A DNA stretch of 64,000 nt. It comes from an uncultured Gammaproteobacteria bacterium (GTDB lineage: Bacteria > Patescibacteriota > Patescibacteriia > Magasanikbacterales > UBA922). Numbering within the stretch: the first letter of the stretch is position 1; the number at the start of each line of letters is the position of its first letter. The notes under the pieces are model-generated. The model had not been told where the DNA came from, searched no databases, and worked only from the letters and a program-made list of their open reading frames with translations. The translations under genes and the position numbers were made by a program. Below, in pieces: positions 1 to 64,000 of this stretch. The stretch is from assembly GCA_964435035.1 (NCBI GenBank), contig CAYSXR010000004.1:676-64675 (forward strand), written 5' to 3'.

Positions 1-23
1 TCGTCGCCGATCGGCTTCAGCTT

Positions 24-737
24 GTGCAGCTGATCGCACGGATCATGGTCGGCTATCACCTACATGCCGAGATGATTCTAGCAGGTAAGGCCTCAGTCAG
101 CTCTCGCCCGACGTCCCGCATGGTAGCGGCCGCAGTGCAGCAACTCGCGCCCCCCACATCTGACGGCCTTCGGTGGAGACGTGACGGTTGGGTCTTCCAA
201 ATGATCTCGTGGATTTCGGTGCGTGAAGGCTCACTGACGAGAATCCTCGCGGCCCCGCACATGCGGGAAGGTCGTCACGGTTTTGACGGTCTTTTCCTTG
301 AAGATGTCAACGGCACCGTCACGTTGACTGTTTGCGAGGACAAGGCAACGGACAATTCTCGAGCGACGGTTCAGCAGCAGGTATTTCCCGAATTCGCATC
401 GCTCGAAGCCGGGGAACGCGATGCAGAGCTGCAAGCAGAACTCACCGCTCTTCTTCGACAAACATCGCGTTCTTCAGATCAAATCGCTGCGGCTATTGAT
501 GCCGTGCAATGGGAACAGCAGCGAAGATTCCGAGCGACAGTTACCGCCGAGACCGCAGTAGCGAATCGGCCGGAGGCACTCTACAAGGACTATGACACCG
601 TCGTGATTGGGAGCGTTGAGCGTCGCTCCGGCAACATATTTGTCGAGGACGCGTTGCGACCATGGATGGATAGCTTGTGCGCGGACATTACCGCTGAACT
701 ACAGCGACTACCCGTTCGACCTACAAAGACAACGTAG
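24..737 (+). CDS. Hypothetical protein, 5'-truncated by the window edge; candidate PD-(D/E)xK-like nuclease (possible HamA/DUF1837-like partner of the downstream helicase)
   Basis: High-GC ORF in frame from position 3 with no upstream stop (GTG at 24 is only the first possible start). Contains FDGLFLED...TLTVCEDK, which fits a D...(D/E)xK restriction-endonuclease-like motif. Its stop lies 3 nt before the helicase ATG, suggesting translational coupling. Confidence 0.45.
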   Translation: MQLIARIMVGYHLHAEMILAGKASVSSRPTSRMVAAAVQQLAPPTSDGLRWRRDGWVFQMISWISVREGSLTRILAAPHMREGRHGFDGLFLEDVNGTVTLTVCEDKATDNSRATVQQQVFPEFASLEAGERDAELQAELTALLRQTSRSSDQIAAAIDAVQWEQQRRFRATVTAETAVANRPEALYKDYDTVVIGSVERRSGNIFVEDALRPWMDSLCADITAELQRLPVRPTKTT

Positions 738-740
738 AGT

Positions 741-3700
741 ATGTACGACCCTATTACCCGCGCTCTCATTGCCTCAGCTCCACCCCTCAAAGGGCTTGAA
801 CGAGCGCGCTTGCCCGAGGAATTAGCTCAGGCATACGCGACACTTGTGTCCGCGCGACTTCGCCTTCAGGAAGTACCCGACGATCCCGAGTGGCCTAAGG
901 AGATTGCCCGGGTCCGCCGCTTGGCCAACACCTACGAAACTTACGCGGCGGCGCTTGCCGAGCGAGACGATCAGGAAGCCGCCGCGTTTGTCGCTGCGAC
1001 GGCTCACGGCATCGTTCAGCGTGCCGTCTCGCTCCGTGATCCATCGACTGCAGCAACGGTGCTGGCGAGCAATTTCATCTCGCCAGACATCTCGGCATGC
1101 CTTCTTTTCCTTGCGGCGGGCTATTTTGCTGACGCGCTGGAGGTCGCACGGAGATTCCAGATCCCCAAAGAGGCACGCGAAGTGGACGTGGTGGGCCTGC
1201 AACGTATGATCCAGCATCTCGTTGCGGGTCGTCTTGGTGCAGCCATCAATGCCCGCAGAGAGATGTCCACGGACCGTGCGCAGCGTGATGTTGTTGCACG
1301 GCTGTACCTCGACATTGCAGATGCGGTCGAAGTCCTATGTACTGAGATCCGAGACGGAACGACGCTCGACTCGGTCGCTCGACTGCGCTCAGCTCAGCAG
1401 CGCGCAACGCTTCCGATTCTCGTAGCGGGGCGCGTGCCTGCGACGGTGGCTACTCTAGCGGGACCGCACCATCTTGCGACGCTACTTCTCCAAGCCGCGC
1501 CTTCACTGTTGCGGCGACGTATGTCGATCATCCCAGCGCCACTCGGCACAGGCGCGTCATGGGAGAACTTCAAGGCAAATCTCTCCCATCTGCGCCCGTT
1601 TTTGTGGAGAAGTCACGAGAATGCGGTGGAGTCCGGGTTTCTGAACCCGGGAACATCGGCAGTGCTCAGCTTTCCGACCGGGTCTGGTAAGTCGACGATG
1701 GCGGAGCTCAAGGTCGCGAGCACGCTGTCAACCGACAAGCATATTCTCTACCTCGTGCCGACGCATGCCTTAGTGTCGCAGGTCACGGCAGACCTAAAGC
1801 GCGCGTTCCCCGACACGGGCGTGGCCGACTCCATAGTCTTTGAGGCAGACTACACCGAAGTCGAGGAGCAGCAGGCACAGATTGCCGTCATGACGCCGGA
1901 ACGTGCCTTGACCATCCTGAGTAGCGACCCCGCCACGTTCGACGGAGTCGGCCTCATTGTCATGGACGAGTGTCACCTGTTGCATCCGGGCGAAGAAGAT
2001 CGGCTTCGCCGCAACATCGATGCAATGTTCTGCTTGCTGTCATCGACGGCACACTGCCCGGATGCGGACGTTCTCTTGATGTCCGCAATGATGCAGAACC
2101 ATATGGAACTCGCTGCGTGGCTTGCAGATCTCACCGGCCGTCCATGTCTCGGGCTCAGCACTGATTGGAAGCCAACTCGCCAGATGCGTGGCTGCGTGGT
2201 TTTTGGCTCGGAGGAAGTCGAGGCACTTAACGCTCTGATTGCCCGTGCAAAAGCCGTCAAGACTACGAAAGGACCGCCGGCGGGCTTAGTTCGGTCCCTG
2301 ACCGCTCAGCCTCAGGCCCTATTCGGGCTCAAACAGACATGGTCCCGTGACGCGCTGGACTTCAAGCTCTTACCGTTGCTCAATCGGAAGCTGCAACTGA
2401 AGGCCAACAAGGACTGGTGGCTCACCCCAAATCGGAATGAGGTGTCAGCCGAGCTTGCCACTGAATTTGCAGACCGAGGTCTGCCTGTACTCGTCTTCGC
2501 CGAATCCCCGCGCCTCGCCGATTCTCTTGCAGATGCGATCGCCGAGAAGCGAAACGGAACCGTCGCGCTTCTTGGTGATGAGACTCGTCTCCGTGAGATT
2601 GCAGTTGATGAACTCGGGTCAGACGCTGACCTTCGGGGCCTGACCAACGGATTGGCCGCGTCGCACCACGGGTTGCTGCTGCCAACTGAACGGCGCCTCG
2701 TAGAGAGCGTCTACAAGCGCGGAGATCAGACCATCGCGCTCGTTGGAACCCCAACGCTCGCGCAAGGTGTCAATTTGCCAGCGGAGGTTGTCATTGTGTC
2801 GGGTGACGACCGCTACAACCCGGTAACGAAGAAGTCAACGCCGCTAAACGCCGAGGAACTCCTCAATGCGGTAGCACGAGCGGGGCGACCTGGCTTCGCA
2901 TCCGTTGGAATCGTCCTGGTTGTTCCTGGACGCGTGGTGAGTGTCGACTGGTCGGCAACCACCGTAGGAAAGCGGTGGCTCGACTTGCAGAAGGATGTGT
3001 TCTCAAAGCTCGATCAGTGTCTTGTCATTGATGACCCACTCGAACGAATGCTTGACCTCGTCCAGACCACGCCCAACGCCACAGATGCGCGGTACTTTCT
3101 TAATCGTCTTCCAACTGATGGTTCAACAGTAAAGCAGTTCTTGGCGCGAAGCTTCGGTGCATATCGAGCGAGTCAGGCGATGCAACGCGAGGCCTTCGAC
3201 CGGAAAGCGTTCCATGTTGCGGCGCTCCGAGAAGCTGCTAGCCCAGAGGATGAGTGGGTCGACGCGATCGCGGTGACGTCTGGTGTTGATATTGAGTTTG
3301 CGCGCTCTCTGGCAAGTCAGTTCGAGGACAATCCAGGGTATTGGGACTGCACGACGGTGCAAGAGCTATGTGGGCGGTTCTTTCAATGGCTCCGAGAAGA
3401 CTCAGTCCGAGGACATGCACTGTTCCGAGGTTCTGTCTCGAAAAGCTCTCTGGGCCCGGAAGATATGGAAGACTTGGTCGAAATGTGGATCGGTGGGTCT
3501 ACACTGCGAGAGTTGGAGAGTCGTCTAAGCGACAAAGTCGTTGATGGATGCTGGAAGGCTAGAGAGTTTGTGCTCCGTCGAGTGCCGGATATTTCCTACG
3601 GGCTTGGCGTGGTTGCTCACGCCTACCGCCTGAAGGTAGGCGAAGGGGGCGACATGCCGACCGTTCTGGCTTGTGGGGCCGAGTGTCTCAAGAGGGGGTT

Positions 3701-3863
3701 TTCGTCTCCTGAACAGCTGGCTGTCGCCTATTCTGTTTCTGAAGATCACTCCAGACGTGAGTACGCAGAGATCCTTTCGCGGCTTGAACTTGAACCCGGA
3801 GAGGATCGGGAACCCTTTTCGAAGACGCTGTCTCGTGTACGGAGTGCGCTATCCAACGACTAG
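741..3863 (+). CDS. Superfamily-2 DExH-box helicase, 1040 aa, with a roughly 300-aa N-terminal domain and a roughly 400-aa C-terminal extension; candidate defence helicase (Hachiman HamB-like)
   Basis: Walker A FPTGSGKST, motif Ia YLVPTHALVSQ, motif II VMDECH, SAM(M) motif III-like, motif VI ARAGRPG. High GC. Immediately follows a nuclease-like ORF. Confidence 0.7.
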   Translation: MYDPITRALIASAPPLKGLERARLPEELAQAYATLVSARLRLQEVPDDPEWPKEIARVRRLANTYETYAAALAERDDQEAAAFVAATAHGIVQRAVSLRDPSTAATVLASNFISPDISACLLFLAAGYFADALEVARRFQIPKEAREVDVVGLQRMIQHLVAGRLGAAINARREMSTDRAQRDVVARLYLDIADAVEVLCTEIRDGTTLDSVARLRSAQQRATLPILVAGRVPATVATLAGPHHLATLLLQAAPSLLRRRMSIIPAPLGTGASWENFKANLSHLRPFLWRSHENAVESGFLNPGTSAVLSFPTGSGKSTMAELKVASTLSTDKHILYLVPTHALVSQVTADLKRAFPDTGVADSIVFEADYTEVEEQQAQIAVMTPERALTILSSDPATFDGVGLIVMDECHLLHPGEEDRLRRNIDAMFCLLSSTAHCPDADVLLMSAMMQNHMELAAWLADLTGRPCLGLSTDWKPTRQMRGCVVFGSEEVEALNALIARAKAVKTTKGPPAGLVRSLTAQPQALFGLKQTWSRDALDFKLLPLLNRKLQLKANKDWWLTPNRNEVSAELATEFADRGLPVLVFAESPRLADSLADAIAEKRNGTVALLGDETRLREIAVDELGSDADLRGLTNGLAASHHGLLLPTERRLVESVYKRGDQTIALVGTPTLAQGVNLPAEVVIVSGDDRYNPVTKKSTPLNAEELLNAVARAGRPGFASVGIVLVVPGRVVSVDWSATTVGKRWLDLQKDVFSKLDQCLVIDDPLERMLDLVQTTPNATDARYFLNRLPTDGSTVKQFLARSFGAYRASQAMQREAFDRKAFHVAALREAASPEDEWVDAIAVTSGVDIEFARSLASQFEDNPGYWDCTTVQELCGRFFQWLREDSVRGHALFRGSVSKSSLGPEDMEDLVEMWIGGSTLRELESRLSDKVVDGCWKAREFVLRRVPDISYGLGVVAHAYRLKVGEGGDMPTVLACGAECLKRGFSSPEQLAVAYSVSEDHSRREYAEILSRLELEPGEDREPFSKTLSRVRSALSND

Positions 3864-3931
3864 AGCGCCAATCAGCTCGATCGGCCATGTTCAAGCGTCC
3901 ATGCGAAGATCCGGTGCACCGTCTCTAGTCG

Positions 3932-3960
3932 GATGACTCTCAGTTGAGAGTCATCTATTT
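3932..3960 (+). terminator. Rho-independent terminator after the helicase gene
   Basis: Perfect inverted repeat GATGACTCTCA-gt-TGAGAGTCATC followed by TATTT. Confidence 0.6.
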
Positions 3961-4098
3961 AGGTTGCTGAGCGCCGCGTGACGGCGCGCGTCGAGGTGAA
4001 CGGAATCAGGACCTCTGATACACTAATCATCATTGATCGTCCGAATCAGCCTTTCGACCCATTCAAGCGTTCGAGAACCCGTCCTGGCGACTCTACAG

Positions 4099-4132
4099 AA
4101 GCACTGCTCTACCAAGAGTGGTGCTTTTATTT
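4099..4132 (+). terminator. Hairpin plus T-tract at the high-GC/low-GC junction
   Basis: AAGCAC-N16-GTGCTT followed by TTATTTG. Marks the end of the GC-rich segment. Confidence 0.4.
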
Positions 4133-4178
4133 GCAAAGAGTGCTCCTTTTTGAAGTTGGAATTTAAGGAAAATATCCA

Positions 4179-4207
4179 CTTGACACTTCCGTCTATATTT
4201 GGTATCC
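4179..4207 (+). promoter_or_regulatory. Sigma70-like promoter for rplJL
   Basis: TTGACA, a 17-nt spacer, then TATCCT. Followed by a roughly 140-nt leader before rplJ. Confidence 0.45.
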
Positions 4208-4348
4208 TCTTATCACCATAGACAGTAGCTTCTCGAGAAATATCGAGATTAAATACGCTACCGAGGTAAACCAGTTCCGAATTAGTCGGGACAAAGGTCG
4301 AATTACCGTGTAGTCTGTGGTTCACAAAACCACATTTTTTATTTGTTT

Positions 4349-4870
4349 ATGCCAAAAACTAGAGCACAAAAAGAAGTAGCAATGCAAGCATTGGTTGATA
4401 CCCTCAAGCAGTCGAAGTCTGTTGTGTTCGCCAACTTTCAAGGTTTGAAAGTTTCTGAATCAGAAGAGCTTCGCAGACTTTGTCGCAAAGAAGGTGTTGA
4501 ATACCTTGCTGCAAAGAAGACTTTGGTTGCACGTGCACTCAAAGATGCAGGAATCGAAGGAAATCCAAAATCTTTTGAAGGCGCTGTTTCTGTTGTATTT
4601 GGGATCGAGGATGAGGTTGCTCCCGCTCAGATTCTTGCAAAATTCGCGAAAACACATGAAGCTGTAAAGCTTTTTGGTGGTATTCTCGAAGGTTCATTTA
4701 TTGATAGTACAAAAGTGACTGAACTTTCAAAACTTCCAAGTAAACAGCAGCTTCTCGGTCAATTGGTGGGCACACTTAACGCTCCAATATCTGGATTTGT
4801 TAATGTGCTTGCTGGAAATCTCCGAGGACTGGTTACCGTACTTGGTGCGATTAAAGATGCAAAAGTTTAA
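4349..4870 (+). CDS. rplJ: 50S ribosomal protein L10
   Basis: MPKTRAQKE... L10 family sequence; ATG at 4349 preferred over the TTG at 4343; followed by rplL. Confidence 0.9.
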   Translation: MPKTRAQKEVAMQALVDTLKQSKSVVFANFQGLKVSESEELRRLCRKEGVEYLAAKKTLVARALKDAGIEGNPKSFEGAVSVVFGIEDEVAPAQILAKFAKTHEAVKLFGGILEGSFIDSTKVTELSKLPSKQQLLGQLVGTLNAPISGFVNVLAGNLRGLVTVLGAIKDAKV

Positions 4871-4894
4871 TACTAGTTATTAATTAATGTATAT

Positions 4895-5299
4895 ATGTCA
4901 GAAGAAAAAACAGTTGTAGAAGTACCAGCAAAATTTCAGTCTCTCGTAAGTGAGGTTGAAAAAATGTCTGTACTTGATCTCGCTGAACTCGTAAAAGTTC
5001 TCGAGGAAAAATTTGGAGTTTCAGCAGCAGCTCCAGCAATGATGATGGCAGCTCCAGCCGCAGGCGGGGCAGCAGCTGCAGAAGAAAAGACCGACTTCAA
5101 TGTTGAACTTACTGAAGCAGGTGGAAACAAGATTGCTGTAATCAAAGTAGTAAAAGAAATTACTGGTCTTGGACTCGCTGAAGCAAAAGGACTCGTTGAT
5201 GGCGCTCCAAAGGTTATTAAAGAAAAAGTTGCAAAAGCAGATGCTGAAGAAATGAAAAAGAAAATCGAAGAAGCTGGTGGAAAAGTTACCTTAAAATAA
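4895..5299 (+). CDS. rplL: 50S ribosomal protein L7/L12
   Basis: Ala-rich hinge [22 protein letters not shown] and C-terminal domain [20 protein letters not shown]...KIEEAGGKV. Confidence 0.95.
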
Positions 5300-5316
5300 G
5301 CGCCTGTTACTTCATT

Positions 5317-5347
5317 AAAAAATCCTCTGTAAATCAGAGGATTTTTT
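5317..5347 (+). terminator. Rho-independent terminator after rplL
   Basis: AAAAATCCTCTG-taaat-CAGAGGATTTTTT. Confidence 0.8.
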
Positions 5348-5362
5348 AATTTTCTAATGTTT

Positions 5363-5457
5363 AAATTATTCTAATTATACTAATTGACCTAAGTGCTTTA
5401 AAATTTATTTTGATTTTTTTTAGAATAATTAGAGTAATTAGAACAATTAGGTTAATT
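5363..5457. repeat. Family A intergenic iteron palindrome, copy A1
   Basis: Left arm of three 9-mers (AATTATTCT, AATTATACT, AATTGACCT), a spacer, then right arm AGAATAATT, AGAGTAATT, AGAACAATT, AGGTTAATT, which are reverse-complement 9-mers. Lies between the convergent rplL and the membrane protein gene. Confidence 0.7.
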
Positions 5458-7715
5458 TATAATTTAAACTTGTATACCACTGTCCCATCCAACACATACG
5501 CTTCTTTTTCATCTGCACTAATCGTTAGTCCAGTTGGATTGGTCCATTGGTCTGCGGTAAATTGTTTTTTGAAAGTACCTTCTTTATCGAGCATAATTAT
5601 TCGTTTTCGTGAAGGCTCGAGTATATATAGATTTCCAAATTCACTATTTGTTTCGATTAGAGTAGGAGATTCAAGTATTGGATCAAGACCTGAAATTTCA
5701 AATGGCTGTTCCTCTCCTGCAGTGAATTTAATAATTTCTCCTTTTGATGTTGCTACAAAGATATCTCCATCAATTCCAAATGCTGTGCTATTTTTGAGTG
5801 CATTTTGTGTATGGGGCGCCTGTACCCATGTAGTACCATTGTCATATCCAATTTGTGTTGGATTGTGTCGATATAGAGTACCGTTTCCTGTATCCAGTGC
5901 GTAGAGACGTCCATTGTAGAGTGCAATGTCTTTCAGTACTACTGATTGATTTGGGTAGCCGATTGTTTTTGAGATAATACTATCTGAGATGTTGTCGTAT
6001 GCTACAATTGTGTTCGTTCCTGAGATAAATACCACTTGTGAATTATCTTTTGCTGTATATCCTTGTGTGAGCTGGCGTGTAGTCTCAGCATTTTTGGTTT
6101 CTACTGTTCCGGTTAGTGTGGATATGAAATATAATGAAGAATCAGTAATTCCTGTAGCGATTAATTTGTCACCGACTAGTACTAACGAATCAGGTCTTGC
6201 GTTGGTTATCGTATCTTTAATGTCAGCTATCTTTTCAGGTGTGATTGTGGTAATTTTTTGTACCCTAATCAGGAGTTTTGCAAGCTCTGATTTGATTTTA
6301 TCAGCGTGCGATTGTTTTTCTGGAGTTTCGTGTGTGAGTGAATTGAGTAGGTTTTCAGCATCACGTAGAGACTCAAGTGCTTTGGTATTTTCTCCGTAGA
6401 GAAGATAGGACTCAACTTCTTTTTGTTTTTCATCCACCTGCACCATTTCTGCTTGGTACGTTTCTTCTGCAATAATTTCTTTTTGTTTTGCTTTCATGTA
6501 CATGACGCTACCAATAAGTACTGCAATTCCTACGATTAGAGTGAGGAGTAATATTTTTCCAAACATTCCGAGACTAGTAATTCGGTCTACTATTCTTGTG
6601 ATTGATGTCTTGTATTGTTCGATCAAAATTTTTCTGCTTCCATTATAATTACTGATGAGCGACCATAGTATGGTGATGAATTTTCCGAGTGCAAATACCA
6701 CAGTCTTTAATACATAAAAGAGTGCTCGAACAATCCATACGAGCGATTTTCCAAGCATGATTAAAATGGTATTTGCTCCGTCTTCGACTACTCCCTCATC
6801 CCTTTTTCTTTTTTTATAGCGTCCTTGTTTGGTTTCTCTGATAGTCGAAGGTCGGTCGGGAGTATCTTCGGTGTTTCGTTTCATACTACCGGTGATAGAC
6901 TTGGCAAGGTGTGAAAAAACTTTTGGTGATAAGGTTTCTTCAGTTGAGCGTGTGGTGTCGATTAATTTATCCATTGATTCTTCTGAGCCAATAATTGGCC
7001 GATAGAGGTTTTTTTCTACACGTACAGGCTCAATCATCTCTGTCCCGGTGAGGACTAGTCCACCAAATGAGTATTCAGAGGAAATTGCTTCAAGTGTTTT
7101 TTGTACTTGATGAGCGGATTGTTTTGCGGGTTTTCCGATAATCATTTTGGCAATCCGATCGCATGAGAAATATTTGATGATATGTGGTGTTGAAATATAT
7201 ACTGCTTCATCAGTCGTAAAATTTCCTTCAATAACTGAAGAAAAGAAAATATGCTCCGGATATACCACTTCATCGACAATACGAGTGAATGAAGGTCCTT
7301 CAGGGGTGGAATACGCTAGAAGTGCAAGAATATCCCCTCGATATGCAAATGAAAGTTTGTTGCCCGTAATCACTCCAACTGCGATATGGATCTTTCTTTC
7401 TTCGTCTTCAAGCAGTACCTTTGCTCGGCGATTGAGTTTTTCGATAACTGATTCAAAGTGCTTTACTTCAGGATTCTCAGCATTTTTTGTTTCGCCATCA
7501 TAATCGCTATAGTATAGTGCCTCTCCATCGGTTATCAATTCTTCAATTATGCCTAATATTTTTCCTTCAGGATGATCAATTTCTGCGAGCACAAAAAAAT
7601 ATCCCTGATTTTCTCCGTCTGGTTTGCCAGGGGAAGCGATGTGGAGGAGTACGTGGGAAAGGTGACTATTTTTTCCTTCGACAAAAAATTCGTATACTTC
7701 ACTTTTTATAGGCAT
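5457..7715 (-). CDS. Hypothetical membrane protein with an N-terminal cytoplasmic domain, central TM helices and a C-terminal beta-propeller-like repeat domain
   Basis: Long ORF with hydrophobic segments ILIMLGKSLVWIVRALFYVL and LLTLIVGIAVLIGSV. C-terminal YVTN/NHL-like repeats (GNGTLY, GDIFVAT). The ORF track start is TTG at 7769; ATG at 7715 (MPIKSEVYEF) is preferred because a promoter lies between the two. Confidence 0.55.
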   Translation of the reverse strand: MPIKSEVYEFFVEGKNSHLSHVLLHIASPGKPDGENQGYFFVLAEIDHPEGKILGIIEELITDGEALYYSDYDGETKNAENPEVKHFESVIEKLNRRAKVLLEDEERKIHIAVGVITGNKLSFAYRGDILALLAYSTPEGPSFTRIVDEVVYPEHIFFSSVIEGNFTTDEAVYISTPHIIKYFSCDRIAKMIIGKPAKQSAHQVQKTLEAISSEYSFGGLVLTGTEMIEPVRVEKNLYRPIIGSEESMDKLIDTTRSTEETLSPKVFSHLAKSITGSMKRNTEDTPDRPSTIRETKQGRYKKRKRDEGVVEDGANTILIMLGKSLVWIVRALFYVLKTVVFALGKFITILWSLISNYNGSRKILIEQYKTSITRIVDRITSLGMFGKILLLTLIVGIAVLIGSVMYMKAKQKEIIAEETYQAEMVQVDEKQKEVESYLLYGENTKALESLRDAENLLNSLTHETPEKQSHADKIKSELAKLLIRVQKITTITPEKIADIKDTITNARPDSLVLVGDKLIATGITDSSLYFISTLTGTVETKNAETTRQLTQGYTAKDNSQVVFISGTNTIVAYDNISDSIISKTIGYPNQSVVLKDIALYNGRLYALDTGNGTLYRHNPTQIGYDNGTTWVQAPHTQNALKNSTAFGIDGDIFVATSKGEIIKFTAGEEQPFEISGLDPILESPTLIETNSEFGNLYILEPSRKRIIMLDKEGTFKKQFTADQWTNPTGLTISADEKEAYVLDGTVVYKFKL

Positions 7716-7720
7716 AGCTT

Positions 7721-7749
7721 TTGACACGATAATACCTACATAGTATACT
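7721..7749 (+). promoter_or_regulatory. Bidirectional promoter region with a shared palindromic -10
   Basis: + strand: TTGACA, 17 nt, TATACT. - strand: TTGCGA, 16 nt, TATACT. Both use the palindrome AGTATACT at 7742-7749. Confidence 0.5.
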
Positions 7750-7814
7750 ACAGACTGTCTATTTCGCAATAACGTATCCCTTTATTTTGCTTATATACAG
7801 ACGTTTTCAATTGT

Positions 7815-8414
7815 ATGCTCGAACACTTATTTGGCTCAAAGACAAGGGTCAAAACTCTTAAATTATTATACCGAAGGCCTGATCGACCTTTTTTTGTTCG
7901 TGAACTTTCTCGTGAAATTGGCGTACAGATCAATGCGGTACGTAGAGAATTAGAGCTTTTACTTAGGCTTGGGATTATTTTGGAGAAAACAGATACTAAG
8001 CCTGCTGATGTGGAGAAGGCAGGGGTTACGCTCCGTAAATATTATCAACTGAATCCTGAATCATTATTGTATGCAGAATTGCAGGCCCTTCTTATTAAAG
8101 AAACAGTTATTGAACAAAAACAGTTTATTGATGACCTTAGTACAAAAATTGGGGATATTAAATTACTTATTTTGACTGGTGCCTTTACTCATGATATCAA
8201 GGTGGAGACGGATTTACTTATTATTGGTACTGTAAAGCTTCGAGCTCTTACAAAACTTATTGAACATTATCAGCATGAGATGGGATTTGATATCCGCTAT
8301 ACGATTATGACTGAAGATGAATTTATTGATCGCAGATATGTGATGGATAAATTTTTATTTTCAATTTTTGAAGCAGAACATGTCAAAGTTATTGATCAGA
8401 TAACACAGAATTAG
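7815..8414 (+). CDS. Winged-helix DNA-binding protein (putative transcriptional regulator)
   Basis: N-terminal KTRVKTLKLL...FVRELSREIGVQINAVRRELELL is an ArsR/wHTH-like recognition helix. C-terminal domain unknown. Confidence 0.5.
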   Translation: MLEHLFGSKTRVKTLKLLYRRPDRPFFVRELSREIGVQINAVRRELELLLRLGIILEKTDTKPADVEKAGVTLRKYYQLNPESLLYAELQALLIKETVIEQKQFIDDLSTKIGDIKLLILTGAFTHDIKVETDLLIIGTVKLRALTKLIEHYQHEMGFDIRYTIMTEDEFIDRRYVMDKFLFSIFEAEHVKVIDQITQN

Positions 8415-8445
8415 GATCGCTAGGGTTGATAAACTATAGAACTTC

Positions 8446-8554
8446 AAAATTATTCTAATTGTACTAATTGACCTAATTATTCTAATAAGAATTAGAAAGT
8501 GGCAGGGTTTTTAATCTGGGATTTTTAGAATAATTAGGGTAATTAGAATAATTG
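8446..8554. repeat. Family A iteron palindrome, copy A2
   Basis: Four left 9-mers (AATTATTCT, AATTGTACT, AATTGACCT, AATTATTCT), a 40-nt spacer, then right arm AGAATAATT, AGGGTAATT, AGAATAATT, ending 12 nt before the ATG at 8566. Confidence 0.7.
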
Positions 8555-8565
8555 TATTTTTGATT

Positions 8566-8955
8566 ATGTACTTGTTTATCGATCCTTCGAAACAAGACTC
8601 AATTCGATTAGTACTTTTTTTACATGACACTTCTCGTGAACATGTATTTGATGTACGAAATAGAGAACTTCTCTCAGTTATTGTTGAAATGCTTGAGCGG
8701 GAACATGTGCCACTTGCACATATTCGAGGAATTGTTGTTCTAGTGGGGGAAGGTAGGTTTTCAAGTACTCGGATTGCTAGTGTAGTTGGAAATACATTAT
8801 CGTATGCACTACATATTCCGGTTGTTGCAACCACTCGAGGTAATGAGCCGACTGGCGCGACTATTGATACCTTCTTTACTGCGTCAGGTATATTATATTA
8901 TATTACACCGACATATAGTGGTGAACCACATATTGGTGTGCGCGGACCTTCCTAG
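8566..8955 (+). CDS. TsaB/YeaZ-like protein (truncated Kae1-partner domain)
   Basis: GEGRFSSTRIASVVGNTLSYALHIPVV resembles TsaB GPGSFTGVRIGV..A.GLA..L..P. Only about 130 aa. Confidence 0.4.
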   Translation: MYLFIDPSKQDSIRLVLFLHDTSREHVFDVRNRELLSVIVEMLEREHVPLAHIRGIVVLVGEGRFSSTRIASVVGNTLSYALHIPVVATTRGNEPTGATIDTFFTASGILYYITPTYSGEPHIGVRGPS

Positions 8956-8961
8956 AAATTT

Positions 8962-10446
8962 ATGCTTTCTCCTTACCAACGTTACCGTTTATATGAAATG
9001 CTTCCAGGCATTTCTATCTGGGGTACTCTCATTCTCGCGGTTGTTTTTTCGTTTCTATATCCGCTTGCAATGATTTATTTTATCATTATTTTTGATATCT
9101 ATTGGGTGCTCAAAGTATTTAATTTTTCTTTTTATTTAATCGTATCATGGATTAGATATCGTAAAGTACAGCGGATCGACTGGAAAGACGCACTCCAACA
9201 TGATATTCCTGATGCAACACGCTTACGTCATGTAGTTTTTTTGACTGTCTTTAATGAAACGTGGGATGTGGTTGAGGGTGCGGTCGCTAGTGTGGCTGCT
9301 TCTGTGTACAATCCATCGTTGTTTACTCTGGTTATTGCAGGAGAAGAGCGTCAAGCAGAGCATTGTAAAGAACTTTTTCAAAAAATAGAAGCTCGTTTTC
9401 TTGATGTATTTGACCATATTGCTTTTACTCTTCATCCAAGCAGCCTCCCTGATGAAATTCCAGGAAAAGGTTCAAATTTGCATTATGCTGAAGGTGAAAT
9501 GAAGAAATATATTGATGCACATGGCTGGAAATATGAAGAGGTGATTATCACCGTATTTGATATTGATACCGTGTGTCATTCTAATTATTTTGCGTATTTG
9601 GCATATACCTATGCTACTCATCCAAACCCAACAAAGAGCTCATATCAGCCGATTGCACTCTATAACAATAACATGTGGGAGTCGCCATCAGTGTTGCGTA
9701 TTATGGCGTTTGGTACCACATTCTGGATGATGATGTCTCTCGCTCGTCAAGATTCGCTTGTCACCTTTTCTTCACATTCAATGAGCTTCAAAGCATTAGT
9801 TGATGCAGGATTTCATGATAAACGTATCGTAAGTGAGGATTCGCGAATTTTTTATCAATGTTTGCTTGCTTACAACGGTAAGTATGAGGTAACTCCATTG
9901 TATATTCCCGTATCAATGGATACAGTCCGGGATACTTCCTGGTGGCAGAGTATTCGAAATCTCTATCGTCAGCAGCGCCGTTGGGCATGGGGAGTAGAAC
10001 ATGTGCCATTTTTATTGTGGGAGTTTAGAAAAAAAGGAAAATTGATACCATGGTATACTAAATTTAAATGGCTTTTTATTGAATGGGAAGGTAAATGGTC
10101 ATGGTGTCTTGCAGCTCTCCTTATCACCATTCTTGGAAGATTTCCACTGTGGGTAGCTAGTCCTAGTATTAGACAGAGTGCACTGTATTTCAATGCGCCA
10201 CATCTGCTTGAAATTCTTATGACTGCTGCTATGAGTGGGCTTATTCTTTCTGCAATGCTTAGTTTACCCCTCCTTCCCCCTCGACCACAATCGCATCCAC
10301 GATATCGATATGTAATCATGGTATTGCAGTGGATTTTATTACCGGTTTCAATGCTTTTTGTTGCAGCAGCTCCAGGGATCGATGCAGTGACACATTTGAT
10401 GCGTGGTAAATATTTAGGATTTAATATTTCTCAAAAAAAACGCTAG
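8962..10446 (+). CDS. Membrane glycosyltransferase, GT2 family (processive, cellulose/chitin-synthase-like)
   Basis: Multiple TM helices, DxD-like region FDIDTV, and the Q(Q/R)xRW motif YRQQRRWAWG. Confidence 0.7.
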   Translation: MLSPYQRYRLYEMLPGISIWGTLILAVVFSFLYPLAMIYFIIIFDIYWVLKVFNFSFYLIVSWIRYRKVQRIDWKDALQHDIPDATRLRHVVFLTVFNETWDVVEGAVASVAASVYNPSLFTLVIAGEERQAEHCKELFQKIEARFLDVFDHIAFTLHPSSLPDEIPGKGSNLHYAEGEMKKYIDAHGWKYEEVIITVFDIDTVCHSNYFAYLAYTYATHPNPTKSSYQPIALYNNNMWESPSVLRIMAFGTTFWMMMSLARQDSLVTFSSHSMSFKALVDAGFHDKRIVSEDSRIFYQCLLAYNGKYEVTPLYIPVSMDTVRDTSWWQSIRNLYRQQRRWAWGVEHVPFLLWEFRKKGKLIPWYTKFKWLFIEWEGKWSWCLAALLITILGRFPLWVASPSIRQSALYFNAPHLLEILMTAAMSGLILSAMLSLPLLPPRPQSHPRYRYVIMVLQWILLPVSMLFVAAAPGIDAVTHLMRGKYLGFNISQKKR

Positions 10447-10450
10447 GTAT

Positions 10451-11935
10451 ATGTTTATACAAGCTACATCTCGAGAAAAGAAAAAAAAGAAATTACCCTA
10501 TATTCTATTAAGTATTTTTTTGTTATTAGTATTATGTAGTCTCGCAGTATATTACGTCATTCGACATGTTGGAATTGAAGGATTTCTTTCATCTTCTTTT
10601 GTGCAGCAGCAAATTAGTAAACATGTTGGTGGGGATGAGGGTGATATTTTTGAGCTTTTGCCGATCGCGCTTGGTTTCGATGAACCAAAAACATACCTAG
10701 TGTTATTTTTAAATAATACAGAGATGCGTCCGGGCGGGGGATTTATTGGTGTGTATGGTACTGTTCGTGTTACGGGGGGGCATGTTGAGGTTTTGAAAGT
10801 TGAAGGAACTGAAATATTAGATAATCAATCTTCACATGTTAATGTGCCTGTTCCTCCAAGTCCTTTGTCTCAGTATCTGAAAGTTTCAGGGTGGTATTTC
10901 AGAGACAGTAACTGGTCTCCTGATTTTGCTGAGAGCTCAAAACAGGGGTTGGCACTGTATACTCGAGAGAATGGAGTTGCGTCGGGAGACATTGATGCAG
11001 TTATTGGAGTGACTGCTACGGTGCTTGAAGAACTTATGAAAAAAACTGGACCGATTACGATTAATGGAATTACGTTTACTCCAGAAAATGTAGTAGCTGA
11101 GCTTGAGCATGAGGTTGAATATAAATTTATTGATCGAGGAATTTCTCGAGGAGATCGTAAAGATATTATTGAGCCTTTTATGCTTGCTATGATTGATAAG
11201 TTGAAAAGTGATGTATTGCGTCATCCTTTTGAATATCGTGCACTCGCTGAAAAATTATTACAAGAAAAGCATGTTGTCGCATACGCACTTGATTCAAACA
11301 TTCAAAATACGTTACATGAACATTCAGCAGATGGAAGTATTGCAGATACGACTGGCGATTATCTCATGTGGGTGGATGCCAATCTTGGTGCATTAAAAAC
11401 TGATCATGCGATTACACGTACACTTTCTTATACTATACAACCAGAAGTGTCTCCAACAGGGGATCGGTATTATGAAGCGACTGCGACGATGAAGTATATA
11501 CACTCGCAGCCTTTTGACTGGAGAACGTCGCGATACCGTACGTACGCACGAGTGTTTGTGCCTGAAGGCTCTGAACTGATTTCTTTTCGTGTAAGTAAAG
11601 GGCAACAGGTCCCCCCATATCTAGCTCAGAGTGGAGAAGAGCTTGGAAAAAAATGGTTTGGAACTTTTGTTACTATAGAACCGCTTGGAGTTGAAACACT
11701 CACCTTCACCTATCGTTTGCCCAACTCCATCGCTCAGCAGATTGATCAAAAAATGTATACGTTACATGTACAAAAACAAATCGGCCTTGTGGGCGCTTCA
11801 TTGACGCTCGACCTTGATTTTGATACAACTATCCAAGCAGCAGAACCTCCTGAAATGCAATCTGAGTGGGGGGATGGTGTGTATCGGTTCGAAACCCGGT
11901 TTGATCGAGATTGGGAGTTTGAAGTACGGATGTAG
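10451..11935 (+). CDS. Membrane-anchored DUF4012-like protein, commonly adjacent to glycosyltransferases
   Basis: N-terminal TM; LVLFLNNTEMRPGGGFIGVYG motif. Confidence 0.45.
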   Translation: MFIQATSREKKKKKLPYILLSIFLLLVLCSLAVYYVIRHVGIEGFLSSSFVQQQISKHVGGDEGDIFELLPIALGFDEPKTYLVLFLNNTEMRPGGGFIGVYGTVRVTGGHVEVLKVEGTEILDNQSSHVNVPVPPSPLSQYLKVSGWYFRDSNWSPDFAESSKQGLALYTRENGVASGDIDAVIGVTATVLEELMKKTGPITINGITFTPENVVAELEHEVEYKFIDRGISRGDRKDIIEPFMLAMIDKLKSDVLRHPFEYRALAEKLLQEKHVVAYALDSNIQNTLHEHSADGSIADTTGDYLMWVDANLGALKTDHAITRTLSYTIQPEVSPTGDRYYEATATMKYIHSQPFDWRTSRYRTYARVFVPEGSELISFRVSKGQQVPPYLAQSGEELGKKWFGTFVTIEPLGVETLTFTYRLPNSIAQQIDQKMYTLHVQKQIGLVGASLTLDLDFDTTIQAAEPPEMQSEWGDGVYRFETRFDRDWEFEVRM

Positions 11936-11997
11936 TTATAATTTTAAAAGAGATAAGATTTATTGTTTTCTAGTAAAAGAGTAAAAAGTTGGTTTTT

Positions 11998-12030
11998 ACC
12001 AGATAACTAGCAAACCAGTAAACTAGATAA
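11998..12030 (-). repeat. Family E 8-bp periodic CTRGTT repeat, copy E1 in reverse orientation
   Basis: Reverse complement reads ATCTAGTT-TACTGGTT-TGCTAGTT-ATCTGGT. Lies immediately upstream of mreB. Confidence 0.5.
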
Positions 12031-12039
12031 CGAGCTATT

Positions 12040-13041
12040 ATGCGTAAAGTAGGAATCGATCTTGGTACCACAAATATTCTAGTGTATATTCCCAAACGAG
12101 GGATCGTGGTAAACGAGCCCTCTGTTGTTGCTATTTCAAAAGAAGATCGAAGAGTACTGGCAGTAGGTGCAGAAGCAAAAGAAATGATTGGACGCACTCC
12201 TGATACTATTATTGCTGAACGTCCGCTGAAAGATGGGGTTATTGCGAGTTATAAAACTACAGAAGCGATGCTTCGATATTTTATTAATAAGGCGTTGGGA
12301 GGAATTCGTTTGTTTCGTCCCGAAGTGATGGTGGCAGTACCTGCGGGGATTACATCAACCGAGAGAAGAGCGGTAATTGATGCGGCTATGGCAGCTGGCG
12401 CAAAAGCAGCCTATATTATTAAAGAACCTATTGTTGCTGCAATCGGTGCTGATATTCCTATTGGTTCTCCATCGGGTCACATGATTATTGATATTGGTGG
12501 AGGAACTGCTGAAATTGCGGTTATTTCATTGGGAGGAATTGTATCAGTCGGATCGGTGCGCATTGGTGGAAATAGGTTTGATTTGTCAATTGCTGAATTT
12601 ATACGCAGAAAATATGGATTAGCTATTGGAGAGCAGAGTGCTGAAGAAGTGAAAATCCAGATTGGAAGTGCTATGTTTATGGATACTCCTCTTACTATGG
12701 ATGTAAAGGGAAGAGACATGGTTACTGGTCTCCCACGCACGGTCACGGTCACGTCTGATGATACTACTGAAGCATTACAGCATGATTTAGAAGGGCTTAT
12801 TGAGGCAGTCAAAGAAGTATTGAATCGTACTCCTCCTGAACTTTCTGCTGATGTGATGAATAAAGGTATTATTATGTCTGGAGGGTCAAGTTTACTCCGA
12901 AATCTTGATGAGCTTATTGCTCAGGCAATTGGTGTTGCAGCATATGTGGCTGAAGAGCCATTGCTTTGTGTTGCAAAAGGTACAGGTATTGCGCTTGAAA
13001 ATCTTGATAATTACAAACGATCAATTGTTTCGACGAGGTAA
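12040..13041 (+). CDS. mreB: Rod shape-determining protein MreB
   Basis: GIDLGTTN..., DIGGGTAEIAV, actin-fold ATPase motifs. Confidence 0.9.
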   Translation: MRKVGIDLGTTNILVYIPKRGIVVNEPSVVAISKEDRRVLAVGAEAKEMIGRTPDTIIAERPLKDGVIASYKTTEAMLRYFINKALGGIRLFRPEVMVAVPAGITSTERRAVIDAAMAAGAKAAYIIKEPIVAAIGADIPIGSPSGHMIIDIGGGTAEIAVISLGGIVSVGSVRIGGNRFDLSIAEFIRRKYGLAIGEQSAEEVKIQIGSAMFMDTPLTMDVKGRDMVTGLPRTVTVTSDDTTEALQHDLEGLIEAVKEVLNRTPPELSADVMNKGIIMSGGSSLLRNLDELIAQAIGVAAYVAEEPLLCVAKGTGIALENLDNYKRSIVSTR

Positions 13042-13050
13042 TTAACAACT

Positions 13051-13116
13051 AACAGTGAGCAATTAACAAGAATTTAAATTTGTTAATTGTTAGTTGCTCA
13101 CTGTTAATTTTATTTT
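13051..13116 (+). terminator. Long imperfect hairpin plus T-tract after mreB
   Basis: AACAGTGAGCAA/TTGCTCACTGTT outer stem with inner TTAACAA/TTGTTAA, followed by AATTTTATTTT. Confidence 0.55.
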
Positions 13117-14286
13117 ATGATACTCGGTATTGACGCATCTCTAGTAACTCGGGAACAACGTACGGGAGTGGAGTCATATGCGTTTCAGATTATTACGCAT
13201 TTGAGTAGAGTAATTCCTCCTGAAGTTGAAGTGCGGCTCTATAGTGATCATGCGCTCCCTACACATTTTGTACAACATATTCCTGCACATTGGAAACAAG
13301 TACTTCTTGCTTGGCCACCTCGATTTTTGTGGACACAGGTTCGACTTAGTTTTGAAATGTTGCAACATCCTCCAGATATTTTATTTACTCCTGGACATGT
13401 AGAACCAGTGATTCAGCCAAGAGCTACTATTATGATGGTACATGATGTGGCTGCGTGGAGGGTTCCTCGCGCGTATTCAAAATTTAATCGGTGGTACACA
13501 CTTTTTTTAACGATGAAGGCAATACAGAAGAATCCGGTAATACTCACTCCTAGTTTTTTTACCAAACAGGAATTGGAAAAGTTGGTGTTTGAGCGAAAAA
13601 AAACTAAAAAAGCTGAAATTTTTGTGATACCTCATGGGCATGTTTCTCGAACATTACCTATTCCTACTACTCCCACCAAATTGTTTACTCGTTACGGAAT
13701 TGATCAGAATACCCGATACCTACTCTGTGTTGGTCGAGTTGAATATAAAAAGAATATTGATACGGTACTTTCTGCTTTTGAGAAATTAAAGTCAGAAAAT
13801 CCTGAGCATACTACTCTCAAGCTGGTTCTCGCTGGAAAACCCGGCGTTGGATACGAGGATATACAAAACATGATTATTCATAGTCGGTATCGTACAGATA
13901 TTATTGAAACGGACTGGCTTCATGAAGATGAATTAACGTCGTTGCTTGCTCATGCGCGTATGTTGGTTTTTGTAAGTCGATATGAAGGGTTTGGTTTTCC
14001 AATTTTAGAGGCACTTGATCTAGGTGTGCCTGTTGTTGCTTCTAAAGGTGTGGGATTAGAAGAGGTTGGTGGGGTGTGTGTTACCTATGTATCTTCTACT
14101 AATCCAGATCACATTGCAGAAGCAATACAAAAAAACCTTTCATTTTCTTCAACTACTCGTCTTGATTTTCGAGCCCAGGCACGTCTACAGGTATTGCCAT
14201 TTTCTTGGTCTCGTTCGGCTAGTGCAACATATGAGGCTATAGTGAAGGCATATGAAATTGCGGAGGCGAATAAGCGTGTGGTATGA
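13117..14286 (+). CDS. Glycosyltransferase family 4 (RfaG-like)
   Basis: EGFGFPILEA E-x7-E motif; GT4 fold layout. Confidence 0.8.
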   Translation: MILGIDASLVTREQRTGVESYAFQIITHLSRVIPPEVEVRLYSDHALPTHFVQHIPAHWKQVLLAWPPRFLWTQVRLSFEMLQHPPDILFTPGHVEPVIQPRATIMMVHDVAAWRVPRAYSKFNRWYTLFLTMKAIQKNPVILTPSFFTKQELEKLVFERKKTKKAEIFVIPHGHVSRTLPIPTTPTKLFTRYGIDQNTRYLLCVGRVEYKKNIDTVLSAFEKLKSENPEHTTLKLVLAGKPGVGYEDIQNMIIHSRYRTDIIETDWLHEDELTSLLAHARMLVFVSRYEGFGFPILEALDLGVPVVASKGVGLEEVGGVCVTYVSSTNPDHIAEAIQKNLSFSSTTRLDFRAQARLQVLPFSWSRSASATYEAIVKAYEIAEANKRVV

Positions 14287-14301
14287 TTCTCCCTAAGCAC
14301 T

Positions 14302-15216
14302 ATGACATATATTGGTCATGAAAAAATAATTTCTTTTTTTGATGCTTGTGTTTCAGAACACAGACTTAGTCATGCGTATGTTTTTTCTGGTCCACGACAT
14401 GTAGGTAAACGGACAATTGCTAATCATATTGCACGAACTATTCTTGGTATTCCTCAGAACCAGGCATTAGTACATCCTGATTTGATTGTAGTTCAGCGGG
14501 AACTTGACGAAAAAACAGAAACTTTGAAAAAAGATATTAGCGTTATGCAGATTCGGGATTTAATCCATCGATTGAGTCAGAGTGCTTTTGCAAAAGATGG
14601 GTACACTGTTGCAATTGTTGATGGAGCTGAACATATGAATGTTGCAGGAGCGAATGCGCTTTTGAAAACACTTGAAGAACCGCGGGCACGTACTATAGTT
14701 TTTCTTATTACTCAGGATGAATATATATTATTACCCACCATACGATCTCGGACACAATCAATATATTTTTCTCCCGTTGGTGTAGAAAAAATTAAAACTC
14801 ATCTTGAGTCTGTAGGTATTGAGTCTAACCGTGCAGAGGAATACGCACGTGAATCCCATGGATTACCGGGATATGCATGTAATTGGGTAGGGGATACAAC
14901 TCTCTTTGAAGATCATATTTCTTTCAAACAGCGTTGTGTATCACTTATGCATATTCCTTTTTATGAGAAGATCCAAAAAATTGAAGAATTTTTTGAAGAT
15001 AAAGATGATCATATTGAAGCTAGGGCGCGGATAATTGACATGCTTGGGGTTTGGACTTTCACACTTCGTGATATAATGATACTGCGTTCGTCTAATTTTG
15101 AGACTCGATATACTGTTTCTCAGGTATTAGATTCGATACGTCAAGCAGAAAAACAATTAAAACAGAATATTCACCCTAGATTAATTCTCGAGCATATTAT
15201 GCTCACGCTACCTTAA
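14302..15216 (+). CDS. holB: DNA polymerase III delta-prime subunit
   Basis: AYVFSGPRHVGKRTIANHIA P-loop-like, LKTLEEP, RSR sensor motif LLPTIRSRTQ. Confidence 0.75.
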   Translation: MTYIGHEKIISFFDACVSEHRLSHAYVFSGPRHVGKRTIANHIARTILGIPQNQALVHPDLIVVQRELDEKTETLKKDISVMQIRDLIHRLSQSAFAKDGYTVAIVDGAEHMNVAGANALLKTLEEPRARTIVFLITQDEYILLPTIRSRTQSIYFSPVGVEKIKTHLESVGIESNRAEEYARESHGLPGYACNWVGDTTLFEDHISFKQRCVSLMHIPFYEKIQKIEEFFEDKDDHIEARARIIDMLGVWTFTLRDIMILRSSNFETRYTVSQVLDSIRQAEKQLKQNIHPRLILEHIMLTLP

Positions 15217-15229
15217 TTATTTAGCCCGT

Positions 15230-16315
15230 ATGAAACGATCGCTTTCATCCATTTTTCTTTTATTCATCGTTATTATCTTAAGCGGACAAGCTTGTGTTGT
15301 TTTTGGGAGTAAGAAAAATACCGCACTAGGTCCTGCAGGAGTGTGGGTTACTACAAAGAATGGTGAATCATGGACACAAATTGTGTCAGTTCCTACAGCT
15401 GAAGGGGTAGTACAGGTTCCACAGGCCGAGGTATATAAGCTTATTGATGACCCCCAAGATGCTCATGCACTTTATTGGGCATCACGAGAAGATGGAATTT
15501 TTTATAGTTATGATGATGGTAGAACGTGGGCTCGTGCCGAAGCTCCGCTAAATACTGGATTTATATATAGTATCGCTGTACACCCTAAAGAAAAATGTAC
15601 TATTTATGCTTCGAATGGAAGGCAGGTTTTCAAAACACTCGACTGTATGCGTTCGTGGACTGAAGTATACCGAGAAAATCGTGCTGAATTTGTCGTAACT
15701 TCAGTTTCGATTAATCCGTTTAATCCTTTTGAAGTTTTTGCAGCAACAAGCGCGGGTGATTTGTATGAGAGTGCTGATGGAGGAAATTCATGGCAAGTGA
15801 ATACTCGACTTAATAGAACGGACATTCGTGAAGTGGTGTTTGACCGGAACAAGGAAGGAATTATGTATCTAGCAACCAGAGAAAATGGGTTGTATCGTAC
15901 GCGTGATGGGGGAACTACCTGGGAAAATCTCGCGCCTAATTTTAGGGAATATGCGGGTTCTTTACAGTTCCGTAGATTTATGGTATATCCTTCTAAAGCT
16001 GAGACTATTTTCTGGGTTTCAAAATATGGAATTCTAACGTCACGTAATTCTGGAGAAGAGTGGGAACCAATATCTTTGGTCACACCTCCAGGAAGCGTTG
16101 ATATCTATGGATTTTCGGTTAATCCAAATAATGACAAAGAAATGTATTACACAGGGAGTATTGGAGATCGCTCTACGTTTTACCGGAGTGTTGATGGTGG
16201 GGTGACCTGGGAAACACGTAAATTGCCTACAAAACAGACTCCCACGGCACTTCGTGTGCATCCTGAGCAAGATGGGTGGGTGTATCTCGGGTTTACGACG
16301 ATAATTAAAAAATAA
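15230..16315 (+). CDS. Secreted BNR/Asp-box repeat protein (sialidase-like beta-propeller)
   Basis: Signal peptide; five S-x-D-x-G-x-T-W Asp-box motifs (SYDDGRTW, SADGGNSW, TRDGGTTW, SRNSGEEW, SVDGGVTW). Confidence 0.7.
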   Translation: MKRSLSSIFLLFIVIILSGQACVVFGSKKNTALGPAGVWVTTKNGESWTQIVSVPTAEGVVQVPQAEVYKLIDDPQDAHALYWASREDGIFYSYDDGRTWARAEAPLNTGFIYSIAVHPKEKCTIYASNGRQVFKTLDCMRSWTEVYRENRAEFVVTSVSINPFNPFEVFAATSAGDLYESADGGNSWQVNTRLNRTDIREVVFDRNKEGIMYLATRENGLYRTRDGGTTWENLAPNFREYAGSLQFRRFMVYPSKAETIFWVSKYGILTSRNSGEEWEPISLVTPPGSVDIYGFSVNPNNDKEMYYTGSIGDRSTFYRSVDGGVTWETRKLPTKQTPTALRVHPEQDGWVYLGFTTIIKK

Positions 16316-16412
16316 ACATTGATTACGCAGATTGAATATGGATTTAGACTGAAAATTCAGGATTTTCCATGTTAATCAGTTTAAATCAATAATAATCAGT
16401 TTAAATCAATGT
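16316..16412 (+). repeat. Family B structured leader element, copy B1
   Basis: ACATTGATT...AATCAATGT termini (9-bp inverted). Internal GGATTTAGACTGA pairs with TCAGTTTAAATC through a G-U-compatible mismatch. Ends 3 nt before the frr ATG. Confidence 0.65.
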
Positions 16413-16415
16413 TAT

Positions 16416-16961
16416 ATGACTTCAGAATATAAAGAACAAATACATAAATCACTTGAGCATTTGAAACAGGATATTTCGAGTCTTCGTACTGGTCGTGCAA
16501 CACCGGCGATTGTGGAAGATATTATGATTGAGGCCTATGGTATGAAGCAACCAGTCAAAGCACTGGCATCAATTTCTGTGTTGGACGCAAAAACATTAGC
16601 GATTGAGCCATGGGATAAGAGCATTATTCAGGCTCTTGATACCGGGCTTCGTATGTCTGACCTCGGCATAAACCCGGTCAATGATGGAAAAATGATTCGA
16701 TTACCACTTCCAGAACTTAGTCAGGATCGCAGACAAGAGCTTATCAAAGTTCTAAATACCAAATTAGAAAGTGCTCGAATTGTCCTTCGAAAATTGCGTG
16801 AAGAAGCTCGTGAAAATGTGGATATTCAGGAAGAACATGGTTCTATTAGTGAAGATCAGAAGTATAAATTGCATGATGAAATTGAAAAACTTGCAAAAGA
16901 GGCAAACGAAAAGGTGAAAGAGATTGGAGAGGAAAAAGAAGTAGAAATTTTGAAAGTATAG
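16416..16961 (+). CDS. frr: Ribosome recycling factor
   Basis: LRTGRATPAIVEDIMIEAYG...LAIEPWDKS... family signature. Confidence 0.9.
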   Translation: MTSEYKEQIHKSLEHLKQDISSLRTGRATPAIVEDIMIEAYGMKQPVKALASISVLDAKTLAIEPWDKSIIQALDTGLRMSDLGINPVNDGKMIRLPLPELSQDRRQELIKVLNTKLESARIVLRKLREEARENVDIQEEHGSISEDQKYKLHDEIEKLAKEANEKVKEIGEEKEVEILKV

Positions 16962-16973
16962 ATAACGTGTAAT

Positions 16974-17003
16974 AAAAAATTGGTTCGCAAGCCAATTTTT
17001 TTA
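16974..17003 (+). terminator. Rho-independent terminator after frr
   Basis: AAAAAATTGG-ttcgcaag-CCAATTTTTTT. Confidence 0.8.
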
Positions 17004-17064
17004 TTATACACTTGAGCAAAAGATTTATTGTGCAATGTATATGTGTTATATGCACTTTTTTTAT

Positions 17065-17093
17065 TTGGAGCTTTTCTTCAAAAATGTTATACT
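17065..17093 (+). promoter_or_regulatory. Promoter of the ABC operon
   Basis: TTGGAG, 17 nt, then extended -10 TGtTATACT. Confidence 0.5.
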
Positions 17094-17119
17094 TTGCAAT
17101 ATATTTTTAGACACATACA

Positions 17120-18484
17120 ATGTCACTTATTGATATAAAAAATTTATCCGTTGGATATTTTCTTGGCAAAAGTAATGAAGTCAAGGCGCTTAGTGATGTG
17201 AGTTTGAAAATCGAGCGCGGTGAATTTATTATTTTTTTTGGTGCTTCTGGTTGCGGAAAATCAACATTGCTTTATACGATAGCAGGACTGGAACGACCTA
17301 CGGGTGGTGAAGTGCTGGTTACTGGTGTGAATTTGGCGGATATGAAAAATAAAGAACTTGAGTATTACCGTCAGCACACCATTGGCATGGTATTTCAAGC
17401 ATTTCATCTTATTCCCTCACTTTCTATTGTCAAAAATATCATGTTACCCCAAATTGCGATTGGGGGTGATCCAAAAAAACGACGAGAAGAAGCTGAAAGA
17501 TTGATGAAGTATTTCGGTGTGTATGAACAGCGCAATAAAGTGCCTAATGAATTATCTGGTGGACAACAGCAGCGTGTGGCGATTTGTCGTTCATTGATTA
17601 ATGATCCAGAAATTATTTTTGCGGATGAACCGGTAGGTAATCTGGACTCAAAGTCTGCTCACGATGTGTTGGGTTTGATACAAGAATTAAACATAAAAGA
17701 TAAAAAAACGGTTATTTTGGTTACACATGATCCATCACATTTGGATATTGCTGATCGGGTTTTTTTTATGAAGGATGGAAAAGTTATTGATACTAAAGTA
17801 AACAAAGAGACTAGAAAAATTACGGTTGAAAAATCTGGTGAACCAGCGAAAAAGACTAATCTGGAACTTGTATCAAAAACACTTGCCACCTCAGAACACA
17901 TGGGAATTGGTGGATTGTTTCTTGAATATAAGGTCAAGGAGATTGTTTCTGATGCGCTTACAGGGCTTACGATTGAAGAGGTAACAGGTATTGAGCATCG
18001 AGTATCAGAAATTTTAAAGAATAAATTAAGTGATTATCGTGATTTGGAAGATTACCTTGATCGTGAATATACGTTTGGTGGACTTGATTTGAATAAACGC
18101 ACTGCACATCGGTTGACTGATAATATACGTAGTGTGGTTGAGGAAATGAAAACACTAGTTGAAGCTTCTGCGTCTAGTAAGAAAGGTTTGAGCTATGTTG
18201 AAAAACTTCGTTTTAATTTACTTGATACTTTTGATGTCCATGTCTCTAGTACAGATATTGTCGAACGTATTGAAAGCATCATTCGTGAACGAGTAGAGGG
18301 TCGCACTGACCGTAAAGGCGTACAGGCATTATTTGATACATCAGTGGTGGATGGTGGTGCGGGGCTTGATCGCAGAGATGCAAAACGAATGTCAAAACAT
18401 CTCGAGTTATTATTGTTGACACGATATGATGGTCAAGTAAAAAACGAAAAAGAAGATCATTCAAAATCAGAAAAGTCTAGTTAG
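17120..18484 (+). CDS. ABC transporter ATP-binding protein (MacB/LolD/FtsE-like) with a roughly 220-aa C-terminal extension of unknown function
   Basis: Walker [11 protein letters not shown]-loop, signature LSGGQQQRV, Walker B IIFADEP, H-loop VTHD. Long C-terminal tail. Confidence 0.85.
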
Positions 18485-18485
18485 T

Positions 18486-19772
18486 ATGACTATAAACTTA
18501 GTAGAAAAAAAATCTGTATCTGCACAGAAAGAAGACAAGAAACAACATATTTCACGACGGATGGTAGTGAAAGATATTTTGTCACTTTCGACACGTACCT
18601 TTAAGACTCGGCCGATGCGTACCGCACTTACGATTCTTGGTATGAGTGTAGGTATTGGTGCGGTATTATTTTTGGTTTCCTTGGGCTATGGTTTACAAGA
18701 AACAGTCTTGAATCGTATTACAAATGCGGATGCGTTACTTAGTTTGGATGTAAGTGCGGGGCAGTCTGAGCTCATTAAACTAGATCGTGCAAATTTGGAT
18801 AAAATGGCACAATTGCCCAATGTTGAAGAAGTAAGTCCAATTACTGCAATTTCTTCTCAGATTACACTTAAAGATTTGACTGGGATTGTGACGCTCTATT
18901 CAGTGAAACCTTCTTTTTTTCGTCTGAGCGGTATTTTGCCGTTTAAAGGAAAGCTATTTGAGGCCACTCAATCAGGAGAAGCTCAGCGAGAAATAGTGGT
19001 TTCTTCAGCCCTTGCAACTATTTTTAATCTGGATCCTGATTCTATTGTCGGAGAAAAAGTTTCTATTACAGCTTTTGTATCGAGGCTTGATGAAACAGGG
19101 AACGAAGTAGTGAGCACTACTATCATCAGTGATCCATTTGTGATTGTTGGGGTAGTTCAGGATGATAAGGAAAGTTTTATGTATGCACCTGAGAGTTTAC
19201 TACAGGATATACATGTAGAAACATATATTGGTGCAAAGATAAAAGTGACTTCTCCTGAGGTAATGGGTGCTATTCGTGACCAGGTTATTGATATGGGCTT
19301 CTTTGTTTCTGCATTACAAGATACTATTGACCAGGTTAAAAAGATTTTTGCGATTGTTCAGATAGTGTTGGGTTTATTTGGACTTGTTGCTCTAATTGTA
19401 TCGGCGATTGGAATGTTTAATACTATGACCGTACTTCTTATGGAACGTACGAATGAAATTGGTATTATGCGCTCAATTGGGGTTACGAGAAATGATGTAC
19501 GAAAACTTTTTATGGTTGAGGCTATGGTGATGGGTTTTTTGGGAGGATTAGGTGGAGTTGCATTGGGACATCTGGGTGGTGTATTGGCTAATTTTGGCAT
19601 CAATTTACTTGCAAAGAATTTTGGAGGACAAGCACTTAGCTTATTTAGTCGTCCAGCTTCGTTTATTGTGGGCATTATTATATTTTCTACTATCATTGGC
19701 TTTATAACTGGCATATTTCCAGCACAGCGTGCTGCAAAAATCAAGCCACTCGACGCATTACGGTACAAATAG
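18486..19772 (+). CDS. ABC transporter permease, FtsX/MacB type (periplasmic core domain plus 4 TM)
   Basis: N-terminal TM, large extracytoplasmic domain, C-terminal FtsX-like helices, terminal LDALRYK. Confidence 0.8.
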   Translation: MTINLVEKKSVSAQKEDKKQHISRRMVVKDILSLSTRTFKTRPMRTALTILGMSVGIGAVLFLVSLGYGLQETVLNRITNADALLSLDVSAGQSELIKLDRANLDKMAQLPNVEEVSPITAISSQITLKDLTGIVTLYSVKPSFFRLSGILPFKGKLFEATQSGEAQREIVVSSALATIFNLDPDSIVGEKVSITAFVSRLDETGNEVVSTTIISDPFVIVGVVQDDKESFMYAPESLLQDIHVETYIGAKIKVTSPEVMGAIRDQVIDMGFFVSALQDTIDQVKKIFAIVQIVLGLFGLVALIVSAIGMFNTMTVLLMERTNEIGIMRSIGVTRNDVRKLFMVEAMVMGFLGGLGGVALGHLGGVLANFGINLLAKNFGGQALSLFSRPASFIVGIIIFSTIIGFITGIFPAQRAAKIKPLDALRYK

Positions 19773-19798
19773 TGAAGATAGTTTTTTTGTCATTACTC

Positions 19799-19836
19799 AA
19801 CTGTGGAATAACCCACAGTTTTTTTCTTTTTTTTAT
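19799..19836 (+). terminator. Rho-independent terminator
   Basis: AACTGTGG-aataac-CCACAGTT followed by TTTTTCTTTTTTTT. Confidence 0.8.
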
Positions 19837-19917
19837 CCCCATATTTAGCGTAATTTTTCTATTATAACATGAGAAAAAGTGGTATACTGTTGTCACGACT
19901 TCGTGTGATAGTTTTTT

Positions 19918-22900
19918 ATGGTGAAATTTAAGAAAAATAAGCAGAAGTTAGTGAAATCACAATCACGTAATTCTAACAGCAAATGGGATTTTGCTGCTTA
20001 TTGGGTTTGGCATGAATTGTTATTATCATATGGTAGACTTCGTAAAACTACCAAAACTCGTACAGCAAAAAAAGAACTTAATGCTCTTGGTAAACAAATC
20101 ATGCGTCATTATGTAAAAAACTTTGTTTATTTTCCTGTTTGGCTTTTTAAATTTCTTACGCCTTCATATCTTAAAGGTCCAGTAAATGTATGGACCAATT
20201 TACGTACCATTCTCCGAAGTTCTGAATTTCGTCCTCTTCGACTCGCGGTGGTTTCACAGGCAGTCTTTTGTTTTGTTTTTATTAGGTTGGGAATGCTTAT
20301 TTTTTATAACCTTTCAACTCCAGCTGATGCTGCTACGTTTGGATGGATACAGACTACGTGGACTGGGGGAGTCTCGACTACTGTTGCAGCTACGCATTCG
20401 AGTGATCGAACTGGCTGGACGACATATGCGAGTTCTACTCAAGTGAACACTACTGTTTCATCTGGAAATATTACTATTGCAACTTCATCATACATAACGA
20501 CAGATGATAGCACACTTAGTACTGATGGTCTTGCAAGTGGTGGTGGATTTGCAAATGGTGTCACCTCTAGCGTGGTAGTGAACGGCGGAGATGTTACTCT
20601 AGGTATTGCATCTGCTGGTGGAGAAATTAATCAGTGGGATGCTACTCCATATAATCTTCCTGCTACTATTAGTGGTACCGAAGATGGTAATGGAGTTATG
20701 GTGACTGATGGCGTTGATGCTTTTTATATCCTTCGTGGGGGTGGAACGACTGGGTTTTATAAATTTATTCCTTCTGATAAAACAACGAGCACTCTTACCT
20801 CTGTGCCTACCTCTATACCTCCCAATGGGGGTGGGGGAACGGTTGCGTTGTCTGGTGATTATATTTATCTGTATTCTGGAGGTAATAGTAATGTTAAATT
20901 TTACGCATATTCGATTTTGGGGAATTCATGGACTACTCTTACTAATCCGCCTAGTTCACCTTATGGTGACGGTATTGGTAGTACCATGGCTGTTGATGCT
21001 TCAGGAAATATTTATTTTGCAGCAGGTGGAGCAACAACAAATTTTTTAAAGTATACCGTAACTTCAAGTGCTCCGTATGGGGCATGGAGTGTGTTGTCTA
21101 GTATTGGAAATTCTGTGGGAAGAGGCTCTCGAGCAATATATGATAGTGAGAATAATGATATCCTTATCCTTACAGGTAATAATGGTCATACCATAAGTAA
21201 GTACGATATTGATTTAGGTACGATGACTAATTATGCTGGTGCTCCTAATGACCCTGGATTTACGTCGGGTGCTTCGATGGTAAAAAATGATGACAACGAT
21301 ATTGTATATGCAATTACCGGTCAAAACTATGCATGGCTTGAGAGATTGAATTTGAATAGTGGCACATGGGCATCAAGACAAACTTCTTCAACACCTGCTG
21401 CAGGAAATACAGTGGGGTATATGATACATAAACCTGGAGAAAACAGGATTTATACCACATTTGGAGGAACTAGTTTTTACTATTTACGACCACAACAAGG
21501 GGATTGGCAGTTCACTACCACGACTAAGCCAATTCCTGGATCAATCGGTGCGGGTGCTACCATGATTCGTCACAATAATGATGAAATTTATGTATTGGCT
21601 GGGGGAGGGAGTAGTGCTATTTATCGTTTTGCTATTAATGCGGGTACTCAATATACAGCTACAGGTACACTTACTTCTGCAACAATTGATCTTAAATATG
21701 CAACTTCTACTCGGATTTCATGGTCCTCGAGTGCGCATGGTCAGACTGGGTCAAATCCAGTAAAGTTTCAAGTTGCCGCAAATACGGATAATGCTACCTG
21801 GAGCTATGTAGGTCCTGATGGAACTTCAGGAACGTACTTTACTAGTTCTAATACTGCATTGCCTGGATCATTGAATGGAAAAAGATATTATCGATATCGA
21901 GCCTATTTAACTACTGCAAATACTTCATTTACTCCTACACTTAGTAGTGTTACTTTTACGTATCATAGTTATTTGACTTCTGGTTCACTCGCGTCAAATC
22001 CTTTTAATGCTGAAGATGACACTAATGTGCTCGCTGCGGTTTCGTGGGCGGGAAGTGTTCCGGCGGGTACCGTGATTAAATTCCAAGTGCGTACTAGTCC
22101 TGATAATGCAGTCTTCACTTCATGGATGGGTCCGGATGGAACTTCTGGTACGTATTTTACTGACAGTAGTGGTGCGCAAACGATGCCTGCTCTGTTGACC
22201 GATGGGGAAGATGATCGTTGGATTCAGTATAAAGTATTTTTTGAATCTGATGGAACAGGAACTCCGATTCTTGAACAAAGTACACTTACGTATGTAGTGA
22301 ATGCACCTCCGGAGATTACTATTACGAATACGGTTTCTACTACTTCCAGTGGTGTTGTAGTGGTGAATTATGACGTGCGTGATATTGATAGTGCAACGGG
22401 TGCTACGCCTGGTGTGGTTGCTGTTGCGCTTCAGTATTGTACGGCGAGTTGTTCAAGTGTGGGGAATGAGGTGTGGGCTACAGCAGTAACTTCAAGTTTG
22501 TCTGGTACGTTTGGTTCGAGCGTTGCAGTGGATACTGTTTCGACTACTCAATATACAAGTTATTCATTGACTTGGACTCCCACTAGTTCTTATAATAACC
22601 AGTATAATGGATCGAATTTTAAAATCCGTCTTCGTGCGAATGATTCTGAGGCGGCAAATAATATCGGGGTTGATGAGTCCAATACTTTTGTATTGGATAC
22701 TACTGATCCTTTACCTTCAATTATTATTGATGGGAGAAGTATTGCGACCAGTACACTTTCGATTAGCGTTACTGATGATACAATGGCAGGATTAGAAATG
22801 AAATTATCAAACGACAGTGACCTATCTTCGGATGGATTAAATGGAAGTTCGGGTACGTGGATTCCGTATACAACAACCTCGACGTGGAATTTGGGTACTG

Positions 22901-25900
22901 GAGGAACAACGGTCTATTACCAGGTTAGGGATGCATTTGGAAATATCTCTGCAAATGGTATTATCTCATCTGCAGAGACTCCTGAAATTCCTGGAAATTT
23001 ATTTTTTAAAGATATTTCGAACTCTGATACTTTGGAATGGCGAGAATTTATTGCATGGCAAATTATTGATGATCCGACTCCTGGATTTGCACAATACGCA
23101 ATTTATCGTTCAAGCGATGGTATTAATTATACTGAAATTGCTACTCAAGTATCACGTATTATTAATTATTATCTTGATACTGATATTGATACAGGAACGG
23201 TTTATTATTATAAAGTTACTTCAGAAGATAGCGATGGTAATATTTCGGCATTTTCGACTATTGTATCTGATAATCCGAATGGAACGGGAGGAACTGATGT
23301 GTCTGCGCCGACTATTTCCAATGTTACGACGAGTTCGATTGGTTCAAATTCAATTACGATTACCTGGGAGACTGATGAAGTTTCTGATTCGTATATTGAT
23401 TATACGACTGAAGAGGGAAGTGACTTTAGTAATGTGGATACGGTAGGTCTGACGACGATGCGAAATAATGCTGCAGGACTCGGTATTCATATAGTTTCTC
23501 TCACGAATCTTGCACCAAACACGACATATTATTTCCGTGTACGATCTCTCGATCCTGATGGTAATGAGGGAATTGGCACGCAAGCTCCTAATGGATACGT
23601 ATACACGACGCTCACTGGACCGATTATTTCAGATGTTTCAACTGCTGAAATTCGAAATACTCAGGCAACAGTTACATGGAGTACTGATCAGGATAGTGAT
23701 TCGTATGTAGTTTTTTCTACCTCTTCAAGTTTTACTGCGTCTTCGACTGTAGGTTCACCTCTCACTGTGTCATCGCATGAGGTAGTTCTGCCTTCGCTTC
23801 TTCCGGGGACTACGTATTATTATTATGTTCAATCTGGGCAAGTAACTGATAAGAATACTATCGAAGGGCAGCATGAATATTATACGTTTGAAACCACTGC
23901 GGATATTACGGCTCCAGTAATTACGTTTGATTCTGGGGGAGACGTGGTTGTGTCTGATACTTCATTGGTAATTACTTTTAGCACCAACGAGACTGCAACT
24001 TCTACGATTAATTATGGTACGAGTCTTTCATATGGGTCTGTGATCGCTAATAATAATCTTAATTCTGACCACCGTTACGTATTTACTGGACTTCTTCCAG
24101 GTACTGCATACTATCTGAGTATGCGTGTTGCGGATGTTGATGGAAATATATCAAGCGCCCTTCAATTTAGTGTTACTACTACTGATAGTGCAGATTATAC
24201 TCCGCCTATCATTACGAACGTAACTTCGAGTGTGGTGACTGATGATGAAGCACTTATACTCTGGTCAACTGATGAGGGCGCTACTGGAAAAGTGTATTAT
24301 GGTACGACGAGCACGGTATACACTGAATCAAGTGATTTAGTTTCAACTTACAATCGTGAACATTTTATGACTCTCAGTGGGTTGACTACTTCAACAGAGT
24401 ATTTTTATGTAGTTGTATCAGCTGATGTAAGTGGAAATAGTAGTACTTCAACTGAGTATTCATTTACCACTCTCGAAGAATTATCTGAAGAAAGCGAAGT
24501 GCGATTGCGTGAAGAAACTGCGTACGCACAAGGGCTCGCCGATGGTACTCCACCACCAGATTTTGTGGCACCAATCATTTCGAATGTTACTTCGACGGTG
24601 GTGACTGATGATGAGGCTCTTATTATCTGGTCGACTGATGAGGGTACAACGGGACGGGTTCATTATGGTACCACTCCTTCAACGTATACTGAATCAAGTG
24701 ATTTAGTTGCTACATTTAATAGTGCGCATGCAATTACCCTTCATAATCTTACTACTTCTACGCAATATTATTTTGTTGTAGTGTCTGCTGATTCTAGTGC
24801 AAATACTTCTACTTCTGGCGAATATACGTTTACCACACTTGAAACACTCTCAGAAGAAAGTGAAGTGTTGCTTCGTGAAGAGGCTGCTCGAGCAGAGGGT
24901 GTAGTACAAGGGTCTGCAACAGTACCATCAAGTGGTGGGGGAGGAAGTTCTGTTGATCGAACACCTCCTATTATTTCTGATGTGTTGGTGAACAATATCG
25001 CCTCTGATTCTGCTACGATCAAGTGGAATACGAATGAAAATGCTAATACATTGGTAGAATTTGGAAAGACCATTGAATATGGTCGAGGCTCACTCGATCT
25101 TGAAAATGTACAAGTACATACGATTGATTTGGTTGAATTACTTCCTCTCACTACTTATTTTTATCGAATAAGCTCAATTGATACTACAGGTAATCGAAGT
25201 AGCCCAGTAACCGGATCGTTTACCACTGTTTCACTCGCTGAAGAAATTGCATCAAGTACCGAAAATATTATTGAAGATATTGCAGCAGACGAAAAAAATA
25301 CTGATGCTGCAGAGGAATTGTTTCTCTCTACTATCGAAAAAGCTGGACAAATTATCAAGAGTCTCGCTGGTCGTGTGAGTGTTGGTGTACTTGAGACATC
25401 ATTACTTGCTCAGGCACAGATTATCGAACAATTGTCTGACATTTTGCCATTACCTATTATCGGTGGACAGCCTGTAGTTGATGCAGGATCGAATTATGCT
25501 ACAGTTTCGTGGAGTACTGATAAAAATGCAAATTCATTGGTTGAGTTTGCGCCTGAAGGAGAGTTTTTGTCTGATAAGACCTATGATCAGACGGTAGGAG
25601 AGCCTACGGCTTCCCGAACTGGGCATGTGGTTGAAGTGAAAGGATTGCTTCCTGATACGGTATATCATTATCGTGTGGTTTCTCGTACACAAACGGGATC
25701 TGAAACAAAGTCTCAAGATTTTGTATTTAGAACGAAATCTCAAACTAACGAAATTACGAATTACAATGTAGTTGTTCTCTCTCCTGAAGAAGTTTCTTTT
25801 TCTTGGAATACCACGGTACCTACCGATTCTGCAGTTGTGTACACACCTTATCGAAATGGGGTACCTCAGATTGAGGCACGGCAAGTAGTACGACAAGCTG

Positions 25901-26424
25901 GACTCACTACACAGCATTCTCTTAAGGCTGTAGGATTTGAAGCAGGTGTTCTCTATGATGTTGAATTGCTTGGTACTGACACAGGAAACAATGTATCGAG
26001 TAAGGTAATTAAAGGCTTTACTACCGAAGGAGAGGATCTTGTGCCAGTGATTTCCCAGATACAGACTGATGCGGCGATTGTACCTGGAGGGAAAGAAAAG
26101 ATTCAAATTATTATTTCATGGCAGACCAATGAATTATCAACGAGTAGATTATTTTATCGTAAAGGATTTGCTGCTGATGGTACTCAATTTACCGCAAGCA
26201 CTACTCTTGATCAAAATTATACAAAAAAACATGTGGTGGTGGTTACGAATTTTGAACCGGGTACCGTCTACCAATTTGTGGTTGAGAGTATTGATTCAAG
26301 TGGTAATACAGGTATTTCAAAAACAATTACTATCCTCACTCCTCAAAAAGAACAATCAGTGTTTCAAGTCATTTTTAGTAACGTAGAAGATATGTTCTCG
26401 TGGGTCGGTAAACTTAGAAATTAG
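19918..26424 (+). CDS. Giant (2168 aa) cell-surface protein with an N-terminal TM anchor, beta-propeller-like repeats and many fibronectin-III / purple-acid-phosphatase-N-like domains
   Basis: Single 6.5-kb ORF. TM segment LAVVSQAVFCFVFIRLGMLIF. Repeated I(T/S)W(E/S)TDE...YY(F/Y)RV FN3-like units. Internal near-identical tandem repeats. Confidence 0.8.
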   Translation: MVKFKKNKQKLVKSQSRNSNSKWDFAAYWVWHELLLSYGRLRKTTKTRTAKKELNALGKQIMRHYVKNFVYFPVWLFKFLTPSYLKGPVNVWTNLRTILRSSEFRPLRLAVVSQAVFCFVFIRLGMLIFYNLSTPADAATFGWIQTTWTGGVSTTVAATHSSDRTGWTTYASSTQVNTTVSSGNITIATSSYITTDDSTLSTDGLASGGGFANGVTSSVVVNGGDVTLGIASAGGEINQWDATPYNLPATISGTEDGNGVMVTDGVDAFYILRGGGTTGFYKFIPSDKTTSTLTSVPTSIPPNGGGGTVALSGDYIYLYSGGNSNVKFYAYSILGNSWTTLTNPPSSPYGDGIGSTMAVDASGNIYFAAGGATTNFLKYTVTSSAPYGAWSVLSSIGNSVGRGSRAIYDSENNDILILTGNNGHTISKYDIDLGTMTNYAGAPNDPGFTSGASMVKNDDNDIVYAITGQNYAWLERLNLNSGTWASRQTSSTPAAGNTVGYMIHKPGENRIYTTFGGTSFYYLRPQQGDWQFTTTTKPIPGSIGAGATMIRHNNDEIYVLAGGGSSAIYRFAINAGTQYTATGTLTSATIDLKYATSTRISWSSSAHGQTGSNPVKFQVAANTDNATWSYVGPDGTSGTYFTSSNTALPGSLNGKRYYRYRAYLTTANTSFTPTLSSVTFTYHSYLTSGSLASNPFNAEDDTNVLAAVSWAGSVPAGTVIKFQVRTSPDNAVFTSWMGPDGTSGTYFTDSSGAQTMPALLTDGEDDRWIQYKVFFESDGTGTPILEQSTLTYVVNAPPEITITNTVSTTSSGVVVVNYDVRDIDSATGATPGVVAVALQYCTASCSSVGNEVWATAVTSSLSGTFGSSVAVDTVSTTQYTSYSLTWTPTSSYNNQYNGSNFKIRLRANDSEAANNIGVDESNTFVLDTTDPLPSIIIDGRSIATSTLSISVTDDTMAGLEMKLSNDSDLSSDGLNGSSGTWIPYTTTSTWNLGTGGTTVYYQVRDAFGNISANGIISSAETPEIPGNLFFKDISNSDTLEWREFIAWQIIDDPTPGFAQYAIYRSSDGINYTEIATQVSRIINYYLDTDIDTGTVYYYKVTSEDSDGNISAFSTIVSDNPNGTGGTDVSAPTISNVTTSSIGSNSITITWETDEVSDSYIDYTTEEGSDFSNVDTVGLTTMRNNAAGLGIHIVSLTNLAPNTTYYFRVRSLDPDGNEGIGTQAPNGYVYTTLTGPIISDVSTAEIRNTQATVTWSTDQDSDSYVVFSTSSSFTASSTVGSPLTVSSHEVVLPSLLPGTTYYYYVQSGQVTDKNTIEGQHEYYTFETTADITAPVITFDSGGDVVVSDTSLVITFSTNETATSTINYGTSLSYGSVIANNNLNSDHRYVFTGLLPGTAYYLSMRVADVDGNISSALQFSVTTTDSADYTPPIITNVTSSVVTDDEALILWSTDEGATGKVYYGTTSTVYTESSDLVSTYNREHFMTLSGLTTSTEYFYVVVSADVSGNSSTSTEYSFTTLEELSEESEVRLREETAYAQGLADGTPPPDFVAPIISNVTSTVVTDDEALIIWSTDEGTTGRVHYGTTPSTYTESSDLVATFNSAHAITLHNLTTSTQYYFVVVSADSSANTSTSGEYTFTTLETLSEESEVLLREEAARAEGVVQGSATVPSSGGGGSSVDRTPPIISDVLVNNIASDSATIKWNTNENANTLVEFGKTIEYGRGSLDLENVQVHTIDLVELLPLTTYFYRISSIDTTGNRSSPVTGSFTTVSLAEEIASSTENIIEDIAADEKNTDAAEELFLSTIEKAGQIIKSLAGRVSVGVLETSLLAQAQIIEQLSDILPLPIIGGQPVVDAGSNYATVSWSTDKNANSLVEFAPEGEFLSDKTYDQTVGEPTASRTGHVVEVKGLLPDTVYHYRVVSRTQTGSETKSQDFVFRTKSQTNEITNYNVVVLSPEEVSFSWNTTVPTDSAVVYTPYRNGVPQIEARQVVRQAGLTTQHSLKAVGFEAGVLYDVELLGTDTGNNVSSKVIKGFTTEGEDLVPVISQIQTDAAIVPGGKEKIQIIISWQTNELSTSRLFYRKGFAADGTQFTASTTLDQNYTKKHVVVVTNFEPGTVYQFVVESIDSSGNTGISKTITILTPQKEQSVFQVIFSNVEDMFSWVGKLRN
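24193..24890 (+). repeat. Tandem duplication of two roughly 366-bp units (about 80% identical) inside the giant protein gene
   Basis: PPIITNVTSSVVTDDEALILWSTDEG...SEESEVRLREE versus APIISNVTSTVVTDDEALIIWSTDEG...SEESEVLLREE. Confidence 0.8.
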
Positions 26425-26448
26425 GTATATATTATCTAGTCTCTTTTG

Positions 26449-26478
26449 TTGACAAAATGCCCTAGTTTTACGTATACT
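26449..26478 (+). promoter_or_regulatory. Promoter of glyS
   Basis: TTGACA, 18 nt, TATACT. Confidence 0.55.
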
Positions 26479-26630
26479 ATCTTTCGATAAGCTGGGGTAA
26501 TGATAAGAGGTGGCTCTCTTTGAACTTTTGGCTTATATTACATAAAAAAGTGTCCCGACTTAGTCGGGAAACTTGGGTGGAACCCCCGGTCGAATGGCTG
26601 GGCCCAAGACCATTAGAGTGGTCTTTTTTT
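26479..26630 (+). promoter_or_regulatory. Probable T-box riboswitch leader (glycine-specific) with an intrinsic terminator
   Basis: T-box-like AACTTGGGTGGAACCCCCGG (consensus AGGGUGGNACCGCGG) followed by terminator AAGACCA-ttagag-TGGTCTTTTTTT. A GGC triplet lies in the upstream loop region. Positioned before a glycyl-tRNA ligase gene. Confidence 0.5.
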
Positions 26631-26632
26631 AT

Positions 26633-26722
26633 ACATTGATTCAAACAGATTAATACAGATTACACAGATAGATGTATTTGTATTTTCAGTTTAAATCCGT
26701 TTGAATCAGTCTAAATCAATGT
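26633..26722 (+). repeat. Family B structured leader element, copy B2, between the T-box terminator and the glyS ATG
   Basis: ACATTGATT...TCAGTTTAAATCCG...AATCAGTCTAAATCAATGT; ends 3 nt before the ATG. Confidence 0.65.
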
Positions 26723-26725
26723 TGT

Positions 26726-28036
26726 ATGTCTCAAGATACCATGGAAGCTCTTATATCATTATGCAAACGTCGAGGTTTTGTTTTTCCTGGGAGTGAAATT
26801 TACGGGGGTCTTGCTAATGCATGGGATTACGGTCCATTGGGTGCGCAGATGAAGAAAAATATTAAAGACTTGTGGTGGAAGCAATTTGTTGAAAGCAGGA
26901 TCGATATGGTTCCCTTTGATGGAGCAATACTTATGAATCCAAAAGTGTGGGAAGCGAGTGGGCACGTGGCAACCTTCAATGATCCATTAGTTGAATGTAA
27001 AAATTGTCATGGTCGTTTTCGAGCTGATCAGGTGGATATTTCCAAAAATTGTCCAACCTGTGGAAAAAAAGATTGGACCGAAGCTAAACAGTTTAATCTG
27101 ATGTTTAAAACGTCCATTGGTCCCTCAGAAGAAAGTGCTAATACGGTGTATCTTCGTCCAGAAACTGCCCAGGCAATGTTTGTAAATTTTAAACAGGTTG
27201 CAAATACGAGTCGAAAAAGACTTCCTTTTGGAATTGCACAAATTGGAAAAGCATTTCGTAATGAAATTACGCCCGGGAATTTTATTTTCCGAACACTTGA
27301 ATTCGAACAAATGGAAATTGAATATTTCATTGAAGAGAATGAGTGGGAAAAATTGTTTGAAAATTGGTTGAAAGATACCTATTCTTTTGCTCGTGCATTG
27401 GGAATCAAAACGGATCTTATGCATGATTTGGAAGTTCCTGAAGATGAACGAGCACATTATTCCAAACGCACTGTTGATATCATGTTTGATTTTCCCTTTG
27501 GACAGAAAGAGTTGTGGGGTCTTGCGTATCGTGGGGATTATGATTTGCGTCAGCATGAAGCACACTCAAAACAATCTCTGGAATATACGGATCCTCTCGA
27601 TAATAAACGAAAAATAATTCCGCATGTGATTGAGCCTTCATTTGGAGTAGATCGAACATTGCTTGCTGTTCTCGTATCTGCATACGAAGAGCAATTGGTA
27701 AAAGAAGGGGATACACGTGTTGTGTTACACCTGAAGCCGGCAATCGCTCCCTATCATGTTGCCGTATTGCCACTCATGAAAAAAGACGGACTTGCTGAAA
27801 TTGCACAGACATTACACTCTGAGTTATTGAAATATTTTAGAGCAGATTATGATGAATCGGGAAGTGTGGGAAAACGGTATCGAAGACATGATGAAATTGG
27901 AACTCCGTTTTGTGTCACAGTGGATTATGAATCAAAAGATGATAATTGTGTCACCGTTCGCGACCGTGATACAATGACGCAGGAGCGGATGAAGATTGAG
28001 GATTTACCTGAGTTTTTGCGAGGAAAAATGATTTAG
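26726..28036 (+). CDS. glyS: Glycine--tRNA ligase (class II, alpha2 type)
   Basis: LCKRRGFVFPGSEIYGG...GPLG class II motifs; about 436 aa. Confidence 0.85.
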   Translation: MSQDTMEALISLCKRRGFVFPGSEIYGGLANAWDYGPLGAQMKKNIKDLWWKQFVESRIDMVPFDGAILMNPKVWEASGHVATFNDPLVECKNCHGRFRADQVDISKNCPTCGKKDWTEAKQFNLMFKTSIGPSEESANTVYLRPETAQAMFVNFKQVANTSRKRLPFGIAQIGKAFRNEITPGNFIFRTLEFEQMEIEYFIEENEWEKLFENWLKDTYSFARALGIKTDLMHDLEVPEDERAHYSKRTVDIMFDFPFGQKELWGLAYRGDYDLRQHEAHSKQSLEYTDPLDNKRKIIPHVIEPSFGVDRTLLAVLVSAYEEQLVKEGDTRVVLHLKPAIAPYHVAVLPLMKKDGLAEIAQTLHSELLKYFRADYDESGSVGKRYRRHDEIGTPFCVTVDYESKDDNCVTVRDRDTMTQERMKIEDLPEFLRGKMI

Positions 28037-28050
28037 TTATAGATAAAATT

Positions 28051-28160
28051 AAATTATTCTAATTATACTAATTAACCTAATTGTTTTAACACTCATAATA
28101 TAGGTTGAAAGAATGTATACGTTTAGGTAAATTAGAATAATTAGAGTACTTAGAATAATT
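28051..28160. repeat. Family A iteron palindrome, copy A3
   Basis: AATTATTCT, AATTATACT, AATTAACCT ... AGGTAAATT, AGAATAATT, AGAGTACTT, AGAATAATT; ends 9 nt before the ATG at 28169. Confidence 0.7.
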
Positions 28161-28168
28161 TTTTACTT

Positions 28169-29428
28169 ATGTACGAACGATATAATCTCCACAATGGAGC
28201 AGAAGTGTGTCTAGTTCCTATCAAGGATGCACAGTCAACGACTGTTCTTATTATGTATCCTGTTGGTTCACGCTATGAATCATTTAAATTGAATGGAGTG
28301 TCACATTATATTGAACATCTTTTTTTCAAAGGTACTAAGAAGCGTCCAACGACTTTGAAGTTGACTAGTGAAATTGATCGACTTGGTGCCGAGTATAATG
28401 CATTTACGAGTAAAGAATATACAGGATATTATATTAAAGCAGCAGGAAATTTTCTTGAAACTTCGCTTGATATTCTTTCAGACATGCTTTTCAATTCACT
28501 GTTTGATGCGCGTGAAATGGAGAGAGAGAAGAAAGTAATTGCTGAAGAAATCAAAATGTATAATGATAATCCACTGATGCATATTGATTCAGTGTTTGAA
28601 AGTTCGCTCTATAAGGGCAGTCCTCTTGCGTGGGATATTGCAGGAACGGTAAAGCATGTACAAGAATACAAGCGTGAGGATGTGTTGAAGTATCGTGATA
28701 CGTATTATGATGCAAGTGCAATGAAGATTGTGATTGCAGGTGCGATGAATGCTGAAACGAAAAATTTGATTGAAAAATATTTTGGTATACCTGCAACCAA
28801 GAAAAAAATGAAAAATGTGTATAAACCAATGGTCTATGGTTCAACCAAGCGAGAAGATCGATTGGTGATTGATCATAAAACTACTGACCAGGTGCAGATG
28901 ATGCTTGGGTTTCCCTCATTTTCACATACGGATGAGAGGTTGCATGCTCAGACAGTCATGAATACTATTCTCGGAGGATCGATGAGTTCACGTTTGTTTA
29001 TTCAGATTCGCGAACGCAGGGGATTGGCCTATATGGTGCGCTCAGGATCGGATCAATTCCGTGACACGGGTTATACGTTTGTTCGCTCAGGCCTTGAAGC
29101 GACAAATATTAATAAAGCACTTGACGTTATCAAAAATGAAATTGAAAAAATGGTCGAGAAGGGTGTAACCAAGAAAGAGTTAGAAGATGCTAAGACTCAT
29201 ATCAGAGGATCATTTACCCTTTCTCTTGAGGATAGTAGTATGCAGGCGAATTATTATGCACGCCATTTATTATTCCAGAAAAATATTGAAACTCCTGAAG
29301 AAATACTTTCAAAAATCGATGAGGTTACACATGATGAGATCAAAGCGGTGGCGAAGAAATTATTCAATTGGAAACAAGCGCGGCTTGCGATTATTGGAAA
29401 TACTGATGAGTCGAAGATTAAGTTCTAG
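28169..29428 (+). CDS. M16 family zinc metallopeptidase (pitrilysin/insulinase-like)
   Basis: Inverted zinc motif HYIEHLFFKG (HxxEH). Confidence 0.8.
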   Translation: MYERYNLHNGAEVCLVPIKDAQSTTVLIMYPVGSRYESFKLNGVSHYIEHLFFKGTKKRPTTLKLTSEIDRLGAEYNAFTSKEYTGYYIKAAGNFLETSLDILSDMLFNSLFDAREMEREKKVIAEEIKMYNDNPLMHIDSVFESSLYKGSPLAWDIAGTVKHVQEYKREDVLKYRDTYYDASAMKIVIAGAMNAETKNLIEKYFGIPATKKKMKNVYKPMVYGSTKREDRLVIDHKTTDQVQMMLGFPSFSHTDERLHAQTVMNTILGGSMSSRLFIQIRERRGLAYMVRSGSDQFRDTGYTFVRSGLEATNINKALDVIKNEIEKMVEKGVTKKELEDAKTHIRGSFTLSLEDSSMQANYYARHLLFQKNIETPEEILSKIDEVTHDEIKAVAKKLFNWKQARLAIIGNTDESKIKF

Positions 29429-29484
29429 AACAGGTTACACGCGAAATTTGAATGAATCGAATTTATGAATAGGAGAAAAGTTTT

Positions 29485-29514
29485 CTGGTTTACTGGTTGT
29501 CTAGTTGTCTGGTG
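29485..29514 (+). repeat. Family E 8-bp periodic repeat, copy E2
   Basis: CTGGTTTA-CTGGTTGT-CTAGTTGT-CTGGTG. Confidence 0.5.
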
Positions 29515-29553
29515 AATTCGTGTATTCTTTTGACTTTTTACTTTTGACTTCAC

Positions 29554-30297
29554 ATGGATATGAAATATATATTTGGAAATTGGAAAATGTATCTTGATTA
29601 TACTGAAAGTGTTGCACTCTCAGAGAGTATTCGAGATACACAGCTACCGGAGGATTTGGTATGTACCGTATTTCCAAATACACTTGCATTTGTAGGTGTG
29701 CATGAAATTTTGAAAGATACTTCGATTGGTCTTGGTGCACAGAATGTTTCGTGGGTACCTCGGGGTGCCTATACCGGTGCTACTTCAACTGAATTGTTTC
29801 ATAGTGCGGGGGCATCATACGCACTCGTTGGACATTCTGAAAGACGGTATATTTTTGGAGAAACAGATGAAGCTGCTAGGAAAAAATTGGAAGCGTGTTT
29901 GGATGCAAAGCTTATTCCTGTGGTCTGTATTGGTGAAACCAAAGAAGACCGAGTAGACCAAAAAGCTGAGTATCGAGTGAAAAAACAGGTTATGAAGTTG
30001 TTTGAAGGGCTTACTACTTCTCAGCAGATAATTGTGGCATATGAGCCTGTGTGGGCAATTGGGACGGGAGATGCTTGTGATGCGGAAGAAGCAGTACGTA
30101 TGATTACGCTTATTAAAGAGGAAATAAAGATGTATTTTCCAAGAGCTATTCCGGTACTCTATGGCGGAAGTGTGGACGAGAAAAATGCTGCTGAGTATCT
30201 ATCCTACGGAATTATTGATGGTGTATTGGTAGGATCTGCATCGACTGATGGAGTGCGGTTTAAAAAAATAATTGAGAGTTCTGTAATCTCTGTATGA
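29554..30297 (+). CDS. tpiA: Triosephosphate isomerase
   Basis: GNWKM, GHSERR, AYEPVWAIGTG, YGGSV motifs. Confidence 0.9.
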   Translation: MDMKYIFGNWKMYLDYTESVALSESIRDTQLPEDLVCTVFPNTLAFVGVHEILKDTSIGLGAQNVSWVPRGAYTGATSTELFHSAGASYALVGHSERRYIFGETDEAARKKLEACLDAKLIPVVCIGETKEDRVDQKAEYRVKKQVMKLFEGLTTSQQIIVAYEPVWAIGTGDACDAEEAVRMITLIKEEIKMYFPRAIPVLYGGSVDEKNAAEYLSYGIIDGVLVGSASTDGVRFKKIIESSVISV

Positions 30298-31196
30298 TGC
30301 TTATTATTCCCATTATTTTAGCAGTAGTTTCTCTTGGTGTTATTATAGGTATTGTCTATCGACACTATCATCAAATAACACTTCTTAATGTTGAGTCTTT
30401 GCCATACATGCGGGAAGAAAAGAAAAAAGAAGAGTTTATTCGTAAAAAAGCTGCTATTAAAAGTTCACAAGTGCATGCTCGTGTTCGTGTGATGGTCGTA
30501 GCACCAGTTATTACTATTGCAAAACAAATTCAACTTAAATTCAGAAGATTTGTTGGGTTGGTCGAGCGTCGTGCGATGATGCAGGATACTTCGAAAAGAA
30601 AGTATGCGACTCCTGAAGAAGAAACGCGTCATCAATTGAATATTCAACAATTAATGCTTGAAGCAAAACGTGATTTTGATGCTGAAGATTATGATACTGC
30701 TGAAAAAAAATATTTAACGGTCTTGCGTCAAGAATCAAAGAATACGGATGCGTATCAAGGGCTTGCAGAAGTGTACCAAAAACAAGGTCAATTAATTGAA
30801 GCAAAAGAAACGTACCAATTTATTTTGCAAATCAATCCGTCTGATGATCAGACACTTATTCGGCTTGGGGATATGTATGAAGAAGAGGGACGTCTGGAAA
30901 AAGCGGTGGAGTACTATGAGCAGGCTGTAATGGTAAACCCTCACAATCCTATACGTTTCGCAAAATTGTATGATTTGCTTTTTGAACTTAAACAATATGA
31001 AACAGCACTTGAGGCGATTCAACAGGCACTGGAGATTGAACCACAAAATCCAAAATATCTTGACAATTTCACTGAAGTAGCTATACTATTGAAACAAAAA
31101 ATGCTTGCAGAGAAGGGGTATCATGAACTTCGGATGATTAATCCTGAGAATCAAAAACTACAATCATTTCGACAACGAATTGATGAACTCACTTAA
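30294..31196 (+). CDS. TPR-repeat protein with an N-terminal TM anchor
   Basis: N-terminal hydrophobic helix; several 34-residue TPR-like units (AYQGLAEVYQKQG, LIRLGDMYEEEG, AVEYYEQAV); ATGA overlap with tpiA. Confidence 0.6.
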   Translation: MMLIIPIILAVVSLGVIIGIVYRHYHQITLLNVESLPYMREEKKKEEFIRKKAAIKSSQVHARVRVMVVAPVITIAKQIQLKFRRFVGLVERRAMMQDTSKRKYATPEEETRHQLNIQQLMLEAKRDFDAEDYDTAEKKYLTVLRQESKNTDAYQGLAEVYQKQGQLIEAKETYQFILQINPSDDQTLIRLGDMYEEEGRLEKAVEYYEQAVMVNPHNPIRFAKLYDLLFELKQYETALEAIQQALEIEPQNPKYLDNFTEVAILLKQKMLAEKGYHELRMINPENQKLQSFRQRIDELT

Positions 31197-31280
31197 GTCC
31201 TGTATTATTTCATAGACTCTGAGTTCCAGTGATTAGAGACTACTTGGAGTGCGGTTCAACTAATATTTTGTAGTCAGCGA

Positions 31281-31353
31281 GCCGTCTTAGCTCAGCTGGT
31301 AGAGCAACGGTTTTGTAAACCGTAGGTCCGGGGTTCGAACCCCCGAGACGGCT
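31281..31353 (+). tRNA. tRNA-Thr (anticodon UGU)
   Basis: Hand-folded cloverleaf: acceptor GCCGTCT/AGACGGC, anticodon loop TTTGTAA, T-loop TTCGAAC. No encoded CCA. Flanked by 6 extra complementary nt on each side. Confidence 0.8.
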
Positions 31354-31381
31354 CGCTGATTATAAAGTTAGGAGTAAAAAT

Positions 31382-31466
31382 GGGTCGATTCCCGAGCGGT
31401 CAAAGGGGGCAGACTGTAAATCTGCTGGCTCAGCCTTCGTAGGTTCGAATCCTACTCGGCCCACCA
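31382..31466 (+). tRNA. tRNA-Tyr (anticodon GUA), long variable arm, CCA encoded
   Basis: Acceptor GGGTCGA/TCGGCCC with a G-U pair, anticodon loop CTGTAAA, T-loop TTCGAAT, 3' ACCA. Confidence 0.8.
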
Positions 31467-31468
31467 AT

Positions 31469-31498
31469 AAAAAGTCGCTTTACCAAGCGGCTTTTTTT
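31469..31498 (+). terminator. Rho-independent terminator after the tRNA pair
   Basis: AAAGTCGCTT-tacc-AAGCGGCTTTTTTT. Confidence 0.7.
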
Positions 31499-31531
31499 GT
31501 AGTATACTCAGTACATATACTTAATCTATAT

Positions 31532-32557
31532 ATGGAAATACTGCCTGGACAACCTCGAAATACATTTGTGCCGTTTCTTTTATTTATTATTTTTTCTATC
31601 TTTGCTGCTTTTGGAGCTGCATATATTTTTTTTAGTTCTACAAATAATCAGCGTGCCCAAACTGATACTATCCGTTTACTAACCATTGACGAAGTTTCGC
31701 AGCAAAATGCAATATCTGGAGGAGGATCAGTTCTATCTATTAATACGTCTACCCTTATCGATAACCCAACACTTTCCGAGATACTAGGACCAGAAGATGA
31801 AAACGGATTATTTTTACACGTCCTTGAGGGGTATGAGCTTGATAAAATAATTCCTATACCACATTCTTCAAGTACTTTGATTGGAACAAGGCATATTACA
31901 GGTACTACCTCTTCAACGTATTCGTTTATGTTGTGGAATGTTTTTGGTGATAGTAGTGATGCTGTCTTGGTAAAGAAATTAGACGTAGATGAGTGTGGTT
32001 TGCCAGGTGTGCAGTGGGAATATTTGTCTGATAAAAGCGCAGTTATAGTCAACTATTGGCAGCGTTCTTGTGAGGGTGATGGTATTCATACGATGTATTA
32101 TTTTGCAGATGATTTTGTTGAGAAATTTAAAATAGTTGAAACCACTGATACGTCAACACTAGTCTTAAGTTTTACTGACAGTAGTACGACGTCTACTATT
32201 TCTTTAATTTCTGATAACGACTGCACTCAATTACCATATCCACGGGAAACTGGTAAAGAATGGAAAGATGAGAATCTACCAGTTGTAAATTTACTAGGTT
32301 TAAAAGTTGTCCGTACAGGAGAAGCTGGAAATAATGAAAAAATGTTAACTTTTTCATCTCCTATATCTTTGCGTTGTGAGGTAGGTTATGGGGATAGTAA
32401 GGAGAATCCATCAATAAAATTAATTAAGTATGCGGAGGGGCAATTACTGTTTGGATTTAATAAGTACGTGGGAATTATTGATCTTGATAAAATTGGAGAT
32501 ATTTTTGAGCATTCAGGTCCATATGGCATATCGGTTGAGGGTGTTACACTCAAATAA
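31532..32557 (+). CDS. Hypothetical secreted/membrane-anchored protein
   Basis: N-terminal TM helix FVPFLLFIIFSIFAAFGAAYIFF; no recognisable domain. Confidence 0.5.
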   Translation: MEILPGQPRNTFVPFLLFIIFSIFAAFGAAYIFFSSTNNQRAQTDTIRLLTIDEVSQQNAISGGGSVLSINTSTLIDNPTLSEILGPEDENGLFLHVLEGYELDKIIPIPHSSSTLIGTRHITGTTSSTYSFMLWNVFGDSSDAVLVKKLDVDECGLPGVQWEYLSDKSAVIVNYWQRSCEGDGIHTMYYFADDFVEKFKIVETTDTSTLVLSFTDSSTTSTISLISDNDCTQLPYPRETGKEWKDENLPVVNLLGLKVVRTGEAGNNEKMLTFSSPISLRCEVGYGDSKENPSIKLIKYAEGQLLFGFNKYVGIIDLDKIGDIFEHSGPYGISVEGVTLK

Positions 32558-32566
32558 TTAATAGTA

Positions 32567-32597
32567 TAAAAAGCCGCTTTACCGAGCGGCTTTTTTC
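32567..32597 (+). terminator. Rho-independent terminator, near-identical to the one at 31469
   Basis: AAAAGCCGCT-ttaccg-AGCGGCTTTTTT. Confidence 0.75.
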
Positions 32598-32614
32598 GTA
32601 TATAGTAACACTAT

Positions 32615-32875
32615 ATGAAAAAACTTTGGTTCAAACGAAAATTGTATGGTTGGGGATGGTATCCGGTCACTTGGGAAGGGTGGGCGGTAATTTTGGTGTA
32701 TATGGGTGCTGTTTTTGCGTTTGCTGCGACTATTGATGAACAGTCTCCACCTCGAGAGCTCATATTTACCTTTTTTTTGCCTATTACACTTCTGACCATT
32801 ACTCTCATTCGTATTTGTTATGCCACGGGTGAAAAACCGCGTTGGCAGTGGGGAGAAGATATTGATAAAAAATAA
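32615..32875 (+). CDS. Small hypothetical membrane protein (86 aa)
   Basis: Two predicted TM helices, Trp-rich. Confidence 0.4.
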   Translation: MKKLWFKRKLYGWGWYPVTWEGWAVILVYMGAVFAFAATIDEQSPPRELIFTFFLPITLLTITLIRICYATGEKPRWQWGEDIDKK

Positions 32876-32900
32876 CCCGCTTTTGGCGGGATTATTTTTT
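32873..32900. terminator. Bidirectional terminator between convergent genes
   Basis: CCCGC-ttttg-GCGGG flanked by an A-run upstream and a T-run downstream. Confidence 0.6.
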
Positions 32901-33358
32901 TACACTATGTCGTGTAGCACTTCGTCTGCATGTATTTCAGGTTTTACATTTTCGTAGTGTTTGAGAATAGTGCCCTCAGGACTGATGAGAAATGATTCTC
33001 GAACTATTCCCATATTTTTTTTACCAAACATTTCTTTCTCTCTCCATACTCCATATGCACTAATTACTTTTTTTTCAGGATCAGCGAGGAGCGGAAAATT
33101 TAAGTGAAATTTTTTAGCAAATTTTTTGTGTGACTCTATGTCATCAGCACTTACACCTAAGACTTGTACGTTTTTTTCTTTGAGTTCATTTAACCTGTCT
33201 TGAAAATTACACGCTTCGGTGGTGCAGCCAGGTGTGTCGTCTTTGGGGTAGAAATAGAGGAGTACATATCTGCCTGCATATTCTGCAAGACTGTGTGTGG
33301 TGCCAAATTGATCCTGGAGCGTGAAGTCAGGGGCTGGTGAATGGAGTGGGGGAGTCAT
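32900..33358 (-). CDS. bcp: Peroxiredoxin (Bcp/thiol peroxidase, AhpC/TSA family)
   Basis: FYPKDDTPGCTTEAC active-site motif. Confidence 0.85.
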   Translation of the reverse strand: MTPPLHSPAPDFTLQDQFGTTHSLAEYAGRYVLLYFYPKDDTPGCTTEACNFQDRLNELKEKNVQVLGVSADDIESHKKFAKKFHLNFPLLADPEKKVISAYGVWREKEMFGKKNMGIVRESFLISPEGTILKHYENVKPEIHADEVLHDIV

Positions 33359-33383
33359 ATAGTATTGATTTAGATTGATTAAA

Positions 33384-33453
33384 AATTGATTATGCAGATT
33401 AAAGAATATGTATTTTCAGTCTAAATCATAATTTAATCTGTTTGAATCAATGT
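33384..33453 (+). repeat. Family B element, copy B3 (degenerate)
   Basis: ATTGATTATGCAGATT...TCAGTCTAAATCA...AATCTGTTTGAATCAATGT; 50 nt upstream of the next ATG. Confidence 0.5.
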
Positions 33454-33505
33454 TAGTATACCATCACTTGCATATCTGTATAGTCTTGTGTTAGCGTATG
33501 GCTGT

Positions 33506-34069
33506 ATGAATACTGAAGTATATAATAACGTGTGTAAAGAACTGGAAGATCGTAGGGCTACCGGAAACCCGTATTGGAATGCGGGTCCTCAGACTGTTGA
33601 TCTTATTATTTCCTATATTCAGAAGTTAGGTCAGTGTCGAGTACTTGAGATTGGTACTTCAAATGGGTATACCGCTTTGCGATTGGTGCCGTCACTTATT
33701 GAGGTTGGAGGAAGTATTACTACGATTGAGTCTCACAAAGAGCGCGGTGATTTGGCGGAACATCATTTTCGTATTGCTGAAGTGGGGAGTATTATTACTT
33801 TGGTACACGGGCATGCACCAGAAATATTTGATTCACTTACGGGGTTATTTGATATTGTATTTCTTGATGCTACCAAATATGAGCATGTTTCGTATGTACA
33901 GGCGCTTCTTTCGTTGATGAATGCCCATTGTGTGGTAATTGCGGATAATATTCATTCGCATGAAGAAGCTATGAAGCCGTTTATTGAGTACATGTATTCT
34001 TTGCCTAGTTTTTCAGTCGAAATTTTATCCACTGAGACTGGAATTCTTGTGGCAGATAAGGAGTTGTAG
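33506..34069 (+). CDS. Class I SAM-dependent O-methyltransferase (caffeoyl-CoA OMT-like)
   Basis: VLEIGTSNGYTAL (motif I) and FDIVFLDATK; ATG at 33506 preferred over the GTG at 33488. Confidence 0.65.
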   Translation: MNTEVYNNVCKELEDRRATGNPYWNAGPQTVDLIISYIQKLGQCRVLEIGTSNGYTALRLVPSLIEVGGSITTIESHKERGDLAEHHFRIAEVGSIITLVHGHAPEIFDSLTGLFDIVFLDATKYEHVSYVQALLSLMNAHCVVIADNIHSHEEAMKPFIEYMYSLPSFSVEILSTETGILVADKEL

Positions 34070-34086
34070 GCCTATTTATTTTCCTG

Positions 34087-34115
34087 TTGACAGGATGGAT
34101 TAATTTGAGTATACT
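34087..34115 (+). promoter_or_regulatory. Promoter for the tRNA-Val/tRNA-Thr cluster
   Basis: TTGACA, 17 nt, TATACT. Confidence 0.6.
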
Positions 34116-34224
34116 GCTCTCCGCATATTGATTACCTTTTACAGCCATGCGCGCCTAGCTCCCGCCCAAGGCGGGCAGGCAGTTGGTCGAGGTGTTTAGT
34201 GATTTTTTGTAAAAACAAATTTAA

Positions 34225-34298
34225 GCGCGCCTAGCTCAGTTGGTTAGAGCATCTCGTTTACACCGAGAGGGTCGGGGGTTCGAATCCCTCGGCGCGCA
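34225..34298 (+). tRNA. tRNA-Val (anticodon UAC)
   Basis: Acceptor GCGCGCC/GGCGCGC, anticodon loop TTTACAC, T-loop TTCGAAT. No encoded CCA. Confidence 0.8.
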
Positions 34299-34384
34299 CT
34301 GAGAAAATGAACAATTAGCAATACACAATTAACAGCACAGTATTTTGTTAATTGCTCTTTGATAATTGTTCATTTTTCATTCAT

Positions 34385-34460
34385 GCTGTCATAGCTCAGT
34401 TGGTAGAGCGCGTCCATGGTAAGGACGAGGTCTCCAGTTCAATCCTGGATGACAGCTCCA
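34385..34460 (+). tRNA. tRNA-Thr (anticodon GGU), CCA encoded
   Basis: Acceptor GCTGTCA/TGACAGC, anticodon loop ATGGTAA, T-loop TTCAATC, 3' TCCA. Confidence 0.75.
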
Positions 34461-34463
34461 GTA

Positions 34464-34496
34464 AAAACATCGCTAAAATAAGCGATGTTTTTTATT
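34464..34496 (+). terminator. Rho-independent terminator after tRNA-Thr
   Basis: AACATCGCT-aaaata-AGCGATGTTTTTTT. Confidence 0.75.
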
Positions 34497-34583
34497 TATA
34501 GCGAGTCTCTTTGTTAGTACTATTTTTCGGTAGGGGGCAATTCTTTGTGTATGACTTCTATTTGCTGTATTTTTTGGTAAAAC

Positions 34584-34612
34584 TTGACAGATACTCTGTA
34601 ATCCTGTACTAT
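34584..34612 (+). promoter_or_regulatory. Promoter of rpmG
   Basis: TTGACA, 17 nt, TACTAT. Confidence 0.5.
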
Positions 34613-34641
34613 TTCCTTACTTCATTTTTAGTTCCTGTATT

Positions 34642-34809
34642 ATGGCTTCCAAGTCAAAAGAACGACAAAATAAGATCAAACTCTCATGTACTGAGTGTAA
34701 GACGGTGACGTATTTCAAAAACAAGAATAAAGCCATCAAACAACGTCTTGAAATCTCAAAGTTTTGCAAGCACTGCACGAAACACTCCATGCATAAAGAG
34801 ACCAAATAA
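34642..34809 (+). CDS. rpmG: 50S ribosomal protein L33 (55 aa; absent from the ORF track because it is under 60 aa)
   Basis: MASKSKERQNKIKLSCTECKTVTYFKNKNKAIKQRLEISKFCKHCTKHSMHKETK matches the L33 zinc-ribbon pattern C-x2-C...C-x2-C with KNK and HKE(T/V)K. Confidence 0.8.
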   Translation: MASKSKERQNKIKLSCTECKTVTYFKNKNKAIKQRLEISKFCKHCTKHSMHKETK

Positions 34810-34863
34810 GATCTTAGTCAAAAACAGCCCTATCTTAGGTGCTGTTTTGAATTAATAAATTAT

Positions 34864-35715
34864 ATGAAATATTTTCTTGAGGTACTGTATAAAAGTCTCA
34901 GTAATCCTGTCTGGTTTTCAGCACAGTCAAAACAGTCAAAAAAATCCACGTGGTTTTTTGTTCTTACTGTTCTTGTGTTAGCTTTTGGTGCGGCTGCTGT
35001 TTTTACCTTCAGAGCTATTCCGTATGCAGTAACCTCAGTGAAAGATATAATCGTAGAAGAAGTACCTGATTTTTATGCAACAGTCACTGATCATAAACTC
35101 TCGGTGACGGGAGTAGAGCAACCTTATGTTCGAAGATTTGAAACAAAAGAGGAAGGGGTACTCGTACTTATTGTTGACACCGTGAGCACTAGTACACTTA
35201 GTGTTGAACAATTTGTTACTTCTTCAGAAAAAGCAATACTCGTTACACAAGATCATGTGCTATCAAATACTACTGAAATTTTTGGAAGTACCAAAGAAGA
35301 TTTTTCTGATGTACCAAATATATCTTTTTCTCGCACAGAGGCAATACAGACACTTGAGAATTTGGTAGGCTCATGGAGATCAATGATTATGGTCGTTGCC
35401 TTGGCGATTGTTTTCTTGATTTGGGGATTGGGATTATTGGCATATCTCCTTATCTGTTCATCACTCATATATCTCGTCTATACTCGCACTACCAAACAAC
35501 CTGTAGGTGAGCGCTACACATGGAAGGAAGTATTTACACTCTCTATATTTGCCTTTGCACTTCCAAAGATTGTAATGACCGCTCTTTCATTTGGACCATT
35601 AATTTCTATTCCTTACGTCGTTACCCTTGTGATGGTTATCGCAGTCTTCCGTGCATTGAGTGTGAAAAAGTCTGTGTCTGAACAAGAAAATGGTTCAGTA
35701 ATGCCGAATCTCTAG
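34864..35715 (+). CDS. Hypothetical polytopic membrane protein
   Basis: N-terminal TM, central soluble region, C-terminal 3 TM helices. Confidence 0.45.
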   Translation: MKYFLEVLYKSLSNPVWFSAQSKQSKKSTWFFVLTVLVLAFGAAAVFTFRAIPYAVTSVKDIIVEEVPDFYATVTDHKLSVTGVEQPYVRRFETKEEGVLVLIVDTVSTSTLSVEQFVTSSEKAILVTQDHVLSNTTEIFGSTKEDFSDVPNISFSRTEAIQTLENLVGSWRSMIMVVALAIVFLIWGLGLLAYLLICSSLIYLVYTRTTKQPVGERYTWKEVFTLSIFAFALPKIVMTALSFGPLISIPYVVTLVMVIAVFRALSVKKSVSEQENGSVMPNL

Positions 35716-35727
35716 AGTTTTCCACAC

Positions 35728-35756
35728 TTGATCAACTCGTTTAATTCAGCTATACT
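35728..35756 (+). promoter_or_regulatory. Promoter of the GST gene
   Basis: TTGATC, 17 nt, TATACT. Confidence 0.5.
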
Positions 35757-35809
35757 GTCTATTCGAGTGCTTTTATGTGCTCTTGTTATTTTAATACTGT
35801 TCGGATGTT

Positions 35810-36415
35810 ATGATTACACTATACGGATCTGCGAATTCAAGTGCGGGCAAATGTATTTGGCTTCTTGAAGAATTGAATGTTCCTTATGAACAAAAGGAAC
35901 TAAACATGAAGATGAAAGAACAAAAGTCTGAGTGGTTTTTGAAATTAAATCCTAATGGGAAAGTTCCAGTATTGGTTGATGAAGAGTTTGTATTGTGGGA
36001 ATCTTTTGCTATCAATCAATATTTGGCAGAAAAATATAAACCACAGCTTTTGGGGAGAACGGTAGAAGAAAAAGCGCTGGTGTCACAGTGGAGTTGGTGG
36101 GCAGCACTTCACCCACAGCAGTACTTTGATACTATTTTGCTTTTTGTTATGTATTCAGTGGGTACTCAGGCTGAAGCTATCAAAGCAGGGGAAGATGTTA
36201 AACAATATCTCAAAATTCTTGAAACTCATCTTACAGACAAAGATTTTGTCGTAGGTAAAGAATTTACTCTTGCAGATGTGAGTATTGGTTCAATCATTAA
36301 TCTTGGATTTGGATTGAACTATGATTTTGGTGAATACCCTGCGATTACTTCGTGGATGGGGCGGTTGAAGACGAGACCTGCTATGATCTCATTACTTGCT
36401 AAGTTGGGAAGATAG
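35810..36415 (+). CDS. Glutathione S-transferase family protein
   Basis: Thioredoxin-like N-terminal domain (YGS..S....W.L.E, GKVPVL) and alpha-helical C-terminal domain. Confidence 0.7.
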   Translation: MITLYGSANSSAGKCIWLLEELNVPYEQKELNMKMKEQKSEWFLKLNPNGKVPVLVDEEFVLWESFAINQYLAEKYKPQLLGRTVEEKALVSQWSWWAALHPQQYFDTILLFVMYSVGTQAEAIKAGEDVKQYLKILETHLTDKDFVVGKEFTLADVSIGSIINLGFGLNYDFGEYPAITSWMGRLKTRPAMISLLAKLGR

Positions 36416-36455
36416 TACAAAATCTCAAAATTTAAAACATAAAACTCAAAATTAT

Positions 36456-36486
36456 AACTCAAAGCTTAAAAGCTTTGAGTTATTTG
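36456..36486 (+). terminator. Rho-independent terminator
   Basis: AACTCAAAGCTT-aa-AAGCTTTGAGTT followed by ATTTG. Confidence 0.7.
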
Positions 36487-36492
36487 TAGCAC

Positions 36493-36521
36493 TTGACAAA
36501 TAAACTATTTTTTTGTATACT
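36493..36521 (+). promoter_or_regulatory. Promoter of typA
   Basis: TTGACA, 17 nt, extended -10 TGTATACT. Confidence 0.6.
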
Positions 36522-36578
36522 TCGCCCACTATTTTGCCTCGAGTCTCGAGTGTATAGCTTGAGGCTTTTATCTTAAAT

Positions 36579-38366
36579 ATGGAAATTCGAAACATTGCAA
36601 TTATCGCACACGTAGACCATGGTAAAACCACTTTGACCGATGCTTTGCTTCGCGAGTGTGGCATGATTACTGAGGAAGGTCAGACTATGGATTCAAACAC
36701 TCTTGAAAAAGAGCGTGGTATTACGATTTATGCCAAAAATACCTCGCTTTTTTATAAAGGAACCAAAGTAAATATCGTGGATACTCCGGGCCATGCTGAT
36801 TTTGGTTCTGAAGTAGAGCGTGTACTCCGATCGATTGATTCAGTGTTATTGATTGTTGATGCTCAGGAAGGTCCGATGCCTCAAACTAAATTTGTATTGA
36901 AAAAATCTCTTGAAATTGGTTTGAAACCGATTGTGGTTTTGAATAAAATTGATAAACCTGCTGCACGACCACAAGAAGCTCATGATATGGTTTTGGAACT
37001 ATTTATGGATCTTGGAGCAAATGATGAACAACTCAATTTTACGACTGTTTATGCAATTGGCAAACTTGGTATTGCAAAAAAGAACTTAACTGATGAGTCA
37101 ACTAATCTTGAACCATTGCTTGATACAATTCTCGAAAAAGTACCTGCTGCTCGCCATGATATTACCAAACCTCTTCGGATGCAGCCATTTAACCTCGCGT
37201 ACGACAATTATCTGGGTCGTCTTGCTGTTGGGCGTATTTACGAAGGTGTGGTAAAGCAGGGTGATAAAGTATTTATCAAAAATGAGGATGGAACTGTCCG
37301 AACGGGGAATATTACCAAAATTCAAAATTTTAAAGGTTTTGCTCGTGAAGAAGTGCAGCAAGCTGAAGCAGGGGATATTGCTATGATTGCGGGAATTCCT
37401 GATATTTATATTGGTGAGACCATTTGTGTTTCAGCTGATCAGGAAGCATTACCTGCTATCAAGGTTGATGATCCAACAATTTCTATTGATTTTTTGGTCA
37501 ACAATTCTCCATTTGCTGGAAAAGAGGGAACCTATGTAACCAGTAGACAAATTCGCGAACGACTTGAAAAAGAGCTCGAGGTGAACGTGGGTCTACATGT
37601 GGAATTTGGTAGTGGAGATCGTTTTACCGTGTATGGACGAGGAGAAATGCATATCGCAATTTTGCTTGAAAATATGCGCCGTGAAGGATTCGAACTTCAG
37701 GTGTCTCAACCTCGTGTAATTATCAAAGAAGAAAATGGAGAAAAAGTAGAGCCTTTTGAAGAAGTAACGATTGATGTGCCTGATATATATGTTGGTACGG
37801 TTATTGAAAAAATGAGTAAACGAAAGGGTAGTATGACGAATATGATGCCTGAAGGTGGTCATACTCGTATTATTTTTGAAATCCCAACTCGTGGTATCCT
37901 CGGATATCGTGGAGAATTTGTAATGGATACTCGTGGAGAGGGAATTATGGCGTCACGTGTGACTGGATTCCGTCCTCATGTGGGAGTTATTGAAAAGAGG
38001 GAAGTTGGAAGTATGGTTTCTATGCTTACTGGAAAAGCGCTTGGATATGCACTGTGGAATCTCCAGGAACGAGGTACACTCTATATCGGACCAAACATTG
38101 AAATTTACGAGGGAATGGTTATTGGTAATGTGGCGAAGGGTCAGGATATGGCAGTGAATGCAATCAAAGGAAAGAAACTTTCAAACATGCGAGCAAGTGG
38201 CAGTGATGATGCAATTATTCTTACTCCTCCATTTGAAATTTCACTTGAGCGTGGTATGGAAATCATGACTGATGATGAATATCTTGAAATTACTCCAAAA
38301 AGTATTAGACTTCGAAAGAAATATTTGACTGAGGTTGAACGAAATAAGGCGAAGAGGTCGAGTTAA
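36579..38366 (+). CDS. typA: Translational GTPase TypA/BipA
   Basis: G1 AHVDHGKTT, G3 DTPGH, G4 NKID; EF-G-like domain order without domain IV; C-terminal BipA domain. Confidence 0.9.
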   Translation: MEIRNIAIIAHVDHGKTTLTDALLRECGMITEEGQTMDSNTLEKERGITIYAKNTSLFYKGTKVNIVDTPGHADFGSEVERVLRSIDSVLLIVDAQEGPMPQTKFVLKKSLEIGLKPIVVLNKIDKPAARPQEAHDMVLELFMDLGANDEQLNFTTVYAIGKLGIAKKNLTDESTNLEPLLDTILEKVPAARHDITKPLRMQPFNLAYDNYLGRLAVGRIYEGVVKQGDKVFIKNEDGTVRTGNITKIQNFKGFAREEVQQAEAGDIAMIAGIPDIYIGETICVSADQEALPAIKVDDPTISIDFLVNNSPFAGKEGTYVTSRQIRERLEKELEVNVGLHVEFGSGDRFTVYGRGEMHIAILLENMRREGFELQVSQPRVIIKEENGEKVEPFEEVTIDVPDIYVGTVIEKMSKRKGSMTNMMPEGGHTRIIFEIPTRGILGYRGEFVMDTRGEGIMASRVTGFRPHVGVIEKREVGSMVSMLTGKALGYALWNLQERGTLYIGPNIEIYEGMVIGNVAKGQDMAVNAIKGKKLSNMRASGSDDAIILTPPFEISLERGMEIMTDDEYLEITPKSIRLRKKYLTEVERNKAKRSS

Positions 38367-38390
38367 CTGGTTATCTAGTTGTCTGGTTTT
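38367..38390 (+). repeat. Family E 8-bp periodic repeat, copy E3 (begins at the typA stop codon)
   Basis: CTGGTTAT-CTAGTTGT-CTGGTTTT. Confidence 0.5.
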
Positions 38391-38392
38391 GT

Positions 38393-38467
38393 AAGATTGA
38401 AGATTAAAAACTGAAGATTAAGGAAAATTTAAAATCTTTAGTCTTTAATCTTCAATCTTTTTTATTT
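38393..38467 (+). terminator. Long perfect 16-bp-stem hairpin terminator (family D motif TTTAATCTTCAATCTT)
   Basis: AAGATTGAAGATTAAA...TTTAATCTTCAATCTT followed by TTTTTATTT. The same 17-mer recurs at 45918-45934. Confidence 0.7.
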
Positions 38468-38538
38468 ATTCATATCAGGGTGTGAGCTATTGAAAAAGTT
38501 ATTTATATTCGCTATACTCTGGTAGATAATTAATCCAT

Positions 38539-38609
38539 GGGCGCGTGGTGAAATGGTATCACTAAGGTCTCCAAAACCTTCGTCGTCGGTCCGATTCCGA
38601 CCGCGCCTG
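38539..38609 (+). tRNA. tRNA-Trp (anticodon CCA)
   Basis: Acceptor GGGCGCG/CGCGCCT, anticodon loop CTCCAAA. Atypical T-loop TCCGATT. No encoded CCA. Confidence 0.65.
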
Positions 38610-38616
38610 CTCCAGA

Positions 38617-38646
38617 AAACATGGCTAACATAAGCCATGTTTTTTG
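38617..38646 (+). terminator. Rho-independent terminator after tRNA-Trp (same design as the one at 34464)
   Basis: AACATGGC-taacataa-GCCATGTTTTTT. Confidence 0.75.
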
Positions 38647-38717
38647 TATACCCACCGAAGGAATTGAACTTTTTAGTAAAATGCTCTATAGTTTCTATAC
38701 TAATTTATAATAATCCC

Positions 38718-39029
38718 ATGCCTATGGATTTTGATGATCTTGTTCTTTCTCCTGAAGATGCTGCAGCAGACATACCAAAACTTTTTGAAAAAGAACGTTT
38801 TGAAAGTGTGCATTATTTATTGGATCAAATTCAGGAACGAGGAGGAAAACAGAGGGCAATGGAATTAGTCGAGAAACATTTCAGGAAAGAAGGAAAGTTT
38901 GATCTTGCTGCACAATGTCTACCTTGGCTTTTGGAAAAACTTAAGAAGGATCGAGATATAGATAGTGAATTTGGTAATAAAACTCCAGATGAGATACGAG
39001 ATTACTTTGGATTAGGAAAAAGGATGTAG
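38718..39029 (+). CDS. Hypothetical protein (103 aa)
   Basis: ATG at 38718 (MPMDFDD...) preferred over the ORF-track start; no recognisable domain. Confidence 0.4.
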   Translation: MPMDFDDLVLSPEDAAADIPKLFEKERFESVHYLLDQIQERGGKQRAMELVEKHFRKEGKFDLAAQCLPWLLEKLKKDRDIDSEFGNKTPDEIRDYFGLGKRM

Positions 39030-39123
39030 TTTCACAGTATAATTGTTGGGATATAAACATACCCCTTCTCCTCACGTAAAATAGTTTCAACGTCCCGTAC
39101 GATGTTCTGTACGGAACAACCAT

Positions 39124-39151
39124 TGACAAATTCTCTTCTTTCTGCTATACT
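39124..39151 (+). promoter_or_regulatory. Promoter of the DEAD-box helicase gene, followed by a roughly 100-nt structured leader
   Basis: TTGACA, 16 nt, TATACT; leader hairpins GAGGAGATTTACTCCTC and TAGTGGCCCAGTAGACATCGGGTCACTA. Confidence 0.55.
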
Positions 39152-39252
39152 CGCATTTCATTCATTAGAGGAGATTTACTCCTCATAGACTCGAATCTTC
39201 TTGTTCCATAGTTGTAGTGGCCCAGTAGACATCGGGTCACTATATTTATTTT

Positions 39253-40698
39253 ATGGAACACACACCACAAACTTTAAGTTTTGATAACCTCGGACTTGCT
39301 CCGAAAATCGTCGACATTTTGATGCAGAACAAATTTACTCAGCCAACTCCGATTCAAGCGAAGTCTATTCCTGTTGCACTCGAAGGAAAAGATATGGTAG
39401 GAATTGCTCAGACAGGCACGGGAAAGACTCTTGCTTTTGGATTACCAATGATACAACGATTGTCACAGTTGAAAGCTCAAGGTCTTGTACTTGTTCCTAC
39501 TCGCGAGTTGGCATTACAGGTAGAAGAAACCATTCGAAAAATTGGTAATAGTTTTGGTCTCAAAACCACCGTGGTTATTGGAGGAGCTTCGATGCATATG
39601 CAGGTGAATGAGCTTCGTCGCAATCCGCACATTATTGTAGCAACTCCTGGGCGACTCGCTGATCATCTCGAACAAAAAACAGTAACGCTTGATCGTATTA
39701 AGGTGGTCGTGCTTGATGAAGCTGACCGTATGTTTGATATTGGATTTGCACCGCAAATCAAGCGCATTTTGTCGCTTACACCGAAAGATCGTCAGACACT
39801 TCTTTTTTCTGCAACCATGCCTGCTGAAATTGCAAAAATGGCATCACAACATATGAAATTGCCACTTCGAATCGAAGTTGCTCCACAAGGAACGAGTTCG
39901 GCAAATGTTGAGCAGGAAATTTTTATTATTAGCAAAGAACAAAAATTACAATTACTTCAGAAAATGCTTGATGATAACAAAGGAACTGTACTCGTGTTTT
40001 CCCGAACCAAGTTTGGAGCAAAACGAATTGCCGCTTCTCTTCGTCACATGAAGCACACTGCTGTTGAAATTCATTCGAATCGTACACTTGCACAGAGAAA
40101 AGCGGCATTAGCTGGATTCAAATCTGGTCAGTATCGTATTCTTGTTGCAACTGACATTGCTGCGCGTGGAATTGATGTAACGGGAATTTCACTCGTTATC
40201 AACTTTGACTTACCGGACAATTCTGAAGATTATGTACACCGTATTGGTAGAACAGGTCGAGCTGGAATGAGTGGTAAAGCAGTTTCTTTTGTAACACATC
40301 AAGAAAAATCACAAATTAGACAGATTGAGAGATTGATCAAAAAGTCATTGCCTATTATTGGACTTCCTACTCTTCCTCCACGAATTGAAGTTCCTCGGGA
40401 AGAGAATAGACCTGAAAGAGGATATGGACGTCCTTATCGAGGTGGACAAGGCGGGGGTCAGGGTCGTGAAGAAAGAAGTTTTGGGGGTGGTAATAATAGT
40501 CAGAGACGAAATCGAACTCATCGATATGGCAACAATCGCCCACGACCAGAAGGTGACCGTGGTGGTAGTTCAGGAGAGAGACCAGCGTACAATCGTGGAC
40601 CACGTACCGAAGGTCAGTCGAGTTCTGACGGTTCTCAGCAACGATCATTTCAGCGCACTTTTCGAAGACCTACACGTCCTCAGAGTACACAAAACTAA
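39253..40698 (+). CDS. DEAD-box ATP-dependent RNA helicase with a C-terminal Arg/Gly-rich tail
   Basis: Q-motif, AQTGTGKT, PTRELA, DEAD (VLDEADRM), SAT, HRIGRTGR; RGG-rich C-terminus. Confidence 0.9.
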   Translation: MEHTPQTLSFDNLGLAPKIVDILMQNKFTQPTPIQAKSIPVALEGKDMVGIAQTGTGKTLAFGLPMIQRLSQLKAQGLVLVPTRELALQVEETIRKIGNSFGLKTTVVIGGASMHMQVNELRRNPHIIVATPGRLADHLEQKTVTLDRIKVVVLDEADRMFDIGFAPQIKRILSLTPKDRQTLLFSATMPAEIAKMASQHMKLPLRIEVAPQGTSSANVEQEIFIISKEQKLQLLQKMLDDNKGTVLVFSRTKFGAKRIAASLRHMKHTAVEIHSNRTLAQRKAALAGFKSGQYRILVATDIAARGIDVTGISLVINFDLPDNSEDYVHRIGRTGRAGMSGKAVSFVTHQEKSQIRQIERLIKKSLPIIGLPTLPPRIEVPREENRPERGYGRPYRGGQGGGQGREERSFGGGNNSQRRNRTHRYGNNRPRPEGDRGGSSGERPAYNRGPRTEGQSSSDGSQQRSFQRTFRRPTRPQSTQN

Positions 40699-40722
40699 TG
40701 AGGGTACATACTTGACTTTATA

Positions 40723-40756
40723 AGTAACCTGGTATACACTAGGTTACTTTTTAATT
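40723..40756 (+). terminator. Rho-independent terminator after the helicase
   Basis: AGTAACCT-ggtatacact-AGGTTACT followed by TTTTAATT. Confidence 0.6.
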
Positions 40757-40832
40757 GATGCTATTCTTTTGGATTTATCTGAATCTAGAGGAGCTGGATC
40801 AATAGTCGAGCATCAACCAAAGGAGTTTTTAC

Positions 40833-41342
40833 ATGATCAAGTTCATTCTCGTCCTCTTCGCGTGTATCCTCGCATCCTGTGGTTCCACCGTCCCGTTCGA
40901 GAAGTACCAGAAGCTTCAGGCAGATCAAGATCAGCGGATTAGACGTGCACTCGATGCCTTCGAACAGATCCAGCGTCGCTTGCTGAAGCAAGAGCTGACT
41001 TTCTATGTGCGTCAGGGTGGCACAGGGGGAGTGCTGTACGAGTTCATGCCGGTCGCGGACAAGGATATTCTCAGACCTCTTTCGAAGCTTGGTCCTGCGA
41101 CGAAGGGGCCTGTGCGTTCCGATATGATCGTGACAGTGCGGTCAAGCGAGCGGCTGAATGAAGTCAATCCCAATCTCTCCTACTGTGTTTTCGAGGTGAG
41201 TCTCTGGAAGATTAAGGGGCGAGAAGTCATTCATGTGGATCGTTCTGAGGAGTCGGGTGCGTCGCCTCCGTGCAATCCTGAAGAGAAGATTGAACGTCTG
41301 GACTACTCCGGCACCAAGCTCCAGACCATCATCTGGTTTTGA
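40833..41342 (+). CDS. Lipoprotein on a high-GC mini-island (probable horizontal acquisition)
   Basis: Signal peptide with lipobox ILASC; GC about 55% against about 38% in the flanks; strong SD AAAGGAG 8 nt upstream, unlike neighbouring genes. Confidence 0.6.
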   Translation: MIKFILVLFACILASCGSTVPFEKYQKLQADQDQRIRRALDAFEQIQRRLLKQELTFYVRQGGTGGVLYEFMPVADKDILRPLSKLGPATKGPVRSDMIVTVRSSERLNEVNPNLSYCVFEVSLWKIKGREVIHVDRSEESGASPPCNPEEKIERLDYSGTKLQTIIWF

Positions 41343-41404
41343 ACAACCCCGACGCCTCGCGCCGACTGTTACGACACGGTGCGATCGCGTCGGGAACAGT
41401 TTAT

Positions 41405-41438
41405 CCTACACTAGAAATAGTGTGGGGTTTTTGTTTTT
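41405..41438. terminator. Bidirectional terminator between convergent genes
   Basis: CCTACACTA-gaaa-TAGTGTGGG followed by TTTTTGTTTTT. Confidence 0.6.
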
Positions 41439-42507
41439 AGCCGAATAATCGTTTAAAGAATCCTGAAATTCTGGCTGGTTTTTTGGGCGGATTTGGTTTT
41501 GGAGGATTTTCTATCTGAGCGTTTTCCTCTCCTGGTTGGGGTACTATATCAAGACGAAATAAACCAGGTATAGTATCATCCCTCTCAAGATCAAGTATTT
41601 GAGTTTTTGTGAGAGATTGTATTTCTGCTTTGAATGCCTGTTCTATTGCATCGAGCAATATTCCTTTTTCTTCTTTCCATTTTTTATTCATCTCATTTCT
41701 AGATGTGGGATCGAGTTTTGTAATTTTAGCTTCAAATTCTTCTTCTTTTTTTGAAACGGGGGGTTTGAGGAATTTAGTGTATGTTTTTAATAACTGGTCG
41801 GTTACTAAACCAATAAGCATGTCCCGTTCTTCATTATTATTTCTATCAGACACATTCAGTGCACCTGTAATTTTTATTTTTGCGGCATAATATTCATGTA
41901 AGTTTTGTTGTATAACTTCTTGTATTTTTGTGAATTTATCAACACCTCTGTTGGCTGCACGTTTGAAAATATCGTTATTTGTATACTTCTTTATATTTTG
42001 CAATATGTCATGCATTTCACCTACTAATTCTAAGATGTACTCATCTCGTTCACTGGTATCATTTTCATTTGTTTTATCACCTGTGCCTTTACTTTGTTTT
42101 TCTCGTAAGTCATGAGTTATTGCTAATTCAATTTCAGCATCACTGCCATGTACGAGAGAGGTTAATGTTGTAGGTGTATCTTTGATGAGACTATCATCGA
42201 TGTTTCTTAGAACCACAGTTATGATATCTTCATAATCGGGTGGAAGATTATTTGGGGTGGTGTCTTGGTTTTTTTGTCTGCGACCTGGCTCACTTGCTAG
42301 CATTATTTTTTCTGCAATTGCATCAAGTGTATCATGTTTTTCTAGAAATATTCTATCGATATCTCCCAGTATTTTTTGCTGTGTGTCACTAGGAAGTTGT
42401 TCTAGTATTTTTTGTATTTTTTTTTTGGCATTTTGTAGAATAGTGTCTTTTTCATGGACTTCCTCCATTATTTCTTCTGTTGAGTGTATATTTTGACTTG
42501 TTTCCAT
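41437..42507 (-). CDS. Hypothetical acidic, Lys/Glu-rich coiled-coil protein
   Basis: 356-aa ORF, low complexity, C-terminal PKPNPPKKP; no motif recognised. Confidence 0.45.
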   Translation of the reverse strand: METSQNIHSTEEIMEEVHEKDTILQNAKKKIQKILEQLPSDTQQKILGDIDRIFLEKHDTLDAIAEKIMLASEPGRRQKNQDTTPNNLPPDYEDIITVVLRNIDDSLIKDTPTTLTSLVHGSDAEIELAITHDLREKQSKGTGDKTNENDTSERDEYILELVGEMHDILQNIKKYTNNDIFKRAANRGVDKFTKIQEVIQQNLHEYYAAKIKITGALNVSDRNNNEERDMLIGLVTDQLLKTYTKFLKPPVSKKEEEFEAKITKLDPTSRNEMNKKWKEEKGILLDAIEQAFKAEIQSLTKTQILDLERDDTIPGLFRLDIVPQPGEENAQIENPPKPNPPKKPARISGFFKRLFG

Positions 42508-42576
42508 AGGAGCCGCTAATTATATAATAAATAAAGTATATAGTGACTTACTATTTTCTGCAAATGTGAGCGTTTG

Positions 42577-42585
42577 TGATATACT
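42577..42585 (+). promoter_or_regulatory. Extended -10 element for the GT28 gene
   Basis: TGaTATACT 17 nt upstream of the ATG at 42602; it lies inside the GTG-started ORF-track model, which is why that start is rejected. Confidence 0.4.
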
Positions 42586-42601
42586 ATATAAAATATTGCG
42601 T

Positions 42602-43960
42602 ATGTCCAAACAAAAAACATTTTCAGAAGCTTATATTGTTACTGTCGACATGGGATATGGTCATCAGCGTGCAGTGCACCCATTGCGAGATATTGCCGCG
42701 TCTCCTGTAGGATGGCAGAATGTGGATATTATCACAGCTAATAATTATGGCGGAATTCCTAAGAGTGATAGTCTCAAGTGGGAGAGTAGCCGCAAAGTCT
42801 ATGAGTGGATATCGCGTCTCAAAAAAGTACCACTGATTGGTCCTCTATCGTTCTCTATCATGGATTATATTCAGCGGATTGATCCTTTTTATCCTAAGCG
42901 TGATTTGTCTCGACCAACCCTTCAGGTCAAAGAAATGTATCGAATGATTGAGGAAGGGTGGGGGAAACACCTGATTGAAACTCTTAATCAGAAACCATTA
43001 CCATTGCTTACTTCTTTTTTTGCTATTGCTTTTTTTGCTGAAGAACATGGATATCAAGGTGAAATATATTGTTTGTGTACAGATACTGATATTAGTCGTG
43101 CATGGGCACCACTTGATCCGAAGACAAGTAGAATCAAATATTGTGCTCCAAATAAACGAGTAAAACAACGACTTTTGCATTACGGTGTTCCTGAGAAAAA
43201 TATTTTTGTAACAGGGTTTCCTTTACCAAAAGAAAATACGGGAACAAAAAATTTAAAAACACTTAAACAATCTTTGGGATGTAGGGTCACCAATCTTGAT
43301 CCAAATTTACGGTATCAACGAAAGTATGAGTCTACGATTGAATCATATTTAGGTGCTCGCTATTGTAGTCGTGACCATGAACATCCATTGACTATTACGT
43401 TTGCAGTGGGTGGAGCAGGAGCTCAGCGCGATATTGGTATCACCATACTCGAAAGTTTGCATGAACATATTGATACAGGTAGGGTAAAATTGAATTTGGT
43501 TGCTGGATCACGTAATGATGTGTACGTGTATTATGAGAATAAAGTGAGAGAATTGCATCTCAATGAAAAACATTCGGGAATGATTAATATCATTTATGAT
43601 GCACAAAAGATGGGATATTTTGAGAAATTCAATGAAGCACTTCTGACGACTGATATTCTCTGGACTAAACCAAGTGAACTTTCTTTTTATGCTGCTCTGG
43701 GTATTCCTATTATCATAGCCCCTTCGATTGGTTCTCAGGAAGATTATAATCGAGCGTGGCTCCACTCAATTGGTGCTGGATTTGAGCAAGAAGATCCACG
43801 GTATACTCATCAATGGCTTTTTGATTGGCTTGAGTCTGGCTGGCTTGCTGAGGCTGCTGTAAGTGGTTTTTTGCATGCTCCTAAAAATGGAGCGTATCAC
43901 ATCGAAGAAGTTGTGCTGCGAGGAAAACGCAGCGAAATTGAAGATGTTCATCTTTTGTAA
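42602..43960 (+). CDS. GT28-family glycosyltransferase (MurG / diacylglycerol glycosyltransferase-like)
   Basis: N-terminal VDMGYGHQRAV (G-x-G-H motif of MurG/UgtP) and central FAVGGAGAQ. Confidence 0.55.
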   Translation: MSKQKTFSEAYIVTVDMGYGHQRAVHPLRDIAASPVGWQNVDIITANNYGGIPKSDSLKWESSRKVYEWISRLKKVPLIGPLSFSIMDYIQRIDPFYPKRDLSRPTLQVKEMYRMIEEGWGKHLIETLNQKPLPLLTSFFAIAFFAEEHGYQGEIYCLCTDTDISRAWAPLDPKTSRIKYCAPNKRVKQRLLHYGVPEKNIFVTGFPLPKENTGTKNLKTLKQSLGCRVTNLDPNLRYQRKYESTIESYLGARYCSRDHEHPLTITFAVGGAGAQRDIGITILESLHEHIDTGRVKLNLVAGSRNDVYVYYENKVRELHLNEKHSGMINIIYDAQKMGYFEKFNEALLTTDILWTKPSELSFYAALGIPIIIAPSIGSQEDYNRAWLHSIGAGFEQEDPRYTHQWLFDWLESGWLAEAAVSGFLHAPKNGAYHIEEVVLRGKRSEIEDVHLL

Positions 43961-43965
43961 TCTGT

Positions 43966-44883
43966 ATGAATTGGATTCTCATGGCACTTATTGGATACGG
44001 TTTGCTTGCTCTTACCTTTATTCTTGATAAATACATATTATCATCAACTACCATCCAGCGTCCGAGTGTATACACATTTTATTCTACCATTATTATGTGG
44101 GGTGCAATGGTGCTTTTGTTTTTTTCAAAAGAAATATGGGGATATTATGATATTTTGATTGGGCTCGGTTCGGGAGTCGCATTTGGGTTTGGGTTATTAA
44201 CGTTGTATGTTGCAGTGAAGGGGGGAGAAGCGTCGCATGTAAATCCTTTTAGTGGAGCCGTGGTTGCAGTGACTACCTATGTATTATCACATTATTTTTT
44301 GTCTGAAACATTGACACCAGGGCAGCTCTGGGGAATGGTATGTCTGGTAGTTGCGTCGGTTGTCCTTTCGTATCAGGAGACTAAAATAAAAAAAGGATTT
44401 TCCCTGAGTTATCTTTGGGCAATAGTTTCAGGTGTATGTTTTGCTATCTCTCATGTGAGTGCTAAATTTTTGTACATGACACATGATTTTATTCCTGCGT
44501 TTGCCTGGAGTCGGGCTGGAGCTGGAATTGTCGGATTACTCCTACTTTTTCATCCTCGTGTGTTGAAAGAATTGTCTTATCGATTGTCGCATAGAAAAAA
44601 GTCAAAGAAAAAAATACAACCAACTTCGCTTGCGATTGTGTGGATTGCGAAAATTATTGGTATTGCAGCGGTTGTATTGATTCAGTATGCTGGAGCAATT
44701 GGTTCAGTTTCAGCTGTACATGCATTGAGTGGGCTTCAGTATGCACTTATGTTTGCAATAATTTTTGTATTAAGTAAATGGTCACCAAAAACATTCAAAG
44801 AATATTTTTCACCGCGTGAGCTAGTAGTACAGAGTTTTGCTATCATGCTCGTTATTATTGGCGGGGTATTATTTATTTTGTAA
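43966..44883 (+). CDS. EamA/DMT-family transporter (10 TM)
   Basis: Two repeated 5-TM halves; typical DMT hydrophobicity pattern. Confidence 0.55.
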   Translation: MNWILMALIGYGLLALTFILDKYILSSTTIQRPSVYTFYSTIIMWGAMVLLFFSKEIWGYYDILIGLGSGVAFGFGLLTLYVAVKGGEASHVNPFSGAVVAVTTYVLSHYFLSETLTPGQLWGMVCLVVASVVLSYQETKIKKGFSLSYLWAIVSGVCFAISHVSAKFLYMTHDFIPAFAWSRAGAGIVGLLLLFHPRVLKELSYRLSHRKKSKKKIQPTSLAIVWIAKIIGIAAVVLIQYAGAIGSVSAVHALSGLQYALMFAIIFVLSKWSPKTFKEYFSPRELVVQSFAIMLVIIGGVLFIL

Positions 44884-44887
44884 TTTT

Positions 44888-45883
44888 ATGCGCATGAGCT
44901 GGTTTGGTATTCTCATTGGACTTGTGGCTCTCATCTATGGGGGGTTGTGGTGGTATGGAAAAACTACCCATCCGATACAGTATGGAATAAGCTTTAGCTC
45001 ACAACATGCGGCATGGCTTATACCTGAGTGGAAACCCATGTATCGAGAAATGCTTACTGATTTGAAACCTGCCTTTATCCGATTGTCTGTTGATTGGGAT
45101 CAGGTCGAGAAAGAAGAAGGGGAGTATGATTTTTCTGATGTTGATTTCATGATGAATGAAGCGGGTAAGCAGAATGTGCACGTGCTTTTGGCTGTAGGAC
45201 AGAAGACTCCTCGTTGGCCTGAGTGTCATTTACCGTCCTGGCTTGAAGAAAAAACACGTGATGAATATTTGCACAAATTATATGCGTATGTCTCAACTAC
45301 GGTAGACCGTTATAAAGATCATAAAGCACTTGAATATTGGCAGGTCGAAAATGAACCATATATCAAGTTTGATTTTGGGAGTTGTAAGCGGTTTGAGCCA
45401 CTTGCAATTGATGAAGAGATTTCTATTGTTCGGGCGAAAGATGATATTCATAACATCGTAGTGACTGATAGTGGTGAATTATCAGTGTGGTATCCTGCTG
45501 CAAAAAAAGGAGATATTTTTGGAAGTACGATGTATCGAGTGGTCACTACTCCGAAAGGAAGTATTTTTACTTATGATTGGATGCCTGCAGGATGGTTCAA
45601 AGTTCGGGCAAACATATTTGGTTTATCACCAGATACATTTTTTATCTCAGAATTACAAGCTGAACCTTGGATCCATAATGGTGATCTCATTGGAATGCCA
45701 ATTGAAGATCAATTTGAGACTATGAGTGTCGAGCAGATGAAGAAAAATTTGGAGTTTGCGAGATATACTAGTGCATCGCGAGCATATTTGTGGGGAGTGG
45801 AGTGGTGGTATTGGATGAGGTATACGCACAATGATTCTAGTTTTCTTGATTTGGCTCGGGAATATATGGGAAAGAATAATTGA
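44888..45883 (+). CDS. Membrane-anchored clan GH-A glycoside hydrolase
   Basis: N-terminal TM; catalytic acid/base context YWQVENEPY (NEP motif); ATG at 44888 avoids an overlap with the upstream gene. Confidence 0.5.
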   Translation: MRMSWFGILIGLVALIYGGLWWYGKTTHPIQYGISFSSQHAAWLIPEWKPMYREMLTDLKPAFIRLSVDWDQVEKEEGEYDFSDVDFMMNEAGKQNVHVLLAVGQKTPRWPECHLPSWLEEKTRDEYLHKLYAYVSTTVDRYKDHKALEYWQVENEPYIKFDFGSCKRFEPLAIDEEISIVRAKDDIHNIVVTDSGELSVWYPAAKKGDIFGSTMYRVVTTPKGSIFTYDWMPAGWFKVRANIFGLSPDTFFISELQAEPWIHNGDLIGMPIEDQFETMSVEQMKKNLEFARYTSASRAYLWGVEWWYWMRYTHNDSSFLDLAREYMGKNN

Positions 45884-45951
45884 GACTAAGACTAAAGAAT
45901 AAAGATTGGTGATAATTCTTTAATCTTCAATCTTTCTAACACTGTTTTTTA

Positions 45952-47148
45952 TTGTTAATTATTATGATGCTAAAACAAACGGTATCAGAAGAGATTGTAC
46001 ATTTCCGTGGTTTATTCCAGCGGCGTATTGGTTTGTGGCAAGGAGTTGCGTTAATTGTGAGCGGAACGATTGGAGCAGGAGTATTGGGACTTCCATATGC
46101 AATTTCTCGCTCAGGAGCCATAGTCGGTTTTTTGTATATTGTGGCTCTTGGTTTGATTATGATGGTCTTGAATTTGATGCTTGGACAATTAGTTTCAATC
46201 CAACCAAAACCACTACAACTTACTGGTCTTGCACGAAAATATTTAGGTGCGTGGGGCGGATATCTGATGACTGCAATACTCTATACTATGCTTGTTGGAG
46301 TGTTATTGGTCTATCTCATTGGTGAAGGTGAGACATTATCTGTGTTATTTGGTGGACCAAGCGAGTATTGGACTATTGGTTTTTTTCTATTGGGTGCAGC
46401 GCTTATTGCTAGTGGCATGAGGACTATAAAACGTGTTGAATCCGTTTTGGTGGTAGGTATACTTGCTGTAGTATTTATGATTATATTGGTGAGTTTTCCT
46501 CAGGTGGATACTGCAAATTTGATTTCATATAATTTTTCTGAATTATTATTTCCGTACGGTGTGGTTCTTTTTGCTTTCCATAGCACTACTTCGATGCCCG
46601 AGGCATATACGATACTCAAAAATAAAAATGGAACGTATAAACATTCAATTGTTTTTGCGGGTATAATTGCGATTTTGGTATATGCTGCTTTTGCATTGCT
46701 TGCTGTTGGAGTTATGGGAGATGCAACACCCGAAATTGCAACGATTGGTTTGGGGGAGTTTATCGGCCATCGAGCTTTTCTATTTGGTAATGTTTTTGCT
46801 CTGTTGGCTATGGGTACGAGTTTCTTGATTACTGCTCTTTCGCTTAGAGATTCGTTGACTTGGGATTATGGAATGCGCGAATGGGTAGCAACGATTGTAG
46901 TGTGTATAGTTCCATTTTTGCTTTTTTATTTTGGTTTACGGAGTTTTATTGCGGTTATTGATATTATTGGGGGAGTATTAGTCACCGCTGAGCTTTTCTT
47001 GATTATTCTCATGTATTGGAGAGCTCATCAAAAGGGAGAATTTAAAGGGGCACGTACTTTTTCACTCCATCGAGTAGGGTTGTTTATTATTCCTGTACTT
47101 CTTGCGCTAGCTATTGGTGCGGTGTATAGTGTGGGGAAACTGTTTTAA
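45952..47148 (+). CDS. Amino acid permease (APC/aromatic amino acid transporter-like, 11-12 TM)
   Basis: GAGVLGLPYA motif typical of amino acid transporters; polytopic. Confidence 0.6.
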   Translation: MLIIMMLKQTVSEEIVHFRGLFQRRIGLWQGVALIVSGTIGAGVLGLPYAISRSGAIVGFLYIVALGLIMMVLNLMLGQLVSIQPKPLQLTGLARKYLGAWGGYLMTAILYTMLVGVLLVYLIGEGETLSVLFGGPSEYWTIGFFLLGAALIASGMRTIKRVESVLVVGILAVVFMIILVSFPQVDTANLISYNFSELLFPYGVVLFAFHSTTSMPEAYTILKNKNGTYKHSIVFAGIIAILVYAAFALLAVGVMGDATPEIATIGLGEFIGHRAFLFGNVFALLAMGTSFLITALSLRDSLTWDYGMREWVATIVVCIVPFLLFYFGLRSFIAVIDIIGGVLVTAELFLIILMYWRAHQKGEFKGARTFSLHRVGLFIIPVLLALAIGAVYSVGKLF

Positions 47149-47236
47149 ACATTGATTACGCAGATTAATATGGATTTAAACAGATTGGATATAATTTTTT
47201 CAGTCTAAATCCGTTTTAATCTGTTTAAATCAATGT
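47149..47236 (+). repeat. Family B structured leader element, copy B4
   Basis: ACATTGATT and AATCAATGT outer stem. GATTTAAACAGATT pairs perfectly with AATCTGTTTAAATC (14 bp). Ends 3 nt before the uppP ATG. Confidence 0.7.
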
Positions 47237-47239
47237 TGT

Positions 47240-48040
47240 ATGACTATACTTCAGGCAATTGTTCTCGGTATTGTACAGGGTCTATGTGAATTTTTGCCGA
47301 TTTCTTCATCAGGGCACTTGATTTTAGTACCCGTTATTTTTGGGTGGGATGTGCAAGATCAATCATTTGATATTGTGCTGCATGTTGCGACATTGGTTGC
47401 AGTTGTACTTTTTTTCCGCACTACGGTCGCACGAATTTTTCGAGCACTTATTCATTTTAAGCAGCCTACCGTAGATCGAAATATAGGATTTGCGGTTATT
47501 ATTTCAACTATTCCTGCTGCGTTTGTGGGATTATTATTTGGGAATAAAATTGAATCTGCATTTCGATCGCCTCAGTCAGTTGCAATTAGTTTGATTCTTG
47601 GTGCGGGCATACTATTTGTAGCAGATCGTTACATTCATCATCGTCACGAAACACATCCTATTTCTAAAATTACTTTTCGTAATGCAATGGTGGTTGGGTT
47701 TGCACAAGTCTTGGCTTTTGTTCCTGGTATGAGCAGATCAGGGGTGACGATCTCTGCAGCGTTATTACAAAATTTTTCAAAGACTGCTGCTGCAGAATTT
47801 TCATTTTTAATGAGTATTCCTATTATTACTTTGGCTGGAGCTTCAGCTTTGAAGGATATGGTGGGCACAGGGGGGATTACCTATGGAATACCGATTTTGA
47901 TTGTCGGCTTTATTGCGGCCATGCTTAGTGGGCTTTTCTCTATCTGGCTTACTCTTACCGTGATACGAAAAGTGAGCTTTATTCCTTTCGTTATTTATCG
48001 GATTATTATTGCGGGAGTTATTATAGCGTTGTTTGTTTAG
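47240..48040 (+). CDS. uppP: Undecaprenyl-diphosphatase
   Basis: GLCEFLPISSSGHL and PGMSRSG motifs. Confidence 0.9.
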   Translation: MTILQAIVLGIVQGLCEFLPISSSGHLILVPVIFGWDVQDQSFDIVLHVATLVAVVLFFRTTVARIFRALIHFKQPTVDRNIGFAVIISTIPAAFVGLLFGNKIESAFRSPQSVAISLILGAGILFVADRYIHHRHETHPISKITFRNAMVVGFAQVLAFVPGMSRSGVTISAALLQNFSKTAAAEFSFLMSIPIITLAGASALKDMVGTGGITYGIPILIVGFIAAMLSGLFSIWLTLTVIRKVSFIPFVIYRIIIAGVIIALFV

Positions 48041-48043
48041 TAC

Positions 48044-48092
48044 TTGACGGAAGTTCTTTAAAAGAGTATGATAAGTATGATTTTTCATACTT
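48044..48092 (+). promoter_or_regulatory. Promoter plus palindromic operator of the AbrB-family gene
   Basis: TTGACG, 17 nt, TATGAT; then the palindrome AGTATGA-ttttt-TCATACT spanning the +1 region. Confidence 0.5.
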
Positions 48093-48096
48093 TTTT

Positions 48097-48342
48097 ATGC
48101 CATCAACCAAAAAAGATTTGAACATATACGGGACATGTCATGGTACTACTTCTCTTGGAGAGAGGGGGCAGGTTGTTGTTCCGAAGAAATTAAGATCTAA
48201 GCTTTCTCTTAAGAAAGGTGATAACTTTTTGGTTATTGAAAAAGATGGTGTTATTGTCTTGGCCCCGACGAGTGTAGTTGAGTCGATGATTTCTAATTTA
48301 TCAAACTTAAGTGAAGAATTAAAAAATTCACATATATCATAA
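48097..48342 (+). CDS. AbrB/MazE/SpoVT-family swapped-hairpin DNA-binding protein
   Basis: ERGQVVVPKKLRSKLSLKKGDNFLVIEKDGVIVLAP. Confidence 0.7.
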   Translation: MPSTKKDLNIYGTCHGTTSLGERGQVVVPKKLRSKLSLKKGDNFLVIEKDGVIVLAPTSVVESMISNLSNLSEELKNSHIS

Positions 48343-48356
48343 TATACACGATTACT

Positions 48357-50009
48357 ATGAGCACACCTGCACAACTGTCTACAGTCAAACCTTGGTACAA
48401 AAAGAAATGGATCTATATAGTGGGAATTATTGTTCTTCTTGTCGGGGGCTATGTTTTTTCACAGTCACAAAAACAAAACAAAGGACCTTCGTATGAGACT
48501 TTTGTAGTTGAACGAGGGACGTTAACTCAGACTGTTGATGCTTCGGGAAACGTAAAATCAGCAGACGAACTTGATTTACGTTTTGAATCCAGCGGTCGAA
48601 TCGCAAAAATTTATACCGAGATTGATGCGCAAGTTCGTGCAGGAGCATTATTAGCTGATCTAAATTTGAGTGAAGTTAATGCTCGAATTGGGGAGGCAAG
48701 TGCTGGTGTAGGACAAGCTCAGGCTAATTTGTCCCAGATCAAAGCTGCGGGACAGGATGCAATTACGAATGCCAAAGCTGCTGTTGAAAAAGCACTGATT
48801 AATTTGAAATTATCTGAAGGTGGAATGAATAGTGAAATTGTTCGAGATACGTATAATGATGCTTTTGCGCTCATGGTACAGATTCAAGCAACCGTGTCTC
48901 AAGCAATCACGGCGGTTGATAATATTTTGGGCATTGATAATGAATTTGTAAATGATGTGTTTGAAACACAGCTTGGTGTTCAGAAACCAAGTACACTTAT
49001 TTCTGCTCGCAATCAATACCTACTTGCAACCATTGATCAAAATGCTTTTGATGCAAAAGCAAATTCGCTTTCTCTCGCTTCTTCTCAGGCTGATATTGAT
49101 GCGGCGATTATGGTGGCTGATAAAGTACTTACTTCTACCAAAGATTTATTGTATCAGGTTTCTGAAGTTCTTAATACATCGCCAGCAGTTGGTGGTTTGA
49201 CTCAGACTCTTCTTGATACAATGAAATCTTCGATTTCTTCTGAACGTTCTCTTGTTACGGCTAAACTCACTTCTCTTATTTCGCAGAGACAGGCAATTCA
49301 GGATGCAAAAAATAGTTATACTACAAATAGCGTTCTTTATGAACAAGCAAAACAGAATTTGATTAATGCGGAGAATAAGGCTGTGGCAGATGTAGCTGCG
49401 TATGAAGCGTCTATTCGATCTTCGCAAGCATCAGTTGGTGCAGCGGTTGCTAGTCGGAATAAATCTCGTATTGTCGCACCGATTGCAGGTAAGGTTGCTA
49501 AGGTGGCATTTAAGCCAGGTGAATTTGTAACGAGTCAAGATGCGGTGATAAAGCTTGTAAGTCCTCGTTTTGAAGTCAAAGTGGATATCCCAGAAACTGA
49601 TATTGTAAAAATTGCGAACGGAGTTTCAACTACAGTGACGCTTGATGCGTATGGAAATGATGTAAAATTTACTGGAGTGGTAACTGAAATTGAAACGGGT
49701 GAAACAGTGATACAAGATGTGGTGTATTATAAAGTTACCGTAGTACTTGAAGAAAAAACTGAATATCAGATATTAAATGGTATGACTGCTGACGTAATGT
49801 TCTTTACTGAAAATAAAGATAATGTTCTCTTTATTCCTCAACGAGCGATTCGTTCTGAAGATGTCAAAAAAATGGTTCGTATTCTTGAAAATGGACAAGT
49901 CCGTGAAGTGGAAGTGGTTACCGGACTTCGAGGAGATGATGGATTGATTGAAATTGTGTCTGGACTTGAACCAGGTCAGGAAATTGTAATTCGTGAGAAA
50001 GCGGAGTAG
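48357..50009 (+). CDS. Periplasmic adaptor / membrane fusion protein (HlyD/MacA family)
   Basis: N-terminal TM, long coiled-coil, beta-barrel and lipoyl-like motifs (RIVAPIAGKVAKV). Confidence 0.75.
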   Translation: MSTPAQLSTVKPWYKKKWIYIVGIIVLLVGGYVFSQSQKQNKGPSYETFVVERGTLTQTVDASGNVKSADELDLRFESSGRIAKIYTEIDAQVRAGALLADLNLSEVNARIGEASAGVGQAQANLSQIKAAGQDAITNAKAAVEKALINLKLSEGGMNSEIVRDTYNDAFALMVQIQATVSQAITAVDNILGIDNEFVNDVFETQLGVQKPSTLISARNQYLLATIDQNAFDAKANSLSLASSQADIDAAIMVADKVLTSTKDLLYQVSEVLNTSPAVGGLTQTLLDTMKSSISSERSLVTAKLTSLISQRQAIQDAKNSYTTNSVLYEQAKQNLINAENKAVADVAAYEASIRSSQASVGAAVASRNKSRIVAPIAGKVAKVAFKPGEFVTSQDAVIKLVSPRFEVKVDIPETDIVKIANGVSTTVTLDAYGNDVKFTGVVTEIETGETVIQDVVYYKVTVVLEEKTEYQILNGMTADVMFFTENKDNVLFIPQRAIRSEDVKKMVRILENGQVREVEVVTGLRGDDGLIEIVSGLEPGQEIVIREKAE

Positions 50010-50016
50010 GTCATAC

Positions 50017-50135
50017 ACATGAATTCAAATTATTCTAATTATACTAATTGATCTAATTATTCTAAGGGTCTGTAGTGAGTTAGAAATATTATATATTTTG
50101 AATTTTTTAGAGTATTTAGGTTAATTAGAATAATT
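50017..50135. repeat. Family A iteron palindrome, copy A4
   Basis: AATTATTCT, AATTATACT, AATTGATCT, AATTATTCT ... AGAGTATTT, AGGTTAATT, AGAATAATT, AGGAATTCT. Confidence 0.7.
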
Positions 50136-50151
50136 AGGAATTCTTTCTGTT

Positions 50152-51603
50152 ATGATTGATCTCGCCAAAGTGTATATCACGATTGGAAAACTTGCGGAAG
50201 AGAAAAAAGTCCGTGCGCATGCAGTGGGTGGATTTGTGCGCGATATGTTGATGCATCGAGAATCAGTCAAAGATTTGGATGTAGTGGTCGAAGGTAGCGG
50301 TATTGAGTTTGCCAGGGCTTTCGATGAAGCAGTAAAACAAGAGGGAAGTCTGATTGAATTTTCTGATTTCGATACTGCGCGATATGTCTATACGACTGAG
50401 CAGGAGGATGGAAAAACTGAAAAAGTATTTGAACTTGAATTTGCGGGAGCGCGTAGTGAAGCATATAATGAGACTTCACGAAAACCTAAAGTGGTGTCAA
50501 CTACTCTCGAAGAGGATTTGAAGCGACGTGATTTTACGGTTAATGCTCTTGCATTACCGATTACTTCTCTCGGATTGGGTAATGAAATTATTGATCCCTT
50601 TGATGGAGCAATCGATATCGAAAAAAAAATACTTCGAACACCACTTGATCCTGATACGACATTTTCTGAAGATCCGCTTCGTATGCTTCGTGCGGCACGA
50701 TTTGCTTCACAGCTCGGATTTACTATTGAAGATACTGCGTATGATGCAATTACGCGTAATCGTGAACGATTGAAGATTGTATCAAAAGAGCGTGTGTGTG
50801 AAGAATTTTTTAAACTCCTTGCTACGCCGATTCCATCAGTCGGGTTGTGGATTTTGTATCAAACCGGACTTATTAATGAATTTCTTCCTGAGGTAAGTGA
50901 GTTGAATGGAGTTGAAGAATTGTACGGTCATCAGCATAAGAATAATCTCGTGCATACCTTTAAAGTGGTTGATAACATTTCTGAGCGTACGGAGAATGTA
51001 TTACTTCGATTTGCTGCACTCATGCATGATATTGGAAAACCTGGAACCAAATCATTTATTGCTGGTCGTGGTTGGGCTTTTGATATGCATGAACATTTGG
51101 GTCGAAAAATTGTACGTGATGTGGGGCGACGACTTCGAATGAGTAAGAGTGATATCGAATATGTGGCACTGTTGGTACGCTGGCATCAGCAGCCAATTGC
51201 ACTTATGGATGATGGGGTGACTGATAGTCCTGTTCGACGTTTGATTGTAAATTTGAAAGATAAACTTGATGATTTGCTCACACTTTGTCGAAGTGATATC
51301 ACTACTGGAAATCCATATAAGCTCAAGAAACGATTGAAAAATTATGATTTCCTTGAAAAGCGTATTGTAGAAGTAACTGAAAAAGACAAGCTTCGTGCGT
51401 TTCAGTCGCCTGTGCGTGGAGAGGAGATTATGGAGTTGACTCAGCTCAAAGCTGGTCCTACGATTGGAAAAATTAAGAAAGCTTTAGAAAATGCAATTCT
51501 TGATGGAAAAGTAGAGAACGATTATGAAAAAGTAAAAGAATATTTTTTCTCGATTAAAGATGAGTATATGAGTCAAGCGGAGGAATGGGAAAAACAAAAT
51601 TAG
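50152..51603 (+). CDS. cca: CCA-adding tRNA nucleotidyltransferase / poly(A) polymerase family with a C-terminal HD domain
   Basis: GGFVRDMLMHR...DLDVV head domain; RDFTVNALA; HD motif LMHDIGK. Confidence 0.85.
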   Translation: MIDLAKVYITIGKLAEEKKVRAHAVGGFVRDMLMHRESVKDLDVVVEGSGIEFARAFDEAVKQEGSLIEFSDFDTARYVYTTEQEDGKTEKVFELEFAGARSEAYNETSRKPKVVSTTLEEDLKRRDFTVNALALPITSLGLGNEIIDPFDGAIDIEKKILRTPLDPDTTFSEDPLRMLRAARFASQLGFTIEDTAYDAITRNRERLKIVSKERVCEEFFKLLATPIPSVGLWILYQTGLINEFLPEVSELNGVEELYGHQHKNNLVHTFKVVDNISERTENVLLRFAALMHDIGKPGTKSFIAGRGWAFDMHEHLGRKIVRDVGRRLRMSKSDIEYVALLVRWHQQPIALMDDGVTDSPVRRLIVNLKDKLDDLLTLCRSDITTGNPYKLKKRLKNYDFLEKRIVEVTEKDKLRAFQSPVRGEEIMELTQLKAGPTIGKIKKALENAILDGKVENDYEKVKEYFFSIKDEYMSQAEEWEKQN

Positions 51604-51620
51604 GTCAATTAGAATAATTA
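51600..51620 (+). repeat. Family A half-element (right arm only), copy A5, overlapping the cca stop and 6 nt before the next ATG
   Basis: TTAGGTCAATT, AGAATAATT. Confidence 0.55.
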
Positions 51621-51626
51621 CTTGCT

Positions 51627-52352
51627 ATGTCCAAACTTATTGAAGTCAAAAATTTGAAAAAGCAGTACGAAAACGAGGAGGTAGTTACCAAAATTTTACA
51701 TGGAGTGACTTTTGATATTGATAAAGGTGAATTTGTTTCTATCATGGGTCCGTCTGGATCAGGAAAGTCTACACTTATGCATATTTTGGGTTTTCTTGAT
51801 ACCTTGTCTGAAGGAACGTTCTTTTTTGAAGGACAAGATGTAAGCATGCTTAGGGATGATCAGCTTGCTATCATGCGCAGCAAAAAAATTGGGTTTGTGT
51901 TTCAGGCATTTAATTTGCTCAATCGCTCGACGACACTCGAAAATGTAATGCTTCCACTGCTCTATACTGATGTGCCAAAGAAAGAGCGAATTCAGCGCGC
52001 AACCGAGCTTTTGAATCAGGTGGGATTGGGACACCGACTTGAATATTCCCCAAATAAATTATCTGGTGGTGAAAAGCAACGTGTTGCTATCGCGCGAGCG
52101 CTCGTTAATAATCCAGAAGTTATTTTTGCAGATGAGCCAACGGGAAATTTGGATTCAAAGTCTGGATTGCAAGTTATGAAGATTTTACAAGATTTGAATG
52201 AAAAAGGTCATAGTATTATTCTCGTAACTCATGAAAAGTATACTGCTGAACACGCGAAACGTATTATTCGCCTCAAAGATGGTGTCATTGAGTATGACAA
52301 GGAGGTTGAACAACGACAGCTCGCCGGAGAGAATGTGACACTTATGAAGTAG
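51627..52352 (+). CDS. ABC transporter ATP-binding protein, MacB/LolD type
   Basis: [38 protein letters not shown]. Confidence 0.9.
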
Positions 52353-52380
52353 TATTTTTTATAGAACATGTTTATTGTCT

Positions 52381-53619
52381 ATGGATTTTTTGGAAAGCAC
52401 AACTAATGCCTGGAAAATAATTACTCGAAGCAAGGCTCGATCTTTTTTGACCATGCTTGGTATTGTTATTGGTGTTATGGCTGTGATTATTGTGATGTCT
52501 GTTGGTGCAGGCGCTCAAAGTCTTATTCTTAATCAAGTAAAAGGGTTGGGGTCAAATTTGGTAGTTGTATTGCCTGGTGCTTCTGAAAATGATGGTCCAC
52601 CTGCCTCAGCACTTGGAATTGTGGTCACGACGCTTACATCGGAAGATGGGGAAGTAATTATGAGGGATGCATGTCCTTGTATCGAAGATTTGGCAGTATA
52701 TGTAACGGGCAATGATATTATTACTTCAGAAGCATATACGACGAGAGGTAATTACACGGGCACGAGTGCATCATATATACGAGTAGAAGATACTCAAGTT
52801 GAAACTGGTAGATTTTTTTCAGAAGATGAAGAAAAGAATTTTGCTCATGTGGTAGTACTTGGATCGGGAATCAAAAATGAATTATTTGAAAATAGTGATG
52901 CTATTGGTGAGCGTATTAGAATCGGCAAGGTGAGTTTTACGGTGATTGGTGTGATGAAACAGCGTGGGGTTTCTGGTTTCCAAAATCAAGATGATCAACT
53001 TTTTATTCCAGCAAGTGCTGCTCAAAAATTATTGTTGGGTGTCAATCACGTGAATTACATACGAATGAAAGTGGATAGTCCAGAGAATGTAGATGGTGCT
53101 ATGGAAGAGGTGAGGGCATTGCTCCGTGACAGACATGATATCAAGCCAGATGAGGATGCTGATTTTTCGGTACGATCGACAGCAGAGGGTTTGAGTGCAC
53201 TTACTAATATTACTAATGCATTGAAATTTTTTCTTGTTGCAATTGCAAGTATTGCATTGGTTGTTGGGGGATTTGGTATTATGAATATCATGCTTGCGAC
53301 CGTGCAAGAACGTACACGAGAGATTGGGTTGAGAAAAGCTGTAGGAGCGACTTCCAGACAAATTACATTTCAGTTTTTAATAGAATCAGTGGTGATTACG
53401 TTTGTCGGAGGAACGATTGGTCTTGTATTGGGAATACTGATTTCTATCATTGTTGCACAGGTTGCTCAAAAGTTGGGATATTCCTGGGATTTGGTTATTA
53501 CGGTTGGTTCAATCGTACTTGGGTGGGGAGTGTCTGTTGGAATCGGTCTCATGTTTGGAATATTACCTGCACGGCGTGCAAGCAAATTGAATGCGATTGA
53601 GGCTTTACGATATGAATAA
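52381..53619 (+). CDS. ABC transporter permease, MacB/FtsX type
   Basis: MacB periplasmic core plus FtsX 4-TM; ATG at 52381 preferred over the TTG at 52375. Confidence 0.8.
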   Translation: MDFLESTTNAWKIITRSKARSFLTMLGIVIGVMAVIIVMSVGAGAQSLILNQVKGLGSNLVVVLPGASENDGPPASALGIVVTTLTSEDGEVIMRDACPCIEDLAVYVTGNDIITSEAYTTRGNYTGTSASYIRVEDTQVETGRFFSEDEEKNFAHVVVLGSGIKNELFENSDAIGERIRIGKVSFTVIGVMKQRGVSGFQNQDDQLFIPASAAQKLLLGVNHVNYIRMKVDSPENVDGAMEEVRALLRDRHDIKPDEDADFSVRSTAEGLSALTNITNALKFFLVAIASIALVVGGFGIMNIMLATVQERTREIGLRKAVGATSRQITFQFLIESVVITFVGGTIGLVLGILISIIVAQVAQKLGYSWDLVITVGSIVLGWGVSVGIGLMFGILPARRASKLNAIEALRYE

Positions 53620-53630
53620 CATTATCACGT

Positions 53631-54860
53631 ATGATGTTTAAAGATTTATTTACGATTGCATCGGGAGCATTGCTCAGACAGAAAATGCGCACCATTCTTA
53701 CGGTGGTGGCGCTTAGTATTGGTATTGCGTCAGTTGTTATTATTGTTTCTGCAGGTAGAGGATTGGAATCAATGGTTCTTGGTGAATTGGATGTGTATAG
53801 TCCAAACACCATGAATGTCGAGGTGCGTGTCCCCGGTAAATCGGGTGGGGGCATGACGAGTGGAATCACTATTACCACTCTCAAAAATTCGGATATGGAA
53901 GCTCTTATGAAGCATCCAAATATTTCTCTTGCGTATAGTTATGTCACTAGTCAACAAGTTATTAAATATCGTGAAGAAAATCAGACGGTGACTGTATTTG
54001 GATATGGTGCATATGCTGCTGAAGTAGATAATGTAAAAATTTTAGAAGGAAGATTTTATACACCTGATGAAGAAGCATCCTTGGCACAAGTGGTATTTAT
54101 TGGATCAAAAATAAAAGAAGATTTTTTTGGTGATGACACTGCTATTGGTAAAAATATTTTTATCAAAGGAAAATCATTTCGTGTAGTTGGAGTCCAAGAA
54201 CCAATGGGTGCCTCATTTGGGTTTGATATGGATAGTGTCGTCTATATGCCAACTGAGACACTCCAGAAACGTTTTTTGGGTACGGACTATGTGATGGGGA
54301 TTAATGCACACGTGATTGATATGAGTCAGCTTGATTCTACCAAAGAAGATGTGGAAATGCTACTTCGTGAAAGACATGATATCACTGATCCAGATAAAGA
54401 TGATTTTGAGGTCGCTACCATGGATGAGATTAGAGACACACTTGAAACCGTAGTAGGTGGAATCACCTTACTTCTGATTGCTTTGGTATGTATTTCACTT
54501 ATTGTGGGTGGAGTTGGGATTACGAATATTATGTATGTGACAGTCTCTGAGAGAACGTTTGAAATAGGACTTCGTAAATCGCTGGGTGCTAAGTCACGAG
54601 ATATTTTATTACAATTTTTAATCGAAGCCATGCTCCTTACTTCCATGGGGGGTATCGTGGGGGTAATTTTTGGAGTATTAATTTCATATCTTGTATATCT
54701 TATTGCGACTAGTGTGGGGCTTAATTGGGTTTTTGCTGTACCATTGTATGCCGTGGTACTTGCGATTGGTTTTTCAACTACGGTAGGTTTGTTTTTTGGG
54801 CTCTATCCAGCAAAGAAGGCTGCACGGCTCAATCCGATCGAGGCATTAAGAAAAGAGTAA
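53631..54860 (+). CDS. ABC transporter permease, MacB/FtsX type (second paralog)
   Basis: Same architecture; about 35% identical to the upstream permease by eye. Confidence 0.8.
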   Translation: MMFKDLFTIASGALLRQKMRTILTVVALSIGIASVVIIVSAGRGLESMVLGELDVYSPNTMNVEVRVPGKSGGGMTSGITITTLKNSDMEALMKHPNISLAYSYVTSQQVIKYREENQTVTVFGYGAYAAEVDNVKILEGRFYTPDEEASLAQVVFIGSKIKEDFFGDDTAIGKNIFIKGKSFRVVGVQEPMGASFGFDMDSVVYMPTETLQKRFLGTDYVMGINAHVIDMSQLDSTKEDVEMLLRERHDITDPDKDDFEVATMDEIRDTLETVVGGITLLLIALVCISLIVGGVGITNIMYVTVSERTFEIGLRKSLGAKSRDILLQFLIEAMLLTSMGGIVGVIFGVLISYLVYLIATSVGLNWVFAVPLYAVVLAIGFSTTVGLFFGLYPAKKAARLNPIEALRKE

Positions 54861-54863
54861 ATT

Positions 54864-54963
54864 GAAATTATTCTAATTGTACTAATTGACCTAATAATTC
54901 TAAAATTTAGAATTATTGAAATTTTTTAGGTTAATTAGAATAATTAGAGTACTTAGAATAATT
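54864..54963. repeat. Family A iteron palindrome, copy A6
   Basis: AATTATTCT, AATTGTACT, AATTGACCT, AATAATTCT ... AGGTTAATT, AGAATAATT, AGAGTACTT, AGAATAATT. Confidence 0.7.
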
Positions 54964-54973
54964 TCTCCTTCTC

Positions 54974-55003
54974 TTGCTTTTTTGAGGGATTTTACGCTAT
55001 ACT
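54974..55003 (+). promoter_or_regulatory. Promoter of yidC
   Basis: TTGCTT, 18 nt, TATACT. Confidence 0.45.
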
Positions 55004-55012
55004 TAGGTCATT

Positions 55013-55732
55013 ATGTTCGAATTTATTTGGAACGAAATACTCTATCAGCCATTGTTCAATGTCCTTATCTGGATGTATAACAATGTTACTGATCATAATC
55101 TTGGCTGGGCTGTAATTTTTCTTACACTTGCTCTTCGAGTTTTGATGCTCCCTCTGTCGATTATTTCTGAGTATAATCGTGTGAGAAATCAAGAACTTGC
55201 TGCTGAAATTGATACCATGGGGCAGGATTTCAAATTTGATCCTATTCTCCGGAAGGAACATATTCGAAAACTCGTTAGAGCACGGAAAGTGCATCCTTGG
55301 GCAAAGACACTTGGACTCGCAGTTCAGCTTCTTGTATTGGTACTACTCTATCAAGTGTTCTGGCGTGGAATTACCGGCGAAAAGTTGATTACCTACCTCT
55401 ATGATTGGGTGGATTTTCCAGGGACCATTAATATCATGTTCTACGGCTTTAATTTGGCGGCCCATCATGATATAGTATGGGCGGGAATTGTAGCACTTCT
55501 CATGCTCGTTGAAGTGTATCTCGAGGTGAGACGGAATAAGAATGCACCGACCAAATCAGACCTTTTATATTTTATTTTATTCCCCTTAGCGACGTTCTAT
55601 TTGCTCTGGGTTCTCCCTATGGTAAAATCCCTCTTTGTATTGACTTCTATCCTATTTTCTGCTATAGTCAACCCTTTATTGCATAGTGCAATGAAGCCAA
55701 AAAAGAAGGAAAAAACTGATACTCATCATTAA
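55013..55732 (+). CDS. yidC: Membrane protein insertase YidC (short form)
   Basis: NLGWAVIFLTLALRVLMLPL matches the conserved YidC TM motif (GWAIIL.T...R..L.PL); 5 TM helices. Confidence 0.7.
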   Translation: MFEFIWNEILYQPLFNVLIWMYNNVTDHNLGWAVIFLTLALRVLMLPLSIISEYNRVRNQELAAEIDTMGQDFKFDPILRKEHIRKLVRARKVHPWAKTLGLAVQLLVLVLLYQVFWRGITGEKLITYLYDWVDFPGTINIMFYGFNLAAHHDIVWAGIVALLMLVEVYLEVRRNKNAPTKSDLLYFILFPLATFYLLWVLPMVKSLFVLTSILFSAIVNPLLHSAMKPKKKEKTDTHH

Positions 55733-55740
55733 TATCTTAT

Positions 55741-56364
55741 ATGGCTGATTCGTCACTCGATAAACTCATGTATTCATTCGTGATGGAGGATGTCCTCAAA
55801 GGACTGTTTATCTATGTTCCACCAGGATACGTGGCATGTGTCTATGACCTTGGTCGTGGGGTATTGAAGAAGGTATTGACACCAGGACTTCATTTCAAAA
55901 TTCCTTTTTGGCAGAAAGCAAAACTTTTTAATACTCAGACATTGGAATACGGTATTTCTCGCCAGTTTAATAGTGGAAATCAAAAAGCAATGGGGGATAT
56001 TCCAATTGCTGCCGTAACTCATGATAACAAGCGAATTGCAGTCGAAGGAACGATTCTTCTTCGACTTGATATTCATCAGATCCCGATGATCTGGCAGACG
56101 ATTGGTGAGGATTTTGTAGAAAAAATTATTCGCCCCACCATCCGCAGTCGTATGCGCATGGTTGCGACTCGATTCACCTATGAAGATTTGGTGGGAAGTA
56201 AGCGTGATGCGGTGGAAACTGAAGTAAAAAATGAACTTGAACGTATTTTCTATCCTCGCGGAATCTATGTAGAAAATATTCTTCTTAGTGAAATTTCTCA
56301 GGTTTCTGCTGGAAGTGGTGCGGGAGATGCTCCGAAGAAAGAGGATCATGGTGGACATCATTAA
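55741..56364 (+). CDS. SPFH/band-7 (stomatin/HflK/C-like) domain protein
   Basis: VPPGYVACVYDLGRGV...LTPGLHFKIPF SPFH core. Confidence 0.65.
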   Translation: MADSSLDKLMYSFVMEDVLKGLFIYVPPGYVACVYDLGRGVLKKVLTPGLHFKIPFWQKAKLFNTQTLEYGISRQFNSGNQKAMGDIPIAAVTHDNKRIAVEGTILLRLDIHQIPMIWQTIGEDFVEKIIRPTIRSRMRMVATRFTYEDLVGSKRDAVETEVKNELERIFYPRGIYVENILLSEISQVSAGSGAGDAPKKEDHGGHH

Positions 56365-57232
56365 GAATACTGTTTTTATGGGAGAATTTCAGTCTGCTCA
56401 AGGGTTAGAAAATTTTCACCCTGTTGATCAATCTAAAAATGAAAATAATCGAGAGGGTGAAATAGTCGAAAACATAAGAAATAATCCATATTTTGTACGT
56501 CTGTGTAAAGGTTTTTTACGTTATCAAGAATTACTGACTACTCCTAATATCTCTGGGGAAGAAAAACAACAGTTTTTACAACGGATGCATGAATTGCATA
56601 GGATCGGCGATTTAAATGTTGCAAAACAAAATACAGAAGCTGTCTTTATGGCACCTGCTGATGTGGACGATGTCTTTGAATATGCTTTGCGTTATGCTGA
56701 AACTGGAGATTTTAACCCAGAACAGTTTTTACAATATCTTAGAAAAAATCCTGAAATTCTTATTGGTTTGTCTGAAGAGTGGAATCCAAAGAGTGGGGAT
56801 AGTAAGTTGGGTGAGTATGAGTATGTAAATAGTCTTGTTGCCTTTACTAAAAAAGATGATGAAACCATTTCGCTTCATATTCTTCCTGCAGGAACTTTAA
56901 AACCATCTGAGCTGATTACAAAGGTAGTTGAAGGTTTCCGAAAAATTGCCCATAAAATTTCTTTGGGTGAAATTTCATGCAAGCATATTGAAATGAAGTC
57001 TTGGATGCTTGGTAAGGGTCTCCAGGAAAAAATTACCCCGTTATTTTCTAAGATGGGTGATATTAACATTCATGAAATAGATCAAAACACTGAAGATGTG
57101 GTTGATATCCAGAGACTTGCATTGTTGTTTAATACGAAATCTCTTGAGCATTACTTACGCACCGGTATTCCACCTGAGGTTAGAGCGGCTGAGATTAACA
57201 GTAAAAACTTTACGCAGGCCTTCGTAAATTAA
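56348..57232 (+). CDS. Hypothetical protein (overlaps the SPFH gene by 17 nt)
   Basis: ATG at 56348 (MVDIIKNTVF...) preferred over the ORF-track start at 56288; no domain recognised. Confidence 0.45.
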   Translation: MVDIIKNTVFMGEFQSAQGLENFHPVDQSKNENNREGEIVENIRNNPYFVRLCKGFLRYQELLTTPNISGEEKQQFLQRMHELHRIGDLNVAKQNTEAVFMAPADVDDVFEYALRYAETGDFNPEQFLQYLRKNPEILIGLSEEWNPKSGDSKLGEYEYVNSLVAFTKKDDETISLHILPAGTLKPSELITKVVEGFRKIAHKISLGEISCKHIEMKSWMLGKGLQEKITPLFSKMGDINIHEIDQNTEDVVDIQRLALLFNTKSLEHYLRTGIPPEVRAAEINSKNFTQAFVN

Positions 57233-57249
57233 TAGTTTGGATATAGTAT

Positions 57250-57277
57250 AAAAGAGGCTCTTGACGCCTCTTTTTTG
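57250..57277 (+). terminator. Rho-independent terminator
   Basis: AAAAGAGGC-tcttgac-GCCTCTTTTTT. Confidence 0.8.
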
Positions 57278-57281
57278 TAGT

Positions 57282-57314
57282 GGTATATTATCACTCAGAT
57301 AATACGAGTGATAA
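57282..57314 (+). promoter_or_regulatory. hrcA promoter -10 (TGgTATATT) overlapped by a CIRCE-like HrcA operator
   Basis: TTATCACTC-N9-GAGTGATAA against the CIRCE consensus TTAGCACTC-N9-GAGTGCTAA (one change per half-site); sits 2 nt before the hrcA ATG. Confidence 0.65.
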
Positions 57315-57315
57315 T

Positions 57316-57999
57316 ATGCTTACTCCTCGAAAAGAGACTATTCTCAAATATATTGTTGAGACCTATATCAAGGAAGCCGAACCAATCGGTTCCAAGTTGC
57401 TATCGGAAGATACAGGTCTTGAAGTATCTGGTGCGACACTCCGAAATGAAATGCGAGAGCTTGAGGAAGATGGACTTCTCACGCATCCACACACTTCATC
57501 GGGGAGAATCCCGACTGAGGCAGGGTATCGGTATTATGTGGAACATTTGATGAAGCCAGAAGTGATGGGAAAAAAGATTACTGATAAAATTGGTGCAGCA
57601 TTGGAGGAACATCGCGAGATTGATCGCAAGCTCAAAATTTTTGCACGTATTGTTTCTGAAATGTGTGGCACTGCAGTAATTGTTTCATTCAAAAAAGATT
57701 CATTATACTATACGGGTATTTCACACTTTTTCTCACAGCCAGAATTTCAGGATTATTCGTTCACCGTATCGGTGTCTGGAATATTTGATACCTGTGAAGA
57801 AGTGATGCCAGAACTCCATAAAGAGTATAGTGATACATTGCCACGTATTTCTATCGGATCAGAAAATCCATTTGGAACCATGTGTAGTGTAGTGGGTAAA
57901 AAATTGGACAATGATGTGCTCATTGCAATATTAGGACCCCTCCGTATGAGGTACAATCGAGCACTTACATTACTCAATTATACTAATGATGTATTTTAA
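57316..57999 (+). CDS. hrcA: Heat-inducible transcription repressor HrcA (short, 227 aa)
   Basis: ILKYIVETYIKEAEPIGSKLL...VSGATLRNEMRELEEDGLLTHPHTSSGRIPT..GYRYYV N-terminal wHTH signature. Confidence 0.8.
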   Translation: MLTPRKETILKYIVETYIKEAEPIGSKLLSEDTGLEVSGATLRNEMRELEEDGLLTHPHTSSGRIPTEAGYRYYVEHLMKPEVMGKKITDKIGAALEEHREIDRKLKIFARIVSEMCGTAVIVSFKKDSLYYTGISHFFSQPEFQDYSFTVSVSGIFDTCEEVMPELHKEYSDTLPRISIGSENPFGTMCSVVGKKLDNDVLIAILGPLRMRYNRALTLLNYTNDVF

Positions 58000-58004
58000 T
58001 CTCT

Positions 58005-58547
58005 ATGATTATGAGCGATGAACAGCAGGGAACAATTAATAATGAGCAATTAATAAATAATCAACCGCAATCTGATGTTGAAAAGTTGACTCAAGAATGT
58101 GAGGAATACAAAACTGGTTGGCAGCGAGCGGTGGCAGATTATCAGAATTTGAAAAAAGAAATGGAATCCAATCGGCTTGATTTGTTCAATTGGAGTGAAG
58201 AGAAAATATTATCTGAGTTTATTCCGATTTATGATAATTTTAAAAAAGCGTTTGCACATCATCCAGAGCTTGATGGGGGAGATGAATTTCATAAGAAAGT
58301 GCAGAATTGGGTGAATGGAATTGGGTTCATTAAAAAACAATTTGAAGATGTGCTGAAAAATCATCAGGTTGAGGAGATTAAGGCTGAAGGAAAATTTGAC
58401 CCACAGTTTCATGAGGCAGTAACCGAAGAAGATAATGAACTGGAGCACGGATCGATTATACGAGAAGTCGAATCTGGATATACGATGAAAGGAAAAGTGA
58501 TCAAGGTGGCGAAAGTGGTTGTGTCTAAGGGTTCTATTTCAACATAA
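58005..58547 (+). CDS. grpE: Nucleotide exchange factor GrpE
   Basis: WQRAVADYQN, GKFDPQFHEAV, GYTMKGKVIKVAKVVVS. Confidence 0.9.
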   Translation: MIMSDEQQGTINNEQLINNQPQSDVEKLTQECEEYKTGWQRAVADYQNLKKEMESNRLDLFNWSEEKILSEFIPIYDNFKKAFAHHPELDGGDEFHKKVQNWVNGIGFIKKQFEDVLKNHQVEEIKAEGKFDPQFHEAVTEEDNELEHGSIIREVESGYTMKGKVIKVAKVVVSKGSIST

Positions 58548-58613
58548 TAGAACACGGATGACACAGAATTGAACGGAATTAACATGTTTCAGATTCCGCC
58601 TCATCTGTGTTCC
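58548..58613 (+). repeat. Family C structured element, copy C1
   Basis: GAACACGGATGA pairs with TCATCTGTGTTC (12 bp, one G-U), enclosing the inner hairpin CGGAAT...ATTCCG. Confidence 0.55.
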
Positions 58614-58676
58614 ATTAATAATTTTTAAGCTCAATACATATCGAACGGTATGAGTTGAGCAATCGGAGAACAGCAT

Positions 58677-59123
58677 ATGTCTCTTACACGCTGGGTCCCT
58701 ATGGATCCGTTTGCTGAGATGGAAGAAATGATGCGCTCTCTTCCCTCTGTTACCAGTAATAATACACTTGCTCAACGCGGATTTGTTCCGGCAGTAGACA
58801 TCTATGAGACCAAAGAAGCGGTCGTCGTAGAATCTCAACTTCCAGGAATCAATCCTGAAGAAGTAGAGGTAAGTGTGGAAAATGGTGTACTTTTGATCAA
58901 AGGCGAGCACAAACGCGAACACGAGGTCGAGGAGAAGAATTATTACCGCAAAGAAGTTCGTAGTGGTATGTTCTATCGTCAGGTGCCACTTCCTACTGAG
59001 GTCGAGGAGAACAATGTGTCAGCAGAATTTGAAAATGGCATATTGAAAATTACGTGTCCAAAGGCGGAATCGGTAGAGAAGAAGAAAGTAAATGTGAAGA
59101 TTGTAAATAAGACTAAGAAATAA
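58677..59123 (+). CDS. Hsp20/alpha-crystallin small heat-shock protein
   Basis: ACD core PAVDIYETKEAVVVESQLPG...VENGVLLIKGE...A.FENGILKI. Confidence 0.85.
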   Translation: MSLTRWVPMDPFAEMEEMMRSLPSVTSNNTLAQRGFVPAVDIYETKEAVVVESQLPGINPEEVEVSVENGVLLIKGEHKREHEVEEKNYYRKEVRSGMFYRQVPLPTEVEENNVSAEFENGILKITCPKAESVEKKKVNVKIVNKTKK

Positions 59124-59221
59124 AAGTAATAATATTGTTTAAGGGTATTAATCATGAGGATTGATACTTGAGCCGCTCCATCTTGATCCAGTATCTCGTC
59201 TGTACAACTTGTACTTGAATC

Positions 59222-59244
59222 GAGGGGAGGGCTGAGGGAAAGGG
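59222..59244 (+). other. G-quadruplex-forming motif in the dnaK upstream region
   Basis: GGGG-a-GGG-ctga-GGG-aaa-GGG, four G-tracts with loops of 1, 4 and 3 nt, in a 38% GC background. Confidence 0.4.
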
Positions 59245-59303
59245 TAAAAGTTAAAACGACAAAGTGAAAAAAATTTTAAATAAACTAATCACTAATTAAC
59301 TAA

Positions 59304-61241
<1,938 letters not shown>

Positions 61242-61250
61242 GTTTTCAAA

Positions 61251-61314
61251 TAGAACGCGGATTTAACGGATAACACGGGTATACACGGATTAAATCCGTG
61301 TTATCCGTGTTCTA
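61251..61314 (+). repeat. Family C element, copy C2: interleaved inverted repeats (A-B...A'-B' order)
   Basis: CGGATTTAA and CGGATAACACGG, followed by TTAAATCCG and CCGTGTTATCCG. Confidence 0.55.
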
Positions 61315-61372
61315 TTATATTTATTGGAATTGGATGCTATACTTATATCTCACCTATATTTAACTCATACAT

Positions 61373-61960
61373 ATGACCAAACAAACACGAATTTTTTCTG
61401 TAGCTATAGTCTTGGTGGGAGTCGGTATTGCATATTGGCTTATTTCTCCATTATTTGTCGATAAAGTTGTAAATGAGGATATTCCGTTTGTGTCACAAAA
61501 TAGCAATATTGCAGAACAAATTCCGGATACGGAGATCAGAGGTGATTACGGAAGTGCAATGATGGAGATGCGTGACCAAGGAAAAGAAATGACTGACTCA
61601 ATGCCATCTAGTAACGAGCCAAAAGAGGTTGCAACTGGTACATTCGTAGAAGTAGCTCATGAAGGATTCGGCGATGCAAAAATTATTGCTCTAGGTGAAA
61701 ATGAGTCGATACTTCGTTTAGAAAATCTTGATGTATTGAATGGTCCTGATTTGCGCGTGCTTCTTTCTCCAAGTACATATATTAAGGGTAAGTCTGATCT
61801 TGGAGATTATGTTGAATTAGGTGAATTGAAGGGTAATAAAGGGGACCAGAATTATGAAATTCCAGAGGGTGTTAATATTGCCAAATATAATAGTGTCGTT
61901 ATTTACTGCAAGCCGTTTGGTGTGGTTTTTAATGTGGCAAAGCTTGATCGAAGCAAATAG
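61373..61960 (+). CDS. Membrane-anchored DM13-domain protein
   Basis: N-terminal TM; GDAKIIALGENESILRLENLDVLNGPDLRVLLS...YNSVVIYCKPFGVVF is DM13-like. Confidence 0.5.
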   Translation: MTKQTRIFSVAIVLVGVGIAYWLISPLFVDKVVNEDIPFVSQNSNIAEQIPDTEIRGDYGSAMMEMRDQGKEMTDSMPSSNEPKEVATGTFVEVAHEGFGDAKIIALGENESILRLENLDVLNGPDLRVLLSPSTYIKGKSDLGDYVELGELKGNKGDQNYEIPEGVNIAKYNSVVIYCKPFGVVFNVAKLDRSK

Positions 61961-61969
61961 TTTTCAATT

Positions 61970-63079
61970 ATGTCATCAAAAGATTATTATAAAATTCTCG
62001 GAGTAGAAAAAAATGTATCGGCTGAAGATTTGAAAAAAGCATTTCGTAAGCTTGCACATAAGTATCATCCGGATAAACAAGGTGGAGATGAGGCAAAGTT
62101 CAAAGAAGTGAACGAGGCTTTTCAGGTACTCGGAGACGAGACCAAGCGAAAACAATATGATCAATTTGGTGCTGATTTCAATCAGCAGGGTGGATTTGGC
62201 GGTGGCATGAGCTGGGACGATTTTATGCGGGCTAGTCGTGGTCAGGGTGGAGCCCAGGGAGGGTTTAGTGGTAATTTTGGTGGGTTTGATTTTGGAGATA
62301 TTTTTGGTGACATGTTTGGAATGGGTGGAAATAGAGGGGGTGCACGTCAACGTCGTGGAAATGATATTCAGGTAGATATTGAAATTAGTTTCGAAGAAGC
62401 TGCATTCGGAGTGGATCGAGAAATCAAATTAACAAAAAATAATGCGTGTGACGTTTGTAGTGGATCAGGTGCTGAGCCTGGAAGTTCATTACATACCTGC
62501 GAAGAATGTAAAGGCGCTGGACAAGTAAGACGAGTGCAACAGACTATACTTGGTGCTATGCAGACAGCGGTAACTTGTCCCAAATGTAGTGGTGTGGGAA
62601 AATTTCCTGAAAAACGATGTAAACATTGTGGGGGAGATGGAGTACTCCGATCTGAATCAAAATATACGGTAAAAATTCCTGCGGGAATTTCTGAGGGTGA
62701 GGCTGTTCGATTGGCGGGAAAAGGTGAAAGTGGTGGGGCGGGAGTAGTGCCAGGTGATTTGTATATTCGTGTGCATGTCCGTGAACACAAAGGTTGGGAA
62801 CGGGATCAATACGATATTCATAGTGAAATTATAATCAATTATCCTCAGGCGGTTCTAGGAGATACTGTTCCTGTCGATACTCTTGATGGGGAGAAGAAAA
62901 TTGCAGTGCCTGAGGGTGTACAAGCAGGGCAGGTAATTCGTCTGAAGGGTTTGGGAGTTCCGCGTTTGCATGGTACAGGGAGAGGGGATCATTATGTACA
63001 TGTAAAACTTGATGTACCCAAGAAAGTTTCGAAGGCTGCGAAGAAGTTGATTGAAGAGTTGAAGAGTGAATTAGAGTAA
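61970..63079 (+). CDS. dnaJ: Chaperone DnaJ
   Basis: J-domain HPD (KYHPDK), G/F region, four CxxCxGxG zinc-finger repeats. Confidence 0.9.
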   Translation: MSSKDYYKILGVEKNVSAEDLKKAFRKLAHKYHPDKQGGDEAKFKEVNEAFQVLGDETKRKQYDQFGADFNQQGGFGGGMSWDDFMRASRGQGGAQGGFSGNFGGFDFGDIFGDMFGMGGNRGGARQRRGNDIQVDIEISFEEAAFGVDREIKLTKNNACDVCSGSGAEPGSSLHTCEECKGAGQVRRVQQTILGAMQTAVTCPKCSGVGKFPEKRCKHCGGDGVLRSESKYTVKIPAGISEGEAVRLAGKGESGGAGVVPGDLYIRVHVREHKGWERDQYDIHSEIIINYPQAVLGDTVPVDTLDGEKKIAVPEGVQAGQVIRLKGLGVPRLHGTGRGDHYVHVKLDVPKKVSKAAKKLIEELKSELE

Positions 63080-63082
63080 TAA

Positions 63083-63113
63083 AAAATCACCCTTATCGGG
63101 TGATTTTTGTTTT
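63083..63113. terminator. Bidirectional Rho-independent terminator
   Basis: AATCACCC-ttat-CGGGTGATT followed by TTTGTTTT. Confidence 0.75.
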
Positions 63114-63552
63114 ACACAATAACTAGGTGTGTTTGTAGTTCTTCTACATCATCTTCTAATCTTTCTATTCGTCCTTCGTGTCTCAAGAGTGCGTGGTTAG
63201 TTGCTGCCATCTCCTCAGTCATTTTCTTGAGTACTCCTGTTATCTCATCCTGTACTGTGAGAATAGTGTTTAAATTTTCTGGGATGTCCTTTATCTTTTC
63301 TTTGATGTCTGACACGTCGGTTTGAAGATTAAGGATTGAGGTTGCCATTCTGTCAGCTGTACTAGACAGTGTATCTACTCTTCCTGATAGGGTGTCCACT
63401 GTTCCAGAGAGTGTGTTGACCGTCCCAGTCAATTGATCCACTGTCCCTGTTAACGTATCAACTACTCCAACTGTCTTATTTACTGTTTCCTTAATTTCAG
63501 AAACATCTGTTTGAAGCTGGGTTATTGGCTCAGCTATTTTATCTTCCTCCAT
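63112..63552 (-). CDS. Hypothetical coiled-coil protein with heptad TLSGTVD repeats
   Basis: TLTGTVDQLTGTVNTLSGTVDTLSGRVDTLSS repeats. Confidence 0.45.
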   Translation of the reverse strand: MEEDKIAEPITQLQTDVSEIKETVNKTVGVVDTLTGTVDQLTGTVNTLSGTVDTLSGRVDTLSSTADRMATSILNLQTDVSDIKEKIKDIPENLNTILTVQDEITGVLKKMTEEMAATNHALLRHEGRIERLEDDVEELQTHLVIV

Positions 63553-63611
63553 ATAATTCCTCCTTAAGAATAATATATGTATGGTATCTTAATCTGCGAA
63601 ACATTGTCAAT

Positions 63612-64000
63612 TTAGTACGCTTTGCCATCAAGTACGCGATTTACTTCTGCATCGGCTTCTTTATTTTTATGTCTGAGCACGTGTGAAATTCTTACTCGTT
63701 TGAATTTTTGAAGTAAATTCCACGCCTCGATGAACAGTTTTTGGAGTGTTGGTTCTTTCACTTTCCATCGTCTGTTTAGTTGCTCTACGACGAGTTTACT
63801 ATCAGCAACACAGTCTATTTCGTCTGCTCCTAGTTCTAGAGCTTTTTTGAGTCCAGAAATAATTGCCATGTATTCGGCATAATTGTTTGTCTGTTTGCCG
63901 AGATAGTCACCGAATGCACTTACTTTTTTTCCTGTATCATCTTTGATGACGACGCCTGTTGCTGCGGGTCCTGGATTGCCGCGCGCTCCGCCGTCGGTAT
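63612..64000 (-). CDS. rnhA: Ribonuclease HI, 5'-truncated by the window end
   Basis: Reverse strand continues in frame past the ORF-track Met: ...GARGNPGPAATGVVIKDDTGK...TNNYAEYMAIISGLKKA...ISHVLRHKNKEADAEVNR, an RNase H fold signature. Confidence 0.65.
   Translation of the reverse strand, partial: TDGGARGNPGPAATGVVIKDDTGKKVSAFGDYLGKQTNNYAEYMAIISGLKKALELGADEIDCVADSKLVVEQLNRRWKVKEPTLQKLFIEAWNLLQKFKRVRISHVLRHKNKEADAEVNRVLDGKAY

Follow-up and report, generated by a model that had tools for sequence, protein, structure and literature searches.

A compact glyS leader in Patescibacteria with the features of a reduced glycine T-box riboswitch

What occupies the space between the promoter and the start codon of glyS in a member of the Candidate Phyla Radiation (CPR), and could it tie expression of the gene to tRNA? 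The original prediction for this locus, made by reading the letters of a 64,000-nucleotide stretch of DNA (hereafter the window), held that the leader stacks a T-box riboswitch and a copy of a repeat called Family B. The plus-strand open reading frame at 26726-28036 encodes a class II glycyl-tRNA synthetase (GlyRS): a domain search found Pfam tRNA-synt_2b and HGTP_anticodon, and the nearest proteins, at 94% and 89% identity, are named glycine--tRNA ligase in Candidatus Magasanikbacteria. These relatives place the genome, described as CPR-like, in Patescibacteria, specifically in Candidatus Magasanikiibacteriota (Patescibacteria/Parcubacteria group). The product of glyS, the gene that the leader would control, is a single chain of 436 amino acids that by our reading is of the alpha2-dimer type, as we take the GlyRS encoded by S. 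aureus glyS to be. The sigma-70-type promoter that had been proposed, TTGACA-18-TATACT, was located at 26449-26478 on the plus strand, with 11 of 12 consensus matches. It is kept in relatives, TTGACA...TATACT also standing upstream of the leader at loci L161-L168 and L036 of the sample described below. The glyS transcript probably starts near 26485, and the ATG lies at 26726; SD-like tetramers are found at just 4 of the 42 genes of the window.

Rfam matches to the leader

A permissive Rfam scan matched the T-box family RF00230 to positions 26491-26609 at 39.3 bits, with an E-value of 1.9e-7 for the leader alone and 3.4e-5 across the 64-kb window, in which this was the top non-tRNA match. The scan for this family, proposed together with the original prediction, thus returned a significant match, though one below the curated gathering cut-off of 93 bits; a default Rfam scan of the whole window at gathering thresholds reported five tRNAs and no T-box. 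Two relatives scored 37.7 and 45 bits against RF00230, with E-values across the set ranging from 3.4e-5 to 9e-7, and compact leaders overall reached 38-45 bits or less. The canonical glycyl T-boxes L043 and L148 were also under the threshold, at 76 and 61 bits. L043 is a Firmicute in our locus sample. Because compact and canonical glycyl leaders alike score below the Rfam threshold, routine annotation would miss them, and reduced T-boxes are probably under-counted.

The score of the compact leader is low because nearly all of Stem I is absent. In the cmscan alignment, Stem I amounts to 8 nt against 76 in the model and the region of Stem II is deleted; the 3' half fits well, comprising AGUG, Stem III, AA, the T-box sequence and the antiterminator. 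The T-box-like string singled out in the original prediction, AACTTGGGTGGAACCCCCGG, is present at 26570-26589. Together, the RF00230 match, a GGC codon, an antiterminator and covariation across 12 genomes bear out the claim of a T-box leader. They support a real but stripped-down T-box riboswitch, whose function is argued from sequence and covariation. We put at about three in four the probability that the leader, approximately 26485-26630, is a transcription-attenuating glycine T-box of reduced architecture, including the tRNA-dependent mechanism proposed below.

Conservation and architecture of the compact leader

Our locus sample comprised 160 GlyRS loci from genomes and metagenomes and 13 more obtained by exact-protein look-up. 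Eleven related glyS leaders, drawn from independent MAGs and metagenomes, share the compact layout (L161-L168, L036, L173 and L170; GlyRS identity 57-94%). At L161-L168, where GlyRS identity is about 68-94%, the compact leader lies behind the same promoter, and L036 represents a different Magasanikbacteria with 57% GlyRS identity and much higher GC content. The leader can be aligned down to this 57% identity; the flanking intergenic sequence cannot. In alignment A1, a plain MAFFT alignment of ten leaders scored against a hand-drawn structure, 97.6% of cells were paired and 18 of 29 pairs had changed on both sides. None of 500 column shuffles reached any of five measures, and pairing fell to 29-59% when the partners were slid by 1-3 columns. 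R1, a covariance model trained on alignment A1, recovered two leaders outside its training set: L173 (65% identity, 99.6 bits), with the hairpin ACAGG-[GUGGCA]-CCUGU, and L170 (62% identity, 56.7 bits), with GGGGA-[GUGGCU]-UCCCU. Across all 12 sequences, pairing holds in 97.1% of cells and 21 of 29 pairs have changed on both sides, in an alignment (A3) that is fitted to the model and so leans to it, two of its members being outside training. The sequences are related, with an effective sequence number of 1.88.

At the 5' end of the leader is an ultrashort Stem I (26487-26536, plus strand), identified from the cmscan alignment and the predicted fold. It consists of a basal helix (26487-97 with 26526-36, from the fold), a K-turn and a specifier hairpin. 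The K-turn, read from the alignment, has a 3-nt bulge, UAA, at 26499-26501 and the tandem pairs G26502.A26523 and A26503.G26522, and the four purines of the G.A/A.G pairs are invariant. All four pairs of the C-stem covary, and the C-stem and the upper stem of Stem I each covary at 4-5 pairs. These features would give this part of the leader the kinked shape of a K-turn. Beyond it lies the specifier hairpin, AAGAG-[GUGGCU]-CUCUU, at 26505-26520 (26505-09 with 26516-20, loop 26510-15). The glycine codon GGC, which the original prediction had expected as specifier, was found at 26512-26514, inside the 6-nt terminal loop of this 5-bp hairpin rather than in an internal Specifier Loop with an S-turn. 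GGC is unchanged in 12 of 12 members, and all five surrounding stem pairs change on both sides. The loops seen among members are GUGGCU, GUGGCA, UUGGCA, UUGGCC and AAGGCA, giving a pattern N-U-G-G-C-N in which U precedes GGC in 11 of 12 and the following base is A in six, U in five and C in one. In every one of the 12, the two halves of the K-turn enclose 16 nt, namely the 5-bp stem and its 6-nt loop, plus one flanking mismatch pair.

Neither the cmscan alignment nor the 12 members revealed an AG bulge, a distal loop or the tRNA-elbow platform (IDTM) in the leader. Stem II, its S-turn and the Stem IIA/B pseudoknot are likewise absent, the region being deleted by cmscan and the alignment containing no conserved pairing there. 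The 3' half of the specifier hairpin (GGCA, then 4-5 nt, then GGAGC) parallels the canonical glycyl T-box L043, which reads GGCaGUCUGGAG, and the compact form looks like a glyQS-type Stem I minus everything above the specifier.

A single-stranded A/U-rich linker of about 11 nt (26537-26547, plus strand) leads from Stem I to a purine string. The putative discriminator begins there, on the plus strand at 26548-26571, with AAGUG at 26548-52, Stem III at 26553-59 paired with 26563-69, and AA at 26570-71. The leader thereby contains the RRRxG-Stem III-AA motif described for T-boxes (PMC7583486). Stem III is 100% paired among the members, and four of its five pairs have changed on both sides. The antiterminator follows at 26572-26608 on the same strand, aligned to that of RF00230. 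It comprises helix A1, CUUGGG/CCCAAG (26572-77 with 26603-08), and helix A2 (26585-91 with 26596-602), separated by the 7-nt T-box bulge UGGAACC at 26578-84. All 12 members have this same bulge, which matches the one described in glycyl T-boxes (PMC11404447). The string CUUGGGUGGAACC is the same in the ten members of alignment A1 and in L173, and L170 has ACGGGUGGAACC. Helix A1 shows no covariation within the main clade; helix A2, of 5-7 bp among members, covaries at four of five pairs. Its basal pair is C-G in eight members, G-C in two, U-A in one and U.G in one. The G.U pair conserved in T-boxes at this position, a steric sensor of the aminoacyl group, has thus been replaced, by C-G in 8 of the 12. 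The UGGA of the bulge predicts a tRNA 3' end UCCA, that is, discriminator base U73, and bacterial tRNA-Gly carries U73. The window contains no tRNA-Gly gene, and a search for tRNA-Gly in 71 related loci returned no tRNA genes of any kind.

The terminator and a proposed switch

An intrinsic terminator, also claimed in the original prediction, overlaps the end of the antiterminator. It is an 8-bp hairpin, AAGACCAU/GUGGUCUU, followed by U7 (26606-26630, plus strand; 26606-13 with 26618-25), and in the DNA it reads AAGACCAT-TAGA-GTGGTCTT at 26606-26625, then a T-run ending at 26630. The antiterminator can be drawn and competes with this hairpin, as had been anticipated, over a short stretch: AAG at 26606-08 is both the 5' end of the terminator and the last three bases of helix A1, an overlap of 3 nt. 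The terminator is kept in the ten members of alignment A1 and in L173, and its apex covaries. L170 has Stem I as in the others, has lost Stem III, and carries a classical terminator with full overlap that uses the whole 3' strand of helix A1 (CCCCGAUAC...GUGUCGGGG followed by U6). The conventional terminator of L170 supports transcription attenuation as the mode of control in this group. Translational control of glyS was considered and judged unlikely, given SD motifs at 4 of 42 genes and the conserved U-run terminator. In the leaders of the relatives, nothing pairs with the start region.

By direct evaluation of the window sequence, the antiterminator form (6-bp helix A1 with a residual 5-bp hairpin) has a free energy of -32.9 kcal/mol and the terminator form (3-bp helix A1 with the full 8-bp hairpin) one of -33.5 kcal/mol, which puts the terminator conformer ahead by 0.6 kcal/mol. 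In constrained folding, with the contested pairs enforced and the rest left free, the terminator was ahead by 0.8-4.9 kcal/mol in 10 of 10 members. A gap of this size is what would be expected of a T-box-like default-off bias, small enough for tRNA to reverse. The contested pairs are the three that adjoin the U-run, and in intrinsic termination the closure of the pairs beside the U-run matters most. L168 and L036 carry the substitution A143G (alignment A1 numbering), and their G pairs in either fold, as U.G in one and G.U in the other. The terminator leaves room for helix A2 and a 3-bp helix A1, which makes the switch less sharply defined than that of canonical T-boxes. Folding indicates that CUU, once released in the terminator form, is able to pair with AAG in the purine string, and such pairing might dismantle the discriminator too.

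From the conserved elements, their covariation, the mutually exclusive pairings and the small energy gap, we infer a switch that would act through tRNA binding, sensing of aminoacylation and read-through. Transcription would start from the conserved promoter, and the nascent RNA would fold into the K-turn and small hairpin, presenting GGC in the 6-nt loop. This loop would then form a loop-loop (kissing) contact with the GCC anticodon of tRNA-Gly. The 5-bp stem with its U-GGC-R loop could behave like an anticodon arm and form a stable complex with the anticodon loop of the tRNA. Beyond the A-rich linker, the UGGA of the discriminator would pair with the 3' UCCA of uncharged tRNA-Gly; the K-turn would point the linker and discriminator at the tRNA acceptor end or, alternatively, a helper protein would assist. 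With tRNA bound, the discriminator would keep the 6-bp helix A1 (CUUGGG/CCCAAG) closed, withholding AAG from the bottom three pairs of the terminator and letting the polymerase read into glyS. If tRNA-Gly is charged or is not present, a 3-bp branch migration would give the complete terminator, which is slightly the more stable fold, and transcription would stop at 26630.

A bolder reading, to which we give odds a little short of even, is that the leader is a minimal transcriptional T-box occurring in nature, about 120-145 nt long, that captures and proof-reads tRNA-Gly through just two short RNA-RNA contacts and switches by a 3-nt branch migration. The two contacts would be the 3-bp GGC:GCC loop-loop kiss and the 4-bp UGGA:UCCA pairing, with no elbow platform and no Stem II. 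Transcriptional T-boxes are held to require the elbow platform, and variants with a truncated Stem I need Stem II and the IIA/B pseudoknot for binding, with hardly any tRNA bound when Stem II is missing (PMC7583486). The ultrashort Stem I known so far belongs to translational T-boxes, those of Actinobacterial ileS, and glycine T-boxes can manage without Stem II, the GGC:GCC pairing being strong (PMC7583486). The platform and Stem II are both absent from the compact leader, which weighs against the tRNA-dependent mechanism.

These absences also bear on two other explanations. The leader could be a decaying or simplified T-box relic, functioning as a constitutive attenuator or one weakly responsive to tRNA, for example to any uncharged 3' end, with a hairpin that is unselective. 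Besides the lack of the IDTM platform and Stem II, one or other of which is held necessary for capturing tRNA, such a relic would fit with the replaced G.U sensor pair of helix A2, with outright loss of the T-box in L169 and L171/L172 and of Stem III in L170, and with an antiterminator core that is compatible with the terminator. However, all 12 members keep GGC although each pair of its stem changes on both sides, the K-turn G.A positions are invariant, the leader is alignable to 57% GlyRS identity when its flanks are not, and a covarying Stem I would not persist in a relic; we regard this explanation as unlikely. Alternatively, the K-turn and hairpin could be a protein operator, and the bound protein, such as an L7Ae-type binder or GlyRS, would take the place of tRNA as effector or make up for the affinity that is missing for tRNA. 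The missing RNA-RNA contacts call for compensation, the K-turn is well formed and invariant, and K-turn-binding proteins assist some T-boxes (PMC7583486). Against this, the loop displays the codon GGC and not the anticodon GCC, which offers GlyRS no mimic of tRNA-Gly, and the discriminator has kept all its features for recognising the tRNA 3' end, making protein control highly improbable. Autoregulation by GlyRS through tRNA mimicry was rejected on the same feature of the loop, a codon and not an anticodon.

The compact leader has its closest counterparts in the glyQS and glyQ T-boxes of Bacilli (B. subtilis, G. kaustophilus and O. iheyensis). Shared with these are the K-turn at the base of Stem I; a GGC specifier mostly followed by A, a short helix and GAGC; the lack of Stem II; the single-stranded linker; RRRxG-Stem III-AA; UGGAACC between helices A1 and A2; an intrinsic terminator as expression platform; and a location upstream of a GlyRS gene. 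Unlike them, the compact leader has no AG bulge, distal loop, IDTM elbow platform or hinge, and its Stem I measures about 50 nt instead of about 100. The specifier lies in a terminal 6-nt loop, whereas theirs lies in an internal loop; the base of helix A2 is C-G rather than G.U; and terminator and antiterminator overlap by just 3 nt. Scores against RF00230 differ correspondingly, at 38-45 bits for the compact element and 61-76 for the two canonical glycyl examples.

Sherwood et al. are said to have described, in 2015, Actinobacterial ileS T-boxes with an intermediate or 'ultrashort' Stem I, with which we compared the leader through secondary sources. Structures are known for the ileS T-boxes of M. 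tuberculosis and N. farcinica. Like the compact leader, Actinobacterial ileS T-boxes have a naturally truncated Stem I with no elbow platform, and recognition in them is cut to the anticodon and the 3' NCCA end (PMC7583486, PMC12990946, PMC11297988). They differ in being translational, acting through an SD sequestrator, in being specific for isoleucine, and in retaining a Stem II with an S-turn as well as the IIA/B pseudoknot, both of them required to bind tRNA. The glyS leader, by contrast, has a terminator and neither Stem II nor pseudoknot, is predicted to be specific for glycine, and comes from Patescibacteria. The S. aureus glyS T-box likewise precedes a single-chain glyS, and it has a glycine specifier and acts by transcription attenuation (PMC4574755, PMC9177973). 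It differs in being larger: Stem I is full-length, and the terminator/antiterminator domain contains an additional stem, Sa.

Distribution and significance

Run over the 160 GlyRS loci, R1 detected the compact form only in L036 besides the training loci L161-L168, and it gave the canonical glycyl T-box L043 19 bits. In a motif-plus-geometry scan, credible discriminators were confined to the Magasanikbacteria group, L031, L043 and L148. L064, L151 and L156 were rejected as T-box discriminators since they have no U-run. In L031, a Parcubacteria MAG, no clear Stem I could be resolved in the leader. The T-box has been lost in neighbouring lineages (L169 and L171/L172). Searching the whole window with R1, filters off, gave no second T-box copy, and the single copy immediately precedes the one aaRS gene found there. 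A scan of viral contigs for the core motif yielded no match.

The original prediction had called a T-box in a CPR-like genome notable if confirmed. The T-box is supported, but T-boxes are known beyond Firmicutes, in Actinobacteria, Chloroflexi, Deinococcus-Thermus and some Deltaproteobacteria, so the phylum by itself is less notable than the architecture, whose shrunken Stem I, missing Stem II and 3-nt overlap the original prediction had not mentioned. In open-access papers and preprints (bioRxiv), we found no report of a T-box in Patescibacteria, the Candidate Phyla Radiation or Parcubacteria. Nor did we find there a description of a terminator-based T-box that has neither an elbow platform nor Stem II. 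The class I set of TBDB was taken from RF00230, and a model of truncated Stem I was searched in Actinobacteria (PMC7778990). The data support the view that the glyS leader is a new reduced T-box variant, in a phylum for which we found no prior report.

If the bolder reading of a minimal T-box is true, parts deemed essential for co-transcriptional capture of tRNA are dispensable and the leader is the smallest known tRNA-sensing riboswitch, either an outcome of genome reduction in the CPR or a picture of the ancestral T-box core. Transcriptional T-boxes are held to need a long Stem I platform for fast tRNA capture (PMC7583486), and a conserved, covarying, terminator-based glycine T-box with neither that platform nor Stem II would be a direct test of the rule. 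The element is small enough for simple in vitro transcription, binding and structural work. It would also extend tRNA-sensing riboswitches to Patescibacteria, organisms with minimal genomes and little known regulation. With R1, CPR genomes could be screened for T-boxes of other amino-acid specificity, and a tRNA sensor of 120 nt would be an attractive part for synthetic biology. Among the genes of this window, glyS is one of few with a recognisable cis-regulator.

The Family B element between terminator and start codon

The original prediction also placed a Family B copy, B2, in the space between the terminator and the ATG, and this is where it lies. Fold and pattern search define it as an AT-rich inverted repeat of 89 nt (ACATTGATT...AATCAATGT) at 26633-26722, with no strand assigned; it fills the gap and ends 3 nt before the AUG at 26726. 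Further copies occur in the window at 16318-16410, 33364-33451 and 47151-47234. The pattern search gave five matches against 0.07 expected by chance, and mean column identity among the four copies is 74%. All fold into long hairpins (-22 to -33 kcal/mol, z -3.3 to -8.8), that of B2 having -23.3 kcal/mol and z -5.2. B1 and B4 start right behind the upstream stop codon, and three of the four copies (B1, B2 and B4) end in AATCAATGTTRTATG at the start codon with equal spacing.

Its position downstream of the attenuator had suggested that B2 is part of the transcript and acts post-transcriptionally. Co-transcription stands, but position shows only that and not regulation. The 11 related glyS leaders all lack B2, even that of the 94%-identical relative, and nothing resembling the element was detected in 169 fetched loci. 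In the relatives, a conserved AUUCAAAAU and a further 10-40 nt lie between the U-run and the ATG, a distance of 16-45 nt. Since B2 is absent from all 11, we take it, on comparison of the sequences, to be a recent strain-specific insertion that is not part of the riboswitch and would simply travel in any transcript that reads through. Set against the empty site in L161, B2 showed no identifiable target-site duplication, and no promoter that would bypass the attenuator was predicted inside B2. When the complete leader is folded, the T-box and B2 are predicted to form independently of each other.

A second, post-transcriptional layer of control on glyS, in which the Family B hairpin would affect access to the start site or mRNA processing and stability, appears quite improbable to us. 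Such a layer would suit a stable hairpin (-23 kcal/mol, z -5.2) within the transcript that ends 3 nt before the AUG, in a genome where SD motifs occur at 4 of 42 genes and start-site structure could matter, and it would suit the ending of three of four copies in AATCAATGTTRTATG at a start codon. It fits poorly with the absence of B2 from 11 related glyS leaders, the 94% one included, and from the 169 loci, with other copies preceding unrelated genes (frr, a methyltransferase and uppP), and with a predicted fold independent of the T-box; the overall pattern is that of an interspersed, possibly mobile repeat.

Family B itself is an interspersed repeat that may be mobile, and the genes behind its copies (frr, glyS, a methyltransferase and uppP) are unrelated. 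It recalls REP/BIME, Correia-type and MITE-like repeats, which are likewise short (about 90 nt) and AT-rich with terminal inverted repeats. Like Family B, they have several intergenic copies per genome that are transcribed with their neighbours and fold into hairpins, and their presence varies between close strains. Family B differs from these in that it has no sequence relation to them and no recognisable target-site duplication, its copies abut stop and start codons exactly, and it is built of GATT/AATC sub-repeats at a spacing of about 10 nt.

Glycyl T-box leaders beyond the compact form

A second CPR glyS leader carrying a T-box core, CUCGGGUGGAACC, lies at L031 1060-1410, in the Parcubacteria group MAG JBAZXV010000008. 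In this leader, the 5' hairpin reads AAGGU-[UUGGCA]-GCCUU, the terminator is of the classical, overlapping kind, and about 140 nt of AT-rich sequence that pairs with itself are inserted into the antiterminator loop. We looked for a clear Stem I in this leader (1060-1410), and none could be drawn. An even smaller, putative version of the compact T-box (the reduced glycine leader of glyS) was found as a single sequence in the Magasanikbacteria MAG JAZDMW010000016 (L170 1327-1475). The K-turn and the GGC hairpin are kept, Stem III is absent from the L170 leader, and an A-rich linker leads directly into CGGGUGGAACC; the conventional terminator overlaps the whole 3' strand of antiterminator helix A1. 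Finally, the metagenome contig OBJA01000426.1 carries a glycyl-type T-box of canonical length (L148 600-768; 61.5 bits) about 730 nt 5' of the GlyRS match, and its target is presumably the gene in between or a longer operon.

Gene order and repeat elements around glyS

Throughout the clade (relatives L161-L168 and L170-L172; window 26726-30297), glyS is followed by the gene of an M16-family peptidase and then by that of triosephosphate isomerase, and the upstream neighbor of glyS and the presence of the T-box differ among these loci. Family A, a second family of interspersed palindromic repeats in the window, has units of ~9-10 nt like AATTATTCT/TTAGAATAA and copies at 5338-5458, 8422-8560, 28026-28167, 50002-50145, and 54840-54970. 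Each copy seems to occupy a gap between long ORFs, as checked directly for the 28026-28167 copy only. This copy takes up the space from the glyS stop (28036) to the M16 peptidase start (28169), and thus repeat elements stand on both sides of glyS.

Apart from B2, the copy between the glyS terminator and the ATG, Family B elements were found at 16318-16410, 33364-33451, and 47151-47234. Copies B1 and B4 begin directly after the TAA of the upstream gene and stop 5 nt short of the next ATG, and the AATCAATGTTRTATG junction at their ends is the same as at glyS. The Family B arms consist of GATT/AATC sub-repeats spaced about 10 nt apart, a phasing that suggests either protein-binding sites in phase or an RNA function near the start codon.

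Translation starts

Only 4 of the 42 gene starts in the window have a Shine-Dalgarno-like tetramer within 22 nt upstream, and translation initiation in this genome appears to be largely Shine-Dalgarno-independent. In most relatives with the compact leader (L161-L167 and L036), an AUUC(A/U)AAAU motif is kept directly 3' of the terminator U-run; in the window, B2 either displaces this motif or stands in its place. The motif may belong to the terminator or serve as a signal for Shine-Dalgarno-independent translation.

A probable L10 leader, terminator-like hairpins and a short repeat in the window

Positions 4198-4350 match RF00557, the Rfam model of the ribosomal protein L10 leader, at 37 bits (E 0.023), below the gathering score of 44. 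Because the match lies directly 5' of confirmed L10 (4343-4870) and L7/L12 (4895-5299) ORFs, it probably marks a real autoregulatory leader that scores below threshold. Two terminator-like hairpins, AAAAAGCCGCTTTACCGAGCGGCTTTTTT, are 91% identical (31467-31501 and 32566-32600), and a short repeat, GTTTACTGGTTGTCTAGTTGTCTGGT, is present at two intergenic sites (29480-29513 and 38362-38387).

Follow-up and report, generated by a model that had tools for sequence, protein, structure and literature searches.

Family B, a group of short non-coding palindromes with four copies in the 64,000-nucleotide stretch of DNA that we analyzed (the window), is probably a co-transcribed, fast-turnover repeat of the MITE or REP kind that replaces whole stop-to-start gaps or leaders. 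This reading draws on the dispersal of the copies, their presence in operons, the lack of a regulon, the statistics of their placement at ATG codons, their polymorphism between relatives, the missing signal of RNA-level structure and the assembly break in one copy, B3; copies with a single arm count against it. Copies would be gained and lost quickly in the only dispensable DNA of these compact genomes, which comprises the 2-15-nt stop-to-start gaps within operons, the tail behind a leader terminator and short 5' UTRs. A copy replaces the spacer completely, so that one of its ends comes to lie at a stop codon, a terminator or a -10 box and the other at a start codon.

Architecture and copies of family B

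Members of family B are 70-110 nt long, non-coding and without an ORF, have a G+C content of 21-27% and consist of two inverted arms, each of which is an array of three to five imperfect 9-10-nt units. The arm consensus is ...ACWGATT on the left and AATCWGTNT... on the right: the left-arm units end in GATT (ACATTGATT, ACGCAGATT, AATATGGATT, TAAACAGATT) and the right-arm units are their inverse (...AATCCGTTTT, AATCTGTTTA, AATCAATGT). The centre varies between copies, the outer ends of both arms are invariant (AACATTGATT and AATCAATGTT), and over 53 array ends at 25 loci AATCAATGT is nearly invariant, with T as the next base in 49. A 20-nt terminus is common to different genera. By itself a single arm is a direct array of GATT units and no palindrome. 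Because the arms are periodic, multiple pairing registers are possible, and alternative ones are indeed seen (I2/I13 for B2, I14/I24 for B3). The internal stems GATTTAAAC and GTTTAAATC that an earlier reading of this DNA, made from the sequence only, had singled out are present, but they are just two of the periodic arm units and pair in several registers. Tandem duplication of the two terminal units is found in B1, where it adds 20 nt on the right, and in the related loci L015 and L041. The copies in the window and the leader that provides the context of one of them are:

B1, 16316-16412: between the stop codon of a BNR/sortilin-like gene (TAA 16313-16315) and the frr ATG (16416); terminal units ACATTGATT and AATCAATGT at 16316-16324 and 16404-16412
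B2, 26633-26722: behind the terminator of a T-box-like glyS leader and before the glyS ATG (26726); the same terminal units at 26633-26641 and 26714-26722
B3, 47149-47236: between the stop codon of an amino-acid permease gene (TAA 47146-47148) and the uppP ATG (47240); left terminal unit ACATTGATT at 47149-47157 on the plus strand, inverted partner AATCAATGT at 47228-47236
B4, 33361-33453: leader of ahpC (minus strand), from the -10 box to the start codon (CAT 33356-33358); arms of five left and four right units, right terminus exact (33445-33453), left terminus TATTGATT
T-box-like glyS leader and intrinsic terminator, 26491-26632, plus strand: not part of the repeat

The hairpin element before frr, glyS and uppP, with its shared inverted termini, had been correctly described from the sequence, and all copies can fold. 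B4, which had been taken for a degenerate copy at 33384-33453, is of full length and adjoins the minus-strand ahpC start. Pfam identifies the genes downstream of B1, B2 and B3 as encoding RRF, a class-II GlyRS and BacA/UppP, respectively.

A covariance-model search, proposed along with the sequence-only reading, recovered the four window copies. The model was built from 16 family-B copies, the four window copies included, and run with filters off; it found exactly four copies in the 64 kb, with E-values of 1e-12 to 1e-16 that are low partly by construction, since those four are among the model-building sequences. The next-best matches, with E-values of at least 0.1, were other palindromes. B3 scored 82.5 bits on both strands, and the match to B4 (33362-33453) scored 70.9 bits. 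The terminal unit ACATTGATT or its complement has eight exact matches in the window, where 1.5 +/- 1.3 are expected (eight or more in 0 of 100 shuffles). Seven of these are family-B termini; the eighth, at 60623, is a chance match within a long DnaK-like ORF.

Compared with shuffled sequences, the hairpins of the four window copies have z-scores of -5.2, -3.4, -9.1 and -3.2. The best of them is B3 (-35.1 kcal/mol, z -9.1), while the minimum-energy fold of B2 is in a shifted register and leaves the last 18 nt unpaired. A short-read assembly break is located inside B3.

Family B is one of several such families here: the window holds several more palindromes with the same architecture and different units, as well as one-armed arrays.

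Family A, with units of the TTAGAATAA type: five sites in the window and a half copy
Other palindromes: 13042-13116, 34300-34384, 38393-38474, 45884-45951, 58548-58641, 61249-61316
One-armed arrays: before 12040, before 59310, after 29428

Syntenic relatives have their own families at varying junctions, with units that include GATACAAG, TTACGGAT, CTTACAAGGC, AACTTTAT, TAGGGAC and CAAGACT and with repeat-unit periods of 7-10 nt.

Placement and turnover at gene junctions

The right ends of B1, B2 and B3 read AATCAATGT, then TAT or TGT, then ATG, which bears out the earlier observation that the element stops 3 nt before the start codon in these three copies. With its left end B4 adjoins the minus-strand ahpC start, and the distance is almost the same there (reverse complement AATCAATACT-AT-ATG), so that all four window copies have one end 2-3 nt from an ATG. 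At their left ends B1 and B3 abut the TAA stop of the upstream gene, so that the element is the entire stop-to-start intergenic region.

The same pattern holds beyond the window. Over the 25 loci, 23 of the 53 array ends have the ATG of a long ORF 1-4 nt ahead of them, against a rate of 1.4% expected from the oriented non-coding positions of these loci (binomial P ~ 5e-29). Behind most other array ends comes a TTA, which is the TAA stop, read in complement, of a gene that points toward the element. In 12-13 of 19 full copies the element begins 0-1 nt after a TAA and ends 1-4 nt before an ATG, and the median length of spacer left over is 3 nt. Further copies exist, and they lie strongly non-randomly with respect to start codons; neither of the two outcomes that the sequence-only reading had named as refuting it was therefore seen. 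This placement reflects gap-filling, not conserved regulation. The TRT tail (T, TT or TTT elsewhere) is the element's own. The 'exactly 3 nt' before the ATG is this tail and not a regulatory spacing; it provides the T that is found at -1 in 37 of 42 window genes.

Copies in related CPR genomes were found with the pattern AATCWGTYTRAATCAATGTT, used without a start codon and scanned over one genome per species; about 25 of the resulting 51 loci are true family-B copies. They occur in Candidatus Magasanikbacteria (UBA11710, with six loci, MFQN01, JBAYVA01 and JBAQFA01), in one Patescibacteria MAG (JBAZKA01) and in several MAGs recorded as 'uncultured Gammaproteobacteria', one of which is syntenic with the window at 70-77% nucleotide identity. 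Proteins that are 81-94% identical to the UppP and GlyRS of the window bear the NCBI label Candidatus Magasanikbacteria; we assign the window to this group and regard the label Gammaproteobacteria as doubtful. Among the fragments of related genomes that we examined, at least 10 MAGs have family B. A frr-centred metagenome scan of 80 loci (678 kb, RRF 35-85% identical) contained no copy, and family B is therefore lineage-restricted. The single match in 2.9 million viral contigs lies inside an ORF and was taken as chance, and a phage origin was rejected on these grounds.

The genes downstream of family B are assorted housekeeping genes, and the check for a shared regulon among them, which the sequence-only reading had recommended, yielded none. 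Four copies lie within 8 kb in the S10-spc ribosomal-protein operon of locus L016 (UBA11710), upstream of the genes for L2, L29, L24 and L6. Others precede the genes for ribosomal proteins L5 and L11, pth, era, secF and rfbB and mraY-, trpD- and proC-like genes; some of the names in related loci were assigned by reading N-termini, and the gene calls there are ORF-based. One-armed copies lie after a stop codon and ahead of a G+C-rich terminator (L027, L031, L042, L004) or between stop and start codons (L013, before frr, and L044). L013, which is distant and has a right-arm array only, had first suggested a deep conservation at frr, which was not upheld in a wider sample.

Orthologous junctions of relatives are listed below, with the identity of the flanking protein in parentheses:

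Permease to uppP: B3 in the window; in L134 (90%) identical flanks around a different periodic palindrome with TAAAGTC/GACTTT units; in L135-137 (81%) an empty 15-nt gap, CTTTAAACATACGGT; in L138 (69%) a decayed family-B copy (33 bits, mostly transitions)
T-box terminator to glyS: B2 in the window; 14 nt in L139 (94%), 14 nt in L140 (89%), 31 nt in L141 (82%)
ahpC leader: B4 in the window; in L139 and L140 unrelated leaders of 37 and 32 nt, respectively, by the same conserved promoter
M16 peptidase to TIM: another array in the window; in L139 a family-B copy (73 bits) ending in TGT-ATG; in L140 12 nt, TCTCCTTCTTCT
glyS to M16 peptidase: family A in the window; in L139 a family with AAAGATTG units; 11-12 nt in L140 and L141
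BNR to frr: B1 in the window; present in L015 (RRF 88%), absent or decayed in L053 (85%); 8-30 nt in more distant syntenic genomes

None of 48 metagenomic frr orthologues, one of them with an RRF 85% identical, is preceded by family B, nor are glyS and ahpC in relatives with 82-94% identity. Occupied junctions have lost the ancestral spacer altogether instead of having it split in two, and as the copy before the TIM gene in L139 also ends in TGT-ATG, the TGT evidently travels with the element. Spacers of the same genomes that bear signals are conserved in length and sequence, such as the 56-nt promoter/operator before an AbrB/MazE-like gene, the T-box leader and the spacer between FtsX and a giant gene. 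Since these junctions vary and real signal spacers are conserved, family B is a variable occupant and no conserved control region. In the one orthologous pair at frr, B1 and the L015 copy, the arms are >90% identical and the centre has diverged, with synonymous sites at 52%, which suggests constraint or ongoing homogenization rather than neutral decay.

The earlier proposal of a MITE with 9-bp inverted termini is the one that comes closest to this evidence and is partly supported: the copies are dispersed, non-coding and polymorphic between genomes with 81-94% identical flanks, but neither a target-site duplication nor a transposase was found. The flanks of about 20 copies show no consistent duplication, TA or other, and only sporadic ones (ATA in B1, ATATT in L029). 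Pfam searches with roughly 39 of the about 50 window genes gave no transposase, integrase or HUH/RAYT protein, and a longer element with these termini was not found between paired termini in the loci examined. A candidate for an autonomous partner in L044, where paired termini lie about 1 kb apart, was dropped as it encloses ordinary membrane-protein and lipoprotein genes. The replacement of the spacer instead of its interruption counts against simple cut-and-paste insertion, which does not predict it. With no target duplication found, no transposase among the genes scanned, replaced spacers and such arm identity in the frr pair, family B does not fit a plain MITE in these points.

We infer that a trans-acting factor which recognizes the conserved termini and units may mobilize or copy family B; this would explain why sequence is conserved without conserved pairing. 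Alleles might move between strains through recombination in the flanking genes, and this would explain the patchy distribution. The effect on expression would be small, as the hairpin may bring stop and start codon together and so limit the damage; the 9-bp stem at its end would also be melted by any ribosome stopping at the neighbouring TAA.

RNA structure, binding sites and transcription signals

Judging by promoter, T-box terminator and operon context, family B is probably transcribed within the mRNAs of its neighbours. A strong TTGACA-18-TATACT promoter at 26449-26478, upstream of B2, drives the glyS leader, which matches the T-box family RF00230 with 39.3 bits and an E-value of 2e-7, below the gathering score of 93, and ends in a terminator at 26606-26625 plus a T run. 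This leader is conserved in four relatives (L139, L140, L141, L064). B2 lies between the terminator and the glyS ATG and therefore within the read-through transcript. Beside B4 there is a minus-strand promoter-like site (33482->33455) that is conserved in relatives, and at B1, B3 and the ribosomal-protein copies there is no room for signals outside the element.

A transcribed hairpin could be useful to the host. As an RNA module between cistrons or in a leader, it would tune expression through coupling to the adjacent stop codon, through a helix by the AUG of genes without a Shine-Dalgarno (SD) sequence, or through mRNA protection or processing as in REP and ERIC elements. We consider this unlikely, even though the hairpins are stabler than shuffled sequences, 12-13 of 19 full copies have the stop codon at one stem base and the ATG at the other, B2 sits in the T-box-controlled glyS leader, several copies lie within a ribosomal-protein operon and the arms of one orthologous pair are conserved beyond synonymous sites. 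RNAalifold, applied to 16 copies, retained 11 invariant core pairs with an energy of -2.24 kcal/mol, a covariation term of +0.24 and 0 compensatory changes. With the shared terminal 9 nt left out, the mean arm pairing was -10.3 kcal/mol within the same copy and -12.7 kcal/mol between different copies (permutation p = 0.99 for cis being better), and the arms of about 10 of 16 copies are mismatched at the variable W position in the second unit. The sense RNA is stabler than the antisense RNA in 10 of 18 copies (Wilcoxon p = 0.98), and there is therefore no G-U asymmetry; the covariance model likewise scores both strands nearly alike. Conservation thus lies in the sequence of each arm, not in pairing.

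The unpaired 3' end of B2 in its minimum-energy fold, the existence of single-arm copies and the finding that the same genes in relatives 81-94% identical lack family B or have another family also speak against a useful RNA module. Against the covariation, cis/trans and strand tests, the G-U-compatible change in B1, which had been thought to favor an RNA-level structure, carries no weight. Family B resembles T-box and other cis-regulatory leaders in being a 5' leader directly before a start codon, and B2 even follows a T-box. Unlike them, it has no conserved position at orthologues, no covariation and no Rfam match: at the gathering threshold Rfam found only tRNAs in the window, and at an E-value threshold over B2 only chance-level miRNA and sRNA matches. 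A translational regulatory leader, as once proposed, is not supported, in view of the pairing tests and of the absence of the element before the same genes of close relatives. The further idea that the hairpin replaces a missing SD sequence is moot, as SD-like cores occur upstream of 5 of 42 window genes, which equals the background of 11.7%; the genome evidently makes no use of SD sequences.

If sequence is conserved and not pairing, the units might act on duplex DNA. A regulator, a nucleoid protein or a recombinase or transposase would bind the phased GATT/AATC units, and the palindrome would merely be two convergent arrays. The mismatched W positions of the two arms, the unit spacing of 9-10 bp, the one-armed arrays, the similar model scores on both strands and the 20-nt terminus shared across genera all agree with such binding sites. 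Nevertheless, we regard this as improbable. Several families with the same architecture and different units coexist in one genome, and their number and varied periods argue against one DNA-binding regulator per family and against general helical phasing; a genome of roughly 1 Mb is unlikely to encode a binder for each. Further points against it are that the downstream genes form no coherent regulon, that B2 lies downstream of promoter, T-box and terminator, and that turnover between close relatives is rapid.

That family B is a portable promoter or terminator, at which transcription of the neighbouring genes would start or stop, is very improbable. Its location exactly between genes, its AT-rich centre with TATAAT in B3 and a weak 9/12 promoter-like match in B1 point that way, but no copy contains a convincing promoter or terminator, B3 has no promoter-like site, no copy has the G+C-rich stem and T run of an intrinsic terminator, and promoter-like matches in the region are at chance level (65 vs 56.5 +/- 8.2). 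Other parts of the window do have canonical TTGACA-N17-TATACT promoters and G+C-rich terminators, a single ribosomal-protein operon contains four copies, and a promoter in B2 would bypass the T-box. A promoter for leaderless mRNAs with TAAATC as its -10 box was also rejected: other copies have GTAATC or GCAATC in place of this hexamer, which is also without the final T, and B2 comes after a T-box.

Relation to known repeats

Like MITEs and the Correia elements of Neisseria (CREE/NEMIS), family B is short, non-coding and AT-rich and has many dispersed copies with terminal inverted repeats, which can form hairpins, lie next to genes, are probably co-transcribed and show presence/absence polymorphism at orthologous sites. 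Unlike these groups, family B has no duplication of TA or any other target at its copies, its termini are only 9-10 nt long, its arms are made of 9-10-nt sub-repeats, the ancestral spacer is replaced and not split, and the window genes scanned include no cognate transposase.

With the REP, BIME, REPIN and ERIC sequences of enterobacteria and Pseudomonas family B shares its nature as an intergenic, probably transcribed, imperfect palindrome within operons, as well as the occurrence of several families per genome and of singlet and doublet forms. Unlike in these sequences, a single arm is not palindromic, there is no GTAG-type head and both ends abut stop and start codons. The unit of the REP/REPIN-RAYT system, an imperfect palindrome of 20-40 nt with a conserved head, is absent from family B, and no Y1_Tnp domain was found in the about 39 of 50 window genes scanned.

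In position family B resembles the MIRUs of mycobacteria, which lie between operon cistrons and adjoin or overlap the stop and start codons on either side. MIRUs differ in being tandem direct repeats, 40-100 bp in size, that carry small ORFs, whereas family B is a palindrome of 9-10-nt units. The STRR (short tandemly repeated repetitive) sequences of heterocystous cyanobacteria are scattered over non-coding DNA and consist of short tandem units that belong to several families, each specific to a lineage. This multi-family make-up is what family B has in common with them; they are runs of heptamers, not two inverted arms with fixed termini, and are not tied to stop-start gaps. Each of these kinds of repeat thus has some defining trait that family B lacks.

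Integron attC sites have the cores RYYYAAC ... GTTRRRY at their ends and belong to cassettes beside an integron integrase. The ends of family B, (T)AAACATTGATT and AATCAATGTTRT, fit neither core, and its flanking genes are housekeeping genes. Likenesses to attC, DUS/USS, DnaA-box, CtrA, Fur-box and rut-site sequences were dropped on the basis of sequence or of the many families per genome. TIGR arrays consist of tandem 36-nt units with alternating edge and loop repeats and spacers of about 9 nt, next to a tas gene with a Nop domain (PMC12045711). This possibility was rejected as well: the units of family B are 9-10 nt long, form two inverted arms and are dispersed singly at operon junctions, and the scan of about 39 of the 50 window genes gave no Nop-domain gene.

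In the literature on MITEs and intergenic palindromes of CPR bacteria we found no description of such elements. Family B is unusual in that it replaces gaps, has periodic arms and is swapped very fast with other families at fixed junctions. It is conceivable, if rather doubtful, that Magasanikbacteria have a whole class of 'gap-replacing' periodic palindromes, so far undescribed, to which family B belongs. Such a class would comprise several families per genome, each with its own 7-10-nt unit, that overwrite entire stop-to-start spacers or 5' leaders and are swapped at one junction between genomes whose flanking proteins are 90-94% identical. If true, this would point to a copy-and-replace mechanism without target duplication for which no nearby transposase is needed. 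It could also imply a structural role, in which a helix that spans the stop and start codons or stands 1-4 nt ahead of the AUG would organize initiation or re-initiation in a genome without SD sequences.

CPR/Patescibacteria genomes are commonly viewed as stripped-down and static. Should family B be the fast-turnover repeat that we propose, the few non-coding bases of such a genome would hold rapidly exchanging repeat families, even in ribosomal-protein operons and riboswitch leaders. For gene expression this raises the question of how operons without SD sequences tolerate a 90-nt hairpin at the start codon, and it cautions against reading a 'conserved hairpin right before the ATG' as a riboregulator without comparative data. 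In assembly, contigs break within such repeats, and junctions that are polymorphic between close relatives could serve strain typing. Gene annotation is touched as well: the UppP of one relative has been called 17 residues too long, with a start that runs into such an element.

Other palindromes at gene junctions

Family B, the palindromic repeat with periodic 9-10-nt units, is not alone in occupying the gaps between genes of the window. A second dispersed palindrome family, which we call family A, does so as well, its arms being formed by 9-nt units (TTATTCTAA in the left arm, TTAGAATAA in the right). At the glyS/M16 junction, relatives have either empty gaps of 11-12 nt or a different family in place of family A. 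Further palindromes or one-armed arrays are also built from units of 8-10 nt, with a different unit sequence for each. Altogether, about 19 of the window's gene junctions, which number roughly 50, carry a periodic palindrome or array.

Periodic palindromes and arrays in the window, other than family B
5338-5458, family A copy
8422-8554, family A copy
28026-28161, family A copy
50002-50145, family A copy
54840-54964, family A copy
51598-51626, family A half copy
13042-13116, further palindrome
34300-34384, palindrome, flanked by two tRNAs
38393-38474, further palindrome
45884-45951, further palindrome
58548-58641, further palindrome
61249-61316, further palindrome
11990-12039, one-armed array
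29470-29513, one-armed array
59270-59309, one-armed array

Several genomes carry a small, G+C-rich hairpin (CCTGCC-N4-6-GGCAGG) that is nested within family B copies or adjoins them (loci L033:1941-1960 and L035:1596-1611; also L026 and L042). This hairpin may represent another type of small insert, or else a terminator.

Promoters, leaders and translation starts

The 56-nt spacer that precedes an 81-aa AbrB/MazE-like gene (48041-48096) served as our conservation control. It contains TTGACG-N17-TATGAT together with the palindrome GTATGA...TCATAC, and is conserved in both sequence and length in four genomes with UppP proteins of 69-90% identity. The spacer probably functions as an autoregulated promoter.

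In the region 5' of glyS (26449-26632), a strong promoter precedes a T-box-like leader, in which Stem I is very short, and an intrinsic terminator. The leader scores 39 bits against Rfam (E 2e-7), which is under the gathering score of 93, and is conserved in four relatives (L139, L140, L141 and L064). It may represent a reduced CPR T-box.

The 42 start codons of the whole window show no Shine-Dalgarno signal: SD-like cores precede 5 of the 42 genes, a frequency equal to the background of 11.7%. The start codon is preceded by T in 37 of the 42 genes, against a T content of 32% in the sequence.

Gene content, annotation and taxonomic labels

In the window, frr and glyS are separated by an ORF of 2168 aa (19918-26424) with internal 118-nt repeats (24191-24674), whose orthologues have fn3, PhoD_N and Pur_ac_phosph_N-like matches; in the more distant relatives L013 and L067 the two genes are adjacent. 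The first 4000 nt, which encode a 1040-aa DEAD/ResIII helicase (741-3863) and an unassigned 237-aa ORF, have a G+C content of 0.58, compared to about 0.39 in the remainder, and might stem from a foreign island or from a chimeric join. In L140, an island of integrase, ResIII helicase and DNA methylase adjoins the ahpC/methyltransferase region.

Intergenic palindromes can mislead start-codon calling, as seen in the UppP orthologue of GCA_964447765.1 (L134:3001-3051): its annotation gives 283 instead of 266 aa, an excess of 17 residues, and the called start extends into the palindrome. The short-read assembly of the same organism (L001, a Logan contig of SRR12762285) ends at window position 47214, inside the family B copy at uppP (B3) and 26 nt 5' of the gene, a break that is expected for repeated sequence.

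Several MAGs (L003, L015, L039, L041, L047 (CAYMVY01) and other CAY*/CAZ* entries) are labelled 'uncultured Gammaproteobacteria' or 'Thioalkalispiraceae'. These labels look wrong, since L015 and L011 share their gene order with the Magasanikbacteria-like window at 70-77% nucleotide identity, and the others carry family B too.

Follow-up and report, generated by a model that had tools for sequence, protein, structure and literature searches.

The window, by which we mean the whole 64-kb stretch of DNA that was analysed, has a GC content of 40% and carries on its forward strand a heat-shock gene cluster headed by hrcA (57316–57999). The hrcA product was identified with Pfam PF01628, TIGR00331, an alignment to structure 1STZ, an AF2 model and Foldseek; it combines a winged helix with a GAF-like domain in 227 residues and has Arg at residue 47. 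On the same strand lie grpE (58005–58547, starting perhaps at the second ATG at 58011; Pfam GrpE, E = 2.3e-37), for which the gene call in L001 is 178 aa, and hsp20, encoding a small heat-shock protein (58677–59123; Pfam HSP20, E = 1.6e-23). These are followed by dnaK (59310–61241), assigned from its ORF translation and by tblastn, and dnaJ (61970–63079), whose translated ORF shows the J-domain and zinc-finger motifs and which has tblastn matches in related loci. Used as a tblastn reference, the window dnaK is 57–91% identical to the dnaK of related loci. The hrcA-grpE-hsp20-dnaK-dnaJ order expected downstream of the operator in the original prediction was recovered from the ORFs and Pfam matches, together with a gene for a DM13-domain protein between dnaK and dnaJ (61373–61960, forward strand; Pfam DM13, E = 2.8e-20). 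A motif search found no groEL in the 64-kb window. The identical hrcA locus is present in two Logan assemblies, and the hrcA gene call on the identical metagenome contig agrees with 227 aa. The named homologs of the window HrcA point to Candidatus Magasanikbacteria (Patescibacteria).

Ahead of hrcA, positions 57288–57314 read TTATCACTC (57288–57296), AGATAATAC (57297–57305) and GAGTGATAA (57306–57314); the two outer 9-mers form a perfect inverted repeat around a spacer of 9 nt. Pattern scans and the copies found in reference genomes assign TTATCACTC-AGATAATAC-GAGTGATAA as a CIRCE-type operator with the paired changes G4T and C24A. The 9-N9-9 geometry is that of the Bacillus subtilis type of CIRCE/HrcA system (TTAGCACTC-N9-GAGTGCTAA; hrcA-grpE-dnaK-dnaJ and groESL), and the arms agree with the canonical TTAGCACTC and GAGTGCTAA in 16 of their 18 bases. 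The two mismatches mirror each other, as anticipated for a variant CIRCE with one substitution per half-site, and place T:A rather than G:C at half-site position 4 (T/A versus G/C operators below). By chance, 0.02 occurrences of the variant pattern and 0.00 of the canonical pattern are expected in the 64-kb window. No second variant or canonical CIRCE was found in the 64-kb window with up to 3 mismatches allowed, and the same scans detected no internal operator before hsp20 or dnaK. The operator had been placed 2 nt upstream of a short, 227-aa hrcA; the short gene stands, but the distance is 1 nt, the homolog-supported ATG at 57316 leaving the single base 57315 between the repeat and the start codon. 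In abutting the start codon in this manner the window operator differs from B. subtilis-type CIRCE.

The best sigma-70-like site in 56900–63400 (10 of 12 matches, forward strand) consists of a -35 hexamer TTGACG (57261–57266), a 17-nt spacing and the -10 hexamer TATATT (57284–57289) with TG ahead of it; in relatives TTGAC(a/g) is kept at equal spacing. The last two T of the extended -10, TGgTATATT (57281–57289), are operator positions 1-2, and this shared TT (57288–57289) confirms the proposed overlap of operator and -10. The fusion of (tg)gTATA directly to TTATCACTC was seen again in about 25 related hrcA loci, and in about ten relatives the operator is exactly 1 nt from the ATG. Relatives also show other designs, with either the -35 or the -10 placed in the N9 spacer, or with the -10 lying ahead of the operator. 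Overlapping or following a sigma-70-type promoter is likewise a property of B. subtilis-type CIRCE, whose target operons are also alike.

The hrcA promoter -35 sits in the loop of a terminator-like hairpin that follows the preceding gene, read from the sequence as AAAAGAGGC / tcttgac / GCCTCTTTT and then TT (57250–57276, forward strand); a simple terminator scan gave no call for it. A near-identical hairpin with the -35 in its loop occurs in relative L049, and in relative L030 an equivalent layout is built on another stem sequence (ACCCTC-ttgac-GAGGGT), so the stem has been kept through changes on both sides.

Domain structure of the short HrcA

Although short, the window HrcA retains the DNA-binding region whose absence would have spoken against the original prediction. 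1STZ residues 15–94 align to the N-terminal winged helix at E = 3.6e-15, and TIGR00331 matches in two stretches, including profile positions 1–125. The ATxRN recognition helix and the HTSxGRxPT wing of the winged helix-turn-helix are both present and are invariant in the homolog alignment; the corresponding motif of the B. subtilis type, ATxRN...HTS(A/S)GRIPT, is thus conserved. PF01628 scores 47.4 against a cut-off of 22.2 (E = 3.1e-12) and covers profile positions 86–214 only, leaving 1–85 unmatched. The TIGR00331 score of 178.2 bits falls under the cut-off of 197.2, and genes of this kind are therefore mostly annotated as hypothetical proteins, the name that most database copies of the short HrcA bear. 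Among the best 120 homologs of the window HrcA all are 218–239 aa, so that this shortness is shared by at least 120 close homologs.

The AF2 model (pLDDT 90.4) places a winged helix at about residues 1–80 and an alpha/beta domain at 86–227, the latter being a GAF-like domain with a 5-stranded sheet flanked by helices. Its top Foldseek match is 1stz_A (E = 1.8e-11, TMq 0.74, TMt 0.53), Thermotoga maritima HrcA, with which the N-terminal 80 residues also align by sequence. The T. maritima protein is about 100 residues longer, the window HrcA lacking the segment between the first two GAF-like strands. A MAFFT alignment with full-length HrcAs puts the missing portion at 97–103 residues between the strands 'TAVIV' and 'SLYYT', where the window protein has a 2-residue turn instead; a 7–23-residue C-terminal tail is also absent. 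The loss of these about 100 residues and of the C-terminal tail, with the score below the TIGR00331 cut-off, sets the window HrcA apart from the B. subtilis type. 1STZ was reportedly described by Liu et al. in 2005 as comprising a winged helix, a GAF-like domain and an inserted dimerizing domain, and we take the segment of about 100 residues absent here to be, by position, that inserted domain. The dimer-contact residues in an AlphaFold model of Chlamydia HrcA, namely 152, 154, 222, 229 and 230 (PMC12154930), probably fall within the region missing from the window HrcA.

With a 2-residue turn in place of about 100 residues, pairing on the palindrome would have to be achieved some other way. 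We rate at even chances that the domain-less HrcA dimerizes in an alternative manner, and contacts between GAF-like domains (GAF-GAF) would most plausibly be the route of pairing. Naturally short HrcAs that act on CIRCE-like repeats are also represented by NF003033 / PRK03911 (profile length 264), which we take to be the epsilonproteobacterial type found in Helicobacter and Campylobacter. Membership of the window HrcA in NF003033 was rejected, with 72.8 bits against a cut-off of 248 and a match to profile positions 4–85 only.

The variant operator in other genomes

An exact scan for the 18 specified operator bases across 185,579 reference genomes (596 Gb) returned at least 120 loci, compared with about 10–20 sites expected by chance in 596 Gb by our own composition estimate. 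Genes beside the listed copies were assigned by tblastn, ORF clustering and Pfam. Among the 120 matches listed, 110 are directly upstream of heat-shock genes (hrcA-grpE-dnaK, groESL, clpB, hsp20, dnaK or clpP): 48 precede groES/groEL, 25 clpB, 23 hrcA operons, 8 hsp20, 4 dnaK and 2 clpP, the other 10 being of other or unknown context. Across loci the arm sequence is invariant and the spacer free, the signature of a protein-binding site, and the distance from operator to start codon ranges from 1 to >100 nt.

Most of the listed matches are in Patescibacteria (Magasanikbacteria, Saccharibacteria, Peribacteria/Peregrinibacteria, Nomurabacteria and Minisyncoccia). Many of the Patescibacteria matches are TPA records labelled 'uncultured Gammaproteobacteria'. 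Several genomes have more than one regulon copy (LBTN01 at L038 and L059, JACKFN01 at L066 and L061, CAZTEU01 at L099 and L029; in all three, one of the copies is at groESL), and others have a copy at clpB as well. A large set of Patescibacteria lineages normally uses the T/A operator, at the hrcA operon, groESL, clpB, hsp20, dnaK and clpP; the inclusion of clpB, hsp20 and clpP in relatives of the window is a difference from the B. subtilis-type regulon.

The closest reference relative, CAZMEW01, whose HrcA is 84% identical to that of the window, has the identical variant both at hrcA (L049), 1 nt before the gene, and at groES-groEL (L122). A groESL copy of the variant, the lack of which would have counted against the original prediction, is thus present by proxy. 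At L122 the operator (6399–6425) lies 30 nt before groES and 12 nt downstream of the -10 of a TTGACA-17-TACTAT promoter. From this relative we infer regulon-wide use of the T/A operator in the genome of the window.

The variant also precedes groESL well away from Patescibacteria, in the Roseobacter group (Rhodobacterales: Leisingera, Epibacterium, Sedimentitalea, Pseudodonghicola, Sulfitobacter and Yoonia), in Salinibacter/Salinivenus and in Helcococcus/Peptoniphilaceae. Seven Roseobacter-group groESL loci carry exactly TTATCACTC-N9-GAGTGATAA (L005, L058, L060, L089, L104, L114 and L116). The GC content of T/A loci is 56–68% in the Roseobacter group and Salinibacter/Salinivenus, 30% in Helcococcus and 44% in Peptoniphilaceae. 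The operator of Fusobacterium vincentii, a member of an AT-rich genus, is canonical and keeps the G. A literature search of limited coverage returned no account of HrcA/CIRCE in Patescibacteria, including Saccharibacteria, nothing relevant on Roseobacter, and no account of the T/A variant or of a recognition rule.

Residue 47 of the recognition helix and operator spelling

The recognition helix follows the pattern S-x-A-T-x-R-N-x-M/L-X-x-L-E, in which X is Arg47 in the window HrcA and Ala or Ser in the B. subtilis type. Residue 47 was tabulated for distinct HrcAs in front of whose genes an operator could be recognized. With T/A operators (both arms; 32 distinct HrcAs) it is R in 23, Q in 7 and N in 2, whereas with canonical G/C operators (27 distinct HrcAs) it is A in 21, S in 3 and L, M or V in one each; among these 59 distinct HrcAs no cross-over between the two sets was found. 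Six further distinct HrcAs with hybrid operators (T in the left arm, C in the right) have S in 4 and R in 2, so that hybrids go both with R47 (L130, L131) and with S47 (L203–L207). Among the best 120 homologs of the window HrcA, residue 47 is R in 109, S in 9 and H or G in one each. Four of the S47 homologs were looked up with a canonical operator predicted beforehand, and all four proved to have the hybrid TTATCACTC-N9-GAGTGCTAA, in which the right arm is canonical and the left T is kept. In a rough NJ tree the combination of T/A with a polar residue 47 occupies at least three separate positions, and the pairing of S47 with a hybrid operator arises twice within the R clade.

The Roseobacter group provides a counterpart with a full-length repressor. 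The HrcA of Phaeobacter inhibens (358 aa, passing TIGR00331) has the recognition helix SAATVRNVMQDLE, and Q occupies position 47 in 119 of the best 120 full-length Roseobacter-group HrcAs (Phaeobacter, Leisingera, Ruegeria and others), a long polar residue at the equivalent of Arg47; the link from residue to operator is here made at genus level, between Leisingera HrcAs and the groESL of Leisingera sp. ANG-Vp. Roseobacter-group HrcAs differ from that of the window in being full-length (354–358 aa), in passing TIGR00331 (298.5 bits) and in their GC-rich genomes, and their hrcA genes have no nearby CIRCE and hence no such autoregulation. Among other alphaproteobacteria, residue 47 is A in the HrcA of Methylobacterium and S in that of Sinorhizobium, where the operator is of the G4 type. 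The groESL operators of Sinorhizobium (TTAGCAGCG..GGCTGCTAA) and Paracoccus (TTGGCACTC..GAGTGCCAA) are other variants in which G4 is kept. In Mycoplasmopsis cynos the equivalent residue is Asn, yet the operator keeps G4 and its inner half-site differs. Chloroflexi-like HrcAs at L163 and L167 have K at position 47. The HrcA of Sphingomonas parapaucimobilis has Q at position 47; the one groES that could be found in Sphingomonadales, on a secondary replicon of Novosphingobium, has TTGGCACTC-N9-GACTGCCAA, which is another variant in another genus and so does not bear on Sphingomonas.

The original prediction had suggested that the operator co-varied with a truncated repressor. We inspected the region upstream of hrcA in a less biased sample of 80 metagenome loci encoding HrcA relatives. 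In this sample HrcAs of the window class (222–233 aa) have T/A operators in 8 cases, hybrid operators (T left, C right) in 2 and canonical operators in 4. Fully canonical operators accompany the short HrcAs of L136, L137, L139 and L140 and the whole of a second short class (238–265 aa), in which the operator is TTAGCA(G/T)(A/T)C-N9-GAGTGCTAA, and full-length HrcAs (335–372 aa) have a canonical CIRCE or none. Since short HrcAs occur with canonical operators, and Roseobacter-group genera with full-length HrcA carry the variant, truncation and spelling are separable and the suggested co-variation with truncation falls away. Operator spelling instead appears to co-vary with HrcA residue 47, although phylogeny confounds this relationship and the independent events are few.

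Residues A40, R43, N44 and R47 are spaced i, i+3, i+4 and i+7 and so line one helix face, and R43 and N44 are invariant in the alignment; the geometry would thus plausibly allow residue 47 to contact a base. Residue 47 would then read base pair 4 of each half-site. On the evidence of the sequences compared, residue 47 and base pair 4 are linked by a preference and not by a code. We lean towards residue 47 being a specificity determinant of HrcA for the CIRCE half-site. A broader proposal, to which we give slightly less than an even chance, is that residue 47 acts as a switch, with Ala or Ser reading G:C and Arg, Gln or Asn reading T:A. Operator and repressor would have switched jointly and independently several times, in Patescibacteria lineages and in the Roseobacter group, and a minimal Patescibacteria HrcA without the canonical dimerization domain would use another interface to control the whole class I regulon.

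Repression model and alternative explanations

The element at 57288–57314 is very probably a genuine CIRCE-type operator of the HrcA encoded downstream, and binding by HrcA is predicted to make this an autoregulatory unit, as in the B. subtilis type, where the repressor gene also stands first in the dnaK operon. From the position of the -10, transcription is predicted to start near 57296–57298, inside the repeat, which would cover the predicted start site and the whole of the short leader. HrcA bound at 57288–57314 would occlude the -10 and the start-site region and block RNA polymerase, shutting off hrcA-grpE-hsp20-dnaK-(DM13)-dnaJ. Repression would be relieved when unfolded proteins titrate chaperones, the event that lifts it in the established HrcA/GroEL model. 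The hrcA leader would be about 19 nt long, with GAGUG of the right arm, 5 nt before the AUG, as its only SD-like element. The window unit is an ordinary CIRCE/HrcA system in function; what is new is the operator variant with a minimal repressor.

It is highly unlikely that the repeat is mainly an RNA hairpin (a translational block or thermometer hiding the start codon, or an mRNA-stability element) and not a DNA operator. The palindrome does extend outward by 3 further Watson-Crick pairs (57285–57296 / 57306–57317), reaching into the -10 on one side and covering the AT of the hrcA ATG on the other, and as RNA 57284–57318 would form a 13-bp stem encompassing the AUG (-14.1 kcal/mol, z = -5.2). 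B. subtilis CIRCE is also reported to affect mRNA stability, and the whole repeat is transcribed where a CIRCE lies downstream of the -10, as at the groESL locus L122. A stable hairpin is thus possible, but a U-run is absent, and because the predicted transcript start falls inside the repeat the hrcA mRNA would be without the left arm. Furthermore, the arms are conserved as sequence, with no compensatory changes seen and a free spacer, and the position of the repeat relative to the start codon varies widely. Read-through transcripts may nevertheless fold the 13-bp hairpin over the AUG, which could, speculatively, insulate hrcA from upstream transcription. Retaining the DNA operator, one may ask whether its spelling arose as a canonical CIRCE decayed, neutrally or under AT bias, within a reduced genome, leaving a weaker site to which residue 47 is irrelevant. 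We consider this quite unlikely. The change is symmetric in both arms and identical at no fewer than 110 heat-shock loci, in several operons per genome, and the partition with residue 47 among the distinct HrcAs is perfect. The operator had been called AT-shifted, a description that does not hold, as the same variant is found in the GC-rich Roseobacter-group and Salinibacter loci whereas Fusobacterium keeps the canonical G; AT drift is therefore not the cause. In favour of decay are the 40% GC of the window, the streamlined genomes of Patescibacteria and the existence of hybrid operators with T in one arm, as drift would give, as well as the acceptance of Chlamydia CIRCE elements with 1–4 deviations as functional (PMC12154930).

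Another reading, which we regard as unlikely, is that the left-arm T serves the overlapping promoter, as the last T of the -10 or in the discriminator, with the right-arm A following for symmetry and the correlation with residue 47 arising by phylogenetic hitch-hiking. In its favour, the last T of the TATTAT -10 in L207 and L208 coincides with CIRCE position 4. In each of the six hybrid operators it is the left arm, the one nearer the promoter, that retains T while the right arm has reverted, and fusion of the -10 to the left arm is nearly universal in the T/A clade of Magasanikbacteria type. However, position 4 is not part of the 17-nt-spaced -10 of the window (TATATT), and at groESL of the closest relative the T/A spelling stands clear of the -10, so that promoter overlap does not account for the T. 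In other T/A operators the -35 falls within the spacer (L006, L019, L035, L047, L098 and L103), and the spelling also occurs at clpB, hsp20 and Roseobacter groESL sites 40–80 nt from the gene.

Among bacterial heat-shock switches HrcA/CIRCE is one of the most widespread. To our knowledge no residue-to-base recognition rule for HrcA has been published, and a PDB sequence search with the window HrcA found only the apo structure 1STZ. That a single helix residue and a single operator base pair go together repeatedly in nature offers a directly testable recognition rule. Regulon prediction would improve, as zero-mismatch searches with canonical CIRCE miss sites in Patescibacteria, the Roseobacter group and Salinibacter. 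At least one large clade can dispense with the insert of about 100 residues to which dimerization is ascribed, and an HrcA without this domain bears on the mode of HrcA dimerization and on its control by GroEL or temperature.

The hrcA promoter region and other elements of the dnaK operon

In the window, the -35 hexamer of the hrcA promoter lies in the loop of a terminator-like hairpin that belongs to the upstream gene (57250-57276). The same layout is found at the related locus L030, but with a different stem (CCCTC/GAGGG there versus GAGGC/GCCTC in the window). The gene adjoining hrcA on this side (56288-57232; 284-314 aa) gave no Pfam match. It is missing from the relatives whose HrcA carries Ser at residue 47 of the recognition helix, the position occupied by Arg in the window, and in these relatives Band_7 sits directly before hrcA.

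Within the operon, a long imperfect inverted repeat, TAGAACGCGGATTTAACGGATAACACGG ... CCGTGTTATCCGTGTTCTA, follows dnaK (61250-61320), and a related motif, TAGAACACGGATGACACAG ... CTGTGTTCCA, follows grpE (58545-58625); these may be terminators or copies of a small repeated intergenic element. Between dnaK and dnaJ lies a gene for a protein with a Pfam DM13 domain and a hydrophobic segment at its N-terminus (61373-61960), an unusual passenger for a dnaK operon.

DnaA boxes upstream of short-class hrcA genes

A perfect DnaA-box 9-mer, TGTGGATAA (TTATCCACA), was found in 13 of the 41 upstream regions (120 nt each) of hrcA genes encoding the short, insert-less repressor, namely at L012, L039, L057, L066, L090, L099, L126, L128, L133, L138 and L203-L205. 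Against a background of 7 copies per 258 kb in the same loci, this amounts to a roughly 100-fold enrichment upstream of hrcA. The boxes lie 48-96 nt upstream of the gene, positioned either between the -35 and -10 elements or immediately 5' of the -35. A search of the whole window returned no copy of the 9-mer. Since yidC precedes the hrcA operon in the genomes that carry the box, its presence could reflect either proximity to the replication origin or the action of a second regulator, both of which are possible.

Database records carrying hrcA

The short HrcA of the Patescibacteria type, together with its operon, is present on many GenBank TPA_asm contigs (CAY*/CAZ*) whose title reads 'uncultured Gammaproteobacteria bacterium' (L003, L004, L010, L013, L015, L017, L021, L022, L029, L030, L049, L122 and others). 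One example is CAZMEW01, with an HrcA 84% identical to the Magasanikbacteria-type HrcA of the window. These titles appear to be taxonomically wrong. Several PLSDB 'plasmid' records, including NZ_CP081253.1 (L209) and NZ_CP155756.1 (L219), contain the core chromosomal genes parAB, rph, hrcA, grpE and mutS, and look like chromosome pieces or chromids.

HrcA classes and CIRCE variants in other genomes

A second class of HrcA (238-251 aa), encoded at the metagenome loci L141-L154, is missing the same insert at the position of the dimerizing domain. Its operators are asymmetric, with a left arm of TTAGCAGAC or TTAGCATTC, which deviates at positions 7-8 and is directly preceded by a TATACT -10, followed by N9 and a right arm of GAGTGCTAA. 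Because this class groups with the full-length HrcAs in a neighbor-joining tree, the comparison suggests that the insert has been lost more than once. In the full-length HrcAs of L163 and L167 (368-372 aa) and of L175, the position of residue 47 is occupied by Lys or Asn; no CIRCE was found within 250 nt upstream of these three hrcA genes.

Further symmetric variants of CIRCE occur in Paracoccus denitrificans (L218; TTGGCACTC-N9-GAGTGCCAA, changed at position 3), Novosphingobium sp. RL4 (L221; TTGGCACTC-N9-GACTGCCAA), Sinorhizobium meliloti (L217; TTAGCAGCG-N9-GGCTGCTAA) and Mycoplasmopsis cynos (L210; TTAGCAATG-N9-AATTGCTAA). Drift that keeps the symmetry of the operator seems to be common, and these variants are a possible source of additional residue/base pairs, of the kind proposed between residue 47 and base pair 4 of the half-site.
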